This document shows positions 1-64,000 of a DNA stretch of 64,000 nucleotides, in pieces (position 1 is the stretch's first letter; every line of letters begins with the position of its first letter). Origin of the DNA: Nemertoderma westbladi. Its lineage: Eukaryota; Animalia; Xenacoelomorpha. The position numbers were made by a program, and so were the translations under genes. The notes under the pieces were generated by a model. That model worked only from the letters and a program-made list of their open reading frames with translations. It made no database searches and was not told the DNA's origin. The stretch lies in the NCBI GenBank assembly GCA_032718475.1, contig JAUCBJ010008555.1, forward strand, positions 1 through 64,000, in the 5' to 3' direction.

Positions 1-752
1 TCTGCTAAATAACATTGGATTCAATACACACCACATTAATATAAATCGCAATTGTTATGTATAGCCGGTCTCTCTAACCTGTAGTGTTATCAAGAAAATT
101 GGGAATTGGGTGATTTATCCGTATTATCCAAATAGCAATATTTCCATCAACAAATAGGTACAATTAATAACTGACGGTAAAATAACAGTACAAGCAATAT
201 GATTAATGCAAAAGTATCAAGATTAGTTAATGAGTATGATTATCAAGTTAAATTAGTTTGGTAACAGTTTATACTTTCGATAATTCAAGCAGTTTACTAT
301 AGTTCTTACTAAAAGGCCGGTGTTTCTGGCTTAGACAGCAATAACAACAAAGTATCAAGAAAAAACAGTAAGACTGAACACTCTCCTTATGATCGACTAA
401 AAAGCTACACGTCGACAGGAAAAATCGCTCTGATTGGCTCAAGCCAAACAAAGAACCTTGCATCTAATGGCTGTTTCCATGTCAGCAACCAGCTGCTAGA
501 TGTCGTAATATGAATTATCACGGCTAAGCTATGAAAGGTAGTTGGTGCATTACAGGTTTTTTGTCTTACCATGTCCGCCAAAACACGTATATAGCAGAAT
601 TACTTTTATGTCCGTTAAAACACCTGTAAAGGTACCTTGCGGGCGAGGGGAATATATATACAGTTAGAAAACCTTTTTAGAGTATTCCAGCGTCTGGGGG
701 GGAACTGGCCAGCAAAGGCAAACGTATCAGTTATCCCACAAAAGCTTTTACA
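1..752 (-). mobile_element. Partial, diverged LTR of the same Bel/Pao family (5' end at 752; continues past the window start)
   Basis: Reverse complement begins TGTAAAAGCTTTTGTGGGATA like the LTRs at 6127 and 42263. It shares blocks such as CCCCTCGCCCGCAAGGTACC, CCAATCAGAGCGATTTTT and TCTCTCTAACCTGTAGTG. It is not preceded by the internal PPT, so it is a 5' or solo LTR. Confidence 0.85.
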
Positions 753-826
753 CTGTAGTACATAGTAGGACTACCAAGATCAGAAGATACAGCCAACAGC
801 GGTACATCTGTACATGGCTGCATTGG

Positions 827-2898
827 CCAGCCTGGAAAATGTTTGCAAAAATTAAAACGCGTTGTGCGCGGTAAAATAATGGGTGCGCGTGCGCGTGCGC
901 AGAAAAGGCCAAAAACGTGCGCCGTGCGCCCACAGAGCAAGCCACATGTGCGCGCTTGCGCGCACATGGCATATGTGTACACGCTTGCGCGCACATGGCG
1001 TGTGTGTGCGCGCTCTTGCGTGCCAAAAATTTTCCTGTTTTTCTGCACACAGTTTTACTTTACTTTACTTTTTATATGCTGAAAAGATATGTAAGTCCGG
1101 AAATTTTAATTGACATACCGGTATGTATTGTCTTGTATGTATTTATGTCGTCATATGCATTCGTGGCAGGTTATTTCAACTATTTAGTTTTCGATTTCCA
1201 TACTTACATATGTTTTAAGCATATGTTTAGAAAAACAGAAAAACAAAATTTATTAGTTTTTTATCATAACACTATTACTTGGCAAGGTAAATATGAGGCG
1301 CCGTTAACGCCAAAAGGTCAGCAATAATATTAAAGGTTTTAAAAAGAATATTAGAGAATTTCAAAACATATTTTCGGCCGAAATTTCTGTAGAATTTTCG
1401 GCCGAAAATGACATCAAATGAAAGAGCTGAAAAAATGTAAAAAAATATTTCGGCCGAAATTTCCTAATAATTCCCGATAATCCGGGATCCCGATCTCCGA
1501 ATACTTTCCTAAATAATTTTGAAATTCTCTAATATTCTTTTTAAAACCTTTAATATTATTGCTGACCTTTAAATAAACAATTAAAAGTACATAAATATGA
1601 ATGTAAATATACAAATAAAAGTATATCATTCCACTAAGACCATTACATTTTTAATTCAGAACTGTGATCGGTTAACCTAAACATACAGTATGACCTGATT
1701 ACATTAAGCTACCTTATTTCCGTTTCCGTACTTACTCTGGTCGCAGCATTTCCAAGAACTCCATGTACGCATTATACATGTATGTAAATAGTTATTAGAT
1801 TTCGCAATGAAATTTTTTATTCCAAAATTGAACTAGAGAAATATACTGTAGGCATACAATTTTAACGATACATACAACATACAATTTATACGTCATACTT
1901 GGACGGCCCCTTAGGTTAGGACAGTAGGAGGTTACACAGTAACCAGCAGTGCACTAGCAACACTTCCCACTCTACAGCTCTATTTGAAATTATTCCATAG
2001 GTTTAAAAAGATTGAAAAATGTCCGCTCGCTTCGCTCGCGTTTATACTGTAAGCCTACTCTTAGCACTGTCTGGCTGTGGACAAAGGGAAACAGACAAGA
2101 TTGAGCATGACCATTAAAAACATGACTTGTTTCAAAAGTTTTTCAATTGTCAGATTCTTCAAACCAATAAAACCATGACAGCCTGCATGATTCAGCAGAA
2201 TTTCCGTGCTCGCTACGCTCGCCAGCTCGCAATTTAATGACATCTGCATTTGAAAACAGTCGGTTTGCCTACTTTAAATGCTGAAATGTTAAAATTTTCG
2301 TGCTCGCTACGCTCGCATCTTGATCACATCTGCATTTAAAAACAGTCAGTTGACGTTGACCTACTACTACTACTGTATTTATGTTTAATATAATTGGAAA
2401 ATTTTCTTGCTCGCTACGCTCACATTTTAATGTTAAAATACTGTAGGGCTACAGCATTATAAACTGATAAATTATTAAAATTAAGCAATTACTGCAAAAT
2501 TTCATAGTCAATTGTTGGCTTGGAGCGCATTAGATGTCATGGCTGGCGCGATTTTCGTTTAACCAGAACGTGTGTGGCGCGCTTTTTGTCAGTATTCCAT
2601 ATAGGGGCTTGGGCAGCAATCAGTCTGCTCTGCTACTAAATTGTACCGGTCCCGTGTCAGGCTTGCGGTAGTCGTAGTCGTAGCAGTAGTCTCGCGCAAT
2701 TTAAACTACAGTAGGCCTATCCCACCTTTTATTTTCGGGGTCTAGGGGTGCGCGGTTGAATTTTTTGGGTGCGCGGTGGAGATTTTTGGGGTGCGCGGTT
2801 AAGATTCTTGGGGTGCGCGATTTTTCTATATGGGAATGCGTGGTTGGCAATGAAGTGCGCGGGCGTTGTGCGCGCCTGGGTGACTTTTTCCAGGCTGG
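827..2898. mobile_element. Non-autonomous hAT-like DNA transposon
   Basis: 13-bp TIR CCAGCCTGGAAAA / TTTTCCAGGCTGG; 8-bp TSD TGCATTGG (819-826, 2899-2906); TGCGCG-rich subterminal repeats at both ends; no transposase ORF. Confidence 0.75.
1313..1570. mobile_element. MITE-like inverted repeat nested in the hAT-like element
   Basis: ~55-bp near-perfect inverted arms (AAAGGTCAGCAATAATATTAAAGG... / ...CCTTTAATATTATTGCTGACCTTT) around three TTTCGGCCGAAA palindromes; no TSD identified. Confidence 0.6.
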
Positions 2899-2975
2899 TG
2901 CATTGGCAGCATGGTAGGCCTACAAATGTACAAGTGGAAAAATATAAAATATAAACTTGGTATGCACTTCTGCAC

Positions 2976-3862
2976 GGGTCCGACGAATTTGTACAAAAAA
3001 GTACAAAAAAATACAAAATAGTACAATATAGTACAAAAGAATACAAAAGAGTACATTAAAGTGCAAAAATAGTACAAAAGAGTGCAAAAATAGTACAAAA
3101 GAGTACAAACGAGTGAGAAACGCTTGCAAAACGTATATCCAAGTCCAAGTGTAGTTCAAATCGTTTAGAGGGGCGCACATGATGTGCAAAATAAAACAAA
3201 GCATTGTCTGATTGTGGGGCGAGCCATGCATTGAGCGGGGGCTGATCTAACTGTCTAGCAGTCAGAGAGTAGGCCCCGATTACAATACAATCTTATGAGT
3301 TTCAATGCAGCACAAAAAACGGCCCCAAGACCACAAAAGTACAGAGGGAGAACTCAATAGAGTTGCAGATACAGGCGTACATACAGACATACATAGCTGC
3401 ATAGCCTGTAGCATACAGTCTATCCTTCAGTATATGGGCTACTTTAAGACTATGACCTAAATTTTGAGTCTCAGTTATAGGAGTTTTATCTACCCACTGT
3501 ATAGTATTGCATTATATTGTATTATACGAACTGTAGCCTATTTCTACTTGTAAGCCAGTCAAAATCTACATGAATCAAAGTTCTGTCAATCATTTCATAC
3601 TGACCACAGAACCAAGGCCGCTAGTGATTGACACTGTAGCGGCGCATATTTCGGTCCCGTTGCATTTGCTTACAATTAATTATATTTATGTACAAGTGTA
3701 GTGTAGTGTAGACTACACTGGTATACACAGATACAGATTTTGTACTATTTTTGGACTCTTTTGTACTATTTTTGCACTTTATTGTACTCTTTTGTACTCT
3801 TGTGTATTCTTTTGTACTATATTGTACTATTTTGTACTTTTTTGTACAGATTCGTCGGACCG
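2976..3862. mobile_element. MULE/foldback-like MITE
   Basis: TIR GGGTCCGACGAA / TTCGTCGGACCG extended by ~140 bp of GTACAAAA subrepeats; 9-bp TSD CTTCTGCAC (2967-2975, 3863-3871). Confidence 0.8.
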
Positions 3863-4141
3863 CTTCTGCACTTAGCAGGCAGGTGTTGCAGGTCGTCAGC
3901 AGGGTACTGGCTGACTGGGGTATGGGCTATGGCATCAGTCGATCAGTATCGTATGGCATGGCAGCATGGTATTGATTTTTTATGTCCCTTATTTTGAATT
4001 TTTTTGTCCGCCTTTTTTTACGAATTGTGCATTCTGTTTCGAAATAGATTAGAAGATTAATAGTAGAAACCCAATACCAATACTTCGCGCAGCACGTAAG
4101 TCCAGATAACTTTTCCTCTGAGCGTAGAAGTACAATTAGTG

Positions 4142-5007
4142 GGTAGGACTAAAAACCCAAACAGCCAAACGTACCAAACGGGGAAGTAGGCCTATGGCAG
4201 TATGGTACGGACGGAGTTATATCGTAGGCCTACTTATTCATAGCCTATTCATATCACAACGGTGTGGCAAAAAGATCTGGAAATAAAATTTACCAATATT
4301 GAGAAGAAAAACGGAAAGAACATTTATTTGACTTAAATACAGAAATATGCTTAAACATTAGCCTAATTAACTACCGGTAATTAAGTAAAACCTGAATTGA
4401 TGCCCTGCATGCCTAGATGAGCTGATATACTGTACGATGGTACCGGTACAAAGTACTTTCAGTTTCTCAGTAGGCCTATAACACAATACACAATGTGTAG
4501 GTATACAGTTTGAGTCAGTTCCAATATTTTTATGATAAAATTGCCACAACGCGGAGGTTAAACTTTCCACTATGCTGCCGCTATGGAGAACACAATCGCC
4601 ACAACAGAGGTTATACTGTAGCTGCGGCAAATGGAGGACACAATTACCACAACACATTGAGGTTTTACTTGCCATATTGGAGAAAACCATCGCCACAACA
4701 TTACGAACATATCCAGTACTAGTATCTAGTTCTAGTATCCACCTGCTAGCGTTTACCAACATTGATTTAGTTAAAAGTAGGTACCTGTATTGATAACCTG
4801 ATTGATGTTAATGCACAATAATGCAACTTTAATTAATTGATTAATTAAGCATTTAAATCAAATATTTTATTTCCGTTTTTCTTCATAATCTTAAATTGTA
4901 TTTCCAGGACTTTTCGCCACTCCGTGATATTAGGCTAATATGTCCGATATAACTCCGCACTTCCCGTTTAGGTACGTTTGGGTCCGTTTGGGTTTTTAGT
5001 CCTGCCG
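4142..5007. mobile_element. MULE-like MITE with long imperfect TIRs
   Basis: GGTAGGACTAAAAACCCAAAC... / ...GTTTGGGTTTTTAGTCCTGCCG, inverted similarity over ~180 bp; 9-bp TSD CAATTAGTG (4133-4141, 5008-5016). Confidence 0.75.
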
Positions 5008-5024
5008 CAATTAGTGGCCCTAGT

Positions 5025-5330
5025 CATTCGCCCCTTAGCGCAGACAGAGGAACTGTAAACATACTCTATGTCTGCGTGCAGAATTTCTAATTCAGCAATG
5101 ATCATAGGCCGTAGGCCACTCTTACCAAATATCATATGGATCTGATGGTTGGTTCTATAAGTACAGCTCTAAATACGTCAATTCGGTCACTTCGCCCCCT
5201 AGCGGCTGACAGTTAAACTACAGAAGTCTGTCTATCTGTAAAATTTCTAAACTTTTTATAGACTGCATTACATGTGTACCAAGTTTGGTTTATATATAAA
5301 ATAAACAGGTAAAACACTAGAGTCTTACAC
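5025..5330. repeat. Dispersed repeat (TTCGCCCYCTAGCG...GACAGA motif), also at ~48950-49160
   Basis: TCGCCCCTTAGCGCAGACAGAGGAACTGTAAA here versus TCGCCCTCTAGCGACAGACAGATGAACTGTAAA at ~48951; both followed by ATCTGATGGTT.GTTCTATAA and AATTTCTAAACT. Confidence 0.5.
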
Positions 5331-6126
5331 CCCACAAACTAACAAAAAACATAGGATCAGGACATCACGCCCAAAGTACAGTAGTACTCAGTTTGGTTTA
5401 ATTTCATCCAAGATTGACGGACTTATTAGCGTTCAAACATTTCCGACGACGACAACGACAGACGGGTCCACTAATTATTATACGCCTTCGCTAAAGGCTC
5501 ACCTGGACTTACGTGACTAGCCCCTCAGTTAATCGTATGCCAGATATGTAGCCCAGCCCACATTAAAAAACATTAAAAGAAGCACTACTGTATGTAGCCG
5601 ATCAGAAGTTTGTGCTTTTAATTTTAAGGCAGTCGTAAAAATGACTTTTTATGTATGCATTTCTTCAAACTGTGTATCTTGACCCCATTTGTCTCTATAT
5701 TGTGAGATTCCTCTTAGAGCAGCACACATTACAAATAATTTTGCAGTTTAATCATTTTGCCATAACGCACACTAGTCACTGTATGTAGGCTACAGTAAGT
5801 TAGAGGCATGAGTTGTGTACCCATTTACCACGGGTTTCACATCCAAAGCAGTTGTTTCCAGTAACTCGTTTCCCGCGATGAGGAGTACAGTTTCCATACC
5901 AACACAGTAAATTTAACGTACAATAAAGATAGCCGAAACCTATGTTTCTGGTTCATAGATTATATTCTATGATCACTTAAATTGTACATTTAGTATTCAA
6001 TTCAACTTCTGCCGCATGTGAAGAAGGCTAGACCAAACTTTATGCTTTAAATATGAAGCGAGTTTGAAAGATGTCGTTCGCGGCGAATACATACTAAAAT
6101 CGAGTTATATTGGTGTTGTAAGGGTC

Positions 6127-7310
6127 TGTAAAAGCTTTTGCGGATATACTCAGTTCCCCTCGCCCGCAAGGTACCGTTATAGGTGTTTTAACGGACATAA
6201 AAGTCATTCTTCTATATACGTGCTTTGGAGGACATGGTAAGGCAAAAAACCCGCAATGCACCAAATACCCTTGCACAGCTTAGCCTTGATGATTCAGATT
6301 ACGACATCTAACAGCTGGTTGCTGACATGGAAACGGCCATTGGACACATGGTTCTTTGTTTAGCTTAACAGCCAATCAGAGCGATTTTTTCTGTCGATGT
6401 GGAGCTTTTTGGCAGATCATGCTAGGAGTGTTCAGTCTTACTGTTTTTTCTTGATACTGTTGTGTTGTTTCTATCTAGGCCAGGAACACCGGCTCTAGAG
6501 TCAACTCGTTTTCATACTTTAGAAGAAACATTAGTAGGCTTAAGATTATAGAGCGTATAACTGTTATCGGTCCATATCAGTTCAATTCATAACATATCAT
6601 ATCTTAACCTACCGTCTTAATGCTTTTTACTGTTGTCATATTTTGTATCAGTTGGTTGAATATTATTTGGAGAACATTTATAAAGAACCCAAATTTCCCA
6701 ATTTTCTTGATACACTACAGGTTAGAGAGACGGGTTATATATAGCGATTGCGACTTATATTATTGTGGTTTGTAGTGAATTTAATGCTATTTGATAAGCA
6801 CTACATGAGTCAGTTGCTGTTCTCTTTATATATGATAAAATTCATTGACGGTCGGCAAATTAGTGAGCAGTATTGTGTGTTACCGGTAGTGTGCCTGATT
6901 GTGACTGATAACTAAGCATTTCCTAAAGAATGCGCCTCATACGTGAATCATAAGCCTTACCGACTTGCCGTTGTGATTAGTATAAGTCATATCTCTGTTT
7001 ACCTAGATAGAGCGCCACGTCCTAAAGGAACTGTTAATATTTCCCGAAAGTGAATAATATTAGTCAGAAATTATTTATTAACGATCAATCGAATAATACA
7101 GTAAGCTTACACTGCAATAATAATCTAAGCCCTCAGAATCCAGTCTCCCGGGTATATCCAGCGGGTGAATGGACGCGCACTAGGCTGGCTTCTGCTAATG
7201 TTGTGTTTATTGGTATTAAATATTTGTCAACTTCTAAAGTCTATTTATAAACCAAAAGACATATAAATTTTGGCAGGTTAAACTGCTAAAGGTCTTCAAA
7301 AGCGCGTACA
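6127..7310 (+). repeat. 5' LTR of copy 1
   Basis: TGTAAAAGC...GCGCGTACA; only two substitutions seen by eye versus 22490-23673. Confidence 0.97.
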
Positions 7311-7321
7311 ATAACAGTTAT
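7311..7321 (+). promoter_or_regulatory. Non-tRNA primer-binding position ATAACAGTTAT (candidate self-priming PBS)
   Basis: Directly follows the 5' LTR, lacks TGG, is the exact reverse complement of LTR 6557-6567, and is identical in copy 2 (41043-41053, -). Confidence 0.55.
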
Positions 7322-7375
7322 TGACTTTATTGCAGTAAGCAATAAAGTTGAAAGTACCGGTCGACCGGTAAACTT

Positions 7376-7501
7376 GAACCGGTACTTCTGTAGGTCAGTA
7401 GGCCCAACTGCCAGAACCGGTACTGCTGTAGGTCCGTAGGTCCAACTGCCAGAACCGGTACTTCTGTAGGTCTGTAGGCCCAACTGTCCTAACCGGTACT
7501 T
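7376..7501 (+). repeat. ~33-bp tandem repeat in the 5' leader
   Basis: About 4 copies of AACCGGTACTTCTGTAGGTC.GTAGGCCCAACTG; fewer copies in copy 2 (~40920-41010). Confidence 0.75.
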
Positions 7502-7734
7502 CCAGTATAAGTACATTAGTATTATTCGATTTTGATTATTGTATACCGGTAGGTCTTGATATTAAATCGGGGACGCCTGGTTTTTATTGGGATTTTACTT
7601 AGGTCTATTTCTGTCAGTTTTATTTCCTAGTAAGTTAATATTGAGCTGAAGACGTATAAGTCTGCTCAGATTGTTCAGATAACTGTAGGCCGGACTGTTG
7701 TCGGATTGTTGTTGGGTTTGGAGAGATTACGGCG

Positions 7735-8255
7735 TGTGTAGAGTTTGTCCGATAGAGTGCCAGTTAGTAAGTTGGGGCAGCCATAGCTGTAAGGTCAATC
7801 CCCTCTTAAAGAATAAGTCGTACTACCGTGTTAGAACGCATACTAACTAACCATTTTGGAATCTGCACGTACTGTAGTTTATTTAGGCTTGACAGTATTC
7901 TGCCAGCGTTTTGGCCTGTGTTTGTTTGTGTGGTCTGTTCAGGTACCGTAATAGTTATTACTCAGATATTTTGTAGGCTGGATTGTTGTCTAGCTATTAT
8001 TAGGTCTGAAGAGATTGCTGCTTGTGTAGAGTTTGTCTGATAAAGTGCCAGTTAGTAAGTTGGGGCAGCCATAGCTGTAAGGTCAATCCCCTCTTAAAGA
8101 ATAAGTCGTACTACCGTGTTAGAACGCATACTAACTAACCATTTTGGAATCTGCACATACAGTAGTTTATTTAGGCTTGGTGGTAGTCTGCCAGCGTTTG
8201 GTTTGTATTTTGTGTGAGTATTCTGTACGGGTAGCGTAATATTTATTATTCAGAG
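7735..8255 (+). repeat. ~290-bp tandem duplication in the 5' leader
   Basis: GTGTAGAGTTTGTC...GGTCAATCCCCTCTTAAAGAATAAGTCG...GCCAGCGTTT occurs at ~7735 and ~8025; both units are also present in copy 2 (~40200-40690). Confidence 0.85.
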
Positions 8256-9549
8256 TTTATGCGATTATTCGCAACATTTATGTCCCCAAGTTTATTCCTA
8301 CAGTAATTGTGCTTGTTACACATACCGTTATAGTTAAATTAACCCCGGTACTACACGGGCTGCTTGGCGTAGGAAAAGACTGGTGACTTTGTGCTTCGGT
8401 CACTCCAGCAGATGCCGTGGTTCTTTTAACTGTTCAAGTATATTTAACTACTGATTATTTGTTGTACCAGTACTTGTACCTAATTTAGGGTTTAGTGTAC
8501 AGTGCTTTCCGAAAGTAATTAGTGTGTAGGCAGTATATTTGTGTTGTAAAGTGGTTAATAGGCACGTTGGATCTGGTAGTCCGCGGTAATTAACTTCCAG
8601 GTAGGAACACTCCGTGATACATAACGTAGTACCTACAGCGATACGGCTATAGGTCGTCAGGCGGTGGTATTTTCCTATCTGGACAGTGCAATATATTTAC
8701 TACTACTTATTATTTTCAAATACCGTAGTACCCTGTCCGTCGTAATAACCAGAAATCTAACCCTTTGTTAGACTGGTTGGTAGACTTCCTGTAAAATTAC
8801 CCTAAAATTTCGTACGTAATATTTTTGTTGTGTTTAATTAGAGATTTAATCTCACCCGTATCGTAAGTAATTTGTAGTATTAAGTAACTTTAGGTAAATT
8901 AGAATTATCAGTTTTTAGTGTCCAATAAATAGCACTTCACTGAGAGCGCACAGCTTCTGTGTAGTGACTTCCCCCAGAAATAATAACATTTATTTCAAAT
9001 ATTGACAAAACCCATTTTAAACGGGTATATAAATATTATAAATCAACTCAAACGATTTATAAATAGTAGGCCTGCCATACAACAACTAGGTCTCAATATC
9101 AGTTGGACTACTGCTTAAATAACGGTAATAAAGTAAGTTAAAGTAACCAAGTAACCCTAAAATATTCAGAAATTCAATTATTCTAAAATAATTGACATAC
9201 CGGTATTTACCATAGGCTTATTATATTTATTTCTATAAATTTGTGCTGAAATCATACCGGTATTCTGTAATTAATTCTAGTTCAGAATTATACTTATATA
9301 TACTATAAGTGTAAGCTGCATTCCGGTATTCACGATAGGCCTATTATATATTTATATATATTTGTGCTAAAATTATATACCGGTACTCTGTGACAAACCT
9401 AGTTTACAATACTTATATATACTATAAGTGTATACCGGTATTCTAATATACTGCAATAAATTAACGGTACTAGGCCAACGGTCATACTGAATTACTAGAC
9501 TTGCTTTAACTGTAACTATAGCAGTAGGCATTCAACCTTATAGCTAAAC

Positions 9550-12500
9550 ATGTCTGACACCCAGCAAAACCTGTCAGACAGTCTAATCGATACAACCATC
9601 TGTGACACAGATAGGAGTGTGGAGCGATTAAGAAAGGAGTACAGCTCACCTCCTACTGAAAGAAAGGTCATCCCTCCCGTAGTAGTATCAGACCCTAAGC
9701 TAATCCAACACCATAGGTCCATCATCAGCACTCGGGCCCAGGTCAAACGGAACCAGGAAGCAGCTGTCCAACAGCAGCAACATCCTAGTCAAGAAACTTG
9801 TTCCCAGCGATCGGATAGCTCCAGTAGTTCGGATACTGTAGAGCTGACTCCCGAACGCGGATTGCAGATGGCGGCTACAGCCTACTCGGACCCCCTTCTC
9901 ACCCTTCCTGCCGCAGCACTAACTACTATATTGATTGCGGTGGAGGAACATCAAGCCGATTGGGCGAGAAGTAAGAGAGCGACCCAAGATGATTATGCGG
10001 GATACGCCAGAGAAGAATTGGTGTCTATTGTCGAGTCACAATGGAACTTTCCCGGACCCGGACTCCCGTTAGATTTGTCCGAAGCTACTTGGGAAGATAT
10101 ACACAGGATGGGAGTGACTAAAGATACGATGGATCCAGCTGTTTGGAAGAGGTCGGCAGCAGGATATGTGCAGGGATTCTTCGGCTCCTTAGAGCGATTG
10201 GAAGAACAATTGTTTCGACAACCTCAAGGACCTCAAGAGCAGGAAGAGCTGCTTTATCAAGTACGCGAAAGAACCCTACGTATTAGACTAATCCTATCAG
10301 CCTTTGAGGAAACTTCCAAAAGAAGACAGGACACGTCGCTGCAGGTTGCTGTCAAGACTTGGTTCCAGCGGGTAGGTCTCAAAGTGCAAGAAACGGCCCA
10401 GTGGAAATCCCAGCTGGCTGAGAGATCAACCTATGAAGAACCAACCGATGCCACCCTTTCTCAAATGGAAAGCGAAGAAACACCAGCAGAGAAGCCGCCC
10501 TCGAGAGACGCCATAGACATCTATCTGTCAGACTATCAACGCTTCTTGGGTGATGAAGAGTTGAGGAGACGGCTGTCTGGACTTTCCCCTAATAGTGAAG
10601 GAACAAAGCTTGTGTTGGACGCAATCGATGCGGAAATGTTAGCTGCAAACCAAGCTGAATTTGATGAAAAACTCCGCCTCACTAGAGTCCAAGAAGAACA
10701 AGTAAAGAAAAAACAGATAGAGGACCGAAAAGCAGCAGCAGTAACGGCAGCAGAAGCAGAAGCAGCAAAGGCAGCGGCAGAAGCAGAAGCAGCAAAGGTA
10801 GCGGCAGCGGCAGAAGCAGAAGCAGCAAAGGTAGCGTCAGCGGCAGAAGCAGAAGCAGCAAAGGTAGCGGCAGCGGCAGAAGCAGAAGCAGCAAAGGCAG
10901 CGGCAGAAGCAGAAGCAGCGAAGGCAGCGGCAGCAGCAGAAGCAGAAAGAAAGGCAGCGGTGGCAAAAGCAGAACTGAGAGCGTCTGAGGAGACTACCCA
11001 ACTAGAGTTGGAAAATCTGCAAGAGACGCAAGACAACATAAATAAACAGTTAACTGCTAGTCACATGCAGATGATGAGAAGATCTACTCCCAAACGCCAG
11101 GGATATACATCATCGGAGGAAAGCGAAACCACCGATCCTGAAGGCGGAGGAAATAGATCTCGTCTAAGCAGGCGTAGAAAAACATCTTACCGTCACGAAT
11201 TGCCTGATTTGCCCCCAGCTGTTAGAAGACAACTAGCTAGCACAGACTTAAGTAGTATAGAACCTACAGACCAAATTATTAAGGTCAAAAAACTCCCTAC
11301 TATAGTTGATGAGCCTGAAATAATTAGGCCTGTCGTTCCCAAAGTCACTCCTGTGTTAGAGACCCCTGTACTTCCAGAGCTTAACTCTAAATTCCCTTTA
11401 CACAGTACTACACTGCCTGTACCCGGTAGAACAGTCCATGAGAATATCCCTGTCCTGGAAGCTGAGAGAGAAATCAAAGATTTGTCTCCCGTCGTCCCAC
11501 GTCAGCCCGCTACAATGTTGGTGACTCCCGCTTCGGCGGTCGAGTGGGTAGAGGAGGGACGGCGGGGGATGAATCTCCTGCTCGGACAGATGCAGGAGAC
11601 TGTCCACCAACTTAAGGGAACCGTAAGGGAAGGTAGGGCAGATTTGCAAGAAGTGCAGCAAAGTATCGCGCTAGAACGCGACAAATTAGTCAACATACAA
11701 AACGGTATACCAATACCCCCTGTAAAATTGTGTCAACCTGTTAGGTCTGAAGTATTACATGCGCAAGGTGTGGAGCCTACACGCATCTATACTGCTAGTG
11801 AAGTAGAAACTCCTATAGCAAACCCTATTAAGGGTGATTATAGACCTGTTGTTAATGATATTCCCTATAGACCTGATAATGATCCGAGAAATTTATATAC
11901 CGATAATTCGATATTAAATAACACGATGGCCCAAGAAAGCTTTACGCGTCAGATGGCTAGAACAGAAGCCCGCCAAGCGGTCAAAGTGGGAGAGATCGTC
12001 AAATTCAATGGAGATGAGATGAAATGGTTACCTTTCAACGAATATTACAAAGACAGCATACAGAACTCTGTGCTATCTAACGGAGAGAAACTTAGGTTCC
12101 TCATCAAGTGCTTGGAAGGACCTCCCAAGTTAATGGCGTTAAAGTTTATTGGACATCCAGAAGGATTAAGACAAGTTTGGGATACATTAAACATCAGGTA
12201 TGGTAACAAGGATAACATAGCTAAGTATTTGTATGCAAAATTAGTAGCCCCCCGAAACTTCCTTAGTAGCGGTATTATAGAGTTTTCCGATGAGATTCAG
12301 GAGATCTGTAGACAATTGGACTGGTTAGGTAAGTCTCATGAATATCAGAGTTCCATGGTTATTGGAGCAGTAGTCTCTACTTTACCAAAGGGTGGAGTAT
12401 GTACGCGTTGGGACAAGAAAGTGTTGTACATGAATGAACAACAACGACGAAGCCCTACCATGGCTGATCTCATGTCCTTCTTAGATGGTGAGGTAAAACT

Positions 12501-13287
12501 ACAACTCATCAAGCAGTCCAGAGAGAAAACATCGGAAAATAAGGTAAGTGAGAAACCCGCTTCTAGGAGAAGAGTAACACCGGTGTGTTACACTGACGAC
12601 GGCGAAAGCCAAGCTTCTCAAGAAGAGGACAGCGGGAAAGACACTGAGAGATCTTACTACGTTGATAAAACCTCAAAAGACGTAAGTAAATACAAGGCTC
12701 GAAACAACGATAGGAGAGAACAGGTTGCCAAGACCCCTCCTCAGTCTCCTAACAGAATGCACCGAAGAAAGCCCGAAGAAAGAACGAGAGTGCATCAAGT
12801 TACCCAAGGTAAAGTGAGTAACATAAAACCTAACTGTGCACTGTGCGACGGGACCCACCGTTTGAGTGCGTGTGCTGAATTTCTAAAGAAATCCCTTGTA
12901 GACAGACGTGCAGTCGTGTGGGATAAGCGGTTATGCTATAATTGCCTCAGACCAGGACACCAACGGCGAACCTGTTACTCCGACATAAAGTGTGCAAAGT
13001 GTGGCGCGAAACATCACATCTTGTTACACAGTGAGTTCGAACGAGACAAACAGAGTCAGGTAAGTGAGCCCGAACTACATGTCCAATTCAGTGATGTAAA
13101 TGACACTGATCAGGAGTCTGAGATGGAAGGATTCTATACTGACGAATTCTCCGACGCCAACGAATCCTGTTACCTAATCAATACCGCGGTGTATCGAGCA
13201 CTTACTTATGAAAAGGACCCGAAAATGAGTTCCCCCCAACTACCTTTGACAGACAACCATCTTGGAAAGCTCCAACTTCCAATGTAG
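9550..13287 (+). CDS. gag: Bel/Pao Gag (N-terminal part of an ancestral single polyprotein)
   Basis: DUF1759-like KFNGDEMKWLPF; triple knuckle CALCDGTHRLSAC / CYNCLRPGHQRRTC / CAKCGAKHHILLH typical of Bel/Pao; AEAEAAK helical repeat. A 1-nt frameshift near 13217 separates it from the protease, whereas copy 2 reads through. Confidence 0.93.
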   Translation: MSDTQQNLSDSLIDTTICDTDRSVERLRKEYSSPPTERKVIPPVVVSDPKLIQHHRSIISTRAQVKRNQEAAVQQQQHPSQETCSQRSDSSSSSDTVELTPERGLQMAATAYSDPLLTLPAAALTTILIAVEEHQADWARSKRATQDDYAGYAREELVSIVESQWNFPGPGLPLDLSEATWEDIHRMGVTKDTMDPAVWKRSAAGYVQGFFGSLERLEEQLFRQPQGPQEQEELLYQVRERTLRIRLILSAFEETSKRRQDTSLQVAVKTWFQRVGLKVQETAQWKSQLAERSTYEEPTDATLSQMESEETPAEKPPSRDAIDIYLSDYQRFLGDEELRRRLSGLSPNSEGTKLVLDAIDAEMLAANQAEFDEKLRLTRVQEEQVKKKQIEDRKAAAVTAAEAEAAKAAAEAEAAKVAAAAEAEAAKVASAAEAEAAKVAAAAEAEAAKAAAEAEAAKAAAAAEAERKAAVAKAELRASEETTQLELENLQETQDNINKQLTASHMQMMRRSTPKRQGYTSSEESETTDPEGGGNRSRLSRRRKTSYRHELPDLPPAVRRQLASTDLSSIEPTDQIIKVKKLPTIVDEPEIIRPVVPKVTPVLETPVLPELNSKFPLHSTTLPVPGRTVHENIPVLEAEREIKDLSPVVPRQPATMLVTPASAVEWVEEGRRGMNLLLGQMQETVHQLKGTVREGRADLQEVQQSIALERDKLVNIQNGIPIPPVKLCQPVRSEVLHAQGVEPTRIYTASEVETPIANPIKGDYRPVVNDIPYRPDNDPRNLYTDNSILNNTMAQESFTRQMARTEARQAVKVGEIVKFNGDEMKWLPFNEYYKDSIQNSVLSNGEKLRFLIKCLEGPPKLMALKFIGHPEGLRQVWDTLNIRYGNKDNIAKYLYAKLVAPRNFLSSGIIEFSDEIQEICRQLDWLGKSHEYQSSMVIGAVVSTLPKGGVCTRWDKKVLYMNEQQRRSPTMADLMSFLDGEVKLQLIKQSREKTSENKVSEKPASRRRVTPVCYTDDGESQASQEEDSGKDTERSYYVDKTSKDVSKYKARNNDRREQVAKTPPQSPNRMHRRKPEERTRVHQVTQGKVSNIKPNCALCDGTHRLSACAEFLKKSLVDRRAVVWDKRLCYNCLRPGHQRRTCYSDIKCAKCGAKHHILLHSEFERDKQSQVSEPELHVQFSDVNDTDQESEMEGFYTDEFSDANESCYLINTAVYRALTYEKDPKMSSPQLPLTDNHLGKLQLPM

Positions 13288-13307
13288 GAATCAGAGAATT
13301 TCCTGTA

Positions 13308-15812
13308 GTGCAGGTAAGAGTTCACGGTCCTAACAACAGTTACATAGTGAACGCCCTCCTTGACTCCGGCAGCACAGGAACATTCATCGATCAAGAACTA
13401 GCCGAAGATATCTTTGCTGGACAACCCAAATTCCGGACTAAATTGAATATGTCAGGAATTATGCAGGTTTGGAAATCTACCCTAACGGCAGATTACTATG
13501 TAGGTGTGTTGTCCACCCCCCAGGATAAGTTAGGAGCACAAGGTATAAGGTCGGTAAAAATGGTGGCTATAAAGAACTTCGCTACTACTCAAGCAGACCT
13601 TTATAATTGGGACGAGGATGAAAGCATCCAACATCTTAAGATACCTCGATTCCAGACAGATTATCCTGGAGTGCAAATACTCATCGGCCAAAACGCGCAT
13701 GAGGCGCTCGAGACATTGGAGAAACGGCCTGCTCAACCGCATCCACTGCAAACCTATGCGGTAAGAACTAGAGTAGGTTGGTACTTTACTGGCCCTTCCC
13801 GCAGGACTCTCGAAGAAAGAATGCCACAAGAACGAATATACCATGTAAACGATTGGGAAGTGGAGAGCAGTGAGGTGGACGAACTAACTGAGGAAACACC
13901 ATACTCCTCAGATAATGACGACATCTACCAACTCTTCGATGAAGAGAATACAATCGACCTACTTACAGAAAACAAAACTTGGAAAAATCAGGTGAACCTA
14001 TGTCAACGGATTCGCCCATCGGAACCCATCGCTTACAATGACGAACTAAACGATGAGATAGAGCGCTACAACGCTAGAACTCGGGACGAACTAGCCGTAC
14101 GATTCTTTACTCAAGAACTGGTAGAGCCCAATTCATATGATAAGGCCCTATCGATAGAAGAAGAAAGAGCCAAGCAAATCCAGGAAACAACTACACGTTT
14201 TTTAAAGGACCAAGGTAGATATGAAATCGGCCTACCATTTCGAAAACGAGAACCTAGATTTATAAATAACAGACCCTTGGCAGAGAAAAGAATCGCTCAA
14301 TTACATCGACGCCTTACGGCTAATGCTTCAGCTAAAGAAATGTACCAAACTCAGCTGAAGAAATTTATAACAAAGGGATACGCGGAGCGAGTACCGGAAG
14401 GAACACCAGTGACTGAGAGAACGTATTACTTAACACATCATTACGTTCCCAAACCCGGTAAACCCCACGAAGTACGAGTCGTATTCGATGGCTCCGCCCT
14501 ATATATGGGCCAATCCCTCAATTCCGAGTTGTTACCAGGACCCAACTTACTCCAATCTTTGTTGGGAATACTTTTAAGATTAAGACAATATTCCATCGCG
14601 TTCGCCTCCGATATAGAAGGAATGTTCTTACAAGTCAAGGCGCTGGATAGAGATAGAGACAGCCTGAGATTTCTATGGTGGCCTGAAGGAGACCTCAATC
14701 AGAAACCGGTAGAGTACTGGATGACCATCCAGGCTTTTGGAATCATATCAAGCCCTTCCAACGCCTGCTCCGTGGTGCAAACCACTGCGAATGACAACCG
14801 AGACTCCTTCTCAAAAGAGGTGATAGACAACATCAAGCGGAATATATACATGGACGACAATTTAAGGTCCCTTCCATCAGTAGAAGAAGCCATAGATGTC
14901 GCGAAAGGAACGGTAGAGTGTTTGAAAAGAGGTGGATTTCGACTGACGAAATTCACCAGCAACTCCCGTGAGTTTCTGGAAGCGATACCGGTAGAAGACC
15001 GAGGAACGAAAGACCTAGACTTAATAAAAGACGATCTTCCTGAAACCAAGACGCTTGGCTTGAAGTGGGACACTGAAAGAGACATCCTGTTTTTTCAGTT
15101 AAAACAGCGAGATAATCCAGTTCGGACCAAACGGATTTGTTTAAGTATCCTGAGCACTTATTTCGACCCATTGGGATTTATTAGCCCAGTTATATTGATT
15201 GCTCGGAGTTTAGTACAACAAATGTGGCTTGAAAACCACTCATGGGACGATCCGCTTAAGGGAGAACTGTTAAAGAAATGGATGAAATGGGAAGATTCTC
15301 TACCTGCCATCGAGAACTTTATAATTTCCCGTGCATATTTTGGCCATGTTCTTCCTACGTATTCCTATCAACTCCATGTGTTTGGAGACGCCAGCGACAT
15401 GGGAATAGGTATAGTAGCATATCTGGGAGTCGAAACTCTGGATGGAATCAAAGTCGCCTTGGTTACCTCTAAGGCATTGATTAACAACAAGTTAAAGGTT
15501 CCTCGAGCGGAGTTAAAGGCGGCTTTATACGCTACAGCCATCGGCCGGAACGTAACGGAACAAATTGACTATCCACTGGAGAAAACGGTTTATTGGACCG
15601 ACGCTTTACTCGTGTTGGAGTATCTAACCAATGAAGTCTGTCAGTTCAGCGTTTTTGTTACTAACAGAGTAGCTATTATTCTTAGTCGCACAAAGATAGA
15701 TCAATGGAGACATTGCCCTGGTACGATTAATCCAGTCGATATCGCCTCCCGGGGAGCAACTCCACAGGAACTGATAGATACTCCAGACTGGTTGGCTTCC
15801 CCGACTTCCTGA
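13308..15812 (+). CDS. pol: Pol: aspartic protease, reverse transcriptase, RNase H (Pao/A17 region)
   Basis: ALLDSGS protease; RVVFDGS, SDIEGMFLQV and IYMDDNL RT motifs; LHVFGDASD, VPRAEL and YWTDA RNase H motifs; frameshift near 15800. Confidence 0.95.
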   Translation: MQVRVHGPNNSYIVNALLDSGSTGTFIDQELAEDIFAGQPKFRTKLNMSGIMQVWKSTLTADYYVGVLSTPQDKLGAQGIRSVKMVAIKNFATTQADLYNWDEDESIQHLKIPRFQTDYPGVQILIGQNAHEALETLEKRPAQPHPLQTYAVRTRVGWYFTGPSRRTLEERMPQERIYHVNDWEVESSEVDELTEETPYSSDNDDIYQLFDEENTIDLLTENKTWKNQVNLCQRIRPSEPIAYNDELNDEIERYNARTRDELAVRFFTQELVEPNSYDKALSIEEERAKQIQETTTRFLKDQGRYEIGLPFRKREPRFINNRPLAEKRIAQLHRRLTANASAKEMYQTQLKKFITKGYAERVPEGTPVTERTYYLTHHYVPKPGKPHEVRVVFDGSALYMGQSLNSELLPGPNLLQSLLGILLRLRQYSIAFASDIEGMFLQVKALDRDRDSLRFLWWPEGDLNQKPVEYWMTIQAFGIISSPSNACSVVQTTANDNRDSFSKEVIDNIKRNIYMDDNLRSLPSVEEAIDVAKGTVECLKRGGFRLTKFTSNSREFLEAIPVEDRGTKDLDLIKDDLPETKTLGLKWDTERDILFFQLKQRDNPVRTKRICLSILSTYFDPLGFISPVILIARSLVQQMWLENHSWDDPLKGELLKKWMKWEDSLPAIENFIISRAYFGHVLPTYSYQLHVFGDASDMGIGIVAYLGVETLDGIKVALVTSKALINNKLKVPRAELKAALYATAIGRNVTEQIDYPLEKTVYWTDALLVLEYLTNEVCQFSVFVTNRVAIILSRTKIDQWRHCPGTINPVDIASRGATPQELIDTPDWLASPTS

Positions 15813-17731
15813 GCAAGGAAGAGGATGAATGGCCTCCTCACCTTACTACGGCGGAGATTAGACAAGCCAAGGGAGCGGAGACAGTCAAACCTAAAACCCG
15901 GGCGAGTAAATCGAAGTTATTTAAACCGACTATCGATCTATCTGTATTACATACTTCCGGGAATGATGCTTCGGATCCACAATCCCTCAACACAAATAAG
16001 GCTGTTGTGGAAATTAGAGATAGAGACTGGATATCTGGAATACCAGACATCTCGCAAGGAATCTCACCCCTGCTGCAGAGAGCAATGCATCACTACAGTT
16101 CCTGGAATCGGCTCTGTAAAGCCGTCACGTATTTAAGGAGATGTTTTCATCATCACTACTCCAGGACGAAGACCATTAGTGATACCGCTCCATTGACATC
16201 TGCGCAAGTTCATGTAATTAAAAATTTACCCAAATATAAAACATCCGACCGGTTTCTAAAGGAGAAAATTAGTTACCAGGAGCATGAAGAAACCAATAAG
16301 CAGATACTGAGACTCCTGCAATGCTATGAGGATTCCGATAAGTATTTCCTGTTGTTGAGAAATCCGCAGATGCGCTTAAGGGATCGATTCTCTAGCACAA
16401 TGATAGATGGGTTAATACGTGTTGGAGGAAGGCTCACCAATGCGCCATTATCCTTTGACACTAAATTCCCCATACTCATTAGAAATCTTGAAGTACAAAT
16501 CAAGATGATTGTAGATGTTCACAGTAAACTTTATCATGCTGGTAGAGAACGAGTTCTTAGCGAAATTCGAACACGCTATTATTTTGATAAACCCCGTAGA
16601 GCTCTGAACCAAGTTCTTAGGAACTGCATACCCTGTAGGAAAGCATTCAGTAGGCCTTTAACACAGCGAGAGGCAGAATTACCTAGGGAACGAGTAAGCT
16701 TCTATGAACCACCTTTTACTAATACTGGTGTAGATTTATTTGGCCCTATTGAAGTATATCGTGCTAGGACTATAGTCAAGAGATGGTGTGTCATCTTCGT
16801 GTGCATGACTTGTAGAGCCATCCATCTCGATATGGTGAACGATCTATCTACCAACAGCTTTGTCTTAAGTCTACGACGACAGATCGCTCGCTTCGGGACG
16901 AGTAATACCATGAGATCGGATAAGGGAACGAACTTCATTGGTGCCAACAACGAAATACAGGCTTACGTGAAGGACTGGAACCAAAGACAGGTGGACGACC
17001 AGCTAAGGATAACAGCGTCTAGCTGGACCTTCAACGCCGCCGACGCCCCTTGGTGGGGAGGAAGTTGGGAGAGATTAATTCGAAGTGTCAAAACCGCATT
17101 TCACTTTATAGTGCCATGCCGCGCGTATCTCACCGACGAACTTTTGCGGACGTTAATGGAGGAAATAGCTGCCTATCTCAACGAAAGACCGCTTATGCCA
17201 GTCTCATCGAGTCCCGATTCCCTGGAAGCGCTAACACCTGCACACTTCCTACTGAAGAAACCTGTAGCCATGCTCCCACGATCGGAGATTGCCGACGGAG
17301 ACGAATACTGCCGTCGAACTTGGCAACTTATGCAGTTGCTATCCCGTTGTTTCGCTGACCATTTCGAGAAACATTATCTGCCCACGCTACAACTTCGAAC
17401 TAAGTGGTTTGCGCAGCAAGAAAACGTCAGCGCCGGAGATATGGTGCTTATTGTAGATCCAGACCTCCCACGTAAACGGTGGCAGACAGGTCGTATCATC
17501 GAGACCCACATCTCGGATGATGGTATAGTACGCTCAGTAGAACTCATTGTCATGCGGCGTAACTTCAAGAAGCCAGGCATAATCTTTGAGACGCAACAAC
17601 TCAATCGCCCAGTTGGTCGTTTATGTTTACTGGAAAGAGACAGAGAACTCTCTGGAAACTATGGAAGGCAAGACACTCTTCCCACGACCACCTCCCTAAT
17701 TCCTCAAACATCTAGGGACTCCCCAACATGA
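15803..17731 (+). CDS. pol: Pol C-terminus: integrase (frame open from ~15803; ORF-track start 16007)
   Basis: HHCC motif (HSKLYH...CIPC), GVDLFGP, SDKGTNF, WGGSWERLI, LTPAHFL, and a C-terminal GDMVLI...W.TGRI...DGIVR motif. Confidence 0.95.
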   Translation, partial: DFLSKEEDEWPPHLTTAEIRQAKGAETVKPKTRASKSKLFKPTIDLSVLHTSGNDASDPQSLNTNKAVVEIRDRDWISGIPDISQGISPLLQRAMHHYSSWNRLCKAVTYLRRCFHHHYSRTKTISDTAPLTSAQVHVIKNLPKYKTSDRFLKEKISYQEHEETNKQILRLLQCYEDSDKYFLLLRNPQMRLRDRFSSTMIDGLIRVGGRLTNAPLSFDTKFPILIRNLEVQIKMIVDVHSKLYHAGRERVLSEIRTRYYFDKPRRALNQVLRNCIPCRKAFSRPLTQREAELPRERVSFYEPPFTNTGVDLFGPIEVYRARTIVKRWCVIFVCMTCRAIHLDMVNDLSTNSFVLSLRRQIARFGTSNTMRSDKGTNFIGANNEIQAYVKDWNQRQVDDQLRITASSWTFNAADAPWWGGSWERLIRSVKTAFHFIVPCRAYLTDELLRTLMEEIAAYLNERPLMPVSSSPDSLEALTPAHFLLKKPVAMLPRSEIADGDEYCRRTWQLMQLLSRCFADHFEKHYLPTLQLRTKWFAQQENVSAGDMVLIVDPDLPRKRWQTGRIIETHISDDGIVRSVELIVMRRNFKKPGIIFETQQLNRPVGRLCLLERDRELSGNYGRQDTLPTTTSLIPQTSRDSPT

Positions 17732-18280
17732 TACGTCTGGAGTGGGTGTATGACTATATTATTTTATCTATTTTATTATATTTTTATATGCGAACTTTAT
17801 TATGTACTTTATTATAATCGTTTTTATTCAATTTTATTTAGTAGAATGTTATTTTAGTGATTATTTAGTAGATTAGTGCAATATATTAGTATTTATTACG
17901 TACGTAATTACTTATAATATATATTTAGTGCGACGGCGAGAAAATAATTATTTTTCTCTTTCCTTACTGTCCGTATCATATTATAAATACGTGACTACAG
18001 TAAGATGAAATGTCCGTACTTCTTAAAGTACAATAAAGCCACTACTATATTCAAGTATTATTGGTAGGCAGAGTATTAGGAATGCAAAATTCAGATCCTC
18101 GTGTCTCGGCTAAACCAAGCTCTGGGTGGACCTTGGAAACGACTTGCCTCTTCACACTGACATTGCTTCGTGCGATATTGCTCTTCTACCTTATATTAAA
18201 TAATACATATAGTAGCGTGATGTCCCTCTAACAGTAGCGTAAAACACAAATCAATCTGTTAAACCTTTTGACCATCTGTA

Positions 18281-18560
18281 ATTCTAGTCGATTAAGATAT
18301 CGCGGCACCCACCGATATACTTGAAAGACAAATTCTAGAATCAGTGGTTAACGTCCCCAGACAAGTTCTGGAATAAATCGGTGCCCATCTTAAATATTAA
18401 TTTAATATTTAGTAAAATCTGTAAAATTCAGATCCTTTAAATTCTAGTCGATTAAGATATCGTAGCACTTACCGATACTCTTAAAAGACAAATTTCATAG
18501 AATTAAGGATCCTATGTCCCCAGACATGCTCTGGAATAAAAATTGTGTCAATTTTAACAT
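18281..18560 (+). repeat. Diverged 160-bp-period direct repeat in the post-pol region
   Basis: ATTCTAGTCGATTAAGATATCG at 18281 and 18441, each followed by GTCCCCAGACA...CTGGAATAAA; retained in copy 2. Confidence 0.75.
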
Positions 18561-19165
18561 CAAATAATAAAATTCATGGGAATAAATTTAAATTCATATT
18601 TAAATGAATTTCATAAATTGTCGTTTTGTGCAATTTATAACATTCCCAAAAATTCCATTAATTAATAGATCATGGGAGCGGAGATTCATCCTATTGAGTG
18701 TATTAGAGTGCGAGAATCTCCAACATATAGTCAATAGCCGATAAAATTAATAAAATCATGCATAAAGAGGATATTGACAATTAAAGAATTATTATTAAAT
18801 AGCATCCCAGATCTGTATGCATGAGAATTACCCTAATTCTACCGCTAGCATTCCATAATGTCACCATAGCAACACCCACGCTAGAATTAGAAGCAAGTTA
18901 AGAGAACAATAGAAAGCTTGTCCTATTACATAGCATAGAGAATACATAGCACACTGTTAGTATCCAAGGATACACAGTAATAACGTGACATTCTGGAAGG
19001 CACTGACTAACGGACAAATGGCCTGTATGTGTACAATTGGTGACAGTTGTGTGGAATTTGTGCGTTTATAGGTGAATGTTACTGCTAAAGTATGTTTACA
19101 GTAGCTAGTCGCAATTGTAAAAGTAGCCCAACTCTCCTATAGAAAGAACCTAAGTGGATCCAAGC

Positions 19166-19287
19166 CTTTGGGACGGACAGTGGAGTGACTTGTGCCGGTT
19201 ATCGTTGTCGTGCTGTTGCTACATGTTGGCGTAAACACCGCGACGACGGTACATCGGCGCTGAGAATCCCACTGTCCGGGGGCAAAG
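19166..19287 (+). ncRNA. Predicted ~120-nt rod-like cis RNA structure
   Basis: Nested helices CTTTG/CAAAG, CGGACAGTGG/CCACTGTCCG, GTGCCGGT/ATCGGCGC, TATCGTTGTCGTG/CGCGACGACGGTA. The two differences seen in copy 2 (~33411-33532) both preserve pairing. Confidence 0.6.
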
Positions 19288-19359
19288 AGAAGTAGGCAGC
19301 GACGCCCGCTCGCCTATAATATAAACTTATTTTGATATTAATAAACTCAGATAGCAGAT

Positions 19360-19814
19360 ATGACGGAGTTGATAAAGATGATCTTGGTATTAGGGAGCGA
19401 TATACTCTACCTTTACAAGCATTTGTGGATAGCTTAATACGCGGTGAAGCCGATCCAACCATTATGGAGGACGATGGTCGTTATATCGAACCGCCGATGT
19501 CCCAAGAGCAACTTGCGCGTGAATTGGACTATCGAAAATTCACCACTCGCTATACGAATCGTAATGGTACGTATATGGACTTCCTAAATACCGGCCATCC
19601 TATCGATTTACATGACACGGACGATGTAGATATAGAGAGGGAAATGGTTCTATTTAAATATCATACCCAGCGGAGTCGTAATGATAAACCGAGAATGGAA
19701 CACGAGAATTCTATTTGAAAACAACTCGAAAGATAGAACGTGGAAGAAAGCTTGAAAAGACAAATAGAAGAGAACACTGAAGAAGAGACATGGGTTAATG
19801 TCCAGGGTCCATGA
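19360..19814 (+). pseudogene. Accessory ORF2 of the retrotransposon, unknown function, disrupted in this copy
   Basis: Copy 2 has an intact start (MTELIEDDLGIRERY..., 33339). Copy 1 has a 1-nt deletion at ~19375 and stops at ~19716 and ~19734. The proteins are highly similar between copies. Confidence 0.6.
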
Positions 19815-20872
19815 TGTGAATAGTTTTTCCCCGGGGCACGGGTGCTCGCGGGCGGTCTCCTTCGGGAGGCTGTAATTTCTCTTCCTTCATCGTTTTCCTG
19901 TAATTATTGTGATCAGTGTCACAATTAAAGAGCAAGAATGAATGATGATGTGACGGAAACATGTCCATTGTGGTATCTTATGGGTACTACCATATATCCT
20001 CCCTCCTCTTTACTCCCTTTATCCCTCTATACATCGCTATTGAAAATACAACATACTTCGTCCCACCTTCTCTTCCCAATGTGCTCGGAGCTTTGGGAGA
20101 CGATCGACCAATCATTGCCGTATCGTGGTATGGATCATACCGCCTCCTAATAAATCCCCCCACCCCTTACTGTTTATTTGTATGCTCATATTGGTGTCCG
20201 CACCTCTTGTCCATGTCACATTCCACATTCTGTTGATATTTATGATATCAACTTCCACCCTCTCGTTGTTGATTAGAAAGTCAACCACCAATAATTTCCT
20301 TAAGTCCGCAACCGTGATACAAACAAGGACTGAAAGGACACGAGGATAGTTTGTGAACAACTGGTACCATTATGTGTCATAAATCTGGTTGTTCACCTCC
20401 CTCAATGATTGGAGATATAAATCTTATGTAGAACAACTGAGACAAACATATCCTTGAACTGGTGTTTATCTCCTCGCACTAAGGATAAATTCATTTGGAG
20501 ATAGTCTTCGAACGATTGAATCCTCCAACTGAGAACTGAGATCGTATTTCTGAATATTTCTGAATACGACATAGGTCTTCCCCTGCTCTCTACCACTACC
20601 ATCAATGGAAGACATATTAGGCATACAACGGGAATATGGAGAACATTCCATACCCTTTCGTTGATACTCAGCTGATTGCTCCCTGGGCAGAAGGTTGAGG
20701 TTTCTTCCGCACCATGTATGCTAATACGTCTAGCAACATTACAAAGGTGCAATGAACTTCCATCGGACATCTTGCCTTTCAGGAATACGGATGGAATTTC
20801 AAAGTCGGAAATCCCATTAACTATCAACAAGTATACGGAGACCATTATTCTCGATTATACTTTGATGGACCA

Positions 20873-22411
20873 TTGACCGCACCTGGCGCCGTGTATAGCT
20901 TCATGAGTGTTCCACTCCGTCCCTACTTAGCTATATACACGATCTTTGAAAACACCGCACTTGCCGGTTGGCTAGCCGATGTGTGCAGTCGTACTATACG
21001 CGCCCATCCATTAATACTTGGGACCAAACTCGCTAAGCTAGATGAACATAATAAATTCATCCGTTTCAAATGTTTCCGGCGATTTTTAACCCCATTCCGC
21101 AACGTGGATAGCCAATTTAAAGACCGCGCTTTGACCAAGCTCAGCCTAAGAAACTCAGCTGCAGAGAAGTTGGATAGCGCTGGATTCGCCATTTTCCAAG
21201 AGATTTGTATATCGAACTTGCACTCCTCTGTTATACAAAGACATCGAATCCCCACAGGTTATTCTGTCGTGGAAATTCAGACAATAGGTCCACCTGAAGA
21301 GACAGACACGCCCACCTCAGCTATGCACTTGGAAGACGAACCAATATGTCTAGAATCTGAGGAGATTCAGCCTATCGCGCCCCGGAACAGCGACAACGAT
21401 TACATCATAGAATGGTATCAAGGTCCACAGTGTCTCACTGCGTACGATTATCGACATGCCAACTATGTTTCTAGGCCACGTTGTCGGTTATGTGCATCGA
21501 GAGACCATGATACGCCCATGGACACCAACGTCCGCTGTTCCTATTTCCAAGAACAACCGACTATGGAAATTTATTGCGCATATTGCAGACTCAATAACTT
21601 GCATATTTTTGCGGTTTGCCCTCAATTTATGACTCAATGTCACCATTGTCAACTAAAGGGACACGCCAGTTTCGATTGCCCTTTTAATCGCGATTTGGAA
21701 AGCGTAGATGAAATGATCACACTACGTTACATCAGAGCTTGGGAAGCGAACGCTGATTTACATTGTGATTCGCGCCATCGCTATTATCCTGGACGCGCTT
21801 ACGAAGGAGTTTATGCGTTCCATCCTTATCTATTCGCTTCGGTCGAACAGAAATCACGCATATCGAGTTACGAGCTACTGAAGCGCGTCGGAGAATGTAT
21901 TTCAACCAAATTCGTACGCAAATTTCTCAGGAGTGTTAATCCTAGCGACCTTCATTCCTATAACTTAATCAATTATATCCGTCAGGATCCGGACTATGGA
22001 GACTTGTTTGTTAACTCACACCCCGAGTTACAGGAAGTATATCGACGGCCTTACGAATACCAAGCCCGCGAACGCGAGTTGGAAAGAACCATTAAACCCC
22101 GGAGGTTTCTAACTGCCTATGGTCCACCCACGGCCCTCGTTCAGACCACTCGTAAAGGACCCGTAAGAGCGGCTGTCTTAAAACGAGCTCTCAAAGCCGT
22201 TAGACCCCTCTCCCCCGACGTTGATGTCAATCAACCCGGTACTTCGACTGGCGGATACACCGACCATAATCCTACACCCTCTGATGCAATAATATTGCAC
22301 CCTTCACCCAGGAGTTATAGCCCTCCTTGTAAAGTGGCTCGCCCCAAAGAGAAAAAGACTCTGGCTAGCTTTAAAAAACTGCGTAAACGCCGTCCGCGCA
22401 AGAAAGACTAA
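20873..22411 (+). CDS. Accessory ORF3: triple CCHC zinc-knuckle protein with a basic NLS-like tail (frame open from 20756; start uncertain)
   Basis: CRLC-x4-H-x9-C, CAYC-x5-H-x4-C and CHHC-x4-H-x4-C; C-terminal KKLRKRRPRKKD; homolog in copy 2 with several synonymous changes. Confidence 0.8.
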   Translation: MTAPGAVYSFMSVPLRPYLAIYTIFENTALAGWLADVCSRTIRAHPLILGTKLAKLDEHNKFIRFKCFRRFLTPFRNVDSQFKDRALTKLSLRNSAAEKLDSAGFAIFQEICISNLHSSVIQRHRIPTGYSVVEIQTIGPPEETDTPTSAMHLEDEPICLESEEIQPIAPRNSDNDYIIEWYQGPQCLTAYDYRHANYVSRPRCRLCASRDHDTPMDTNVRCSYFQEQPTMEIYCAYCRLNNLHIFAVCPQFMTQCHHCQLKGHASFDCPFNRDLESVDEMITLRYIRAWEANADLHCDSRHRYYPGRAYEGVYAFHPYLFASVEQKSRISSYELLKRVGECISTKFVRKFLRSVNPSDLHSYNLINYIRQDPDYGDLFVNSHPELQEVYRRPYEYQARERELERTIKPRRFLTAYGPPTALVQTTRKGPVRAAVLKRALKAVRPLSPDVDVNQPGTSTGGYTDHNPTPSDAIILHPSPRSYSPPCKVARPKEKKTLASFKKLRKRRPRKKD

Positions 22412-22481
22412 CTGTTTAGAGTATTTACATATATTAGAAACTGTGATTTTTGTATATTTATAAACTTGAATCCCATTTTCT

Positions 22482-22489
22482 GGGAGCGG
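22482..22489 (+). promoter_or_regulatory. Short PPT-like tract
   Basis: GGGAGCGG immediately before the 3' LTR; same in copy 2 (31814-31821, -). Confidence 0.5.
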
Positions 22490-23673
22490 TGTAAAAGCTT
22501 TTGCGGATATACTCAGTTCCCCTCGCCCGCAAGGTACCGTTATAGGTGTTTTAACGGACATAAAAGTCATTCTTCTATATACGTGCTTTGGAGGACATGG
22601 TAAGGCAAAAAACCCGCAATGCACCAAATACCCTTGCACAGCTTAGCCTTGATGATTCAGATTACGACATCTAACAGCTGGTTGCTGACATGGAAATGGC
22701 CATTGGACACATGGTTCTTTGTTTAGCTTAACAGCCAATCAGAGCGATTTTTTCTGTCGATGTGGAGCTTTTTGGCAGATCATGCTAGGAGTGTTCAGTC
22801 TTACTGTTTTTTCTTGATACTGTTGTGTTGTTTCTATCTAGGCCAGGAACACCGGCTCTAGAGTCAACTCGTTTTCATACTTTAGAAGAAACATTAGTAG
22901 GCTTAAGATTATAGAGCGTATAACTGTTATCGGTCCATATCAGTTCAATTCATAACATATCATATCTTAACCTACCGTCTTAATGCTTTTTACTGTTGTC
23001 ATATTTTGTATCAGTTGGTTGAATATTATTTGGAGAACATTTATAAAGAACCCAAATTTCCCAATTTTCTTGATACACTACAGGTTAGAGAGACGGGTTA
23101 TATATAGCGATTGCGACTTATATTATTGTGGTTTGTAGTGAATTTAATGCTATTTGATAAGCACTACATGAGTCAGTTGCTGTTCTCTTTATATATGATA
23201 AAATTCATTGACGGTCGGCAAATTAGTGAGCAGTATTGTGTGTTACCGGTAGTGTGCCTGATTGTGACTGATAACTAAGCATTTCCTAAAGAATGCGCCT
23301 CATACGTGAATCATAAGCCTTACCGACTTGCCGTTGTGATTAGTATAAGTCATATCTCTGTTTACCTAGATAGAGCGCCACGTCCTAAAGGAACTGTTAA
23401 TATTTCCCGAAAGTGAATAATATTAGTCAGAAATTATTTATTAACGATCAATCGAATAATACAGTAAGCTTACACTGCAATAATAATCTAAGCCCTCAGA
23501 ATCCAGTCTCCCGGGTATATCCAGCGGGTGAATGGACGCGCACTAGGTTGGCTTCTGCTAATGTTGTGTTTATTGGTATTAAATATTTGTCAACTTCTAA
23601 AGTCTATTTATAAACCAAAAGACATATAAATTTTGGCAGGTTAAACTGCTAAAGGTCTTCAAAAGCGCGTACA
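22490..23673 (+). repeat. 3' LTR of copy 1
   Basis: 1184-bp direct repeat of 6127-7310. Confidence 0.97.
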
Positions 23674-24181
23674 GGGTCTAAGCCACGATTCTAAGTAAAA
23701 CACATTCCTTTTTATCATATGGCCATTTCGTCTATTAACACACGTCTTCAGTGATATAAATATATATTAAAAATTGTGTTAATACACGAACTGGCCATAT
23801 GATAAAAAGGAATGTGTTTTACTTAGACCCTTACAACACCAATATAACTCGATTTTAAACTTTCTGCTGTTATATTTCACTTTGCAGTTAACCCCCTAAT
23901 TGTTTTTATGAACCATATGTTGTCACTAAAAACATGAAGGGCTGAATCTAACCAAAACAATAAACGAATTAGTATCTGTACAAGTTAGGCCTATAATAAA
24001 AGATATAAATATGCGCTATATTCTTCATAGGTCCTACCTACTGTATCAAATTTAAATAAAAATTTGACCGAAAAGTGAAAACCTGGTATTATTCTTCACA
24101 TTTGGCGTGAATAATTATTTATTGCTAATAATAAATTCAAAGGAACCTTACAAATACGTAATCTTCGTATGTGCTAGGCCT

Positions 24182-24960
24182 TACTTTGGTTAGGGGGATA
24201 TGATGACTAGGATTCATAGTAATGTAATAAAATGTCTTTCTGAAAATTTAATCTTGTAGTTGCCAAGGTAACAGGGTTCAAATTTCGCGCGCCTGTAATT
24301 CAAGACGACAAGGGATTCTGTTCTTTAGATTTGGTATACGAGTAAAGGAAATAAAAGTCTATCAAAATATTTTACATTTAAAATATTTTTTCAATCCCGT
24401 TTCCATGGTGACGGGAATTACGATAATTTCCCATTATGACCGCCAGATACTGTATAAGGGCTACTATTTACTACTTATATAATTTTCAACCTTTATTTCA
24501 AATAATTGCTAACAGAAATTTAATATTCTGGAATGTCAAAATCATGTTATCACAGGTCTGATTGGACAGTTTAGTTTATTGGCAAATATTGACTTTTAGA
24601 AATATGATTCACAATTGACGAATTATAAAATAAAATGTTGGCAATTTTAACTTATTATTTAAACTGACAAACCGAATAAAAATGGTGTTTTAGAGAATTG
24701 GTAGACAATTTTTCATTATACTTATTTCTATGGCAACGGGAATATAAACAAATTAAAACGTTAAATATTTTGATAGTATTTTATTTCCTTTAATCGCCTA
24801 CCAAATCTCAAGAAAATAATCCATTGTCGCCTTGAAATACAGGCGCGCAAAGTTTGAAATTTGCACCCTGTTACCTTGGCAACTACAAGATAAAAATTTC
24901 AGAAATACATTTTATTACATTTCTATGAATCCTAGACATCTTATCCACCTAACAAAAGTA
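24182..24960. mobile_element. Diverged MITE with ~240-bp inverted arms
   Basis: CTAGGATTCATAG...ATCTTGTAGTTGCCAAGGTAACAGGGT (24207-24277) is inverted at ~24865-24935; similarity extends inward to CCCGTT.CCAT; no TSD resolved. Confidence 0.7.
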
Positions 24961-25243
24961 GCATAAAAGAAGTTTCTGAAAGATTATGAAAATAATGTGC
25001 CATAAATAGGGAAAGATCGTCCTCCACTAATTTCAGTAATCCACTCGCTGCATGACCTGTTATTTAATACAAATTGTATTTAGTACACATTTAGCATAGC
25101 ATTTACATAGCATTTAGCATATTTTACAGTGTTTGATAGCCACCTGGCGTGAATGGTATCAGCTGATCATCAGATCAGGCAGTCAGGGTTATACAGTATT
25201 TAATTATTACGATACTGCTGTACTGTCATCGCTGTACTGCTGT

Positions 25244-25517
25244 AATCGCCTCCGCTTTGCAGGACATTGCTTTCGCCGTGAGGACCAGCCACTGCATAAT
25301 CTTGTACTTTGGCAGCCTCATGGAGTGAATAAGCATGGTGGACAGCCCATGACTTTCTTGAGACGCATCTTAAAGGACACTGGCCTTAAAGATGCGGATG
25401 ATCTAGCAAATGTCATGGGTGATAGGGAGTTGTGGCGGTGCAATTTTGTTGACAAGCCGGCACAGCATTCTTAAAAATGCAGCTGCAATGCAGCATGCCG
25501 ATCCTAGTAGTAGTAGC
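25244..25517 (+). mobile_element. 5'-truncated RTE-type LINE 3' fragment
   Basis: RLRFAGHCFRRE..LVLWQP...DRELW RT C-terminal motif and a (TAG)n tail; same family at 46606-46760. Confidence 0.75.
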
Positions 25518-25583
25518 TGTACTGTTTTATTTATTTCAATTGGCTATTACTGCAGTACTGTCTGACTGTACTGTATTTAGTAG

Positions 25584-26585
<1,002 letters not shown>

Positions 26586-29041
26586 GTAAGGTACTGGTGG
26601 CAGTTTCATTGCAATTTCAATAGGATTTAAATTTTATTTTATTTATGTTGTTCTGTTGGAATTTTGTCCGTTGATTATTATTATTTGGAATTAATTAATA
26701 CCTACCAGAATCGGAACTATTGTTCTTTAACTTTTGTTCGTTATTATAGGCTAGTTATTAATAACTACTAATTTGTTAGGCGAGATTAAGCGCTGGCAGG
26801 CTGGCGTTTCGTACCTGATCAGGTCATGTCTGCATGTAATCCTCTAAATCATAATCTAAATAATTTAGCAGAATTTTGGGACATTATCAATTGTCATTGC
26901 CAATCTGATATAGTTCAAATTTGATGAAATAATTTAGCATCCTACTTTTTGTATGGTGAGTCAGCGTTGTATTTACTGTTTCTGACTCTTTTACAAACCA
27001 AGGATGAGCTTGAAATATTTACTCACACCAGCCCGCCAGTAAGGTACCGGTAACGGTTTTTTTGGGGATTGTTGGCACCGATGGGAATACCAAAAATTTC
27101 AATACATCAGAATTCCATTAAAAAACAGCTAAGATATAGGCGTTCGGAGGTTGCTAATTAATATATGCAATTAGTTTTTCCATATATACCAAAACCGGAT
27201 GAAAATGTAATGAGAAAATAAGTATTAGTATTAATCTGTAATAGTAGCATAATTATATTATAATAAGTAACAAAATAAATGCTATACAAATATAATAATA
27301 TATAGGCCTACTAAAAACACAGGATTCATGGAACCATCTGACCATTAAGAGAATGTACCATATATTGGAGTTTCGATTTAATTATCGATGACTGCTGGAC
27401 TGGTTGTGGTCCACCGTCAGGGCGTCAACGAGGCGAGGGCCTGTGGTCTGCTACTTTACATAATCAACTGATCAAGCCACCACCTAAATGAGTAAATGCA
27501 AAAGCAACTACACCCACAAAAATCATCAAATGTATCGAGTTAATCAGCATTCAAGCATTATAATGTCCTGTTAACCGAGTCACCGAAACAAACGCTGGTC
27601 AATTATAATCTCGAACAGTCTTGACAGTCTCTCTATTTCCTCATCTTTCTCCTTTGCCGTTTCAGCCTTCGCATTCGTTTTTTCTTCCACTTATCCCTCA
27701 TATTTCAGTATTTTACAATTAAAATTAGCAGATTAGTGTACTGAGGACTGAGGTAGCCTACTGGCCTAGCAGCCGCAGCTGGTAGTCTGGACTTACGGCA
27801 ATCCAATAATCTGGTACGAGTACGGTCCCGGTACAGCATACAGTACAGTCGTCAGCACGTCAGGACCTATACCTTGGTTCTCGCTTCTCGGTACGTCAGT
27901 CAGTACGTGGGTTGTAGGCCTACCCTATCAGTCTATTCAGCTATTGTCAGATTGTACGGGAATTTCAAAACAGTGCAATGCAAAGTAAAGTAGGCCCTAC
28001 AGAAGTACGACTGTACGAGTACAGTACAGGCTCAACTCATAGCAGCATAGGCCTACAGTCATATGTCATAAAGCCTGTAAGCTGGCAGGCTGGGCTGGTA
28101 CAGTGGTAGGCCTATTGGACATTGACATTGGTATGTGGCGTGGCCTGAACCCTGCTATGATCAGAAGATGTACTAACTGTATACCAGTCAGCCAGTATGC
28201 TCATGCTGCTAACCCTAAATTAATAAAAACCCTGAAACTGTAGCCCAGGAACAAAACTAATTCAAAACTGTAGTATGCCTACGGCTGTACGGTACCGGTA
28301 AGCCTACAGTACCAAAACTTGAGCATCCAATTACCTGATTACCCCAGTTCAGCAATTTCAGTAATGCTGTAATGAGTACGGTTGATAGGCGGACTCGGAT
28401 AGGCCTTGCTGGAGGCCTAGTGCAGTAGTCCTAGTGTATTGTATTAGAGCAGTACACTCCAGCAGTCAGATAGAACTGTCAGACTGTAGAAGTTAGATGT
28501 AGTGTACATGGGGCAGTGGGGTACTGACAGTACTGCAGTAGGCTACTGCAGTACGCACACCGGTCCCGGTACATACTGACATACGGGGATCTAAATGTAG
28601 CTGCAGAATAATAACACGTCCGTGGTGGCGTCGCGCAGGACGCGAACTTTGTCACAGCTTTCGGCGTCCTTACTGTATATATAGTGTTGTGTAGTGCCGT
28701 ATATAGCATATAGTGCCGTATATTGTGACCTTTTACTGATTGTGCTGAAAATACATGCAGGCAGGTTCAACTTTCTGGTCTGATACAATGAACGGGATGG
28801 CGCTAGTATACCTTCAACGAAGGGCCGCTCACTGGATTGATTTATTTTACCCTTATTCCTTTTTTGTGTATTGATTTGCTCTATATTTCATTTAGTTCAA
28901 TACGGTATTTGATCATCGATTATATTTAACTGAAATATGGTACCGGGGGGGGGGGGGGGGGTGTGGCAACACAGTATAACAAGCACATGACCGACTGACT
29001 AATTAATTATGTAAGGACTCAAGTCTGTTAATTGTGTTTTT

Positions 29042-29548
29042 TGTTAGGGGAAACGTATTGTAACTTGTCTTTAGTCTAATTATATTGATATCGCTACCAT
29101 AATCAATTTGTGACAACTCTCAATCGTGAGCCCGAAAAAACCACCGAACACGAAGGCGTTTCTGTTAGAACAGGTTTTTATAATGAACCTGTAACCCCAA
29201 ATCCTCCAGATTTGTGGAACGCCCTTCCTAATGTCTTCCGCGATTACGTATAGTCGATGTTGCTTCCAGAGAATCCACAGAGTCCTAGTAAACGGAATGT
29301 AGGGAAGAGTCTATCCGGACGACTCCTCCCACAGGGGAAGGGAGACTCTCGGGCTGCCGAGTGGAAAGCGGCTGCGGAAAGCAAGGAGAAGGAGTCGAGA
29401 GATCACACGTCCTGGCCAAAACCCGGAGCGAGGAAACAGCCCAAGTATAAAAGACCAGTCCCAGAGACTTGTACTCGTTGAAACTACGTTGGTCACAGTG
29501 TATACGGGCGTACTCGTAGGACGGAGCCCCTAAATGGACACGGAACAT
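29042..29548. mobile_element. Possible solo LTR of an unrelated family
   Basis: TGTT...AACA ends, GC-richer than its flanks, TATAAAAG at ~29447; flanks TTTTT/TATTT are only an imperfect TSD. Confidence 0.25.
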
Positions 29549-30603
29549 ATTTAGTTTTATCTGGAGCTCAAAATTTATAAAATATTACAAGGGTTGAAAG
29601 AGATTAGTCGTAGTGCCATGGAATATAGGATTAGTTATTTAATACGTAATAAGTAATTTGTAATTATTAAGTAATATGTGCAATAAAATAGTAGGCCTAT
29701 AGTAAGTTAGTTTTAATTACAAAGTTTTTTATATTAAAAATTTCCTTTAAAATGAGCTCTGAATGAGTTTTTAACACTCGCTTATCACGAAAATAACATT
29801 CCCGGGAAAATTCGATTTAATTTGATAAAATATTGCGCTTCCTTTCTATAGCGAACAACTAAATTATTGTCAACTACAGCTAGTAGAATGCTAAGAGTTG
29901 GTAAAGGCGCTGAATCCAAAAATCACTTTAAAAATCTCTAACAATAAACACAAGTGGGACAAGTGTAAGTTTTCCTAAGTAAATATGCGCGTACCAAGCG
30001 TGCGCATTTGTAAACGTAACATATTGGGTAATTATTATCTAGGAAAGTTCTCAAATTGAATTATAAATATAATTTATTATTAATAATTCAATCACTGCCC
30101 CACCCCCCCCCCCCCCCCCCCCCCACACCCCCTGATTAGTCTGGATTCATAAAGAAAACTCTGATAGAAACAATGTCCATGGGTGGGCTAAACTCATTAT
30201 TTATGATAGAGTCACAGTAATGTCCTGAGTCATCTGAATGGCCAATATTAATTAAAGTTGTAATATTATGGGAAGGGTTCAGAAGTGGAAAATTGAGAAA
30301 GCGCGTCACCGGGGGTTGAACCAGCGCTAATTAATTAATATTAATTAATCAAATACTCATGCATTATTATTAAAATATGCGGGCCTACCGCGGTATGGGG
30401 GGACAACCACTACTTCATATAAGTTATCTCGAAAACGAAACGAGATGTGGAAAAACTGTTTGCAGATTTGTGATTCTCGTGAAATTCTGATTCGAATGGG
30501 ATGTTTTTTAAAATTGAATTTTTTTGCCCAAATTCCATCCAAAATCAAATTTTGTTGCTCAACAAAATATATTTTAGCAAGTTTTTATACTGAAAATGTA
30601 TTC

Positions 30604-31813
30604 TGTACGCGCTTTTGAAGACCTTTAGCAGTTTAACCTGCCAAAATTTATATGTCTTTTGGTTTATAAATATACTTTAGAAGATGACAAATATTTTATA
30701 CCAATAAACACAACATTAGCAGAAGCCAGCCTAGTGCGCGTCCATTCACCCGCTGGATATACCCGGGGGGCTGGATTCTGAGGGCTTAGATTATTATTGC
30801 AGTGAAGCCTACTGTATTATTCGATTGATCGTTAATAAATAATTCCTGACTAATATTATTCACTTTCGGGAAATATTAACAGTTCCTTTAGGACGTGGCG
30901 CTCTATCTAAGTAAACAGAGATATGACTTACACTAATCACAACGGTAAGTCGGTAAGGCTTATGATTCGCGTATGAGGCGCATTCTTTAGGAAATGCTTA
31001 GTTATCAGTCACAATCATGCACACTACCGGTAACACACAATACTGCTCACTAATTTGCCGACCGTCAATGAATTTTATCATATATAAAGAGAGCAGCAAC
31101 GGACCAATGTAGTGCTTATCAAATAGCATTAAATTCACTACAAACCACAATAATATAAGTCGCAATCGCTATATATAACCCGTCTCTCTAACCTGTAGTG
31201 TATCAAGAAAATTGGGAAATTTGGGTTCTTTATATATGTTCTCCAAATAATATTCAACCAAAACACAACAGTAAACAGCATTAAGACGGTAGGTTAAGAT
31301 ATGATATGACAAGATGTGACAAGATAACAGTTATACGCTCTATAATCTTAAGCCTACTAATGTTTCTTCTAAAGTATGAAAACGAATTGATTCTAGAGCC
31401 GGTGTTCCTGGCCTAGGAGGAATAACAACACAACAGTATCAAGAAAAAACAGCTACTGTCCCTAACACCGTTGCAGGTATCTTTTTACACAGAGAGGAAT
31501 AGCTCTCATTGGCAGAACACCAGATTCCACAAGTTCCACGAATATCTAAATGCCGAACTATCAGGAATTTTGCAACCCTTGGCCAACACACAAAATGAGT
31601 CACTCCGCTCAGTTGTCCTGGTTGCATACTCTGCTGCTATAGCTCTGGTTGGCCGATAGAACATAGCAAAAAGCCCCTCGTACAGCAAATCAGCCAATCA
31701 GCCGGTCGCTTTGCATCATTCGAGTTAGAGAGCTTTTTAGAGTATTCCAGCGCCTGGGGGGAAACTGGATTGCAAAGCAAAAGGGCCAGTTATATCCCAC
31801 AGAAGCTTTTACA
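30604..31813 (-). repeat. 3' LTR of copy 2
   Basis: Direct repeat of 41054-42263 with about six differences seen by eye. Confidence 0.95.
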
Positions 31814-31891
31814 CCGCTCCCAGAAAATGGGATTTGAGTCTATAAAATATACAAAATCACAGTTTCTAATATACGTAAATACTCTAAACAG

Positions 31892-32975
31892 TTAGTCTTT
31901 CTTGCGCGGACGGTGTTTACGCAGTTTCTTAAAGCTAGCCAGAGTCCTTTTCTCTTTGGGGCGAGCCACTTTACAAGGAGGGCTATAACTCCTGGGTGAA
32001 GGGTGCAATATGATTGCATCAGAGGGTATAGGATTATGGTCGGTGTATCCACCGGTCGAAGTGCCGGGTTGGTTGACATCAACGTCGGAGAAGAGGGGTC
32101 TAACGGCCTTTAGAGCGCGTTTTAGGATAGCCGCTCTTACGGGTCCTTTACGAGTGGTCTGAACGAGAGCCGTAGGTGGACCATAGGCAGTTAAAAACTT
32201 CCTGGGTTTAATGGTTCTTTCCAACTCGCGTTTGCGGGCTCGGTATTCGTAAGGCCGTCGATATACTTCCTGTAACTCGGGTGTTAGTTAACAAATAAGT
32301 CTCCATAGCCCGGATCTTGACGGATAAAATTGATTAAGTTATAGGAATGAATGTCGCTAGGATTAACACTCCTGAGAAATTTGCGTACGAATTTGGTTGA
32401 AATACATTCTCCGACGCGCTTCAGTAGTTCGTAACTCGATATGCGTGATTTCTGTTCGACAGAAGCGAATAGATAAGGATGGAATGCATAAACTCCTTCG
32501 TAAGCGCGTCCAGGATAATAGCGATGGCGCGAATCACAATGTAAATCAGTGTTCGCTTCCCAAGCTCTGATGTAACGTAGTGTGATCATTTCATCTACGC
32601 TTTCCAAATCGTGATTAAAAGGGCAATCGAAACTGGCGTATCCCTTTAGTTGACAATGGTGACATTGAGTCATAAATTGAGGGCAAACCGCAAAAATATG
32701 CAAGTTATTGAGTCTGCAATATGCGCAATAAATTTCCATCGCTGGTTGTTCGTGGAAATAGGAACAGCGGATGTTTGTGTCCATGGGCGTAACATGGTCT
32801 TTCGATGCGCATAACCGACAACGTTGCCGAGAAACATAGTTGGCATGGCGATAATTGTACACAGTGAGACACTGTGGACCTTGATACCATTCTAGGATGT
32901 AATCGTTGTCGCTGTTCCGGGCGCGATAGGCTGAATCTCCTCAGATTCTAGGCATATTGGTTCGTCTTCCCAGTC
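31892..32975 (-). pseudogene. Copy 2 zinc-knuckle accessory ORF3 (N-truncated, stop/indel at ~32284)
   Basis: ORF-track pieces 32284-32862 and 31892-32224 match the C-terminal two-thirds of 20873-22411. Confidence 0.85.
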
Positions 32976-33339
32976 TGTTACGAATAGAATTTTCGTGATC
33001 TATTCTCGGTTTATCGTTACGACTCCGCTGGGTATGATATTTAAATAGTACCATTTCCCTTTCGGTGTATACATCGTCCGTATCATGTAAATCGATAGGA
33101 TGGCCGGTAGTTAGGAAGTCCATATACGTACCATTACGATGCGTATAGCGAGCGGTTAATTTTCGATAGTCCAATTCACGCGTAAGTTGCTCTTGGGACA
33201 TCGGCGGTTCGATATAACGACCATCGTCCTCCGTAATGGTTGGATCGGCTTCACCGCGTATCAAGCTATCCACAAATGCTTGTAAAGGTAGAGTATATCG
33301 CTCCCTGATACCAAGATCATCTTCTATCAACTCCGTCAT
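32941..33339 (-). CDS. Copy 2 accessory ORF2, joined by deletion to ORF3
   Basis: 132-aa ORF homologous to 19360-19718. Confidence 0.65.
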   Translation of the reverse strand: MTELIEDDLGIRERYTLPLQAFVDSLIRGEADPTITEDDGRYIEPPMSQEQLTRELDYRKLTARYTHRNGTYMDFLTTGHPIDLHDTDDVYTEREMVLFKYHTQRSRNDKPRIDHENSIRNRLGRRTNMPRI

Positions 33340-34707
33340 AACTGCTATCTGAGTTTATTAAGATTATAATGAGTTTATGTTTAGGCGAGAGGGCGTCGCT
33401 GCCTACCTTTCTTTGCCCCCGGACAGTGGGATTCTCAGCGCCGACGTACCGTCGTCGCGGTGTTTACGCCAACATGTAGCAACAGCACGACGACGATAAC
33501 CGGCACAAGTCACTCCACTGTCCGTCCCAAAGGCTTGGATCCACTTAGGTTCTTTCTATAGGAGAGTTGGGCTATTTTTACAATTGCGACTAGCTACTGT
33601 AAACATACTTTAGCAGTAACATTCACCTATAAACGCACAAATTCCACACAACTGTCACTAACAGCACACATACAGGCCATTTGTCCGTTAGTCAGTGCCT
33701 TCCAGAATGTCACGTTATTACTGTGTATCCTTGGATACTAACAGTGTGCTATATTCTCTATGCCATACAATGGGACAAGCTTTCTATTGTTCTTTTAACT
33801 TGCTTCTAATTCTAGCGTGGGTGTTGCTAGGTGTCATTATGGAATGCTAGCGGTAGAATTAGGGTAATTCTCATGCATACAGATCTGGGATGCTATTTAA
33901 TAATAATTCTTTAATTGTCAATATTCTCTTTATGCATGATTTTATTATTTTTATCGGCTATTGACTATATGTTGGAGATTCTCGCACTCTAATACACTCA
34001 ATAGGATGAATCTCCGCTCCCATGATCTATTAATTAATGGAATTTTGGGAATGTTATAAATTGTACAAAATGACAATTTATGAAATTCATTTAAAAATAT
34101 GAATTTAAATTTATTCCCGTGAATTTTATTATTTGATGTTAAAATTGACACAATTTGATTCCAGAGCAGGTCTGGGGACATAGGATCCTTAATTCTATGA
34201 AATTTGTCTTTTAAGAGTATCGGTAAAGGCTACGATATCTTAATTGACTATAAATTTAAAGGATCTGAATTTTACAGATTTTACTAAATATTAAATTAAT
34301 ATTTAAGATGGGCACCGATTTATTCCAGAGCTTGTCTGGGGACGTTAACCACTGATTCTAGAATTTGTCTTTCAAGTATATCGGTGGGTGCCACGATATC
34401 TTAATCGACTAGAATTACAGATGGTCAAAAGGTTTAACAGATTTATTTGCGTTTTACGCTACTGTTATATGGACATCACGCTACTATATATTATTTAATA
34501 TAAGGTAGGAGAGCAATATCGCACGAAGCAATGTCAGTGTGAAGAGGCAAGTCGTTTCCAAGGTCTACCCAGAGCTTGGTTTAGCCGAGACACGAGGATC
34601 TGAATTTTGCATTCCTAATACTCTGCCTACCAATAATACTTGAATATAGTAGTGGCTTTATTGTACTTTAAGAAGTACGGACATTTCATCTTACTGTAGC
34701 CACGTAT

Positions 34708-37700
34708 TTATAATATGATACGGACAGTAAGGAAAGAGAAAAAATTATTTCTAGATATTTGTCGGATTAGGGAAGTGGTCGTAGGAAGAGTATCTTGCCT
34801 TCCATAGTTTCCGGACAGTTTTCGGTCTCTTTCCAGTAAACATAAACGACTAGCTGGGCGATTGAGTTGTTGTGTTAGTTTCTCCGCTCCCTTGGCCTGT
34901 CTAATCTCCGCCGTCATAAGATGAGGAGGCCATTCTTCTTCTTCTTTACTTAAGGAGTCGGATCCACCTAACCAGCCTGGAGTATCTATCAGTTCTTGAG
35001 GAGTTGCTCCTCTGGAAGCGATGTCGGCTGGATTAATCGTCCCAAGGCAATGTCTCCATTGATCTACATTGGAGTTAATATCGTCATTATCTGAGGAGTA
35101 TGGTGTTCCCTCAGTTGGATCGTCCACATCACTGCTCTCCACTTCCCATTCCTTTACTTGGTATACCTGTTGTTGAGGTAATCTCTCTTTGAGAGTTCTA
35201 CGGGAAGGGCCAGTGAAGTACCAACCTACTCTAGTTCTTACCGCATAGGTTTGTAGTGGCTGCGGTTGAGCAGGCCGTTTCTCCAATGTCTCGAGCGCCT
35301 CATGCGCGTTTTGGCCGATGAGTATTTGCACTCCAGGATAATCTGTCTGGAATCGAGGTATCTTAAGATGTTGGATGCTCTCATCCTCGTCCCAATTATA
35401 AAGGTCTGCTTGGGTAGTAGCGAAGTTCTTTATAGCCACCATTTTTACCGACCTTATACCTTGTGCTCCTAATTTATCCTGGGGGGTGGACAACACACCT
35501 ACATAGTAGTCTGCCGTTAGGGTAGATTTCCAAACCTGCATAATTCCTGACATATTCAATTTAGTCCGGAACTTGGGTTGTCCAGCAAAGATATCTTCGG
35601 CTATTTCTTGATCGATGAATGTTCCTGTGCTGCCGGAGTCAAGGAGGGCGTTCACTATGTAACTTTTGTTAGGACCATGAACTCTTACCTGCACTACAGG
35701 AAATTCTCTGATTCCTACGTTGGAAGTTGGAGCTTTCCAAGATGGTTGTTTGGCAAAAGTAGTTGGGGGAAACTCATTGTTGGTGTCCTTTTCATAAGTA
35801 AGTGCTCGATACACTGCGGTATTGATTAGATAACAGGATTCGTTGGCATCGGAGAATTCGTCAGTATAGAATCCTTCCATCTCAGATTCTTGATCAGTGT
35901 CGTTTACATCACTGAATTGGACATGTAGTTCGGGCTCACTTACCTGACTCAGTTTGTCTCGTTCGAACTCACTGTGTAACAAGATGTGATGTTTCGCGCC
36001 ACACTTTGCACACTTTATGTCGGAGTAACAGGTTCGCCGTTGGTGTCCTGATCTGAGGCAATTATAGCATAACCGCTTATTCCACAGGACTGTACGTCTG
36101 TCTACAAGGGATTTCTTTAGAAATTCAGCACACGCACTCAAACGGTGGGGCCCGTCGCACAGCGCACATTTTGGTTTGATGTTACTCACCTTACCTTGGG
36201 TAACGTTATGCACTCTCGTTCTTTCTTCGGGCTTTCTTCCGTGAATTCTCTTAGGAGACGTAGGAGGAGTTGTTGTTACCTGTTCTCTCCTGTCACTGGT
36301 TCGAGACTTGTATTTACTTACGTCTTTATAGGTCTTGTTGTCATAGTAAGATTTTGCTGTGTCTTTCCCGCTGTCCTCTTCTTGAGAAGCTTGGCTTTCG
36401 CCGTCATCAGTATAACACACTGGTATTATCCTTCTCCTAGAAACGGGTTTCTCACTTACCTTATTTTCCGATGTTTTCTCTCTGGACTGCTTTATGAGTT
36501 GTAATTTTACTTCGCTATCTAAGAAGGACATGAGATCAGCCATGGTAGGGCTTCGTCGTTGTTGTTCATTCATGTACAACACTTTCTTGTCCCAGCGTGT
36601 ACATACTCCACCCTTTGGTAAAGTAGAGACTACGGCTCCAATAACCATGGAACTCTGATATTCATGAGACTTACCTAACCAGTCCAATTGTCTACAGATC
36701 TCTTGAATCTCATCGGAAAACTCTATAATCCCGCTACTAAGGAAGTGTCGGGGGGCTACTAATTTTGCATACAAATACTTAGCTATGTTATCCTTGTTAC
36801 CATACCTGATGTTTAATGTATCCCAAACTTGTCTTAATCCTTCTGGATGTCCAATAAACTTTAACGCCATTAACTTGGGAGGTCCTTCCAAGCACTTGAT
36901 GAGGAACCTAAGTTTCTCTCCGTTAGATAGCACAGAGTTCTGTATGCTGTCTTTGTAATATTCGTTGAAAGGTAACCACTTCATCTCATCTCCATTGAAT
37001 TTGACGATCTCTCCCACTTTGACCGCTTGGCGGGCTTCTGTTCTAGCCATCTGACGCGTAAAGCTTTCTTGGGCCATCGTGTTATTTAATATCGAATTAT
37101 CGGTATATAAATTTCTCGATCATTAGCAGGTCTATAGGGAATATCATTAACAACAGGTTTATAATCACCCTTAATAGGGTTTGCTATAGGAGTTTCTACT
37201 TCACTAGCAGTATAGATGCGTGTAGGCTCCACACCTTGCGCATGTAATACTTCAGACCTAACAGGTTGACACACTGTTACTGGGGGTATTGGTATGCCCT
37301 TTTGTATGTTGACTAATTTGTCGCGTTCTAGTGCGATACTTTGCTGCACTTCTTGCAACTCTGCTCTACCTTCCCTTACTGTTCCCTTAAGTTGGTGGAC
37401 AGTCTCCTGCATCTGTCCGAGCAGGAGATTCATCCCCCGCCATCCCTCCTCTACCCACTCGACCGCCGAAGCGGGAGTCGCCAACATTGTAGCGGGCTGA
37501 CGTGGGACGACTGGAGACAAATCTTTGATTTCTCTCTCAGCTATCAGGACAGGGATATTCTCATGGACTGTTCTACTGGGTACAGGCAGTGTAGTACTAT
37601 GTAAAGGGAATTTAGAGTTAAGCTCTGGAAGTACAGGGGTCTCTAACACAGGGGTGACTTTGGGAACGACAGGCCTAATTATTTCAGGCTCATCAACTAT

Positions 37701-38884
37701 AGTAGGGAGTCTTTTGACTTTAATAATTTGGTCTGTAGGTTCTATACTACTCAAGTCTGTGCTAGCTAGTTGTCTTCTAACAGCTGGGGGCAAATCAGGC
37801 AATTTGTGACGGTAAGATGTTTTTCTACGCCTGCTTAGATGAGATCTATTTCCTCCGCCTTCAGGATCGGTGGTCTCGCCTTCCTCTGAGGATGTGTATC
37901 CCTGGTGCTTGGGAGTAGATTTTCTCATTATCTGCATTTGACTAGCAGTTAACTGTTTATTTATGTGGTCTTGCGTCTCTTGCAAATTTTCCAACTCCAG
38001 TTGGATAGTCTCCTCAGACGCTCTCCGTTCTGCTTCGGCCACCGCTGCTTTTCTTTCTGCTTCTGCTTCTGCCGCCGTTGCTTTTCTTTCTGCTTCTGCT
38101 TCTGCCGCCGTTGCTTTTCTTTCTGCTTCTGCTTCTGCCGCCGTTACTGCTGCTGCTTTTCTTTCCTCTATCCGTTTTTTCTTTACTTGTTCTTCTTGGA
38201 CTCAGTGAGGCGGAGTTTTTCATCAAACTCAGCTTGGTTAGCAGCTAACATTTCCGCATCGATTGCGTCCAACACAAGCTTGGTTCCTTCACTATTAGGG
38301 CGAAGTCCAGACAGCCATCTCCTCAACTCTTCGTCTCCTAGGAATCGCTGATAGTCTGACAGATAGATGTCAATGGCATCTCTAGTTCGCGGCTTCTCTG
38401 CTGCTGTTAATTCGCTTTCCACTTCGCTTTCCATCTCGCTTTCCACCTCGCTTTCCACCTCGCTTTCCACTTGAGAAGAAGTGGCGTCGGTTGATTCTTC
38501 ATAGGTTGGCCGCTCATCATAAACCGTATCCGCCATCTTCGCTCCGCGTTCGGGCGTCCGCTCAACAGTATCCGAACTACTGGAGCTATCGGGCCGCTGA
38601 GAACTAGGTTCTTGGCTAGGAGGTTGCTGCTGTTTTATAGCTTCTTCTTGATCCCGCTTGACTTGGGCCCGAGTGCCTATGGCAGACCAACGGCGCTTCA
38701 CTAACTTCGCAAATTGCGAAATCTTTTCTACCAACCTAGGTTCTGACACAACCACTGCAGGGGTTGCCCTTCTTACAGTATGAGGGGTTTCAGACCTCGG
38801 TCTGGGATTCTCTACACTTTGATCTGAGAAACAGGCTGTTGTTTCTAGGAGACTATCTGACAGAGTTTGCCTTGTGTCAGCCAT
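34708..38884 (-). pseudogene. gag: Copy 2 Gag-protease with fused RNase H tail and integrase tail remnants
   Basis: ORF pieces 38183-38884, 37086-38042 and 34708-37077; junctions DNDDINSN|VDQWRHC and GAEKLT|QQLNRP; frameshifts at ~38205 and ~37120. Confidence 0.9.
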
Positions 38885-41053
38885 GTTTGATTGTACAGTT
38901 GAATGCCTACTGCTATATTACAGTTAAAGCAAGTCTAGTAATTCAGTATCACCGTTGGCCTAGTGCTATTAATTTATTACAGTATATTAGAATATCAGTA
39001 TACACTTATAATATATATAAGTATTGTAAACTAGTTTTGTCACAGAGTACCGGTATATAATTTTAGCACAAATATATGTAACTATATAATAGGCCTATCG
39101 TGAATACCGGTATGCAGCTTACACTTATAGTATATAAGTATAATTCTGGACTGGAATTAATTACAGAATACCAGTATGATTTCAGCTCAAATTTATAGAA
39201 ATAAATATAATAAGCCTATGGTAAATACCGGTATGTCAATTATTTTAAATAATTGAATTTCTGAATATTTTTTAGGGTTACTTGGTTACTTTAACTTACT
39301 TTGTTACCGTTATTTAAGCAGTAGTCCAACTGATTTTGAGACCTAGTTGTTGTATGGCAGGCCTACTATTTATAAATCGTTTGAGTTGATTTATAATATT
39401 TATATACCCGTTTAAAATGGGTTTTGTCAATACTTGAAATAAATGTTATTATTTCTGGGGGTCACTACACAGAAGCTGTGCACTCTCAGTGAAGTGCTAT
39501 TTATTTGACACTAAAACTGATAATTCTAATTTACCTAAGTTACTTAATACTACAAATTACTTACGATACGGGTGAGATTAATTCTCTACTAAACACAACA
39601 AAAATATATTACGTACGAAATTTTAGGGTAATTTTACAGGGAAACTACAAACCAGTCTAACAAAGGGTTAGATTTTTGGTTATTACAACGGACAGGGTAC
39701 TACGGTATTTGAGAATAATAAGTAGTAGTAAATACACTGCGTTGTCCAGATAGGAAAATACCACCGCCTGACGACCTATAGCCGTATCGCTATAGGTACT
39801 ACGTTATGTATCACGGAGTGTCCCTACCTAGAAGTTAATTACCGCGGACTACCAGATCCAGCGTGCCTATTAACCACTTTACAACACAAATATACTGCCT
39901 ACACACTAATTACTTTCGGAAAGCACTGTACACTAAACCCTAAATTAGGTACAAGTACTGGTACAACAAATAATCAGTAGTTAAATATACTTGAACAGTT
40001 AAGAGCACCACGGCATCTGCTGGAGTGACCAGAGCACAAAGTCACCAGTCTTGTCCTACGCCAAGCAGCCCGTGTAGTACCGGGGTTAATTTAACTATAA
40101 CGGTATGTATAACAAGCACAATTACTGTAGGAATAAACTTGGGGACATGAATGTTGCGAATAATCGCATAAACTCTGAATAATAAATATTACGCTACCCG
40201 TACAGAATACTCAAACAAATACAAACCAAACGCTGGCAGACTACCACCAAGCCTAAATAAACTACCGTACGTGTAGATTCTGAAATGGTTAGTTAGTATG
40301 CGTTCTAACACGGTAGTACGACTTATTCTTTAAGAGGGGATTGACCTTACAGCTATGGCTGCCCCAACTTACTAACAGCACTTTATCAGACAAACTCTAC
40401 ACATGCAGCAATCTCTTCAGACCTAATAATAGCTAGACAACAATCCAGCCTACAAATATCTGAGTAATAACTATTACGGTACCTGAACAGACCACACAAA
40501 CAAACACAGGCCAAAACGCTGGCAGAATACTGTCAAGCCTAAATAAACTACAGTATGTGCAGATTCCAAAACGGTTAGTTAGTATGCGTTCTAACACGGT
40601 AGTACGACTTATTCTTTAAGAGGGGATTGACCTTACACTCAAGTTGCCCCAACTTACTAACGGCACTCTATCGGACAAACTCTACACACGCCGTAATCTC
40701 TCCAAACCCAACAACAATCCGACAACAGTCCGGCCTACAATTATCTGTACAATCTGAGCAGACTTACACGTCTTCAGCTCAATATTAACTTACATGTAAA
40801 TAAAACCGACAGAAATAAGTAAAATCTCAATCAAAAACCAGGGCGGCCGTTCCCTGATTAAGTACTAAGACCTACTGGTATACAATAATCAAAATCGAAT
40901 AATACTAATGTACTTATACTGGAAGTACCGGTTAGGACAGTTGGGCCTACGGACCTACAGAAGTACCGGTTCTGGCAGTTGGGCCTACTGACCTACAGAA
41001 GTACCGGTACTTTCAACTTTACTGCTTACTGCAATAAAGTCAATAACTGTTAT

Positions 41054-42263
41054 TGTACGCGCTTTTGAAGACCTTTAGCAGTTTAACCTGCCAAAATTTA
41101 TATGTCTTTTGGTTTATAAATATACTTTAGAAGATGACAAATATTTTATACCAATAAACACAACATTAGCAGAAGCCAGCCTGGTGCGCGTCCATTCACC
41201 CGCTGGATATACCCGGGGGGCTGGATTCTGAGGGCTTAGATTATTATTGCAGTGAAGCCTACTGTATTATTCGATTGATCATTAATAAATAATTCCTGAC
41301 TAATATTATTCACTTTCGGGAAATATTAACAGTTCCTTTAGGACGTGGCGCTCTATCTAAGTAAACAGAGATATGACTTACACTAATCACAACGGTAAGT
41401 CGGTAAGGCTTATGATTCGCGTATGAGGCGCATTCTTTAGGAAATGCTTAGTTATCAGTCACAATCATGCACACTACCGGTAACACACAATACTGCTCAC
41501 TAATTTGCCGACCGTCAATGAATTTTATCATATATAAAGAGAGCAGCAACGGACCAATGTAGTGCTTATCAAATAGCATTAAATTCACTACAAACCACAA
41601 TAATATAAGTCGCAATCGCTATATATAACCCGTCTCTCTAACCTGTAGTGTATCAAGAAAATTGGGAAATTTGGGTTCTTTATATATGTTCTCCAAATAA
41701 TATTCAACCAAAACACAACAGTAAACAGCATTAAGACGGTAGGTTAAGAGATGATATGACAAGATGTTTCAAGATAACAGTTATACGCTCTATAATCTTA
41801 AGCCTACTAATGTTTCTTCTAAAGTATGAAAACGAATTGATTCTAGAGCCGGTGTTCCTGGCCTAGGAGGAATAACAACACAACAGTATCAAGAAAAAAC
41901 AGCTACTGTCCCTAACACCGTTGCAGGTATCTTTTTACACAGAGAGGAATAGCTCTCATTGGCAGAACACCAGATTCCACAAGTTCCACGAATATCTAAA
42001 TGCCGAACTATCAGGAATTTTGCAACCCTTGGCCAACACACAAAATGAGTCACTCCGCTCGGTTGTCCTGGTTGCATACTCTGCTGCTATAGCTCTGGTT
42101 GGCCGATAGAACATAGCAAAAAGCCCCTCGTACAGCAAATCAGCCAATCAGCCGGTCGCTTTGCATCATTCGAGTTAGAGAGCTTTTTAGAGTATTCCAG
42201 CGCCTGGGGGGAAACTGGATTGCAAAGCAAAAGGGCCAGTTATATCCCACAGAAGCTTTTACA
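41054..42263 (-). repeat. 5' LTR of copy 2
   Basis: TGTAAAAGCTTC...GCGCGTACA on the - strand, followed by ATAACAGTTAT. Confidence 0.95.
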
Positions 42264-42533
42264 TATTCCAAAACGATCATCCTTGTTTGTTGGTTTAATG
42301 AGAACCCCTTGGTTATAACCAAGTCAGTCAAACGGTGGTTGCCGTGGCCATACGTCGAACTCTTTATAATTTAATTGTGGCTGATTAATTTTCATTCCAC
42401 TAGAGAATCAAGAATCGACAGATACTTTCCATAACCCCACACACTGATTGATTACAGTTTAGTAAGTACCACCAATTAATAGACAATGCAATAAGGGACG
42501 ATTGACTAATTGATTGGTATTTACCTGTTGCAG

Positions 42534-42626
42534 ACGATGATGAATGCACTGCTGGAACAGACAACTGTCACGAAAACGCTGATTGCACCAACACTCCCGG
42601 TTCATTTGAGTGTAACTGCCACAACG
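42534..42626 (+). CDS. cbEGF/ShKT gene exon A (internal; no upstream exons found in the window)
   Basis: TTGCAG|...|GTGAGT, phase 1-1; DDDECTAGTDNCHENADCTNTPGSFECNCHN. Confidence 0.9.
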
Positions 42627-43049
42627 GTGAGTTGGAAAATGGATTAGTTAACGATACCGTGTCATAGCCTATACCACGGGTCATTTCAATTAGTCTAAGA
42701 ACAAAATAATTAATAATTATAATAGCAACAAGAATAGTCAGTCCTAAGAAGATAATATTTCTTTAAAAGGTTATCTACAGTAGATCTATTTAATGTTATT
42801 TAATTTTTCCATTATAAAGTTAGCCATAATGCTGAGGTATGGAAGAACATTGTTGGATGTTTACAACCGGATGCTGAAATGGTGAAAACCAGTCAAGATA
42901 TGAGACTTAAGGTATATACCAACAAAGAATTATAGGCTTCACATAGAGAGAGCTAACTGGTGGATCCACAACTTCTACTAAGCAAAGTGGAAAGGGATCG
43001 TCTGCATATACAAATTATAATTTTAATTATAAATATAACTTATTTTTAA

Positions 43050-43661
43050 TATAAACTTCACCATCAACTAAAGAACGTTGTCGAGTTTCAGCATCTTGGG
43101 TCTTTGAGAGAGAGAGCAGCTGAAAAGACATAGAAGTTAGAAAGGCAACGGCTTGGGTAGCTCTATCAAAAATGGATACCATCTGGAAATCAGATCTCTC
43201 CAGGCACCTAAAGACTAAGTTCTTTCGATCCACAGTGGAAAGTGTATTTTTGTACGGGGGTGAGACCTGGACACTGACTAAATCACTTGAACAACGAATT
43301 GATGGTTGCTACACAACACAACTAAGGGCAGCCCTAAACATCAGCTGGAGACAACACATGACAAACGCCGAGCTTTATGGTACAATACCACCTGTATCAA
43401 CCACCCTCCGTGAACGCAGATTAAGATTCACTGGGCACTGCTGGCGAAGTAAAGACGAGGTCATACCAGATCTACTTCTCTGGCAACCAACTCATGGAAA
43501 GCGTAGTCGTGGACGACCTGCCATAACATATATAGATCAACTTGAAAGGGATATTGAACTTGGGAGAAACGAAATTGCGACAACTATGGAGAATCGCGAA
43601 GCCTGGAAGGATCTCATTTCCACTTTTTGGTCAAGCTAGACCTAATAGACGTAGTAGTAGT
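43050..43661 (+). mobile_element. RTE-type LINE 3' fragment in an intron
   Basis: VESVFLYGGETWTLTK, RLRFTGHCWR, RGRPAITYIDQL motifs; (GTA)n tail at ~43651. Confidence 0.85.
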
Positions 43662-43895
43662 CACAATAGAGTTTGTATACTACTTAACGCTTTTTATGTA
43701 CAAAAAACAGTCGGACAAGATCTGAGACAAGTAATATAATTTAATTAATGTAATATAGGTACATAAAGCGTACGTACAGTTATGTTTGAATTGAACATCA
43801 ATACTTTTTAGGTTATATACCCAAACTGATACAGTCCGTTTTAGTATATATACAGATAGACAGATATATACATACAGTGCATCGTAATGATTTAG

Positions 43896-44054
43896 GATAT
43901 GAGGGAGACGGTGTTAACTGTGACAACATCAACGAATGCGACGTGCCATCTCTGAATAACTGCCATGAGTTTGCGGATTGTATCGACGATGAACCGGGTT
44001 ACCACTGCGTCTGCCAAGACGGATACACCGGGGATGGAGTCCATAACTGTGAAG
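43896..44054 (+). CDS. cbEGF/ShKT gene exon B
   Basis: TTTAG|...|GTTAGT, 159 nt, phase 1-1; GYEGDGVNCDNINECDVPSLNNCHEFADCIDDEPGYHCVCQDGYTGDGVHNCE completes the EGF begun in exon A. Confidence 0.92.
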
Positions 44055-46305
44055 GTTAGTATATATACACCGGGGATGGAGTCCATAACTGTGAAGGTTA
44101 GTATATATACACCGGGGATGGAGTCCATAACTGTGAAGGTTAGTATATATACACCGGAGATGGAGTCCATAACTGCGAAGGTTAGTATATATACACCGGG
44201 GATGGAGTCCATAACTGCGAAGGTTAGTATATATACACCGGGGATGGAGTCCATAACTGTGAAGGTTAGTATATATACACCGGGGATGGAGTCCATAACT
44301 GCGAAGGTTAGTATATATACACCGGGGATGGAGTCCATAACTGCGAAGGTTAGTATATATACACCGGGGATGGAGTCCATAACTGCGAAGGTTAGTATAT
44401 ATACACCGGGGATGGAGTCCATAACTGTGAAGGTTAGTATATATACACCGGGGATGGAGTCCATAACTGTGAAGGTTAGTATATATACACCGGGGATGGA
44501 GTCCATAACTGTGAAGGTTAGTATATATACACCGGAGATGGAGTCCATAACTGCGAAGGTTAGTTTATATACACCGGGGATGGAGTCCATAACTGCGAAG
44601 GTTAGTATATATACACCGGGGATGGAGTCCATAACTGTGAAGGTTAGTATATATACACCGGGGATGGAGTCCATAACTGTGAAGGTTAGTATATATACAC
44701 CGGGGATGGAGTCCATAACTGTGAAGGTTAGTATATATACACCGGGGATGGAGTCCATACTGTGAAGGTTAGTATATATACACCGGGGATGGAGTCCATA
44801 ACTGTGAAGGTTAGTATATATACACCGGGGATGGAGTCCATAACTGTGAAGGTTAGTATATATACACCGGGGATGGAGTCCATACTGTGAAGGTTAGTAT
44901 ATATACACCGGGGATGGAGTCCATAACTGTGAAGGTTAGTATATATACACCGGGGATGGAGTCCATAACTGTGAAGGTTAGTATATATACACCGGGGATG
45001 GAGTCCATAACTGTGAAGGTTAGTATATATACACCGGGGATGGAGTCCATAACTGTGAAGGTTAGTATATATACACCGGGGATGGAGTCCATAACTGTGA
45101 AGGTTAGTATATATACACCGGGGATGCAGTCCATAACTGTGAAGGTTAGTATATATACACCGGGGATGGAGTCCATAACTGTGAAGGTTAGTATATATAC
45201 ACCGGGGATGGAGTCCATAACTGTGAAGGTTAGTATATATACACCGGGGATGCAGTCCATAACTGTGAAGGTTAGTATATATACACCGGGGATGGAGTCC
45301 ATAACTGTGAAGGTTAGTATATATACACCGGGGATGGAGTCCATAACTGTGAAGGTTAGTATATATACACCGGGGATGGAGTCCATAACTGTGAAGGTTA
45401 GTATATATACACCGGGGATGGAGTCCATAACTGTGAAGGTTAGTATATATACACCGGGGATGGAGTCCATAACTGTGAAGGTTAGTATATATACACCGGG
45501 GATGCAGTCCATAACTGTGAAGGTTAGTATATATACACCGGGGATGCAGTCCATAACTGTGAAGGTTAGTATATATACACCGGGGATGGAGTCCATAACT
45601 GTGAAGGTTAGTATATATACACCGGGGATGGAGTCCATAACTGTGAAGGTTAGTATATATACACCGGGGATGGAGTCCATAACTGTGAAGGTTAGTATAT
45701 ATACACCGGGGATGGAGTCCATAACTGTGAAGGTTAGTATATATACACCGGGGATGGAGTCCATAACTGTGAAGGTTAGTATATATACACCGGGGATGGA
45801 GTCCATAACTGTGAAGGTTAGTATATATACACCGGGGATGGAGTCCATAACTGTGAAGGTTAGTATATATACACCGGGGATGGAGTCCATAACTGTGAAG
45901 GTTAGTATATATACACCGGGGATGGAGTCCATAACTGTGAAGGTTAGTATATATACACCGGGGATGGAGTCCATAACTGTGAAGGTTAGTATATATAGAC
46001 CGGGGATGGAGTCCATAACTGTGAAGGTTAGTATATATAGACCGGGGATGGAGTCCATAACTGTGAAGGTTAGTATATATACACCGGGGATGGAGTCCAT
46101 AACTGTGAAGGTTAGTATATATACACCGGGGATGCAGTCCATAACTGTGAAGGTTAGTATATATACACCGGGGATGGAGTCCATAACTGTGAAGGTTAGT
46201 ATATATACACCGGGGATGGAGTCCATAACTGTGAAGGTTAGTATATATACACCGGGGATGCAGTCCATAACTGTGAAGGTTAGTATATATACACCGGGAT
46301 GGAGT
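44023..46305 (+). repeat. 42-bp minisatellite (~54 copies) made of the exon B 3' end plus its 5' splice donor
   Basis: Unit TACACCGGGGATGGAGTCCATAACTGTGAAG|GTTAGTATATA; the first unit overlaps the exon. Confidence 0.97.
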
Positions 46306-46376
46306 TATTAACTTATTTCCCAGATTGACAGAACAATTCGTATGATAATAATTTCGTCGGCATTGATATTTTTCAG

Positions 46377-46544
46377 AATGTTACCTTGATCCCGATGTGG
46401 CGCCTAGCTGCTCTACCTTAATGGATTTACCCGGCGGCCAGTTCTGTAGCACCCCTATGGCTGCTCGTATATGTCGAACCTCCTGCGAGATCTGTAGTCC
46501 GTGTCCCACCGGCACCATGCCTTCGGAAGATGGTGGTTGTGAGG
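46377..46544 (+). CDS. cbEGF/ShKT gene exon C (ShKT-like domain plus an EGF-type C-loop)
   Basis: TTTTCAG|...|GTGAGT, 168 nt; ECYLDPDVAPSCSTLMDLPGGQFCSTPMAARICRTSCEICSPCPTGTMPSEDGGCE. Confidence 0.85.
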
Positions 46545-46605
46545 GTGAGTAGCGCGTTTGTGTTCTATTTTCTATTATCACAGTTCGCGCCAGTGGGTAG
46601 CAGCT

Positions 46606-46760
46606 CATGACATTCTTAAGACGCATATAAAAGGACACTGGCCTTGAATATGCGGATGATCTAGCAATTAATTGTCATGGGTGATAGGGAGTTGTGGCGG
46701 CGCAATTTTGTCGACAAGCCGACACAGCTTTCTTAAAAATGCGGCGTGCCGATAGTAGTT
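46606..46760 (+). mobile_element. Short RTE-type LINE 3' fragment
   Basis: Matches ~25349-25510 (AAAGGACACTGGCCTT...GGGTGATAGGGAGTTGTGGCGG...TTAAAAATGC). Confidence 0.75.
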
Positions 46761-48512
46761 GTGGGTAATAGGTACCACAGGGATAATTTTGAGTGGTTCA
46801 ATATTTCTGCAATATAATACTAATATAATAATAATATATTAATCAACGCTATTCTAAATACAAGTAAAGTTAATGACACTCAATATTATAGACACATAAA
46901 AAGTAATAACGAAATTTACGTGAAAAATCTAAAATCCGAGAGTCGTGTATATGTATACTACAGTATAGCAAACGGCTATAATTTCTGCTTGTGTGTAGTT
47001 TTGTATATTTTATAACCTTCGGGGGATTAACATATGGCCAAAGATTGGGTTCAAAAAAAATTTCAAATTTGCGTCGCCCTCTAGCGGCCACCAGCGAAAT
47101 TGTTAATTTCACTAAAAACACTACTAGTCTCACAGTTTTGGGCGAAAATTTTCGAAACTTGGTTTTTCTGAATCAGCATCCTCGGCTCCACAAAACGTAT
47201 CGGTTACATTTTTTATTTAGGTCTTAAATATTTTTTAAATATTATTAACTAATATTAATTATTTTTTAATATATATTAACTAATTTCAAGAAATTAATAT
47301 GGCATCGCGCAATTCAAAATTCCAACCGATAATTGTTGATCAAAACCCGAAGAGAAATCAAACAAAAAAAAATTTCGTAAATTGGTTAAGAAATGGCTGA
47401 GTAGTAGTATTTTGAATGTGAAAATTACAATTCCGAGATAAACGCATTTAATGTATGAACAATATATTTCAAATGTTCCCGCTATTTTCAGTACTGGTAT
47501 CTCCTTTTCTTTTCCCATCGGTTATCCCCTATCCATATTTTGTGATTTCTCAATGGATTTCATAAAATTTGGTTCAAAAAAAACCCTACCCACTTTTAAC
47601 AACCTGTTAAAATAATTTTAGTGTGTTTGCCAAAAACACTTCGCGCAGCACGTGAACAAATTTCATTTTGGCGTATTGATTTGATCGCATACTATTTCGT
47701 CATTTAGTAATAAATAGTCATGGAATAATGAGACAACCTTAAGAAACATTCAAAATTATATAACAATTTCCACATAATTTTATAATAAGCCTTTACACAG
47801 AACATTAAGCTTTGCGCAGCACGTGAAACACTCGCGCAGCACGTGAGACATTTGCGCAGCATGTGAAGGTTTCACGTAGCACTTAAATTCTTCACAAAGC
47901 ACGTTACTTAATCGAGCACCTCGGAAAGCTTTTTGATCAGAATGAGAAGCCTTCGCGCGGCACATGAATTGTTCATGCAGCACAGGAAGACTTAGTTTAG
48001 AAGAGTTTAGTTAAGAATTAATTCTCGGAGCCTGCGAAATTTAAAACAAAATAAGTTATGGTTGTTTCCCACAATTATTATTACTAGCTATTGTTATATG
48101 ATGGTTCACGTTTGTTATTACTAGTAGACAACTAGTCCATTAGACCACTGTTCAATATGTAATAAAAAACTCACAAATATCTATTAAATATATATTAATT
48201 AAAATTTGACGGACACGTTGACAGACAGGCAGACATACAAACAGACAGACAGACAGATAGACAAACTGAGAGACAGACATAGTGATTAGATAATTTCAAA
48301 TATGAAAATAGACGACATTAAGAAAAATCCTAACAGCAAACATTTCAGATTGCTTATTATATGCTCTTTTTAATATTTCGACGGACAGACAGGCAGACAT
48401 ACAGACGGAAAACCAGCCATTACTCGAGAAGTAAAAGAGATCTTGCTAAGCCGTTTTCAGATTTGAAATCCGCATTAAATTATACTCTAGATGAAATAAA
48501 AAAACAAAATAA

Positions 48513-48577
48513 CGAAAATGTAGACCTGGGGGGGGGGGGGGGTACACCCCCCCCCCCCCCCCAGGTCTACATTTTCG
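48513..48577. repeat. Near-perfect 65-nt palindrome with poly-G/poly-C core
   Basis: CGAAAATGTAGACCT-G15-TACA-C16-AGGTCTACATTTTCG. Confidence 0.85.
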
Positions 48578-48628
48578 CCCCCCCCCCCCTTAAATATTTA
48601 CATTACAGTGTTATCTAATTTTTTTCAG

Positions 48629-48796
48629 TATGTAACTTAATACCCGACACCAATCCCACTTGCCAGTTCCGTATCGAGAATACCAACGGTAGAGCGTGCA
48701 TGAGCCCGCGCGCTCAGGAACAGTGCAGAACCAGTTGCAATATATGTAGCGACTGTCCCGCCGGTTACCACAGAAACTCCCTAGACGAATGCGAAG
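48629..48796 (+). CDS. cbEGF/ShKT gene exon D (second ShKT-like module)
   Basis: TTTTCAG|...|GTGAGT, 168 nt; VCNLIPDTNPTCQFRIENTNGRACMSPRAQEQCRTSCNICSDCPAGYHRNSLDECE. Confidence 0.87.
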
Positions 48797-49313
48797 GTGA
48801 GTAGAAACAACTAAGAGAAATAAGAAGCTGTGCTACGGTAAAACCAAAAATACCTAAAAAAATATTGTACGATGACCTGTCATTTTGGTCTATTGACATA
48901 TTGAACCGTGGTATGCACGACACAGCACGAGGAACTTGAGCTCTGACAATTCGCCCTCTAGCGACAGACAGATGAACTGTAAAAGTCTGTAAATTAAAAT
49001 GTAAATGTCAATGCTCGTATGTTACTACTACCAAATTTCAGACGAATCTGATGGTTTGTTCTATAATTACTTATACTTTGACGTTTCCGTCAATACGCCC
49101 TTTAACAGCAGACAGATGAACTATATAAGTCTGCTATGTGTAGAATTTCTAAACTAATAATAGCTGCAGGAACTCGAGCAGAGCTCCAGAGATATAAACA
49201 ATAGAAATTATTACTTGTAGGGGCGCCAGATCATTTCATCCTCTGTTTTGATTTTCGTGAAATGTTCTTGTTATTAAGAATTTGTACAACTTTGTTTGAT
49301 TTACGTTTTCTAG

Positions 49314-49439
49314 ACGACGATGAATGCAGTGACGGCTCCCACAACTGCGACGCCGACCACGCCGATTGTATCAACACCCCCGGGGGATACGATTGCGAAT
49401 GCCACGACGGGTATAGTGGGGACGGAACCCACTGCGATG
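49314..49439 (+). CDS. cbEGF/ShKT gene exon E
   Basis: TTCTAG|...|GTTAGT, 126 nt; DDDECSDGSHNCDADHADCINTPGGYDCECHDGYSGDGTHCD. Confidence 0.92.
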
Positions 49440-51238
49440 GTTAGTTTGCGAACAGTTCCGGGTATAGTGGGGATGTAACCCGCTGCGATGGTTAGTTAGC
49501 GAACAGTTCCGGGTATAGTGGGGATGTAACCCGCTGCGATGGTTAGTTAGCGAACAGTTCCGGGTATAGTGGGGACGGAACCCACTGCGACGGTTAGTTA
49601 GCGAACAGTTCCGGGTATAGTGGGGATGGAACCCACTGCGGTGGTTAGTTAGCGAACAGTTCCTGGTATAGTGGGGATGGAACCCATTGCGATGGTTAGT
49701 TAGCGAACAGTTCCGGGTATAGTGGGGATGGAACCCACTGCGATGGTTAGTTAGCGAACAGTTCCTGGTATAGTGGGGATGGAACCCACTGCGACGGTTA
49801 GTTAGCGAACAGTTCCGGGTATAGTGGGGATGGAACCCACTGCGGTGGTTAGTTAGCGAACAGTTCCTGGTATAGTGGGGATGGAACCCACTGCAATGGT
49901 TAGTTAGCGAACAGTTCCGGGTATAGTGGGGACGGAACCCACTGCGATGGTTAGTTAGCGCACACTCCCGGGTATAGTGGGGATGGAACCCACTGCGACG
50001 GTTAGTTAGCGAACAGTTCCGGGTATAGTGGGGATGGAACCCACTGTGATGGTTAGTTAGCGAACAGTCCCGGGTATAGTGGGGACGGAACCCACTGTGA
50101 TGGTTAGTTAGCAAACAGTTCCGGGTATAGTGGGGATGGAACCCACTGTGATGGTTAGTTAGCGAACAGTTCCGGGTATAGTGGGGATGGAATCCACTGC
50201 GACGTTTAGTTAGCGAACAGTTCCGGGTATAGTGGGGATGGAACCCACTGCGATGGTTAGTTAGCGAACAGTTCCGGGTATAGTGGGGATGGAATCCACT
50301 GCGATGGTTAGTTAGCAAACAGTTCCGGTATAGTGGGGATGGAACCCACTGCGATGGTTAGTTAGCGAACAGTCCCGGGTATAGTGGGGATGGAACCCAC
50401 TGCGATGGTTAGTTAGCGAACAGTCCCGGGTATAGTGGGGATGGAACCCACTGCGATGGTTAGTTAGCGAACAGTCCCGGGTATAGTGGGGATGGAACCC
50501 ACTGCGATGGCTAGTTAGCAAACAGTTCCGGGTATAGAGGGGATGGAACCCACTGTGATGGTTAGTTAGCGAACAGTCCCGGGTATAGCGGGGATGGAAC
50601 CCACTGCGATGGTTAGTTAGCGAACAGTCCCGGGTATAGCGGGAACGGAACCCACTGCGATGGTTAGTTAGCGCACACTCCCGGGTATAGTGGGGATGGA
50701 ACCCACTGCGATGGTTAGTTAGCGAACAGTTCCGGGTATAGTGGGGATGGAACCCACTGCGATGGTTAGTTAGCGAACAGTTCTGGGTATAGTGGGGACG
50801 GAACCCCCTGCGATGGTTAGTTAGCGAACAGTTCTGGGTATAGTGGGGACGGAACCCCCTGCGATGGTTAGTTAGCAAACAGTTCCGGGTATAGTGGGAA
50901 TGGAACCCACTGTGATGGTTAGTTAGCGAACAGTCCCGGGTATAGTGGGGACGGAACCCACTGTGATGGTTAGTTAGCAAACAGTTCCGGGTATAGTGGG
51001 ATGGAACCCACTGTGATGGTTAGTTAGCAAACAGTTCCGGGTATAGTGGGGATGGAACCCACTGTGATGGTTAGTTAGCGAACAGTTCCGGGTATAGTGG
51101 GGATGGAATCCACTGCGACGTTTAGTTAGCGAACAGTTCCGGGTATAGTGGGGACGGAACCCACTGCGATGGTTAGTTAGCGAACAGTCCCGGGTATAGC
51201 GGGGATGGAACCCACTGCGGTGGTTGATGGTTAGTTAG
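49408..51238 (+). repeat. 51-bp minisatellite (~36 copies) made of the exon E 3' end plus its 5' splice donor
   Basis: Unit CGGGTATAGTGGGGAYGGAACCCACTGCGATG|GTTAGTTAGCGAACAGTTC. Confidence 0.97.
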
Positions 51239-51304
51239 AAAACAATTCGTATTGCAGTTATAGTGTAGTAGATTGAGTTCGTGTAAACAATATCATTCAT
51301 TGTA

Positions 51305-54300
51305 GGGTCAGAGTAAAACGCGGATCCGGATCAGGATCCGGATTCTATCATTTAACATTGTCCCTATGGAAGTCGACTGAATTTACATTTTTAGGGTGTA
51401 ATCTGCGGATCCGTGCACTGCTAAATTTACCGAATCCGTAACCGAGTGTAAAATGCGGATTGGCCTTTTTTTCAGATCCGGAACGGAGTGTAAAGCGCGG
51501 ATTCATGTTTTAGGCTAAATCCTGAACGGAGTGTAAAACGCGGATTCATTTTTCTACTGAATCCGGGATTGGGTGTAAAATACGGATTCAGGTTTATTAC
51601 AAAGTTTTATTAAATCCGGAAGGGGTGTAAAATGCGGATTCAAGTTAATTACCATGTTTTATTGGATCCGGAATGGAGTGTAAAACGCGGATTCTAGTTA
51701 ATTACCAAGTTTTGTTGGATCCGGAATGGAGTGTAAAACACGGATTTTCGTTAATTACCAAGTTTTATTGGATCCGGAATGGAGTGTAAAACACGGATTT
51801 ACGTTAATTACCAAGTTTTATTGGATCCGGAATGGAGTGTAAAACACGGATTTACGTTAATTACCAAGTTTTATTGGATCCGGAATGGAGTGTAAAACAC
51901 GGATTTACGTTAATTACCAAGTTTTATTGGATCCGGAATGGAGTGTAAAATACGGATTTACGTTAATTACCAAGTTTTATTGGATCCGGAATGGAGTGTA
52001 AAACACGGATTTACGTTAATTACCAAGTTTTATTGGATCCGGAATGGAGTGTAAAACACGGATTTACGTTAATTACTAAGTTTTATTGGATCCGGAATGG
52101 AGTGTAAAACACGGATTTACGTTAATTACCAAGTTTTATTGGATCCGGAATGGAGTGTAAAACACGGATTTACGTTAATTACCAAGTTTTATTGGATCCG
52201 GAATGGAGTGTAAAATACGGATTTACGTTAATTACCAAGTTTTATTGGATCCGGAATGGAGTGTAAAACACGGATTTTCGTTAATTACCAAGTTTTATTG
52301 GATCCGGAATGGAGTGTAAAACACGGATTTACGTTAATTACCAAGTTTTATTGGATCCGGAATGGAGTGTAAAACACGGATTTTCGTTAATTACTAAGTT
52401 TTATTGGATCCGGAATGGAGTGTAAAACACGGATTTACGTTAATTACCAAGTTGTATTGGATCCGGAACGGAGTGTAAAACACGGATTTAGTTAATTACC
52501 AAGTTTTATTGGATCCGGGAAGGGGTGTAAAACGCGGATTCAAGTTAATTAGTAAGTTTTAATGAACAATTTGTAAAACGCATATGCAATAAAGACCCAG
52601 ACCCTCATCTAGTTACAATTATTAATTAGTGCAATGTTTATTGTTCTTTAGTAACTTTTCTTGGCTTGCTGACTTTCCTGGTTTTTTTCTTCTCCGGACT
52701 CGGGGTGCACGATGTTTGCGTAGTGAGTTCAAGCGGCTCAACAATGGCTGTATCATTGGTTGGACTCGGAATAACGAATCCCGTAAATGGAACCTTTACA
52801 AAGTCATCACTGTCATCCATGTTTAATAAGAAATTAAATAAGAAATTATACTGAACAGTTCAGCCTCCATAAATTAGGAAGGCAGCACGCTTGCAAGGCC
52901 TTAAATAGAGTACGCTATGATGCAGTACAAACTACCGCCAGCTAGGCAGAACAGTGATTCTTGTTTGTAAGGGAGGTTGGGATGGATAAGCCAATCAGGG
53001 AACAGGACAGTAATCCTACCATACAATTGTCTACAGAGCCGCTCTACCAGAGAGGTCACGTTCCCACGGTAGTAGTTTTTCAGCTAATCAATATCTAATA
53101 ATGTCTGACGGCCAAGCATCACCATCGCCCTTATTAATAATTCATTGGGAAGCATTGACCCCTATTAAGGTGTCCCCCAGAGCCGGATTAAGCTTATGTG
53201 TGGCCCCTAGACATAGACAAATTATTAAGGTGTCTATTAACTATTAAGGTGTCCCCCATTAATGTTTGTGTCCCTCATTAATGTGTGTCCCTCATTAATA
53301 GTTGTGTCCCTCATTAACAAACTCAGTAATTAACGTAAATCCGCATTTTACACCCCTTCCCGGATCCAGTAACACTTTGTAATTAACCTGAATCAATCCG
53401 CGTTTTACACCCCTTCCCGGATCTAGTAACACTTGGTAAATAAATTGAATCCGCGTTTTACACCCCTTCCCGGATCCATTAAAACTTGGTAATTAACGTA
53501 AATCCGTGTTTTACACTCCATTCCGGATCCAACAAAACTTGGTAATTAACGTAAATCCGTGTTTTACACTCCATTCCGGATCCAACAAAACTTGGTAATT
53601 AACGTAAATCCGTGTTTTACACTCCATTCCGGATCCAACAAAACTTGGTAATTAACGTAAATCCGTGTTTTACACTCCATTCCGGATCCAATAAAACTTG
53701 GTAATTAACGTAAATCCGTGTTTTACACTCCATTCCGGATCCAACAAAACTTGGTAATTAACGAAAATCCGTGTTTTACACTCCATTCCGGATCCAACAA
53801 AACTTGGTAATTAACGTAAATCCGTGTTTTACACTCCATTCCGGATCCAATAAAACTTGGTAATTAACGTAAATCCGTGTTTTACACTCCATTCCGGATC
53901 CAACAAAACTTGGTAATTAACGTAAATCCGTGTTTTACACTCCATTCCGGATCCAATAAAACTTGGTAATTAACGTAAATCCGTGTTTTACACTCCATTC
54001 CGGATCCAACAAAACTTGGTAATTAACGAAAATCCGTGTTTTACACTCCATTCCGGATCCAATAAAACTTGGTAATTAACGTAAATCCGTGTTTTACACT
54101 CCATTCCGGATCCAACAAAACTTGGTAATTAACGAAAATCCGTGTTTTACACTCCATTCCGGATCCAACAAAACTTGGTAATTAACGAAAATCCGTGTTT
54201 TACACTCCATTCCGGATCCAACAAAACTTGGTAATTAACGAAAATCCGTGTTTTACACTCCATTCCGGATCCAATAAAACTTGGTAATTAACGTAAATCC

Positions 54301-54511
54301 GTATTTTACACTCCATTCCGGATTCACAAAATATATGAATCCGCGTTTTACACTGCAATACGGATTGCGTATTTCAGAATCCGCATATTACACTCAGTTA
54401 CGGATTGTATGTAAATCCGGATCCGCCTTTTACACTCGCAAATCCGGGTCCTGATCCGTATCCGGATCCTGAATCCGGATCCGGATCCGGATCCGCGTTT
54501 TACACCTACCC
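51305..54511. mobile_element. Foldback (MULE-like) element with ~1.2-kb inverted arms built from 53-bp tandem repeats
   Basis: GGGT..AGTAAAACGCGGATCCGGATC / GATCCGGATCCGCGTTTTACACCTACCC termini; 9-bp TSD TTCATTGTA (51296-51304, 54512-54520); unit GGATCCGGAATGGAGTGTAAAACACGGATTTACGTTAATTACCAAGTTTTATT, inverted in the right arm. Confidence 0.92.
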
Positions 54512-54810
54512 TTCATTGTATGAATGAACAATATTATATTGTATACATATTATAACAATATTATTCACGGTTTTAATATATTTTATGCAAACCTCAATAA
54601 ACTGTCCTCTTGCGATCGGAAAGTTATTAAGTGTTTGCAGTTTTAGGCCTAGTTTTGTAAGATGCATTCAAATTATTAGCACTATTGTTTTAATTCAGTC
54701 TTCCATTTAGTTAGCACGATGATATCTTATAGAACTATATAAAGTAACTTAAGTTGCATTTAAATATAGAACAGAGATAATCATAATATATAATAATAAA
54801 CTGTTTCTAG

Positions 54811-54933
54811 ACGATGATGAATGCAGTTTGGGCACAGATGATTGCGATGATAACGCCAATTGCATCAACACAGATGGAGGATATGATTGTATATGTAGAA
54901 CGGGTTACTCTGGGAACGGAAGACAATGTGACC
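54811..54933 (+). CDS. cbEGF/ShKT gene exon F
   Basis: TTCTAG|...|GTAAGT, 123 nt; DDDECSLGTDDCDDNANCINTDGGYDCICRTGYSGNGRQCD. Confidence 0.92.
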
Positions 54934-55170
54934 GTAAGTGGCACCGACTATTTACTGTAGAGTACAATGTAACATGTGACACTGAGTATTGAGGAGATAT
55001 ACTTCGCAATATCCACACTAATTTCATTTTGATAATTATTTAATCACATCACTGATGTAATACGCGCTAAACAGATTCACTCAGCAATTACTTTAACGAA
55101 CGGCCGGTTCTAACGTATCTCTCCCAACTATCTACTTGTTCTCATCACCTATAAACTTCTACTTCCACAG

Positions 55171-55362
55171 CGATCAACGAATGTGAAGACGATAATCTCA
55201 ACAACTGTTCCCCATTGGCCGACTGCATCGACACGACCCCGGGATACGAATGCCGCTGTCGCACCGGTTACATGGGTCATTGCGACTTCTGTGTTGATAT
55301 TAATGAGTGCACAACAGGACTGCACAACTGTCACGGTCTAGCCGAATGCGTCAACACTGACG
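55171..55362 (+). CDS. cbEGF/ShKT gene exon G
   Basis: CCACAG|...|GTAAGT, 192 nt; INECEDDNLNNCSPLADCIDTTPGYECRCRTGYMGHCDFCVDINECTTGLHNCHGLAECVNTD. Confidence 0.92.
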
Positions 55363-57574
55363 GTAAGTCGGCACAACTGTCACGGTCTAGCCGAATGCGT
55401 CAACACTGACGGTAAGTCGCCACAACTGTCACGGTCTAGCCGAATGCGTCAACACTGACGGTAAGTCGCCACAACTGTCACGGTCTAGCCGAATGCGTCA
55501 ATACTGACGGTAATGCGGCATAACTGTCACGGTCTAGCCGAATGCGTCAACACTGACGGTAAGTCGGCACAACTGTTACGGTCTATCCGAATGCGTCAAC
55601 ACTGACGGTAATTCGGCATAACTGTCACGGTCTAGCCGAATGTAGTCGGCACAACTGTCACGGTCTAGCCGAATGCGTCAACACTGACGGTAAGTCGGCA
55701 CAACTGTCACGGTCTAGCCGAATGCGTCAACACTGACGGTAAGTCGGCACAACTGTCACGGTCTAGCCGAATGCGTCCACACTGACGGTAAGTCGGCACA
55801 ACTGTCACGGCCTAGCCGAATGCGTCACACTGACGGTAAGTCGGCACAACTGTCACGGCCTAGCCGAATGCGTCAACACTGACGGTAAGTCGGCACAACT
55901 GTCACGGCCTAGCCGAATGCGTCACACTGACGGTAAGTCGGCACAACTGTCACGGTCTAGCCGAATGCGTCAACACTGACGGTAAGTCGCCACAACTGTC
56001 ACGGTCTAGCCGAATGCGTCAACACTGACGGTAAGTCGCCACAACTGTCACGGTCTAGCCGAATGCGTCAATACTGACGGTAATGCGGCATAACTGTCAC
56101 GGTCTAGCCGAATGCGTCAACACTGACGGTAAGTCGGCACAACTGTTACGGTCTATCCGAATGCGTCAACACTGACGGTAATTCGGCATAACTGTCACGG
56201 TCTAGCCGAATGTAGTCGGCACAACTGTCACGGTCTAGCCGAATGCGTCAACACTGACGGTAAGTCGGCACAACTGTCACGGTCTAGCCGAATGCGTCAA
56301 CACTGACGGTAAGTCGGCACAACTGTCACGGTCTAGCCGAATGCGTCCACACTGACGGTAAGTCGGCACAACTGTCACGGCCTAGCCGAATGCGTCACAC
56401 TGACGGTAAGTCGGCACAACTGTCACGGCCTAGCCGAATGCGTCAACACTGACGGTAAGTCGGCACAACTGTCACGGTCTAGCCGAATGCGTCCACACTG
56501 ACGGTAAGTCGGCACAACTGTCACGGCCTAGCCGAATGCGTCACACTGACGGTAAGTCGGCACAACTGTCACGGCCTAGCCGAATGCGTCAACACTGACG
56601 GTAAGTCGGCACAACTGTCACGGCCTAGCCGAATGCGTCACACTGACGGTAAGTCGGCACAACTGTCACGGCCTAGCCGAATGCGTCACACTGACGGTAA
56701 GTCGGCACAACTGCCACGGCCTAGCCGAATGCGTCAACACTGACGGTAAGTCGGCACAACTGTCACGGTCTAGCCGAATGCGTCAACACTGACGGTAAGT
56801 CGGCACAACTGTCTCGGTCTAGCCGAATGCGTCAACACTGACGGTAAGTCGGCACAACTGTCACGGTCTAGCCGAATGCGTCACACTGACGGTAAGTCGG
56901 CACAACTGTCACGGTCTAGCCGAATGCGTCACACTGACGGTAAGTCGGCACAACTGTCACGGTCTAGCCGAATGCGTCAACACTGACGGTAAGTCGGCAC
57001 AACTGTCACGGTCTAGCCGAATGCGTCACACTGACGGTAAGTCGGCACAACTGTCACGGTCTAGCCGAATGCGTCACACTGACGGTAAGTCGGCGCAACT
57101 GTCACGGTCTAGCCGAATGCGTCACACTGACGGTAAGTCGGCACAACTGTCACGGTCTAGCCGAATGCGTCACACTGACGGTAAGTCGGCGCAGCTGTCA
57201 CGGTCTAGCCGAATGCGTCAACACTGACGGTAAGTCGGCACAACTGTCACGGTCTAGCCGAATGCGTCACACTGACGGTAAGTCGGCACAACTGTCACGG
57301 TCTAGCCGAATGCGTCACACTGACGGTAAATCGGCACAACTGTCACGGTCTAGCCGAATGCGTCAACACTGACGGTAAGTCGGCACAACTGTCACGGTCT
57401 AGCCGAATGCGACACACTGACGGTAAATCGGCACAACTGTCACGGTCTAGCCGAATGCGTCAACACTGACGGTAAGTCGGCACAACTGTCACGGTCTAGC
57501 CGAATGCGTCACACTGACGGTAAGTCGGCACAACTGTCACGGTCTAGCCGAATGCGTCACACTGACGGTAAGTC
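55322..57574 (+). repeat. 48/49-bp minisatellite (~46 copies) made of the exon G 3' end plus its 5' splice donor
   Basis: Unit GCACAACTGTCACGGTCTAGCCGAATGCGTCAACACTGACG|GTAAGTCG. Confidence 0.97.
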
Positions 57575-57857
57575 TGCGCGACAGGAATTCAAAACTGTCA
57601 CGGTGCGTCACATCAAACTGGGCCCTGGTGCTATTTTGCATATGGCCCACATTCTGGTGCGATTTGGATCATCTCTAAAATGCAGTATTAGTTGGTTGTC
57701 CGCGTAATATTGTGCGGTTTGTATATATATATAAGGCATGTGACATGTCCTTGTGGGGCATAAAGACAAATATTTTTGGAAATTTAGAGCAAAATATAAA
57801 ATTCCAGAGACATAATATAACTATTTCCGCAAATTCTTAATTATTTTATTGTTTCAG

Positions 57858-58065
57858 GTTCGTACGACTGCGTCTGTCCCCCTGGCTACTGGGGCCCCGG
57901 TACCCATTGCTTCAACCTCGATGAATGCGCCGAGCTGGTCAGCTGCCCCGACCACTCCCACTGCCTAGACAACCCTGGTAGTTACACTTGCGTCTGCAAC
58001 GTGGGATTCCATGCCGAAAATGGAGAATGCGTGGACGATGATGAATGTGAGAGTAATCCATGCAG
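57858..58065 (+). CDS. cbEGF/ShKT gene exon H
   Basis: TTTCAG|...|GTAAAC, phase 1-2; GSYDCVCPPGYWGPGTHCFNLDECAELVSCPDHSHCLDNPGSYTCVCNVGFHAENGECVDDDECESNPC completes the EGF begun in exon G. Confidence 0.92.
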
Positions 58066-58849
58066 GTAAACTTATATAATTTGTATGTAAAGCTTTACTG
58101 TGTAGTTTTATAATATATGAATGTTTGATACTGTAGCAGGTATAATTGGTCGATTCCTGCCAAGTAATTTATAATTTGATTTCTTCATAAAATTCCCTTT
58201 TTAACTTATTTATAACAGGAATAAAGATTATTCCTATAAATTCATGGATACAAAGGAAACAAAGGCAAGTTATTTCCCTAAAAATGGTCCGATTGTTTCT
58301 TTCATATATTATATTAGCTTACTTTCCTCGTGGGCTATGCGATGGGCGAACCTTTACAGTGGATATTACTGATGCACACCTATTATCCATATCATCAGCA
58401 GCAGCAACCGGAATTAATTGCATTTCGGGTATTGAAGGAGAAGCGCGATTATTTTCATGGCGGTATTATGTACCGGTATCAATGTTTGCTGCGAGCAAGG
58501 CATTTGGAAAGCAGAGATTGGAATAATGGCCATAAGGGGGGCTGAAAAGGCAATTTTGTGGAATAGGATCTAATATACGTATTTACATGAAAAACAATTA
58601 ATTTTTACAACTATGATCCCTCGCCCTTGATGCGCCATTAACCTGGCACGCTAAAGCTCGCTCGGTGAGTTTACATCTGGCTGGGGGGGTCTCTAGAGAA
58701 CCTATTTGCTTCATAAATATATTGAGTGTATTGTTTATCTTTTATATTTATTATGTACTCCAACCTAGAAGTCGTTAGTTTGACCCCACCTGGATATTAA
58801 ATATAAAACCTCGGAGTTATTCACCCAAAATATTGTTATTTTTTTTTAG

Positions 58850-59070
58850 TCCCAACGCTGACTGCCTCAACACGGGGGGTTCGTATCACTGCGAGTGTAA
58901 CGATGGTTACCGCGACGTGTATGGAGACGGGAATGTCTGCATTGACATCAACGAATGCACTGAGTTGGCTCACGATTGCGACCGCGACCACGGGATCTGC
59001 ACCAACACCGACGGGAGTTACACATGTACCTGTCCTGAAGGCTACCAAGGGAGTGGACGTTCATGCATAC
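58850..59070 (+). CDS. cbEGF/ShKT gene exon I
   Basis: TTTTAG|...|GTTAGT, phase 2-1; SPNADCLNTGGSYHCECNDGY...DINECTELAHDCDRDHGICTNTDGSYTCTCPEGYQGSGRSCI. Confidence 0.92.
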
Positions 59071-59715
59071 GTTAGTACGAAATATATAATAATTTGTATT
59101 TGTTCAGAAGTGAAACAATTGTGGAAGGATGTCATTGGCTATCGTCAACAGTTCGCTAACTCGTCAGCTACTGTCACCTGACAGAATCTTGCTCAATTAT
59201 TCCACTTCTATCGGTCAGACATACAGTCTTAGTTGCATCTCCGTTGGTTCAACCCCCAGTGTCTTCCCTCCATAATTTTTTCACTTCTGAATAAAATAAG
59301 ACAAGATCATTTACTATAGGCCTACAGCTTTACATTATGATCTCAACTCAAATTATTTATATACAAAATAATATACCAAATTATACTTACAGATATTAGA
59401 CTGACATTATATATTATATTATATATTAGACTGACAAACGAGTATAAACTAATATTTAATAATTTTTTGGAATTGATCGTCTTATTATTCATTGTATTTA
59501 TAATATTTATTATTTATTTGAGTTTAACATTTTTTTTCTTAATAATAGATCACGATTCAGCTGTGCATTCGTTAACGATGTAATGTTCAAATATCTTTAC
59601 AATGAAACTGAACCTTTAAATTGGGTAAAGATTAAAGCGGCACTTTCAACAAAGAATACATGTTTATTATTATTATTTTTATATTCTATTTAGTATGATT
59701 ACATATTATAGATTT

Positions 59716-62700
59716 ATTATTATTCCCATTTACTTTCAGTATCTGACGACTACTCCGATGTTATTATATCCCATTTACTTTCAGTATCTGACGACTGCTC
59801 CGATGTTATTATTTCCCATTTACTTTCAGTTTCTGACGACTGCTCCATTGTTATTATATCCCATTTACTTTCAGTATCTGACGACTGCTCCATTGTTATT
59901 ATTTCCCATTTACTTTCAGTATGTGACGACTGCTCCAATGTTATTATATCCCATTTACTTTCAGTATCTGACGACTGCTCCGATGTTATTATTTCCCATT
60001 TACTTTCAGTATCTGACGACTGCTCCAATGTTATTATTTCCCATTTACTTTCAGTATCTGACGACTGCTCCAATGTTATTATATCCCATTTACATTCAAT
60101 ATCTGACGACTGCTCCAATGTTATTATTTCCCATTTACTTTCAGTATCTGACGACTGCTCCGATGTTATTATTTCCCATTTACTTTCAGTATCTGACGAC
60201 TGCTCCGATGTTATTATTTCCCATTTACTTTCAGTATCTGACGACTGCTCCGATGTTATTATTTCCCATTTACTTTCAGTATCTGACGACTGCTCCGATG
60301 TTATTATTTCCCATTTACTTTCAGTATCTGACGACTGCTCCATTGTTATTATTTCCCATTTACTTTCAGTATCTGACGACTGCTTCGATGTTATTATTTC
60401 CCATTTACTTTCAGTATCTGACGACTGCTCCATTGTTATTATTTCCCATTTACTTTCAGTATCTGACGACTGCTCCGATGTTATTATTTCCCATTTACTT
60501 TCAGTATCTGACGACTGCTCCATTGTTATTATTTCCCATTTACTTTCAGTATCTGACGACTGCTCCGATGTTATTATTTCCCATTTACTTTCATTATCTG
60601 ACGACTGCTCCGATGTTATTATTTCCCATTTACTTTCAGTATCTGACGACTGCTCCGATGTTATTTTTTCCCAAATACTTTCAGTATCTGACGACTGCTC
60701 CGATGTTATTGTTTCCCATTTACTTTCAGTATCTGGCGACTGCTCCGATGTTTTTATTTCCCATTTACTTTCAGTATCTGACACTGCTCCGATGTTATTA
60801 TTTCCCATTTACTTTCAGTATCTGACGACTGCTCCATTGTTATTATTTCCCATTTACTTTCAGTATCTGACGACTGCTCCGATGTTATTATTTCCCATTT
60901 ACTTTCAGTATCTGACGACTGCTCCATTGTTATTATTTCCCATTTACTTTCAGTATCTGACGACTGCTCCGATGTTATTATTTCCCATTTACTTTCATTA
61001 TCTGACGACTGCTCCGATGTTATTATTTCCCATTTACTTTCAGTATCTGACGACTGCTCCATTGTTATTATTTCCCATTTACTTTCAGTATCTGACGACT
61101 GCTCCGATGTTATTATTTCCCATTTACTTTCAGTATCTGACGACTGCTCCGATGTTATTATTTCCCATTTACTTTCAGTATCTGACGACTGCTCCGATGT
61201 TATTTTTTCCCAAATACTTTCAGTATCTGACGACTGCTCCGATGTTATTATTTCCCATTTACTTTCAGTATCTGACGACTGCTCCGATGTTATTATTTCC
61301 CATTTACTTTCAGTATCTGACGACTGCTCCGATGTTATTATTTCCCATTTACTTTCAGTATCTGACGACTGCTCCGATGTTATTATTTCCCATTTACTTT
61401 CAGTATCTGACGACTGCTCCGATGTTATTATTTCCCATTTACTTTCAGTATCTGACGACTGCTCCGATGTTATTTTTTCCCAAATACTTTCAGTATCTGA
61501 CGACTGATCCGATGTTATTGTTTCCCATTTACTTTCAGTATCTGACGACAGCTCCGATGTTATTTTTTCCCAAATACTTTCAGTATCTGACGACTGCTTC
61601 GAGGTTATTATTTCCCATTTACTTTCAGTATCTGACGACTGCTCCGATGTTATTATTTCCCATTTACTTTCAGTATCTGACGACTGCTCCGATGTTATTA
61701 TTTCCCATTTACTTTCAGTATCTGAGGACTGCTCCGATGTTATTATTTCCCATTTACCTTCAATATCTGACGACTGCTCCGATGTTATTATTTCCCATTT
61801 ACTTTCAGTATCTGACGACTGCTCCGATTTTATTATTTCCCATTTACTTTCAGTATCTGACGACTGCTCCGATGTTATTATTTCCCATTTACTTTCAGTA
61901 TCTGACGACTGCTCCGATGTTATTATTTCCCATTTACTTTCAGTATCTGACGACTGCTCCGATGTTATTATTTCCCATTTACTTTCAGTATCTGAGGACT
62001 GCTCCGATGTTATTATTTCCCATTTACCTTCAATATCTGACGACTGCTCCGATGTTATTATTTCCCATTTACTTTCAGTATCTGACGACTGCTCCGATTT
62101 TATTATTTCCCATTTACTTTCAGTATCTGACGACTGCTCCGATGTTATTATTTCCCATTTACTTTCAGTATCTGAGGACTGCTCCGATGTTATTATTTCC
62201 CATTTACCTTCAATATCTGACGACTGCTCCGATGTTATTATTTCCCATTTACTTTCAGTATCTGACGACTGCTCCGATTTTATTATTTCCCATTTACTTT
62301 CAGTATCTGACGACTGCTCCGATGTTATTATATCCCATTTACATTCAATATCTGACGACTGCTCCAATGTTATTATTTCCCATTTACTTTCAGTATCTGA
62401 CGACTGCTCCGATGTTATTATTTCCCATTTACTTTCAGTATCTGACGACTGCTCCGATGTTATTATTTCCCATTTACTTTCAGTATCTGACGACTGCTCC
62501 GATGTTATTATTTCCCATTTACTTTCAGTATCTGACGACTGCTCCGATGTTATTATTTCCCATTTACTTTCAGTATCTGACGACTGCTCCATTGTTATTA
62601 TTTCCCATTTACTTTCAGTATCTGACGACTGCTTCGATGTTATTATTTCCCATTTACTTTCAGTATCTGACGACTGCTCCATTGTTATTATTTCCCATTT

Positions 62701-64000
62701 ACTTTCAGTATCTGACGACTGCTCCGATGTTATTATTTCCCATTTACTTTCAGTATCTGACGACTGCTCCATTGTTATTATTTCCCATTTACTTTCAGTA
62801 TCTGACGACTGCTCCGATGTTATTATTTCCCATTTACTTTCATTATCTGACGACTGCTCCGATGTTATTATTTCCCATTTACTTTCAGTATCTGACGACT
62901 GCTCCGATGTTATTTTTTCCCAAATACTTTCAGTATCTGACGACTGCTCCGATGTTATTGTTTCCCATTTACTTTCAGTATCTGGCGACTGCTCCGATGT
63001 TTTTATTTCCCATTTACTTTCAGTATCTGACACTGCTCCGATGTTATTATTTCCCATTTACTTTCAGTATCTGACGACTGCTCCATTGTTATTATTTCCC
63101 ATTTACTTTCAGTATCTGACGACTGCTCCGATGTTATTATTTCCCATTTACTTTCAGTATCTGACGACTGCTCCATTGTTATTATTTCCCATTTACTTTC
63201 AGTATCTGACGACTGCTCCGATGTTATTATTTCCCATTTACTTTCATTATCTGACGACTGCTCCGATGTTATTATTTCCCATTTACTTTCAGTATCTGAC
63301 GACTGCTCCATTGTTATTATTTCCCATTTACTTTCAGTATCTGACGACTGCTCCGATGTTATTATTTCCCATTTACTTTCAGTATCTGACGACTGCTCCG
63401 ATGTTATTATTTCCCATTTACTTTCAGTATCTGACGACTGCTCCGATGTTATTTTTTCCCAAATACTTTCAGTATCTGACGACTGCTCCGATGTTATTAT
63501 TTCCCATTTACTTTCAGTATCTGACGACTGCTCCGATGTTATTATTTCCCATTTACTTTCAGTATCTGACGACTGCTCCGATGTTATTATTTCCCATTTA
63601 CTTTCAGTATCTGACGACTGCTCCGATGTTATTATTTCCCATTTACTTTCAGTATCTGACGACTGCTCCGATGTTATTATTTCCCATTTACTTTCAGTAT
63701 CTGACGACTGCTCCGATGTTATTTTTTCCCAAATACTTTCAGTATCTGACGACTGATCCGATGTTATTGTTTCCCATTTACTTTCAGTATCTGACGACAG
63801 CTCCGATGTTATTTTTTCCCAAATACTTTCAGTATCTGACGACTGCTTCGAGGTTATTATTTCCCATTTACTTTCAGTATCTGACGACTGCTCCGATGTT
63901 ATTATTTCCCATTTACTTTCAGTATCTGACGACTGCTCCGATGTTATTATTTCCCATTTACTTTCAGTATCTGAGGACTGCTCCGATGTTATTATTTCCC
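59716..64000 (+). repeat. 45-bp minisatellite (~95 copies in window, runs off the end), probably a 3' splice acceptor plus the start of the next exon
   Basis: Unit TTATTATTTCCCATTTACTTTCAG|TATCTGACGACTGCTCCGATG: polypyrimidine tract, CAG, then phase-1 (L)SDDCSD. Confidence 0.9.

Follow-up and report, generated by a model that had tools for sequence, protein, structure and literature searches.

Candidate Tf1-like self-priming in a Bel/Pao retrotransposon of Nemertoderma westbladi and a predicted intron within the primer of most of its relatives

Introduction

What primes reverse transcription in a Bel/Pao retrotransposon whose 5' LTR is not followed by the TGG of a tRNA-type primer-binding site (PBS)? 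The question arises from an element in a 64,000-nt stretch of DNA from Nemertoderma westbladi (contig JAUCBJ010008555.1), referred to here as the window. The original prediction, made from the letters of the window alone, was that the PBS of this element is complementary to 11 nt within its own LTR and that the lineage self-primes in the manner of Tf1. In Tf1, the RNA's initial 11 bases anneal to the PBS, and the RNase H cut falls between bases 11 and 12 (PMC7175516). Published accounts of self-priming cover Tf1/sushi, Tcn1 and, among copia elements, the TAR lineage (PMC6317226, PMC7175516, PMC6934838, PMC5443660, PMC3601003). The Belpaoviridae are characterised in the ICTV profile by an 18-nt PBS that pairs with the 3' end of tRNA-Arg or tRNA-Gly and by genomes of 4.2-10 kb, and their replication is described there as poorly understood (PMC8742986).

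Results

When the window was compared with itself, one LTR element appeared twice in inverted orientation, as copy 1 (6127-23673, +) and copy 2 (42263-30604, -); their features are collected in Table 1. Copy 1 has a total length of 17.5 kb, two differences between its LTRs and a 5-bp target site duplication (TSD), GGGTC, at 6122-6126 and 23674-23678; copy 2 has six LTR differences, the TSD GAATA and an internal deletion. The Pfam domains of copy 1 lie in three frames in the order PR-RT-RH-IN (DUF1759, Peptidase_A17, Integrase_H2C2, DUF5641). Bel/Pao proteins share about 40% identity with its RT region, those that carry names belonging to corals, echinoderms, bivalves, crustaceans and fish, and PF05380 was present in all homologues among the matches listed (at least 120). 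We assign the element to Bel/Pao via protein ancestry alone; its PBS and size depart from the ICTV profile. In common with the Belpaoviridae are the DUF1759 Gag, the Pao peptidase/RT/RNase H, the DUF5641 integrase and the domain order, as well as TG...CA LTRs of 1.2 kb, a polypurine tract (PPT) and a 5-bp TSD, whereas the 11-nt self-matching PBS, the length and the extra frame set it apart, and the 18-nt tRNA-Arg/tRNA-Gly PBS of the profile is absent (PMC8742986). No chromodomain was matched by Pfam in the element's proteins.

Table 1. Features of the element, its second copy and the second-subfamily LTR in the window
Feature	Position	Strand	Description
Copy 1 5' LTR	6127-7310	+	1184 bp, TGT...TACA
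Predicted self-primer	6557-6567	+	ATAACTGTTAT, exact reverse complement of PBS
PBS, non-tRNA type	7311-7321	+	ATAACAGTTAT, flush with 5' LTR end, no TGG
Hairpin 3' of PBS	7324-7348 (arms 7324-7333/7339-7348)	+	10-13 bp
Gag-like frame	9544-13287	+	DUF1759, zinc knuckle
Protease-RT-RNase H frame	13212-15812	+	Pfam Peptidase_A17
Integrase frame	15731-17731	+	Integrase_H2C2, DUF5641; frame shifted relative to RT frame
Extra sense frame, 551 aa	20756-22411	+	Several Cys/His clusters, 5' of 3' LTR
PPT, purine-rich	22482-22489	+	Immediately 5' of 3' LTR
Copy 1 3' LTR	22490-23673	+	Second occurrence of 11-mer at 22920-22930
Copy 2 5' LTR	42263-41054	-	1210 bp, U3 unlike copy 1; primer site 41784-41774; PBS 41053-41043
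Copy 2 3' LTR	31813-30604	-	11-mer at 31334-31324
Second-subfamily LTR	752-1	-	About 76% identical, continues past window edge
Variant 13-nt primer site, second subfamily	261-273 (+ strand) in LTR 752-1	-	Exact complement is the PBS variant in public contigs

Several further features of the locus were recorded. The region 17731-20756 and the 551-aa frame bring copy 1 to a length well beyond the ICTV range; that frame gave no Pfam match over the cutoff, only a weak zinc-knuckle match (E 0.046). The U3 regions are mosaic (6127-6440, 42263-41903, 752-360), with the U3 of copy 1 common to the diverged LTR and not to copy 2, while 6441-6568 and the greater part of R/U5 occur in both copies. The motif TTTTCTTGATAC, a possible promoter element, is repeated at ~6444 and 6701 and kept in all three LTR types, and a CAG/GTTAGA site at ~6718 is conserved. 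A ~290-nt tandem duplication lies in the 5' untranslated region at 7675-8254, also in copy 2, and short repeats lie at 7356-7500. Between the inverted copies there is a DIMT1-like rRNA adenine dimethylase ORF in a single frame at 25584-26585 (+) (Pfam RrnaAD). Satellite arrays occupy 44023-46313, 49408-51248, 51600-57600 and 59569-64000, with units of ~84, 51, 53, 49 and 45 nt.

Both the lack of TGG after the 5' LTR and the 11-nt complement within the LTR were confirmed, and both motifs are unchanged in copy 2. The primer:PBS duplex is exactly 11 bp, mismatched on both flanks, and no base separates it from the LTR end. Its polarity is the one that priming requires, the LTR segment pairing through its 3' end with the first post-LTR base; a T lies 5' of the segment and a C 3' of it, an arrangement shared with most relatives. 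The LTRs had been said to diverge about one base 3' of the 11-mer, and two LTR types do share 6441-6568 and split from the second base 3' of it. Since two more variants among the contigs also depart from the reference after 6568, conservation stops one base 3' of the primer in several subfamilies. When the LTR was subjected to 5000 dinucleotide shuffles, an exact 11-mer at offset 0 turned up 12 times (p=0.003 if offsets of 0-5 are allowed), and two of 200 internal control windows reached 11. When G-U pairs were permitted, the score of the window element was marginal (p=0.045 against shuffles, 0.059 against internal windows), and p<0.05 was obtained in 4 of 17 relatives. As the single match is marginal under the permissive score, the weight of the argument rests on covariation.

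A first form of covariation was found within the species. The second-subfamily LTR carries a variant of the 11-mer, with one substitution at the primer 3' end and one inserted base, and the original prediction was that a PBS altered to match should exist. Public contigs from four runs (at most three samples) were aligned to 7270-7345, across which only two substitutions were listed, at 7307 and 7311. A7311G was present in 31, 25, 12 and 1 contigs of runs X1, X2, X3 and X5, and accounted for 44%, 42% and 53% of summed depth in X1-X3, where depth is not copy number. Eleven X1 contigs and one X5 contig part from the reference beyond 7319, and the letters that follow there extend the match. A7311G combined with these letters gives the same 13 letters as the + strand of the window at 261-273; in X5, both features apparently lie on one 66-nt contig, as judged from equal depth and lengths. 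The expected PBS thus exists as an exact 13-nt complement with two compensatory changes and is abundant, on contigs too short to tie a PBS to an LTR type. This variant loses the long palindrome described below, and its loose ends retain the hairpin stem, with the arms on separate contigs.

An RT-region alignment with 50 homologues retrieved 80 metagenome loci and 23 loci from MAG contaminants; two scans of viral contigs gave no relatives. The contaminant loci (L081-L103) are animal Bel/Pao contigs within 'bacterial' GTDB MAGs and represent host contamination. Some flanking direct repeat was present at 48 of the 103 loci, and 20 families had a definable LTR end; statistics were calculated on 19, L085 being excluded as close kin of L083. 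The longest perfect own-LTR complements of the post-LTR bases summed to 149, compared with 111±5 in 100000 permutations (p<1e-5). Nine of the 19 relatives reached p<0.05 against shuffles, and a same-strand control was not significant (Fisher p=0.10).

Many of these matches start just 3' of a pyrimidine-rich AG. An initiator element was considered as the meaning of this AG and was replaced by a splice-acceptor reading once GT donors were found upstream, the exon ends of which make the match complete. With predicted splicing allowed, 15 of the 19 relatives had a complement of 10-15 nt to their own PBS, versus 4 of 342 cross-pairs; in 11 of the 15 the match exists only across a predicted GT-AG intron, and in four (L039, L065, L067, L086) it is contiguous. 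The split rule (a GTA or GTG donor, a pyrimidine-rich YAG acceptor and at least 40 nt) was derived from the same LTRs that it scores; decoy junctions, which were fewer in number, gave at most 7 nt. Within the close pair L083 and L085, three exon-1 bases differ and the opposite PBS bases differ too. Four of the 19 fell below the 10-nt rule: L068, L087, L090 and L054, the last with a TGG-type PBS that also occurs in L078. Two of these were scored as misses with partial matches, L068 having 12 contiguous nt only with its LTR end shifted by hand and L087 having 10 of 11.

A blind set consisted of 14 loci with unknown LTR ends, three circular contigs without a PPT candidate being left out. The scan required strong donors and ACA ends, and its donor list was set after a first look at the blind set. 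A split 11-mer was found in nine of the 14 loci versus 1 of 182 cross-pairs, L096 among the nine being distrusted for its undefined LTR end, and a contiguous 11-mer in 4 of 14 versus 10 of 182. A summary set was then selected for matches of at least 10 nt and comprised 29 elements, the window element included; 21 are split and eight contiguous, and the match is exactly 11 nt (the mode) in 19 of the 29. Donors are near-consensus, with GTAAGT in 11 of the 21 split elements. A pyrimidine-purine step at the match start, noted post hoc, occurs in 26 of 29, and C lies directly 3' of the primer in 18 of 29 and in all three window LTR types. For the window LTR, the spliced form yields only 8 nt versus 11 contiguous.

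The covariation between PBS and LTR 11-mer anticipated by the original prediction holds in the second subfamily and in about 28 related families, each PBS fitting its own LTR, and the self-priming proposed for the lineage gains support from both. A point that the first reading had missed is that in most relatives the primer is predicted to be split by an LTR intron. Separately, L016 (56-75, with the 3' LTR of L059) has a PBS that starts with TGG and yet matches its own spliced LTR junction over 14 nt; it is possibly an intermediate between the tRNA-type and self-primed states. A further group (L017, L050, L053, L055, L077) has in common an extra long region outside gag-pol, and the two scored members, L050 and L053, have contiguous primers.

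The history of the intron was examined in RT/RNase H trees of the loci without named references, one of 99 sequences (five short loci dropped) and one of 36 sequences with the TGG-type pair as its root. The contiguous forms were spread among the split forms: split L025 is the closest branch to L039, both lying within split L030 (UFBoot 100), and split L046/L083/L085 form the sister group of L086 (UFBoot 100). Because contiguous forms scatter in this way, the trees fit repeated intron loss. The window RT forms a long branch that is sister to the main group (UFBoot 94), with split L016 outside (69), values below firm support. Contiguous relatives likely arose by loss of the intron via a reverse-transcribed spliced 3' LTR, and the window element may have done so too or may never have had an intron.

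The structures proposed around the PBS were also assessed. The predicted 10-bp hairpin and its pairing-compatible U-G change (A-to-G) in copy 2 are both present, with predicted pair probabilities of 0.98-0.99; such a hairpin is no general trait of the relatives (mean z -0.04 over 29 elements). The palindrome at the PBS was likewise found, at 7309-7323, and its predicted self-duplex (-12.0 kcal/mol) is stronger than that of primer:PBS (-10.1 kcal/mol). In the second subfamily the palindrome is lost and the LTR match retained, which weakens the case for the palindrome as a dimer site. In unconstrained folding, the primer:PBS helix was predicted for RNA starts at 6555-6558 (0.59-0.76) and was at 0.00 for starts at 6535 or upstream. 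For copy 2 the helix prediction is fragile, its value of 0.90 dropping to 0.00 when the 3' end is placed further out. Taken as a whole, the 804-nt fold is not stabler than shuffles (z -0.89). Run X4, possibly RNA, has no coverage of 6511-6584, which weighs neither way.

Discussion

Taken together, the covariation makes self-priming of some form very probable, and for the window element we consider it fairly likely that minus-strand DNA is primed, as in Tf1, with the 5' end of the element's own RNA. Transcription would start at ~6555-6558, to which the predicted helix and the post hoc pyrimidine-purine step point indirectly, and 6557-6567 would fold onto 7311-7321 over a ~740-nt loop. By analogy with Tf1, the element's RNase H would cut the RNA after 6567, before C6568, and the primer 3' end would be extended into U5. 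Plus-strand synthesis would then copy the primer, keeping PBS and primer matched.

In the split forms, host splicing would assemble the primer from LTR exons; because only spliced RNA matches, the spliced RNA must be the pairing form in these relatives. The intron could persist since the sequence 5' of the cut would come from the RNA's 3' LTR, which must remain unspliced, and occasional splicing of the 3' LTR would yield the contiguous forms. A possible benefit of the split form is that the 3' repeat would be unable to pair with the PBS and be cut. If the start coincides with the match start, a first exon of 3-9 nt is implied, which would be unusual.

The alternative that best survives is self-priming from an RNA that starts upstream of 6555-6558, since only a 3' end at 6567 is needed; we regard it as unlikely. 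Such an RNA would require no 3-9-nt first exon in the split forms, and it would accommodate a donor-like site at 6237 in copy 1 (score 7.8, in the range of the relatives' donors), an acceptor-like site (9.3) in copy 2 at the position matching 6478, and poly(A)-like signals shortly 3' of the primer in many relatives. The predicted helix, however, is lost with an upstream start, and against it also stand the sharp end of the match at 11 nt in 19 of 29 elements and the pyrimidine-purine step with which the match opens in 26 of the 29. Moreover, copy 2 has no strong donor 5' of its acceptor-like site, and the copy 1 acceptor lies outside its top five.

Considerably less probable is a helix that is selected for a structural role (packaging, dimerisation or translation control), or a repeated palindromic protein-binding site, with another primer in use. 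Each motif is nearly palindromic, the predicted self-duplex of the PBS palindrome is stronger than primer:PBS, and AACNGTT is frequent in the window. Against a structural role, the match is always 0-5 nt from the LTR end and has priming polarity, with no other PBS visible. The centre base suits an inverted and not a direct reading, the same-strand control is not significant, and the second subfamily has lost the palindrome and kept the match.

Slightly less credible still is a host RNA primer, such as a half tRNA or other fragment. Judged by eye, 6538-6567 looks like the 5' half of a tRNA-Asn, with its D-arm and GUU anticodon loop, and in one family of relatives (L054/L078) the PBS is of the TGG type and has no self-match. 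Half-tRNA priming is known in Ty1/copia lineages (in the accessible part of PMC6317226), and tRNA priming is given for the family by ICTV (PMC8742986). A fixed RNA, however, would be unable to track a PBS that changes with the LTR across subfamilies and about 28 families. The tRNA-Asn-half look-alike was itself rejected, as Rfam gave no match for 6490-6568 with E values allowed up to 10 and ARAGORN gave no gene; spliced-leader priming was rejected too, since no PBS extension common to relatives was found. A chance match in AT-rich sequence, which the marginal permissive score of the single case and the contiguous 11-13-nt matches in 10 of 182 blind cross-pairs might suggest, is scarcely tenable given that the predicted variant was found and the permutation p was <1e-5, and it is largely refuted by covariation.

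Self-priming from the LTR also has to be placed among other unconventional primers. In C. elegans, the Bel/Pao element Cer7 has a self-encoded tRNA-like primer as an internal copy, and the Oikopleura Tor elements have a PBS matching host spliced leader RNA. These too are animal LTR elements with primers that are not host tRNA 3' ends, but in neither is the primer known to be the 5' end of the element's own LTR.

The closest likeness is to Tf1/Tf2 of Schizosaccharomyces pombe, Tf1/sushi and the Tcn1 chromoviruses (Ty3/gypsy), which likewise have no tRNA PBS and an 11-nt LTR complement of an LTR-adjacent PBS (PMC7175516, PMC6317226). The window element differs from this group in its Bel/Pao, not Ty3/gypsy, proteins and its ~740-nt primer-PBS loop, and most of its relatives differ in the predicted spliceosomal intron in the primer, a feature not found described for Tf1/sushi or Tcn1. 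By its sequence, then, the element resembles Tf1 in its predicted mechanism and is no member of the Tf1/sushi group. For the plant Ty1/copia TAR lineage (Houba, Osr-1), the accessible part of PMC6317226 predicts self-priming from an LTR complement of at least 10 nt starting 0-5 nt after the LTR, and the same rule was applied here. TAR belongs to another superfamily and kingdom, and no intron-split primer is reported for it in that part (PMC6317226).

The consulted portions of four Bel/Pao papers (PMC554778, PMC3118150, PMC2774666, PMC6238403) contain no mention of PBS or priming. A literature search, subscription journals, Repbase reports and supplements aside, gave no report of Bel/Pao self-priming or of a splice-built primer. 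The picture is of Bel/Pao elements that would prime as Tf1 does, most of the relatives probably with an added splicing step.

Our best reading of these sequences is that a large Bel/Pao radiation self-primes, mostly via a splice-built primer, and that the window element is an intron-less form. More tentatively, we lean towards a fuller account, in which a Bel/Pao radiation of aquatic animals dropped the tRNA for an 11-nt self-primer made by splicing a cap-proximal micro-exon of 3-9 nt to the following LTR exon. Such a radiation would depend on the host spliceosome for reverse transcription, carry an inert 3' LTR copy and have lost its intron repeatedly, in the window element among others. Self-priming would then have emerged independently in a third superfamily of LTR elements.

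The window contributes an intron-less member with a within-species compensatory change. Priming independent of tRNA is indicated across many Bel/Pao families, as opposed to the tRNA-primed profile, and annotation tools that locate a PBS by its tRNA match would miss or misplace such elements. The same 11-nt length as in Tf1 suggests a constraint set by RT/RNase H. If the intron-split primer is true, host splicing would license reverse transcription.

What the first reader, a model, noticed from the sequence alone, without database searches (positions are those of the whole stretch)
44023..64000. Four independent splice-site minisatellites in one gene: exon-intron junctions amplified into kb arrays
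Seen: all four simple tandem arrays in this 20-kb stretch are unrelated in sequence (42, 51, 49 and 45 bp), yet each unit straddles a splice junction. Three are the last 31-41 nt of an EGF exon plus its GT donor (exons B, E, G). The fourth looks like a polypyrimidine-CAG acceptor plus an exon start. Junctions are a tiny fraction of the gene, so four of four is unlikely by chance. The pre-mRNA would carry about 135 extra donors and about 95 or more extra acceptors. Inference: either a junction-targeted mutational process (for example spliceosome/R-loop or RNA-templated slippage) or a tunable splicing device (U1/U2AF decoys, NMD rheostat). I know of no named system matching this, but could not search the literature.
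Basis: partly seen in the sequence, partly recalled or inferred. Interest (0 to 1): 0.88.

Follow-up and report, generated by a model that had tools for sequence, protein, structure and literature searches.

The report
Four "mirage" splice-junction repeats, one gene
In one animal gene, short stretches spanning four exon borders have each been copied head-to-tail dozens of times into the neighbouring introns; where the assembled RNA shows which copy is used, it is the one next to the exon, so this is a large but likely harmless example of a repeat type ("mirages") already described in lancelets and humans.

Summary
The four arrays are real and each unit spans a splice junction. Three copy an EGF exon end plus its GT donor (42, 51, 49/48 bp; 54, 36, 47 units). 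The fourth copies an acceptor plus exon start (45 bp, at least 95 units). Read-derived contigs of two DNA samples hold the arrays at multi-copy depth. Spliced contigs join exon G to H through one unit, and exon I to the last acceptor copy, although one extra 45-bp unit would stay in frame without a stop. Splice dinucleotides vary as often as other positions. This is a named, published class: amphioxus "mirages" (Adh3, globins, PGBD5) and human junction minisatellites (F7, CBS, 6-16), where the exon-proximal site normally wins. The scan has also noted it before in other genomes. Corrections: two further 53-bp arrays are not at junctions (4 of 6), and arrays 1 and 2 are homologous EGF ends, not unrelated. 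Unit ends do not fall on splice sites, so reverse splicing or mRNA templating is unlikely. A tunable splicing device is unsupported. Why junctions seed such arrays remains open; no genome was held to test enrichment.

The parts
42534..42626 (+). Exon A (EGF_CA start); upstream of the finding, no array
   Evidence: AG/GT ends and open frame; EGF_CA E 2.6e-08
43896..44054 (+). Exon B (EGF); its last 32 nt are the first unit of array 1
   Evidence: X4 contig joins a unit end to exon C
44023..46305 (+). Array 1: 42-bp unit = 32 nt exon B end + 10 nt intron start with GT donor; 54 full units plus a partial one
   Evidence: multi-copy depth in X1 and X2
46377..46544 (+). Exon C, cysteine-rich non-EGF module (ShK-like by eye; label recalled, no Pfam hit)
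   Evidence: C to D joint GT..AG in X4
48629..48796 (+). Exon D, cysteine-rich non-EGF module
49314..49439 (+). Exon E (EGF_CA); last 32 nt are the first unit of array 2; donor inferred, no RNA cover
49408..51250 (+). Array 2: 51-bp unit = 32 nt exon E end + 19 nt intron start; 36 units, 27 distinct
51305..54512 (.). Inverted-repeat (foldback or MITE-like) element with two opposed 53-bp arrays and a 7-8 bp direct repeat at its ends; not at a junction
54811..54933 (+). Exon F (EGF_CA), paralogous to E, no array
55171..55362 (+). Exon G; last 41 nt are the first unit of array 3
   Evidence: X4 contig: unique exon G sequence, one unit, then exon H
55322..57574 (+). Array 3: 49/48-bp unit = 41 nt exon G end + 8 nt intron start; 47 segments; exact 554-bp block repeat inside
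   Evidence: depth
57858..58065 (+). Exon H (EGF), no array
   Evidence: H to I joint GT..AG in X4 and X5
58850..59070 (+). Exon I (EGF_CA), no array
59716..64000 (+). Array 4: 45-bp unit = 24 nt intron end with AG + 21 nt exon J start; at least 95 units; the acceptor used is the last copy, beyond the window; exact 1679-bp block repeat inside

Best explanation
These are four 'mirage' minisatellites: short segments spanning an exon border stand in tens to more than ninety tandem copies in the introns of an EGF-repeat gene, likely born as small DNA-level duplications and likely tolerated because the spliceosome takes the copy nearest the exon. Shown: the arrays, their junction content, use of the exon-side copy at arrays 3 and 4, and internal block repeats. 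Inferred steps: (1) a 42-51 bp duplication starts in or at the edge of an exon, probably by slippage or template switching at short microhomology; (2) duplications wholly inside an exon are purged, while those crossing a junction leave the reading frame intact and survive; (3) slippage and unequal exchange amplify them; (4) exon definition, or 5'-to-3' donor scanning, keeps the outer copies mostly silent, and the rare use of an extra donor would meet a stop and likely be removed by nonsense-mediated decay. Membership and near-neutrality: about 0.8. The exon-seeded microhomology origin: about 0.45.
For: Junction content and open frame. One X4 contig of 785 nt runs exon G unique sequence, one unit, H, I, one array-4 unit, exon J; one X5 contig of 4823 nt at depth 693 runs H, I, one unit, J; only 1 record each was laid, so no extra-unit contig appeared. 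One extra array-4 unit is in frame and stop-free, so decay cannot hide it. Distinct variants at GT/AG: 4 over 8 columns against 68 over 179 elsewhere. Multi-copy depth in two DNA samples. Exact block repeats of 554 and 1679 bp point to unequal exchange. Short end homology at arrays 3 (4 nt) and 4 (5 nt exact). Literature: first donor used in F7, by experiment (PMC1557585); mirages do not disturb splicing (PMC3087553, PMC3902484); sites closest across the exon are preferred beside long introns (PMC9225289, abstract).
Against: Contigs drop rare variants, so minor isoforms are not excluded; in human 6-16 and CBS the nearest extra donors are used (PMC1557585, introduction). Which copy is used at array 1 is not shown (the X4 contig ends 15 nt into the unit), and array 2 has no RNA cover. 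The GT/AG test rests on 8 columns. Microhomology was read by eye, is unclear at array 2, and at array 3 may be a worn older unit (remnant beyond the end, p 0.001). No genome was held, so neither enrichment nor the exon-seeding step was tested.
Confidence: 0.75

Rival explanations
1. A mutational process tied to transcription or splicing (R-loops, polymerase pausing, nucleosome edges) actively targets exon-intron junctions and starts the duplications; the arrays are still neutral.
For: 4 of 19 junctions of this gene part carry kb arrays, and every locally derived long array is at a junction. Arrays 1 and 2 both start 32 nt before the donor. The origin is called unclear in PMC3087553.
Against: No unit end coincides with a splice site and all units include intron sequence, which argues against reverse splicing and spliced-mRNA templates. 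Exon seeding plus purifying selection gives the same pattern without splice-site targeting. Arrays 1 and 2 share a paralogous motif, which may explain the shared start.
Confidence: 0.3
2. The arrays are a tunable splicing device: decoys for U1 or U2AF, or a length-dependent decay rheostat.
For: Most copies keep GT or AG. Use of an extra donor would give an immediate stop at arrays 1 and 2 and a frameshift at array 3, so decay could hide such products. Some human junction VNTRs do use nearby extra sites (PMC1557585).
Against: No extra-unit contig even at array 4, where decay would not hide it. No excess conservation of GT/AG. Copies are young and nearly identical, so intact sites are expected. 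Depth suggests very different lengths between samples (rough).
Confidence: 0.07
3. The arrays, or their lengths, are assembly artefacts.
For: Exact 554-bp and 1679-bp block repeats inside arrays 3 and 4. X1 depth implies only about 8-9 units at arrays 1 and 3 against 54 and 47 assembled.
Against: Unit-to-unit words occur at high depth in two samples of two studies. X2 depth implies about 38-42 units for array 3 and about 100 copies of array-4 words. Units carry many distinct variants.
Confidence: 0.03

Closest known systems
Amphioxus 'mirage' minisatellites (Adh3; globins BflGb6 and BflGb9), Ebner et al. 2010, PMC3087553 (passages of abstract, intron section and reference list seen). Canestro et al. 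2002 seen only as its reference 68; not held.
   Same: [quoted passage not shown]
   Different: Copy numbers here are far larger than the 3-6 units given for BflGb6 (36 to more than 95). Another animal lineage (nearest DIMT1 relatives only 71-72% identical). Adh3 copy numbers were not seen.
Lancelet PGBD5 junction repeats, PMC3902484 (passages seen)
   Same: More than one junction repeat in one gene (60 bp at exon 3, 108 bp at exon 4); copy number differs between sequences; authors conclude they are real and do not disturb splicing.
   Different: 2-7 imperfect copies there; four near-perfect kb arrays here.
Human F7 intron 7 37-bp VNTR, with 6-16, CBS, lamin B2 and PDGF junction minisatellites, Borensztajn et al. 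2006, PMC1557585 (abstract and passages of introduction, results, discussion seen)
   Same: First unit spans the exon-intron boundary; identical pseudo-donors follow; the most upstream donor is used; pseudo-sites work if the real one is mutated.
   Different: Donor side only, one array per gene, 5-25 copies; only 4 exon bases in the F7 unit against 32-41 here.
Internal tandem repeats at exon-intron boundaries of human duplicated genes, De Grassi and Ciccarelli 2009, PMC2812944 (passages seen)
   Same: Variable tandem repeats at exon-intron boundaries.
   Different: There they often create new introns or alternative transcripts; none was seen here.

Membership tests
Mirage / exon-intron junction minisatellite | Head-to-tail repeat whose unit spans an exon-intron boundary | tested here: met
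   All four units; junctions of arrays 1, 3 and 4 backed by spliced contigs, array 2 by frame and Pfam
Mirage / exon-intron junction minisatellite | The exon-side terminal unit is part of the real exon; other copies lie in the intron | tested here: met
   Arrays 3 and 4 by RNA contigs; arrays 1 and 2 by sequence
Mirage / exon-intron junction minisatellite | Many but not all copies keep the AG or GT signal | tested here: met
   54 of 55, 33 of 36, 45 of 47, 86 of 95
Mirage / exon-intron junction minisatellite | Regular splicing predominates | tested here: met
   Arrays 3 and 4 only, from contigs that drop rare variants; arrays 1 and 2 open
Mirage / exon-intron junction minisatellite | Length varies between alleles or individuals | tested here: inconclusive
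   Depth-based estimates differ between X1, X2 and the window, but contig depth is not a copy number
Mirage / exon-intron junction minisatellite | Somatic instability (reported for Adh3) | not testable with these tools
   Needs single-molecule reads from one individual
Regulatory splice-decoy array | Outer copies used or conserved under selection | tested here: not met
   No extra-unit contig; GT/AG not more conserved than other columns; both tests are weak
Reverse-splicing or mRNA-templated insertion | Breakpoints exactly at splice sites, or exon-exon junction copies | tested here: not met
   Unit ends lie 21-41 nt inside exons and 8-24 nt inside introns

The most novel reading that the evidence does not exclude
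This animal has a strong, genome-wide mutational bias that starts short duplications at exon edges, so junction arrays are its main class of locally born minisatellite. The locus, with four large arrays at 19 junctions and an in-frame acceptor array of perhaps 100-190 copies that is skipped exactly, would then be a test bed for the unsolved origin of mirages and for how the last of many identical acceptors is chosen.
Probability: 0.35. Interest if true: 0.55.

Novelty: new member of a known kind. Interest (0 to 1): 0.27.

Why it matters
As a class it is known, so it changes no model by itself. It is an unusually dense and large case: four arrays in ten exons, on both donor and acceptor sides. 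Array 4 is a natural experiment, since extra units keep the frame and the acceptor in use now has repeat copies, not the original intron, upstream of it. If genome-wide enrichment were shown, the open question of why exon borders seed minisatellites would become testable. In practice such arrays can mislead gene prediction, because array 4 has frames open for more than 800 codons.

Tried and rejected
No whole genome is held, so the genome-wide overlap test was not run, and no earlier notes exist for this genome. No RNA holder was listed by record; X4 and X5, labelled 'DNA?', proved spliced when laid. X5 gave no cover on exons B-E or G, X4 none on exon E, and X2 was thin over exons C-E; nothing is inferred from these gaps. 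A scan of all 18 junctions of exons A-I for worn copies within 250 nt found only the three known donors; 15 of 18 were negative. The 53-bp unit matched no exon and no other unit. Shared ancestry of arrays 1 and 2 as one old array was considered and judged unlikely: periods and intron parts differ, and exon F resembles E as much as B does (23 of 35 columns each) yet has no array. The count of 21 intact donors for array 2 came from too strict a pattern; one search gives 33. One search gives 47 of 47 for array 3 by forcing two 33-bp units; one search's 45 is used. The gene's own full protein was not found (68 hits, at most 56% identical, generic EGF-repeat proteins). Rfam found nothing in the high-copy element at 46500-46850. 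Paper searches with no useful hit; none found a genome-wide enrichment test or a tested origin mechanism, but the library lacks most subscription papers. Not held: Turri 1995, Canestro 2002, a PNAS paper on introns from tandem arrays (recalled only). Supplements were not read; the alignment files of PMC3087553 could refine the comparison.

Full report
What is there. TRF lists six arrays above 1 kb between 44 and 64 kb: periods 42 (44023-46305), 51 (49408-51225), 53 (51561-52561 and 53319-54331), 49/48 (55322-57574) and 45 (59717 to the end). Nine exons, A to I, have AG/GT ends and join into 492 codons without a stop. Seven of the nine match Pfam EGF families; C and D are cysteine-rich and match none. 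Relatives are generic EGF-repeat proteins, at most 56% identical. The organism is an animal without a close relative in the protein collection: an intronless DIMT1 frame in the window has best hits at 71-72% across several phyla.

Junction content. Arrays 1, 2 and 3 start 32, 32 and 41 nt before the donors of exons B, E and G and include 10, 19 and 8 nt of intron. Array 4 holds 24 nt of intron end, the AG, and 21 nt of the next exon. The splice dinucleotide is intact in 54 of 55, 33 of 36, 45 of 47 and 86 of 95 segments. The other 15 of 18 junctions of exons A-I show no copies within 250 nt. The two 53-bp arrays face each other inside an element with terminal inverted repeats and a 7-8 bp direct repeat at its ends; they are not at a junction. 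So 4 of 6 long arrays, and all four that arose from local sequence, span a junction.

Chance and independence. With arrays collapsed, 18 junctions lie in 11,015 bases, giving about 0.067 per array; 4 of 4 gives 2e-5, at least 4 of 6 gives 2.7e-4, and at least 3 of 5 gives 2.7e-3. The window was picked from a very large scan, so these overstate the surprise. Units 1 and 2 are not unrelated: 29 of 37 aligned columns match (p 0.0015), as both are the end of a paralogous EGF exon with the same six-base donor. The likeness is no more than that between exons E and F (23 of 35 columns in each pair), and periods and intron parts differ, so separate origins at a shared motif are still likely.

Not an artefact. 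No genome was held. Five runs of three studies hold the stretch or part of it. In two DNA runs of different samples the unique sequence between arrays 3 and 4 is one 2.2-kb contig at depth 24-25, while array words stand far higher. In X2, array-4 words are at about 102 copies and array-3 words at 10-14, implying roughly 186 and 38-42 units if the variant mix equals the window's; X1 implies only about 8-9 units at arrays 1 and 3. Contig depth is no true copy number, so this shows existence and hints at variable length. One of these samples may be the window's source. Exact block repeats of 554 bp and 1679 bp inside arrays 3 and 4 fit recent unequal exchange, though assembly could have made them.

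How the RNA is spliced. X4 and X5 are listed as 'DNA?' but show GT..AG joints and cover exons rather than introns between arrays 3 and 4. One X4 contig carries unique exon G sequence, a single array-3 unit, exons H and I, a single array-4 unit and unique exon J sequence. One X5 contig at depth 693 shows H, I, one unit, J. Both DNA runs show the same unique sequence behind an array-4 unit, so the acceptor used is the last copy, beyond the window. Only 1 record of each RNA-like run was laid there, so no extra-unit form appeared. This matters most at array 4, where one more consensus unit adds 15 residues without a stop and decay could not hide it; within the window 2 of 95 units shift the frame and 2 hold a stop. 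At array 1 an X4 contig joins a unit end to exon C but stops after 15 nt, so the copy is unknown; array 2 has no RNA cover. Use of an extra donor would meet a stop at once in arrays 1 and 2 and a frameshift in array 3. Contigs drop rare variants, so low-level use is not excluded.

Selection on the copies. Distinct variants fall on GT/AG at 4 per 8 columns and elsewhere at 68 per 179. There is no sign that the extra sites are kept or removed, but the test is small.

Mechanism. No unit end lies at a splice site, and every unit has intron sequence, so reverse splicing and spliced-mRNA templates are unlikely (inference). Short homology marks the ends of array 4 (five exact bases shared by the exon side and the intron side) and array 3 (four bases). 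Array 1 ends in a 17-18 nt partial unit and array 2 shows nothing clear; array 3 also has a worn remnant past its end. I infer a small DNA-level duplication by slippage or template switching, then growth by slippage and unequal exchange. For the junction bias the simplest reading is exon seeding plus a filter: exons are 53% G+C against 34% in introns and paralogous to each other, duplications inside an exon are purged, and those crossing a junction are harmless. This step is untested. Tolerance follows from published rules: the most upstream of identical donors is chosen in F7 minigenes (PMC1557585, passages), and beside long introns the sites closest across the exon are preferred (PMC9225289, abstract only).

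Comparison with what is known. [quoted passage not shown] Lancelet PGBD5 has two in one gene (PMC3902484). Human F7, 6-16, CBS, lamin B2 and PDGF carry donor-side versions (PMC1557585). The structural criteria that I could test are met; length instability is inconclusive. The lead to the name came from earlier notes of this scan, which list 10 similar findings in at least 8 genomes and more; these are unchecked notes, and I checked only the papers.

Verdict. A real, dense and large example of a known class. What stays open is why exon borders seed these arrays; my searches found no genome-wide test, within a library that lacks most subscription papers. Interest 0.27.

Noticed in passing
window 51305-54512: Foldback or MITE-like element in intron E-F: terminal inverted repeats, a 7-8 bp direct repeat at both ends, two opposed 1-kb arrays of a 53-bp unit around a unique core.
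   Followed up: partly
window 46550-46760: Short intronic element at extreme depth (up to about 1e6 summed in X1) that is also present in the RNA-like runs; no Rfam match. Probably a very abundant SINE-like repeat.
   Followed up: partly
window 47000-48585: A high-copy 1.6-kb element in intron C-D; one X1 contig skips it (joint 46999 to 48585, depth 17.6), which suggests a presence/absence polymorphism.
   Followed up: no
window 25662-26582: Intronless full-length DIMT1 (rRNA dimethyladenosine transferase) frame, 71-72% identical to the best animal hits.
   Followed up: partly
window 9544-17728 (+) and 34711-38917 (-): Two opposed BEL/Pao-type retrotransposon copies: DUF1759, Pao peptidase, integrase zinc finger, DUF5641.
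   Followed up: partly
window 20756-22408: 551-codon open frame with no Pfam match.
   Followed up: no
window 42626, 55362, 58065: Three introns split EGF modules in the middle rather than between modules, and several module borders lack introns; possible intron gain and loss.
   Followed up: no
window 59785-59805 (each array-4 unit): The exon-derived part of each unit holds a branch-point-like CTGAC about 38 nt before the next unit's AG (motif recalled), so the acceptor in use may take its branch point from the copy before it.
   Followed up: no
window 46316-49400: X2 depth over exons C-E is 0.2-6 against 24 over exons H-I, and X5 covers H-J but not B-E. It could be a filter effect or a module-number variant.
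   Followed up: no
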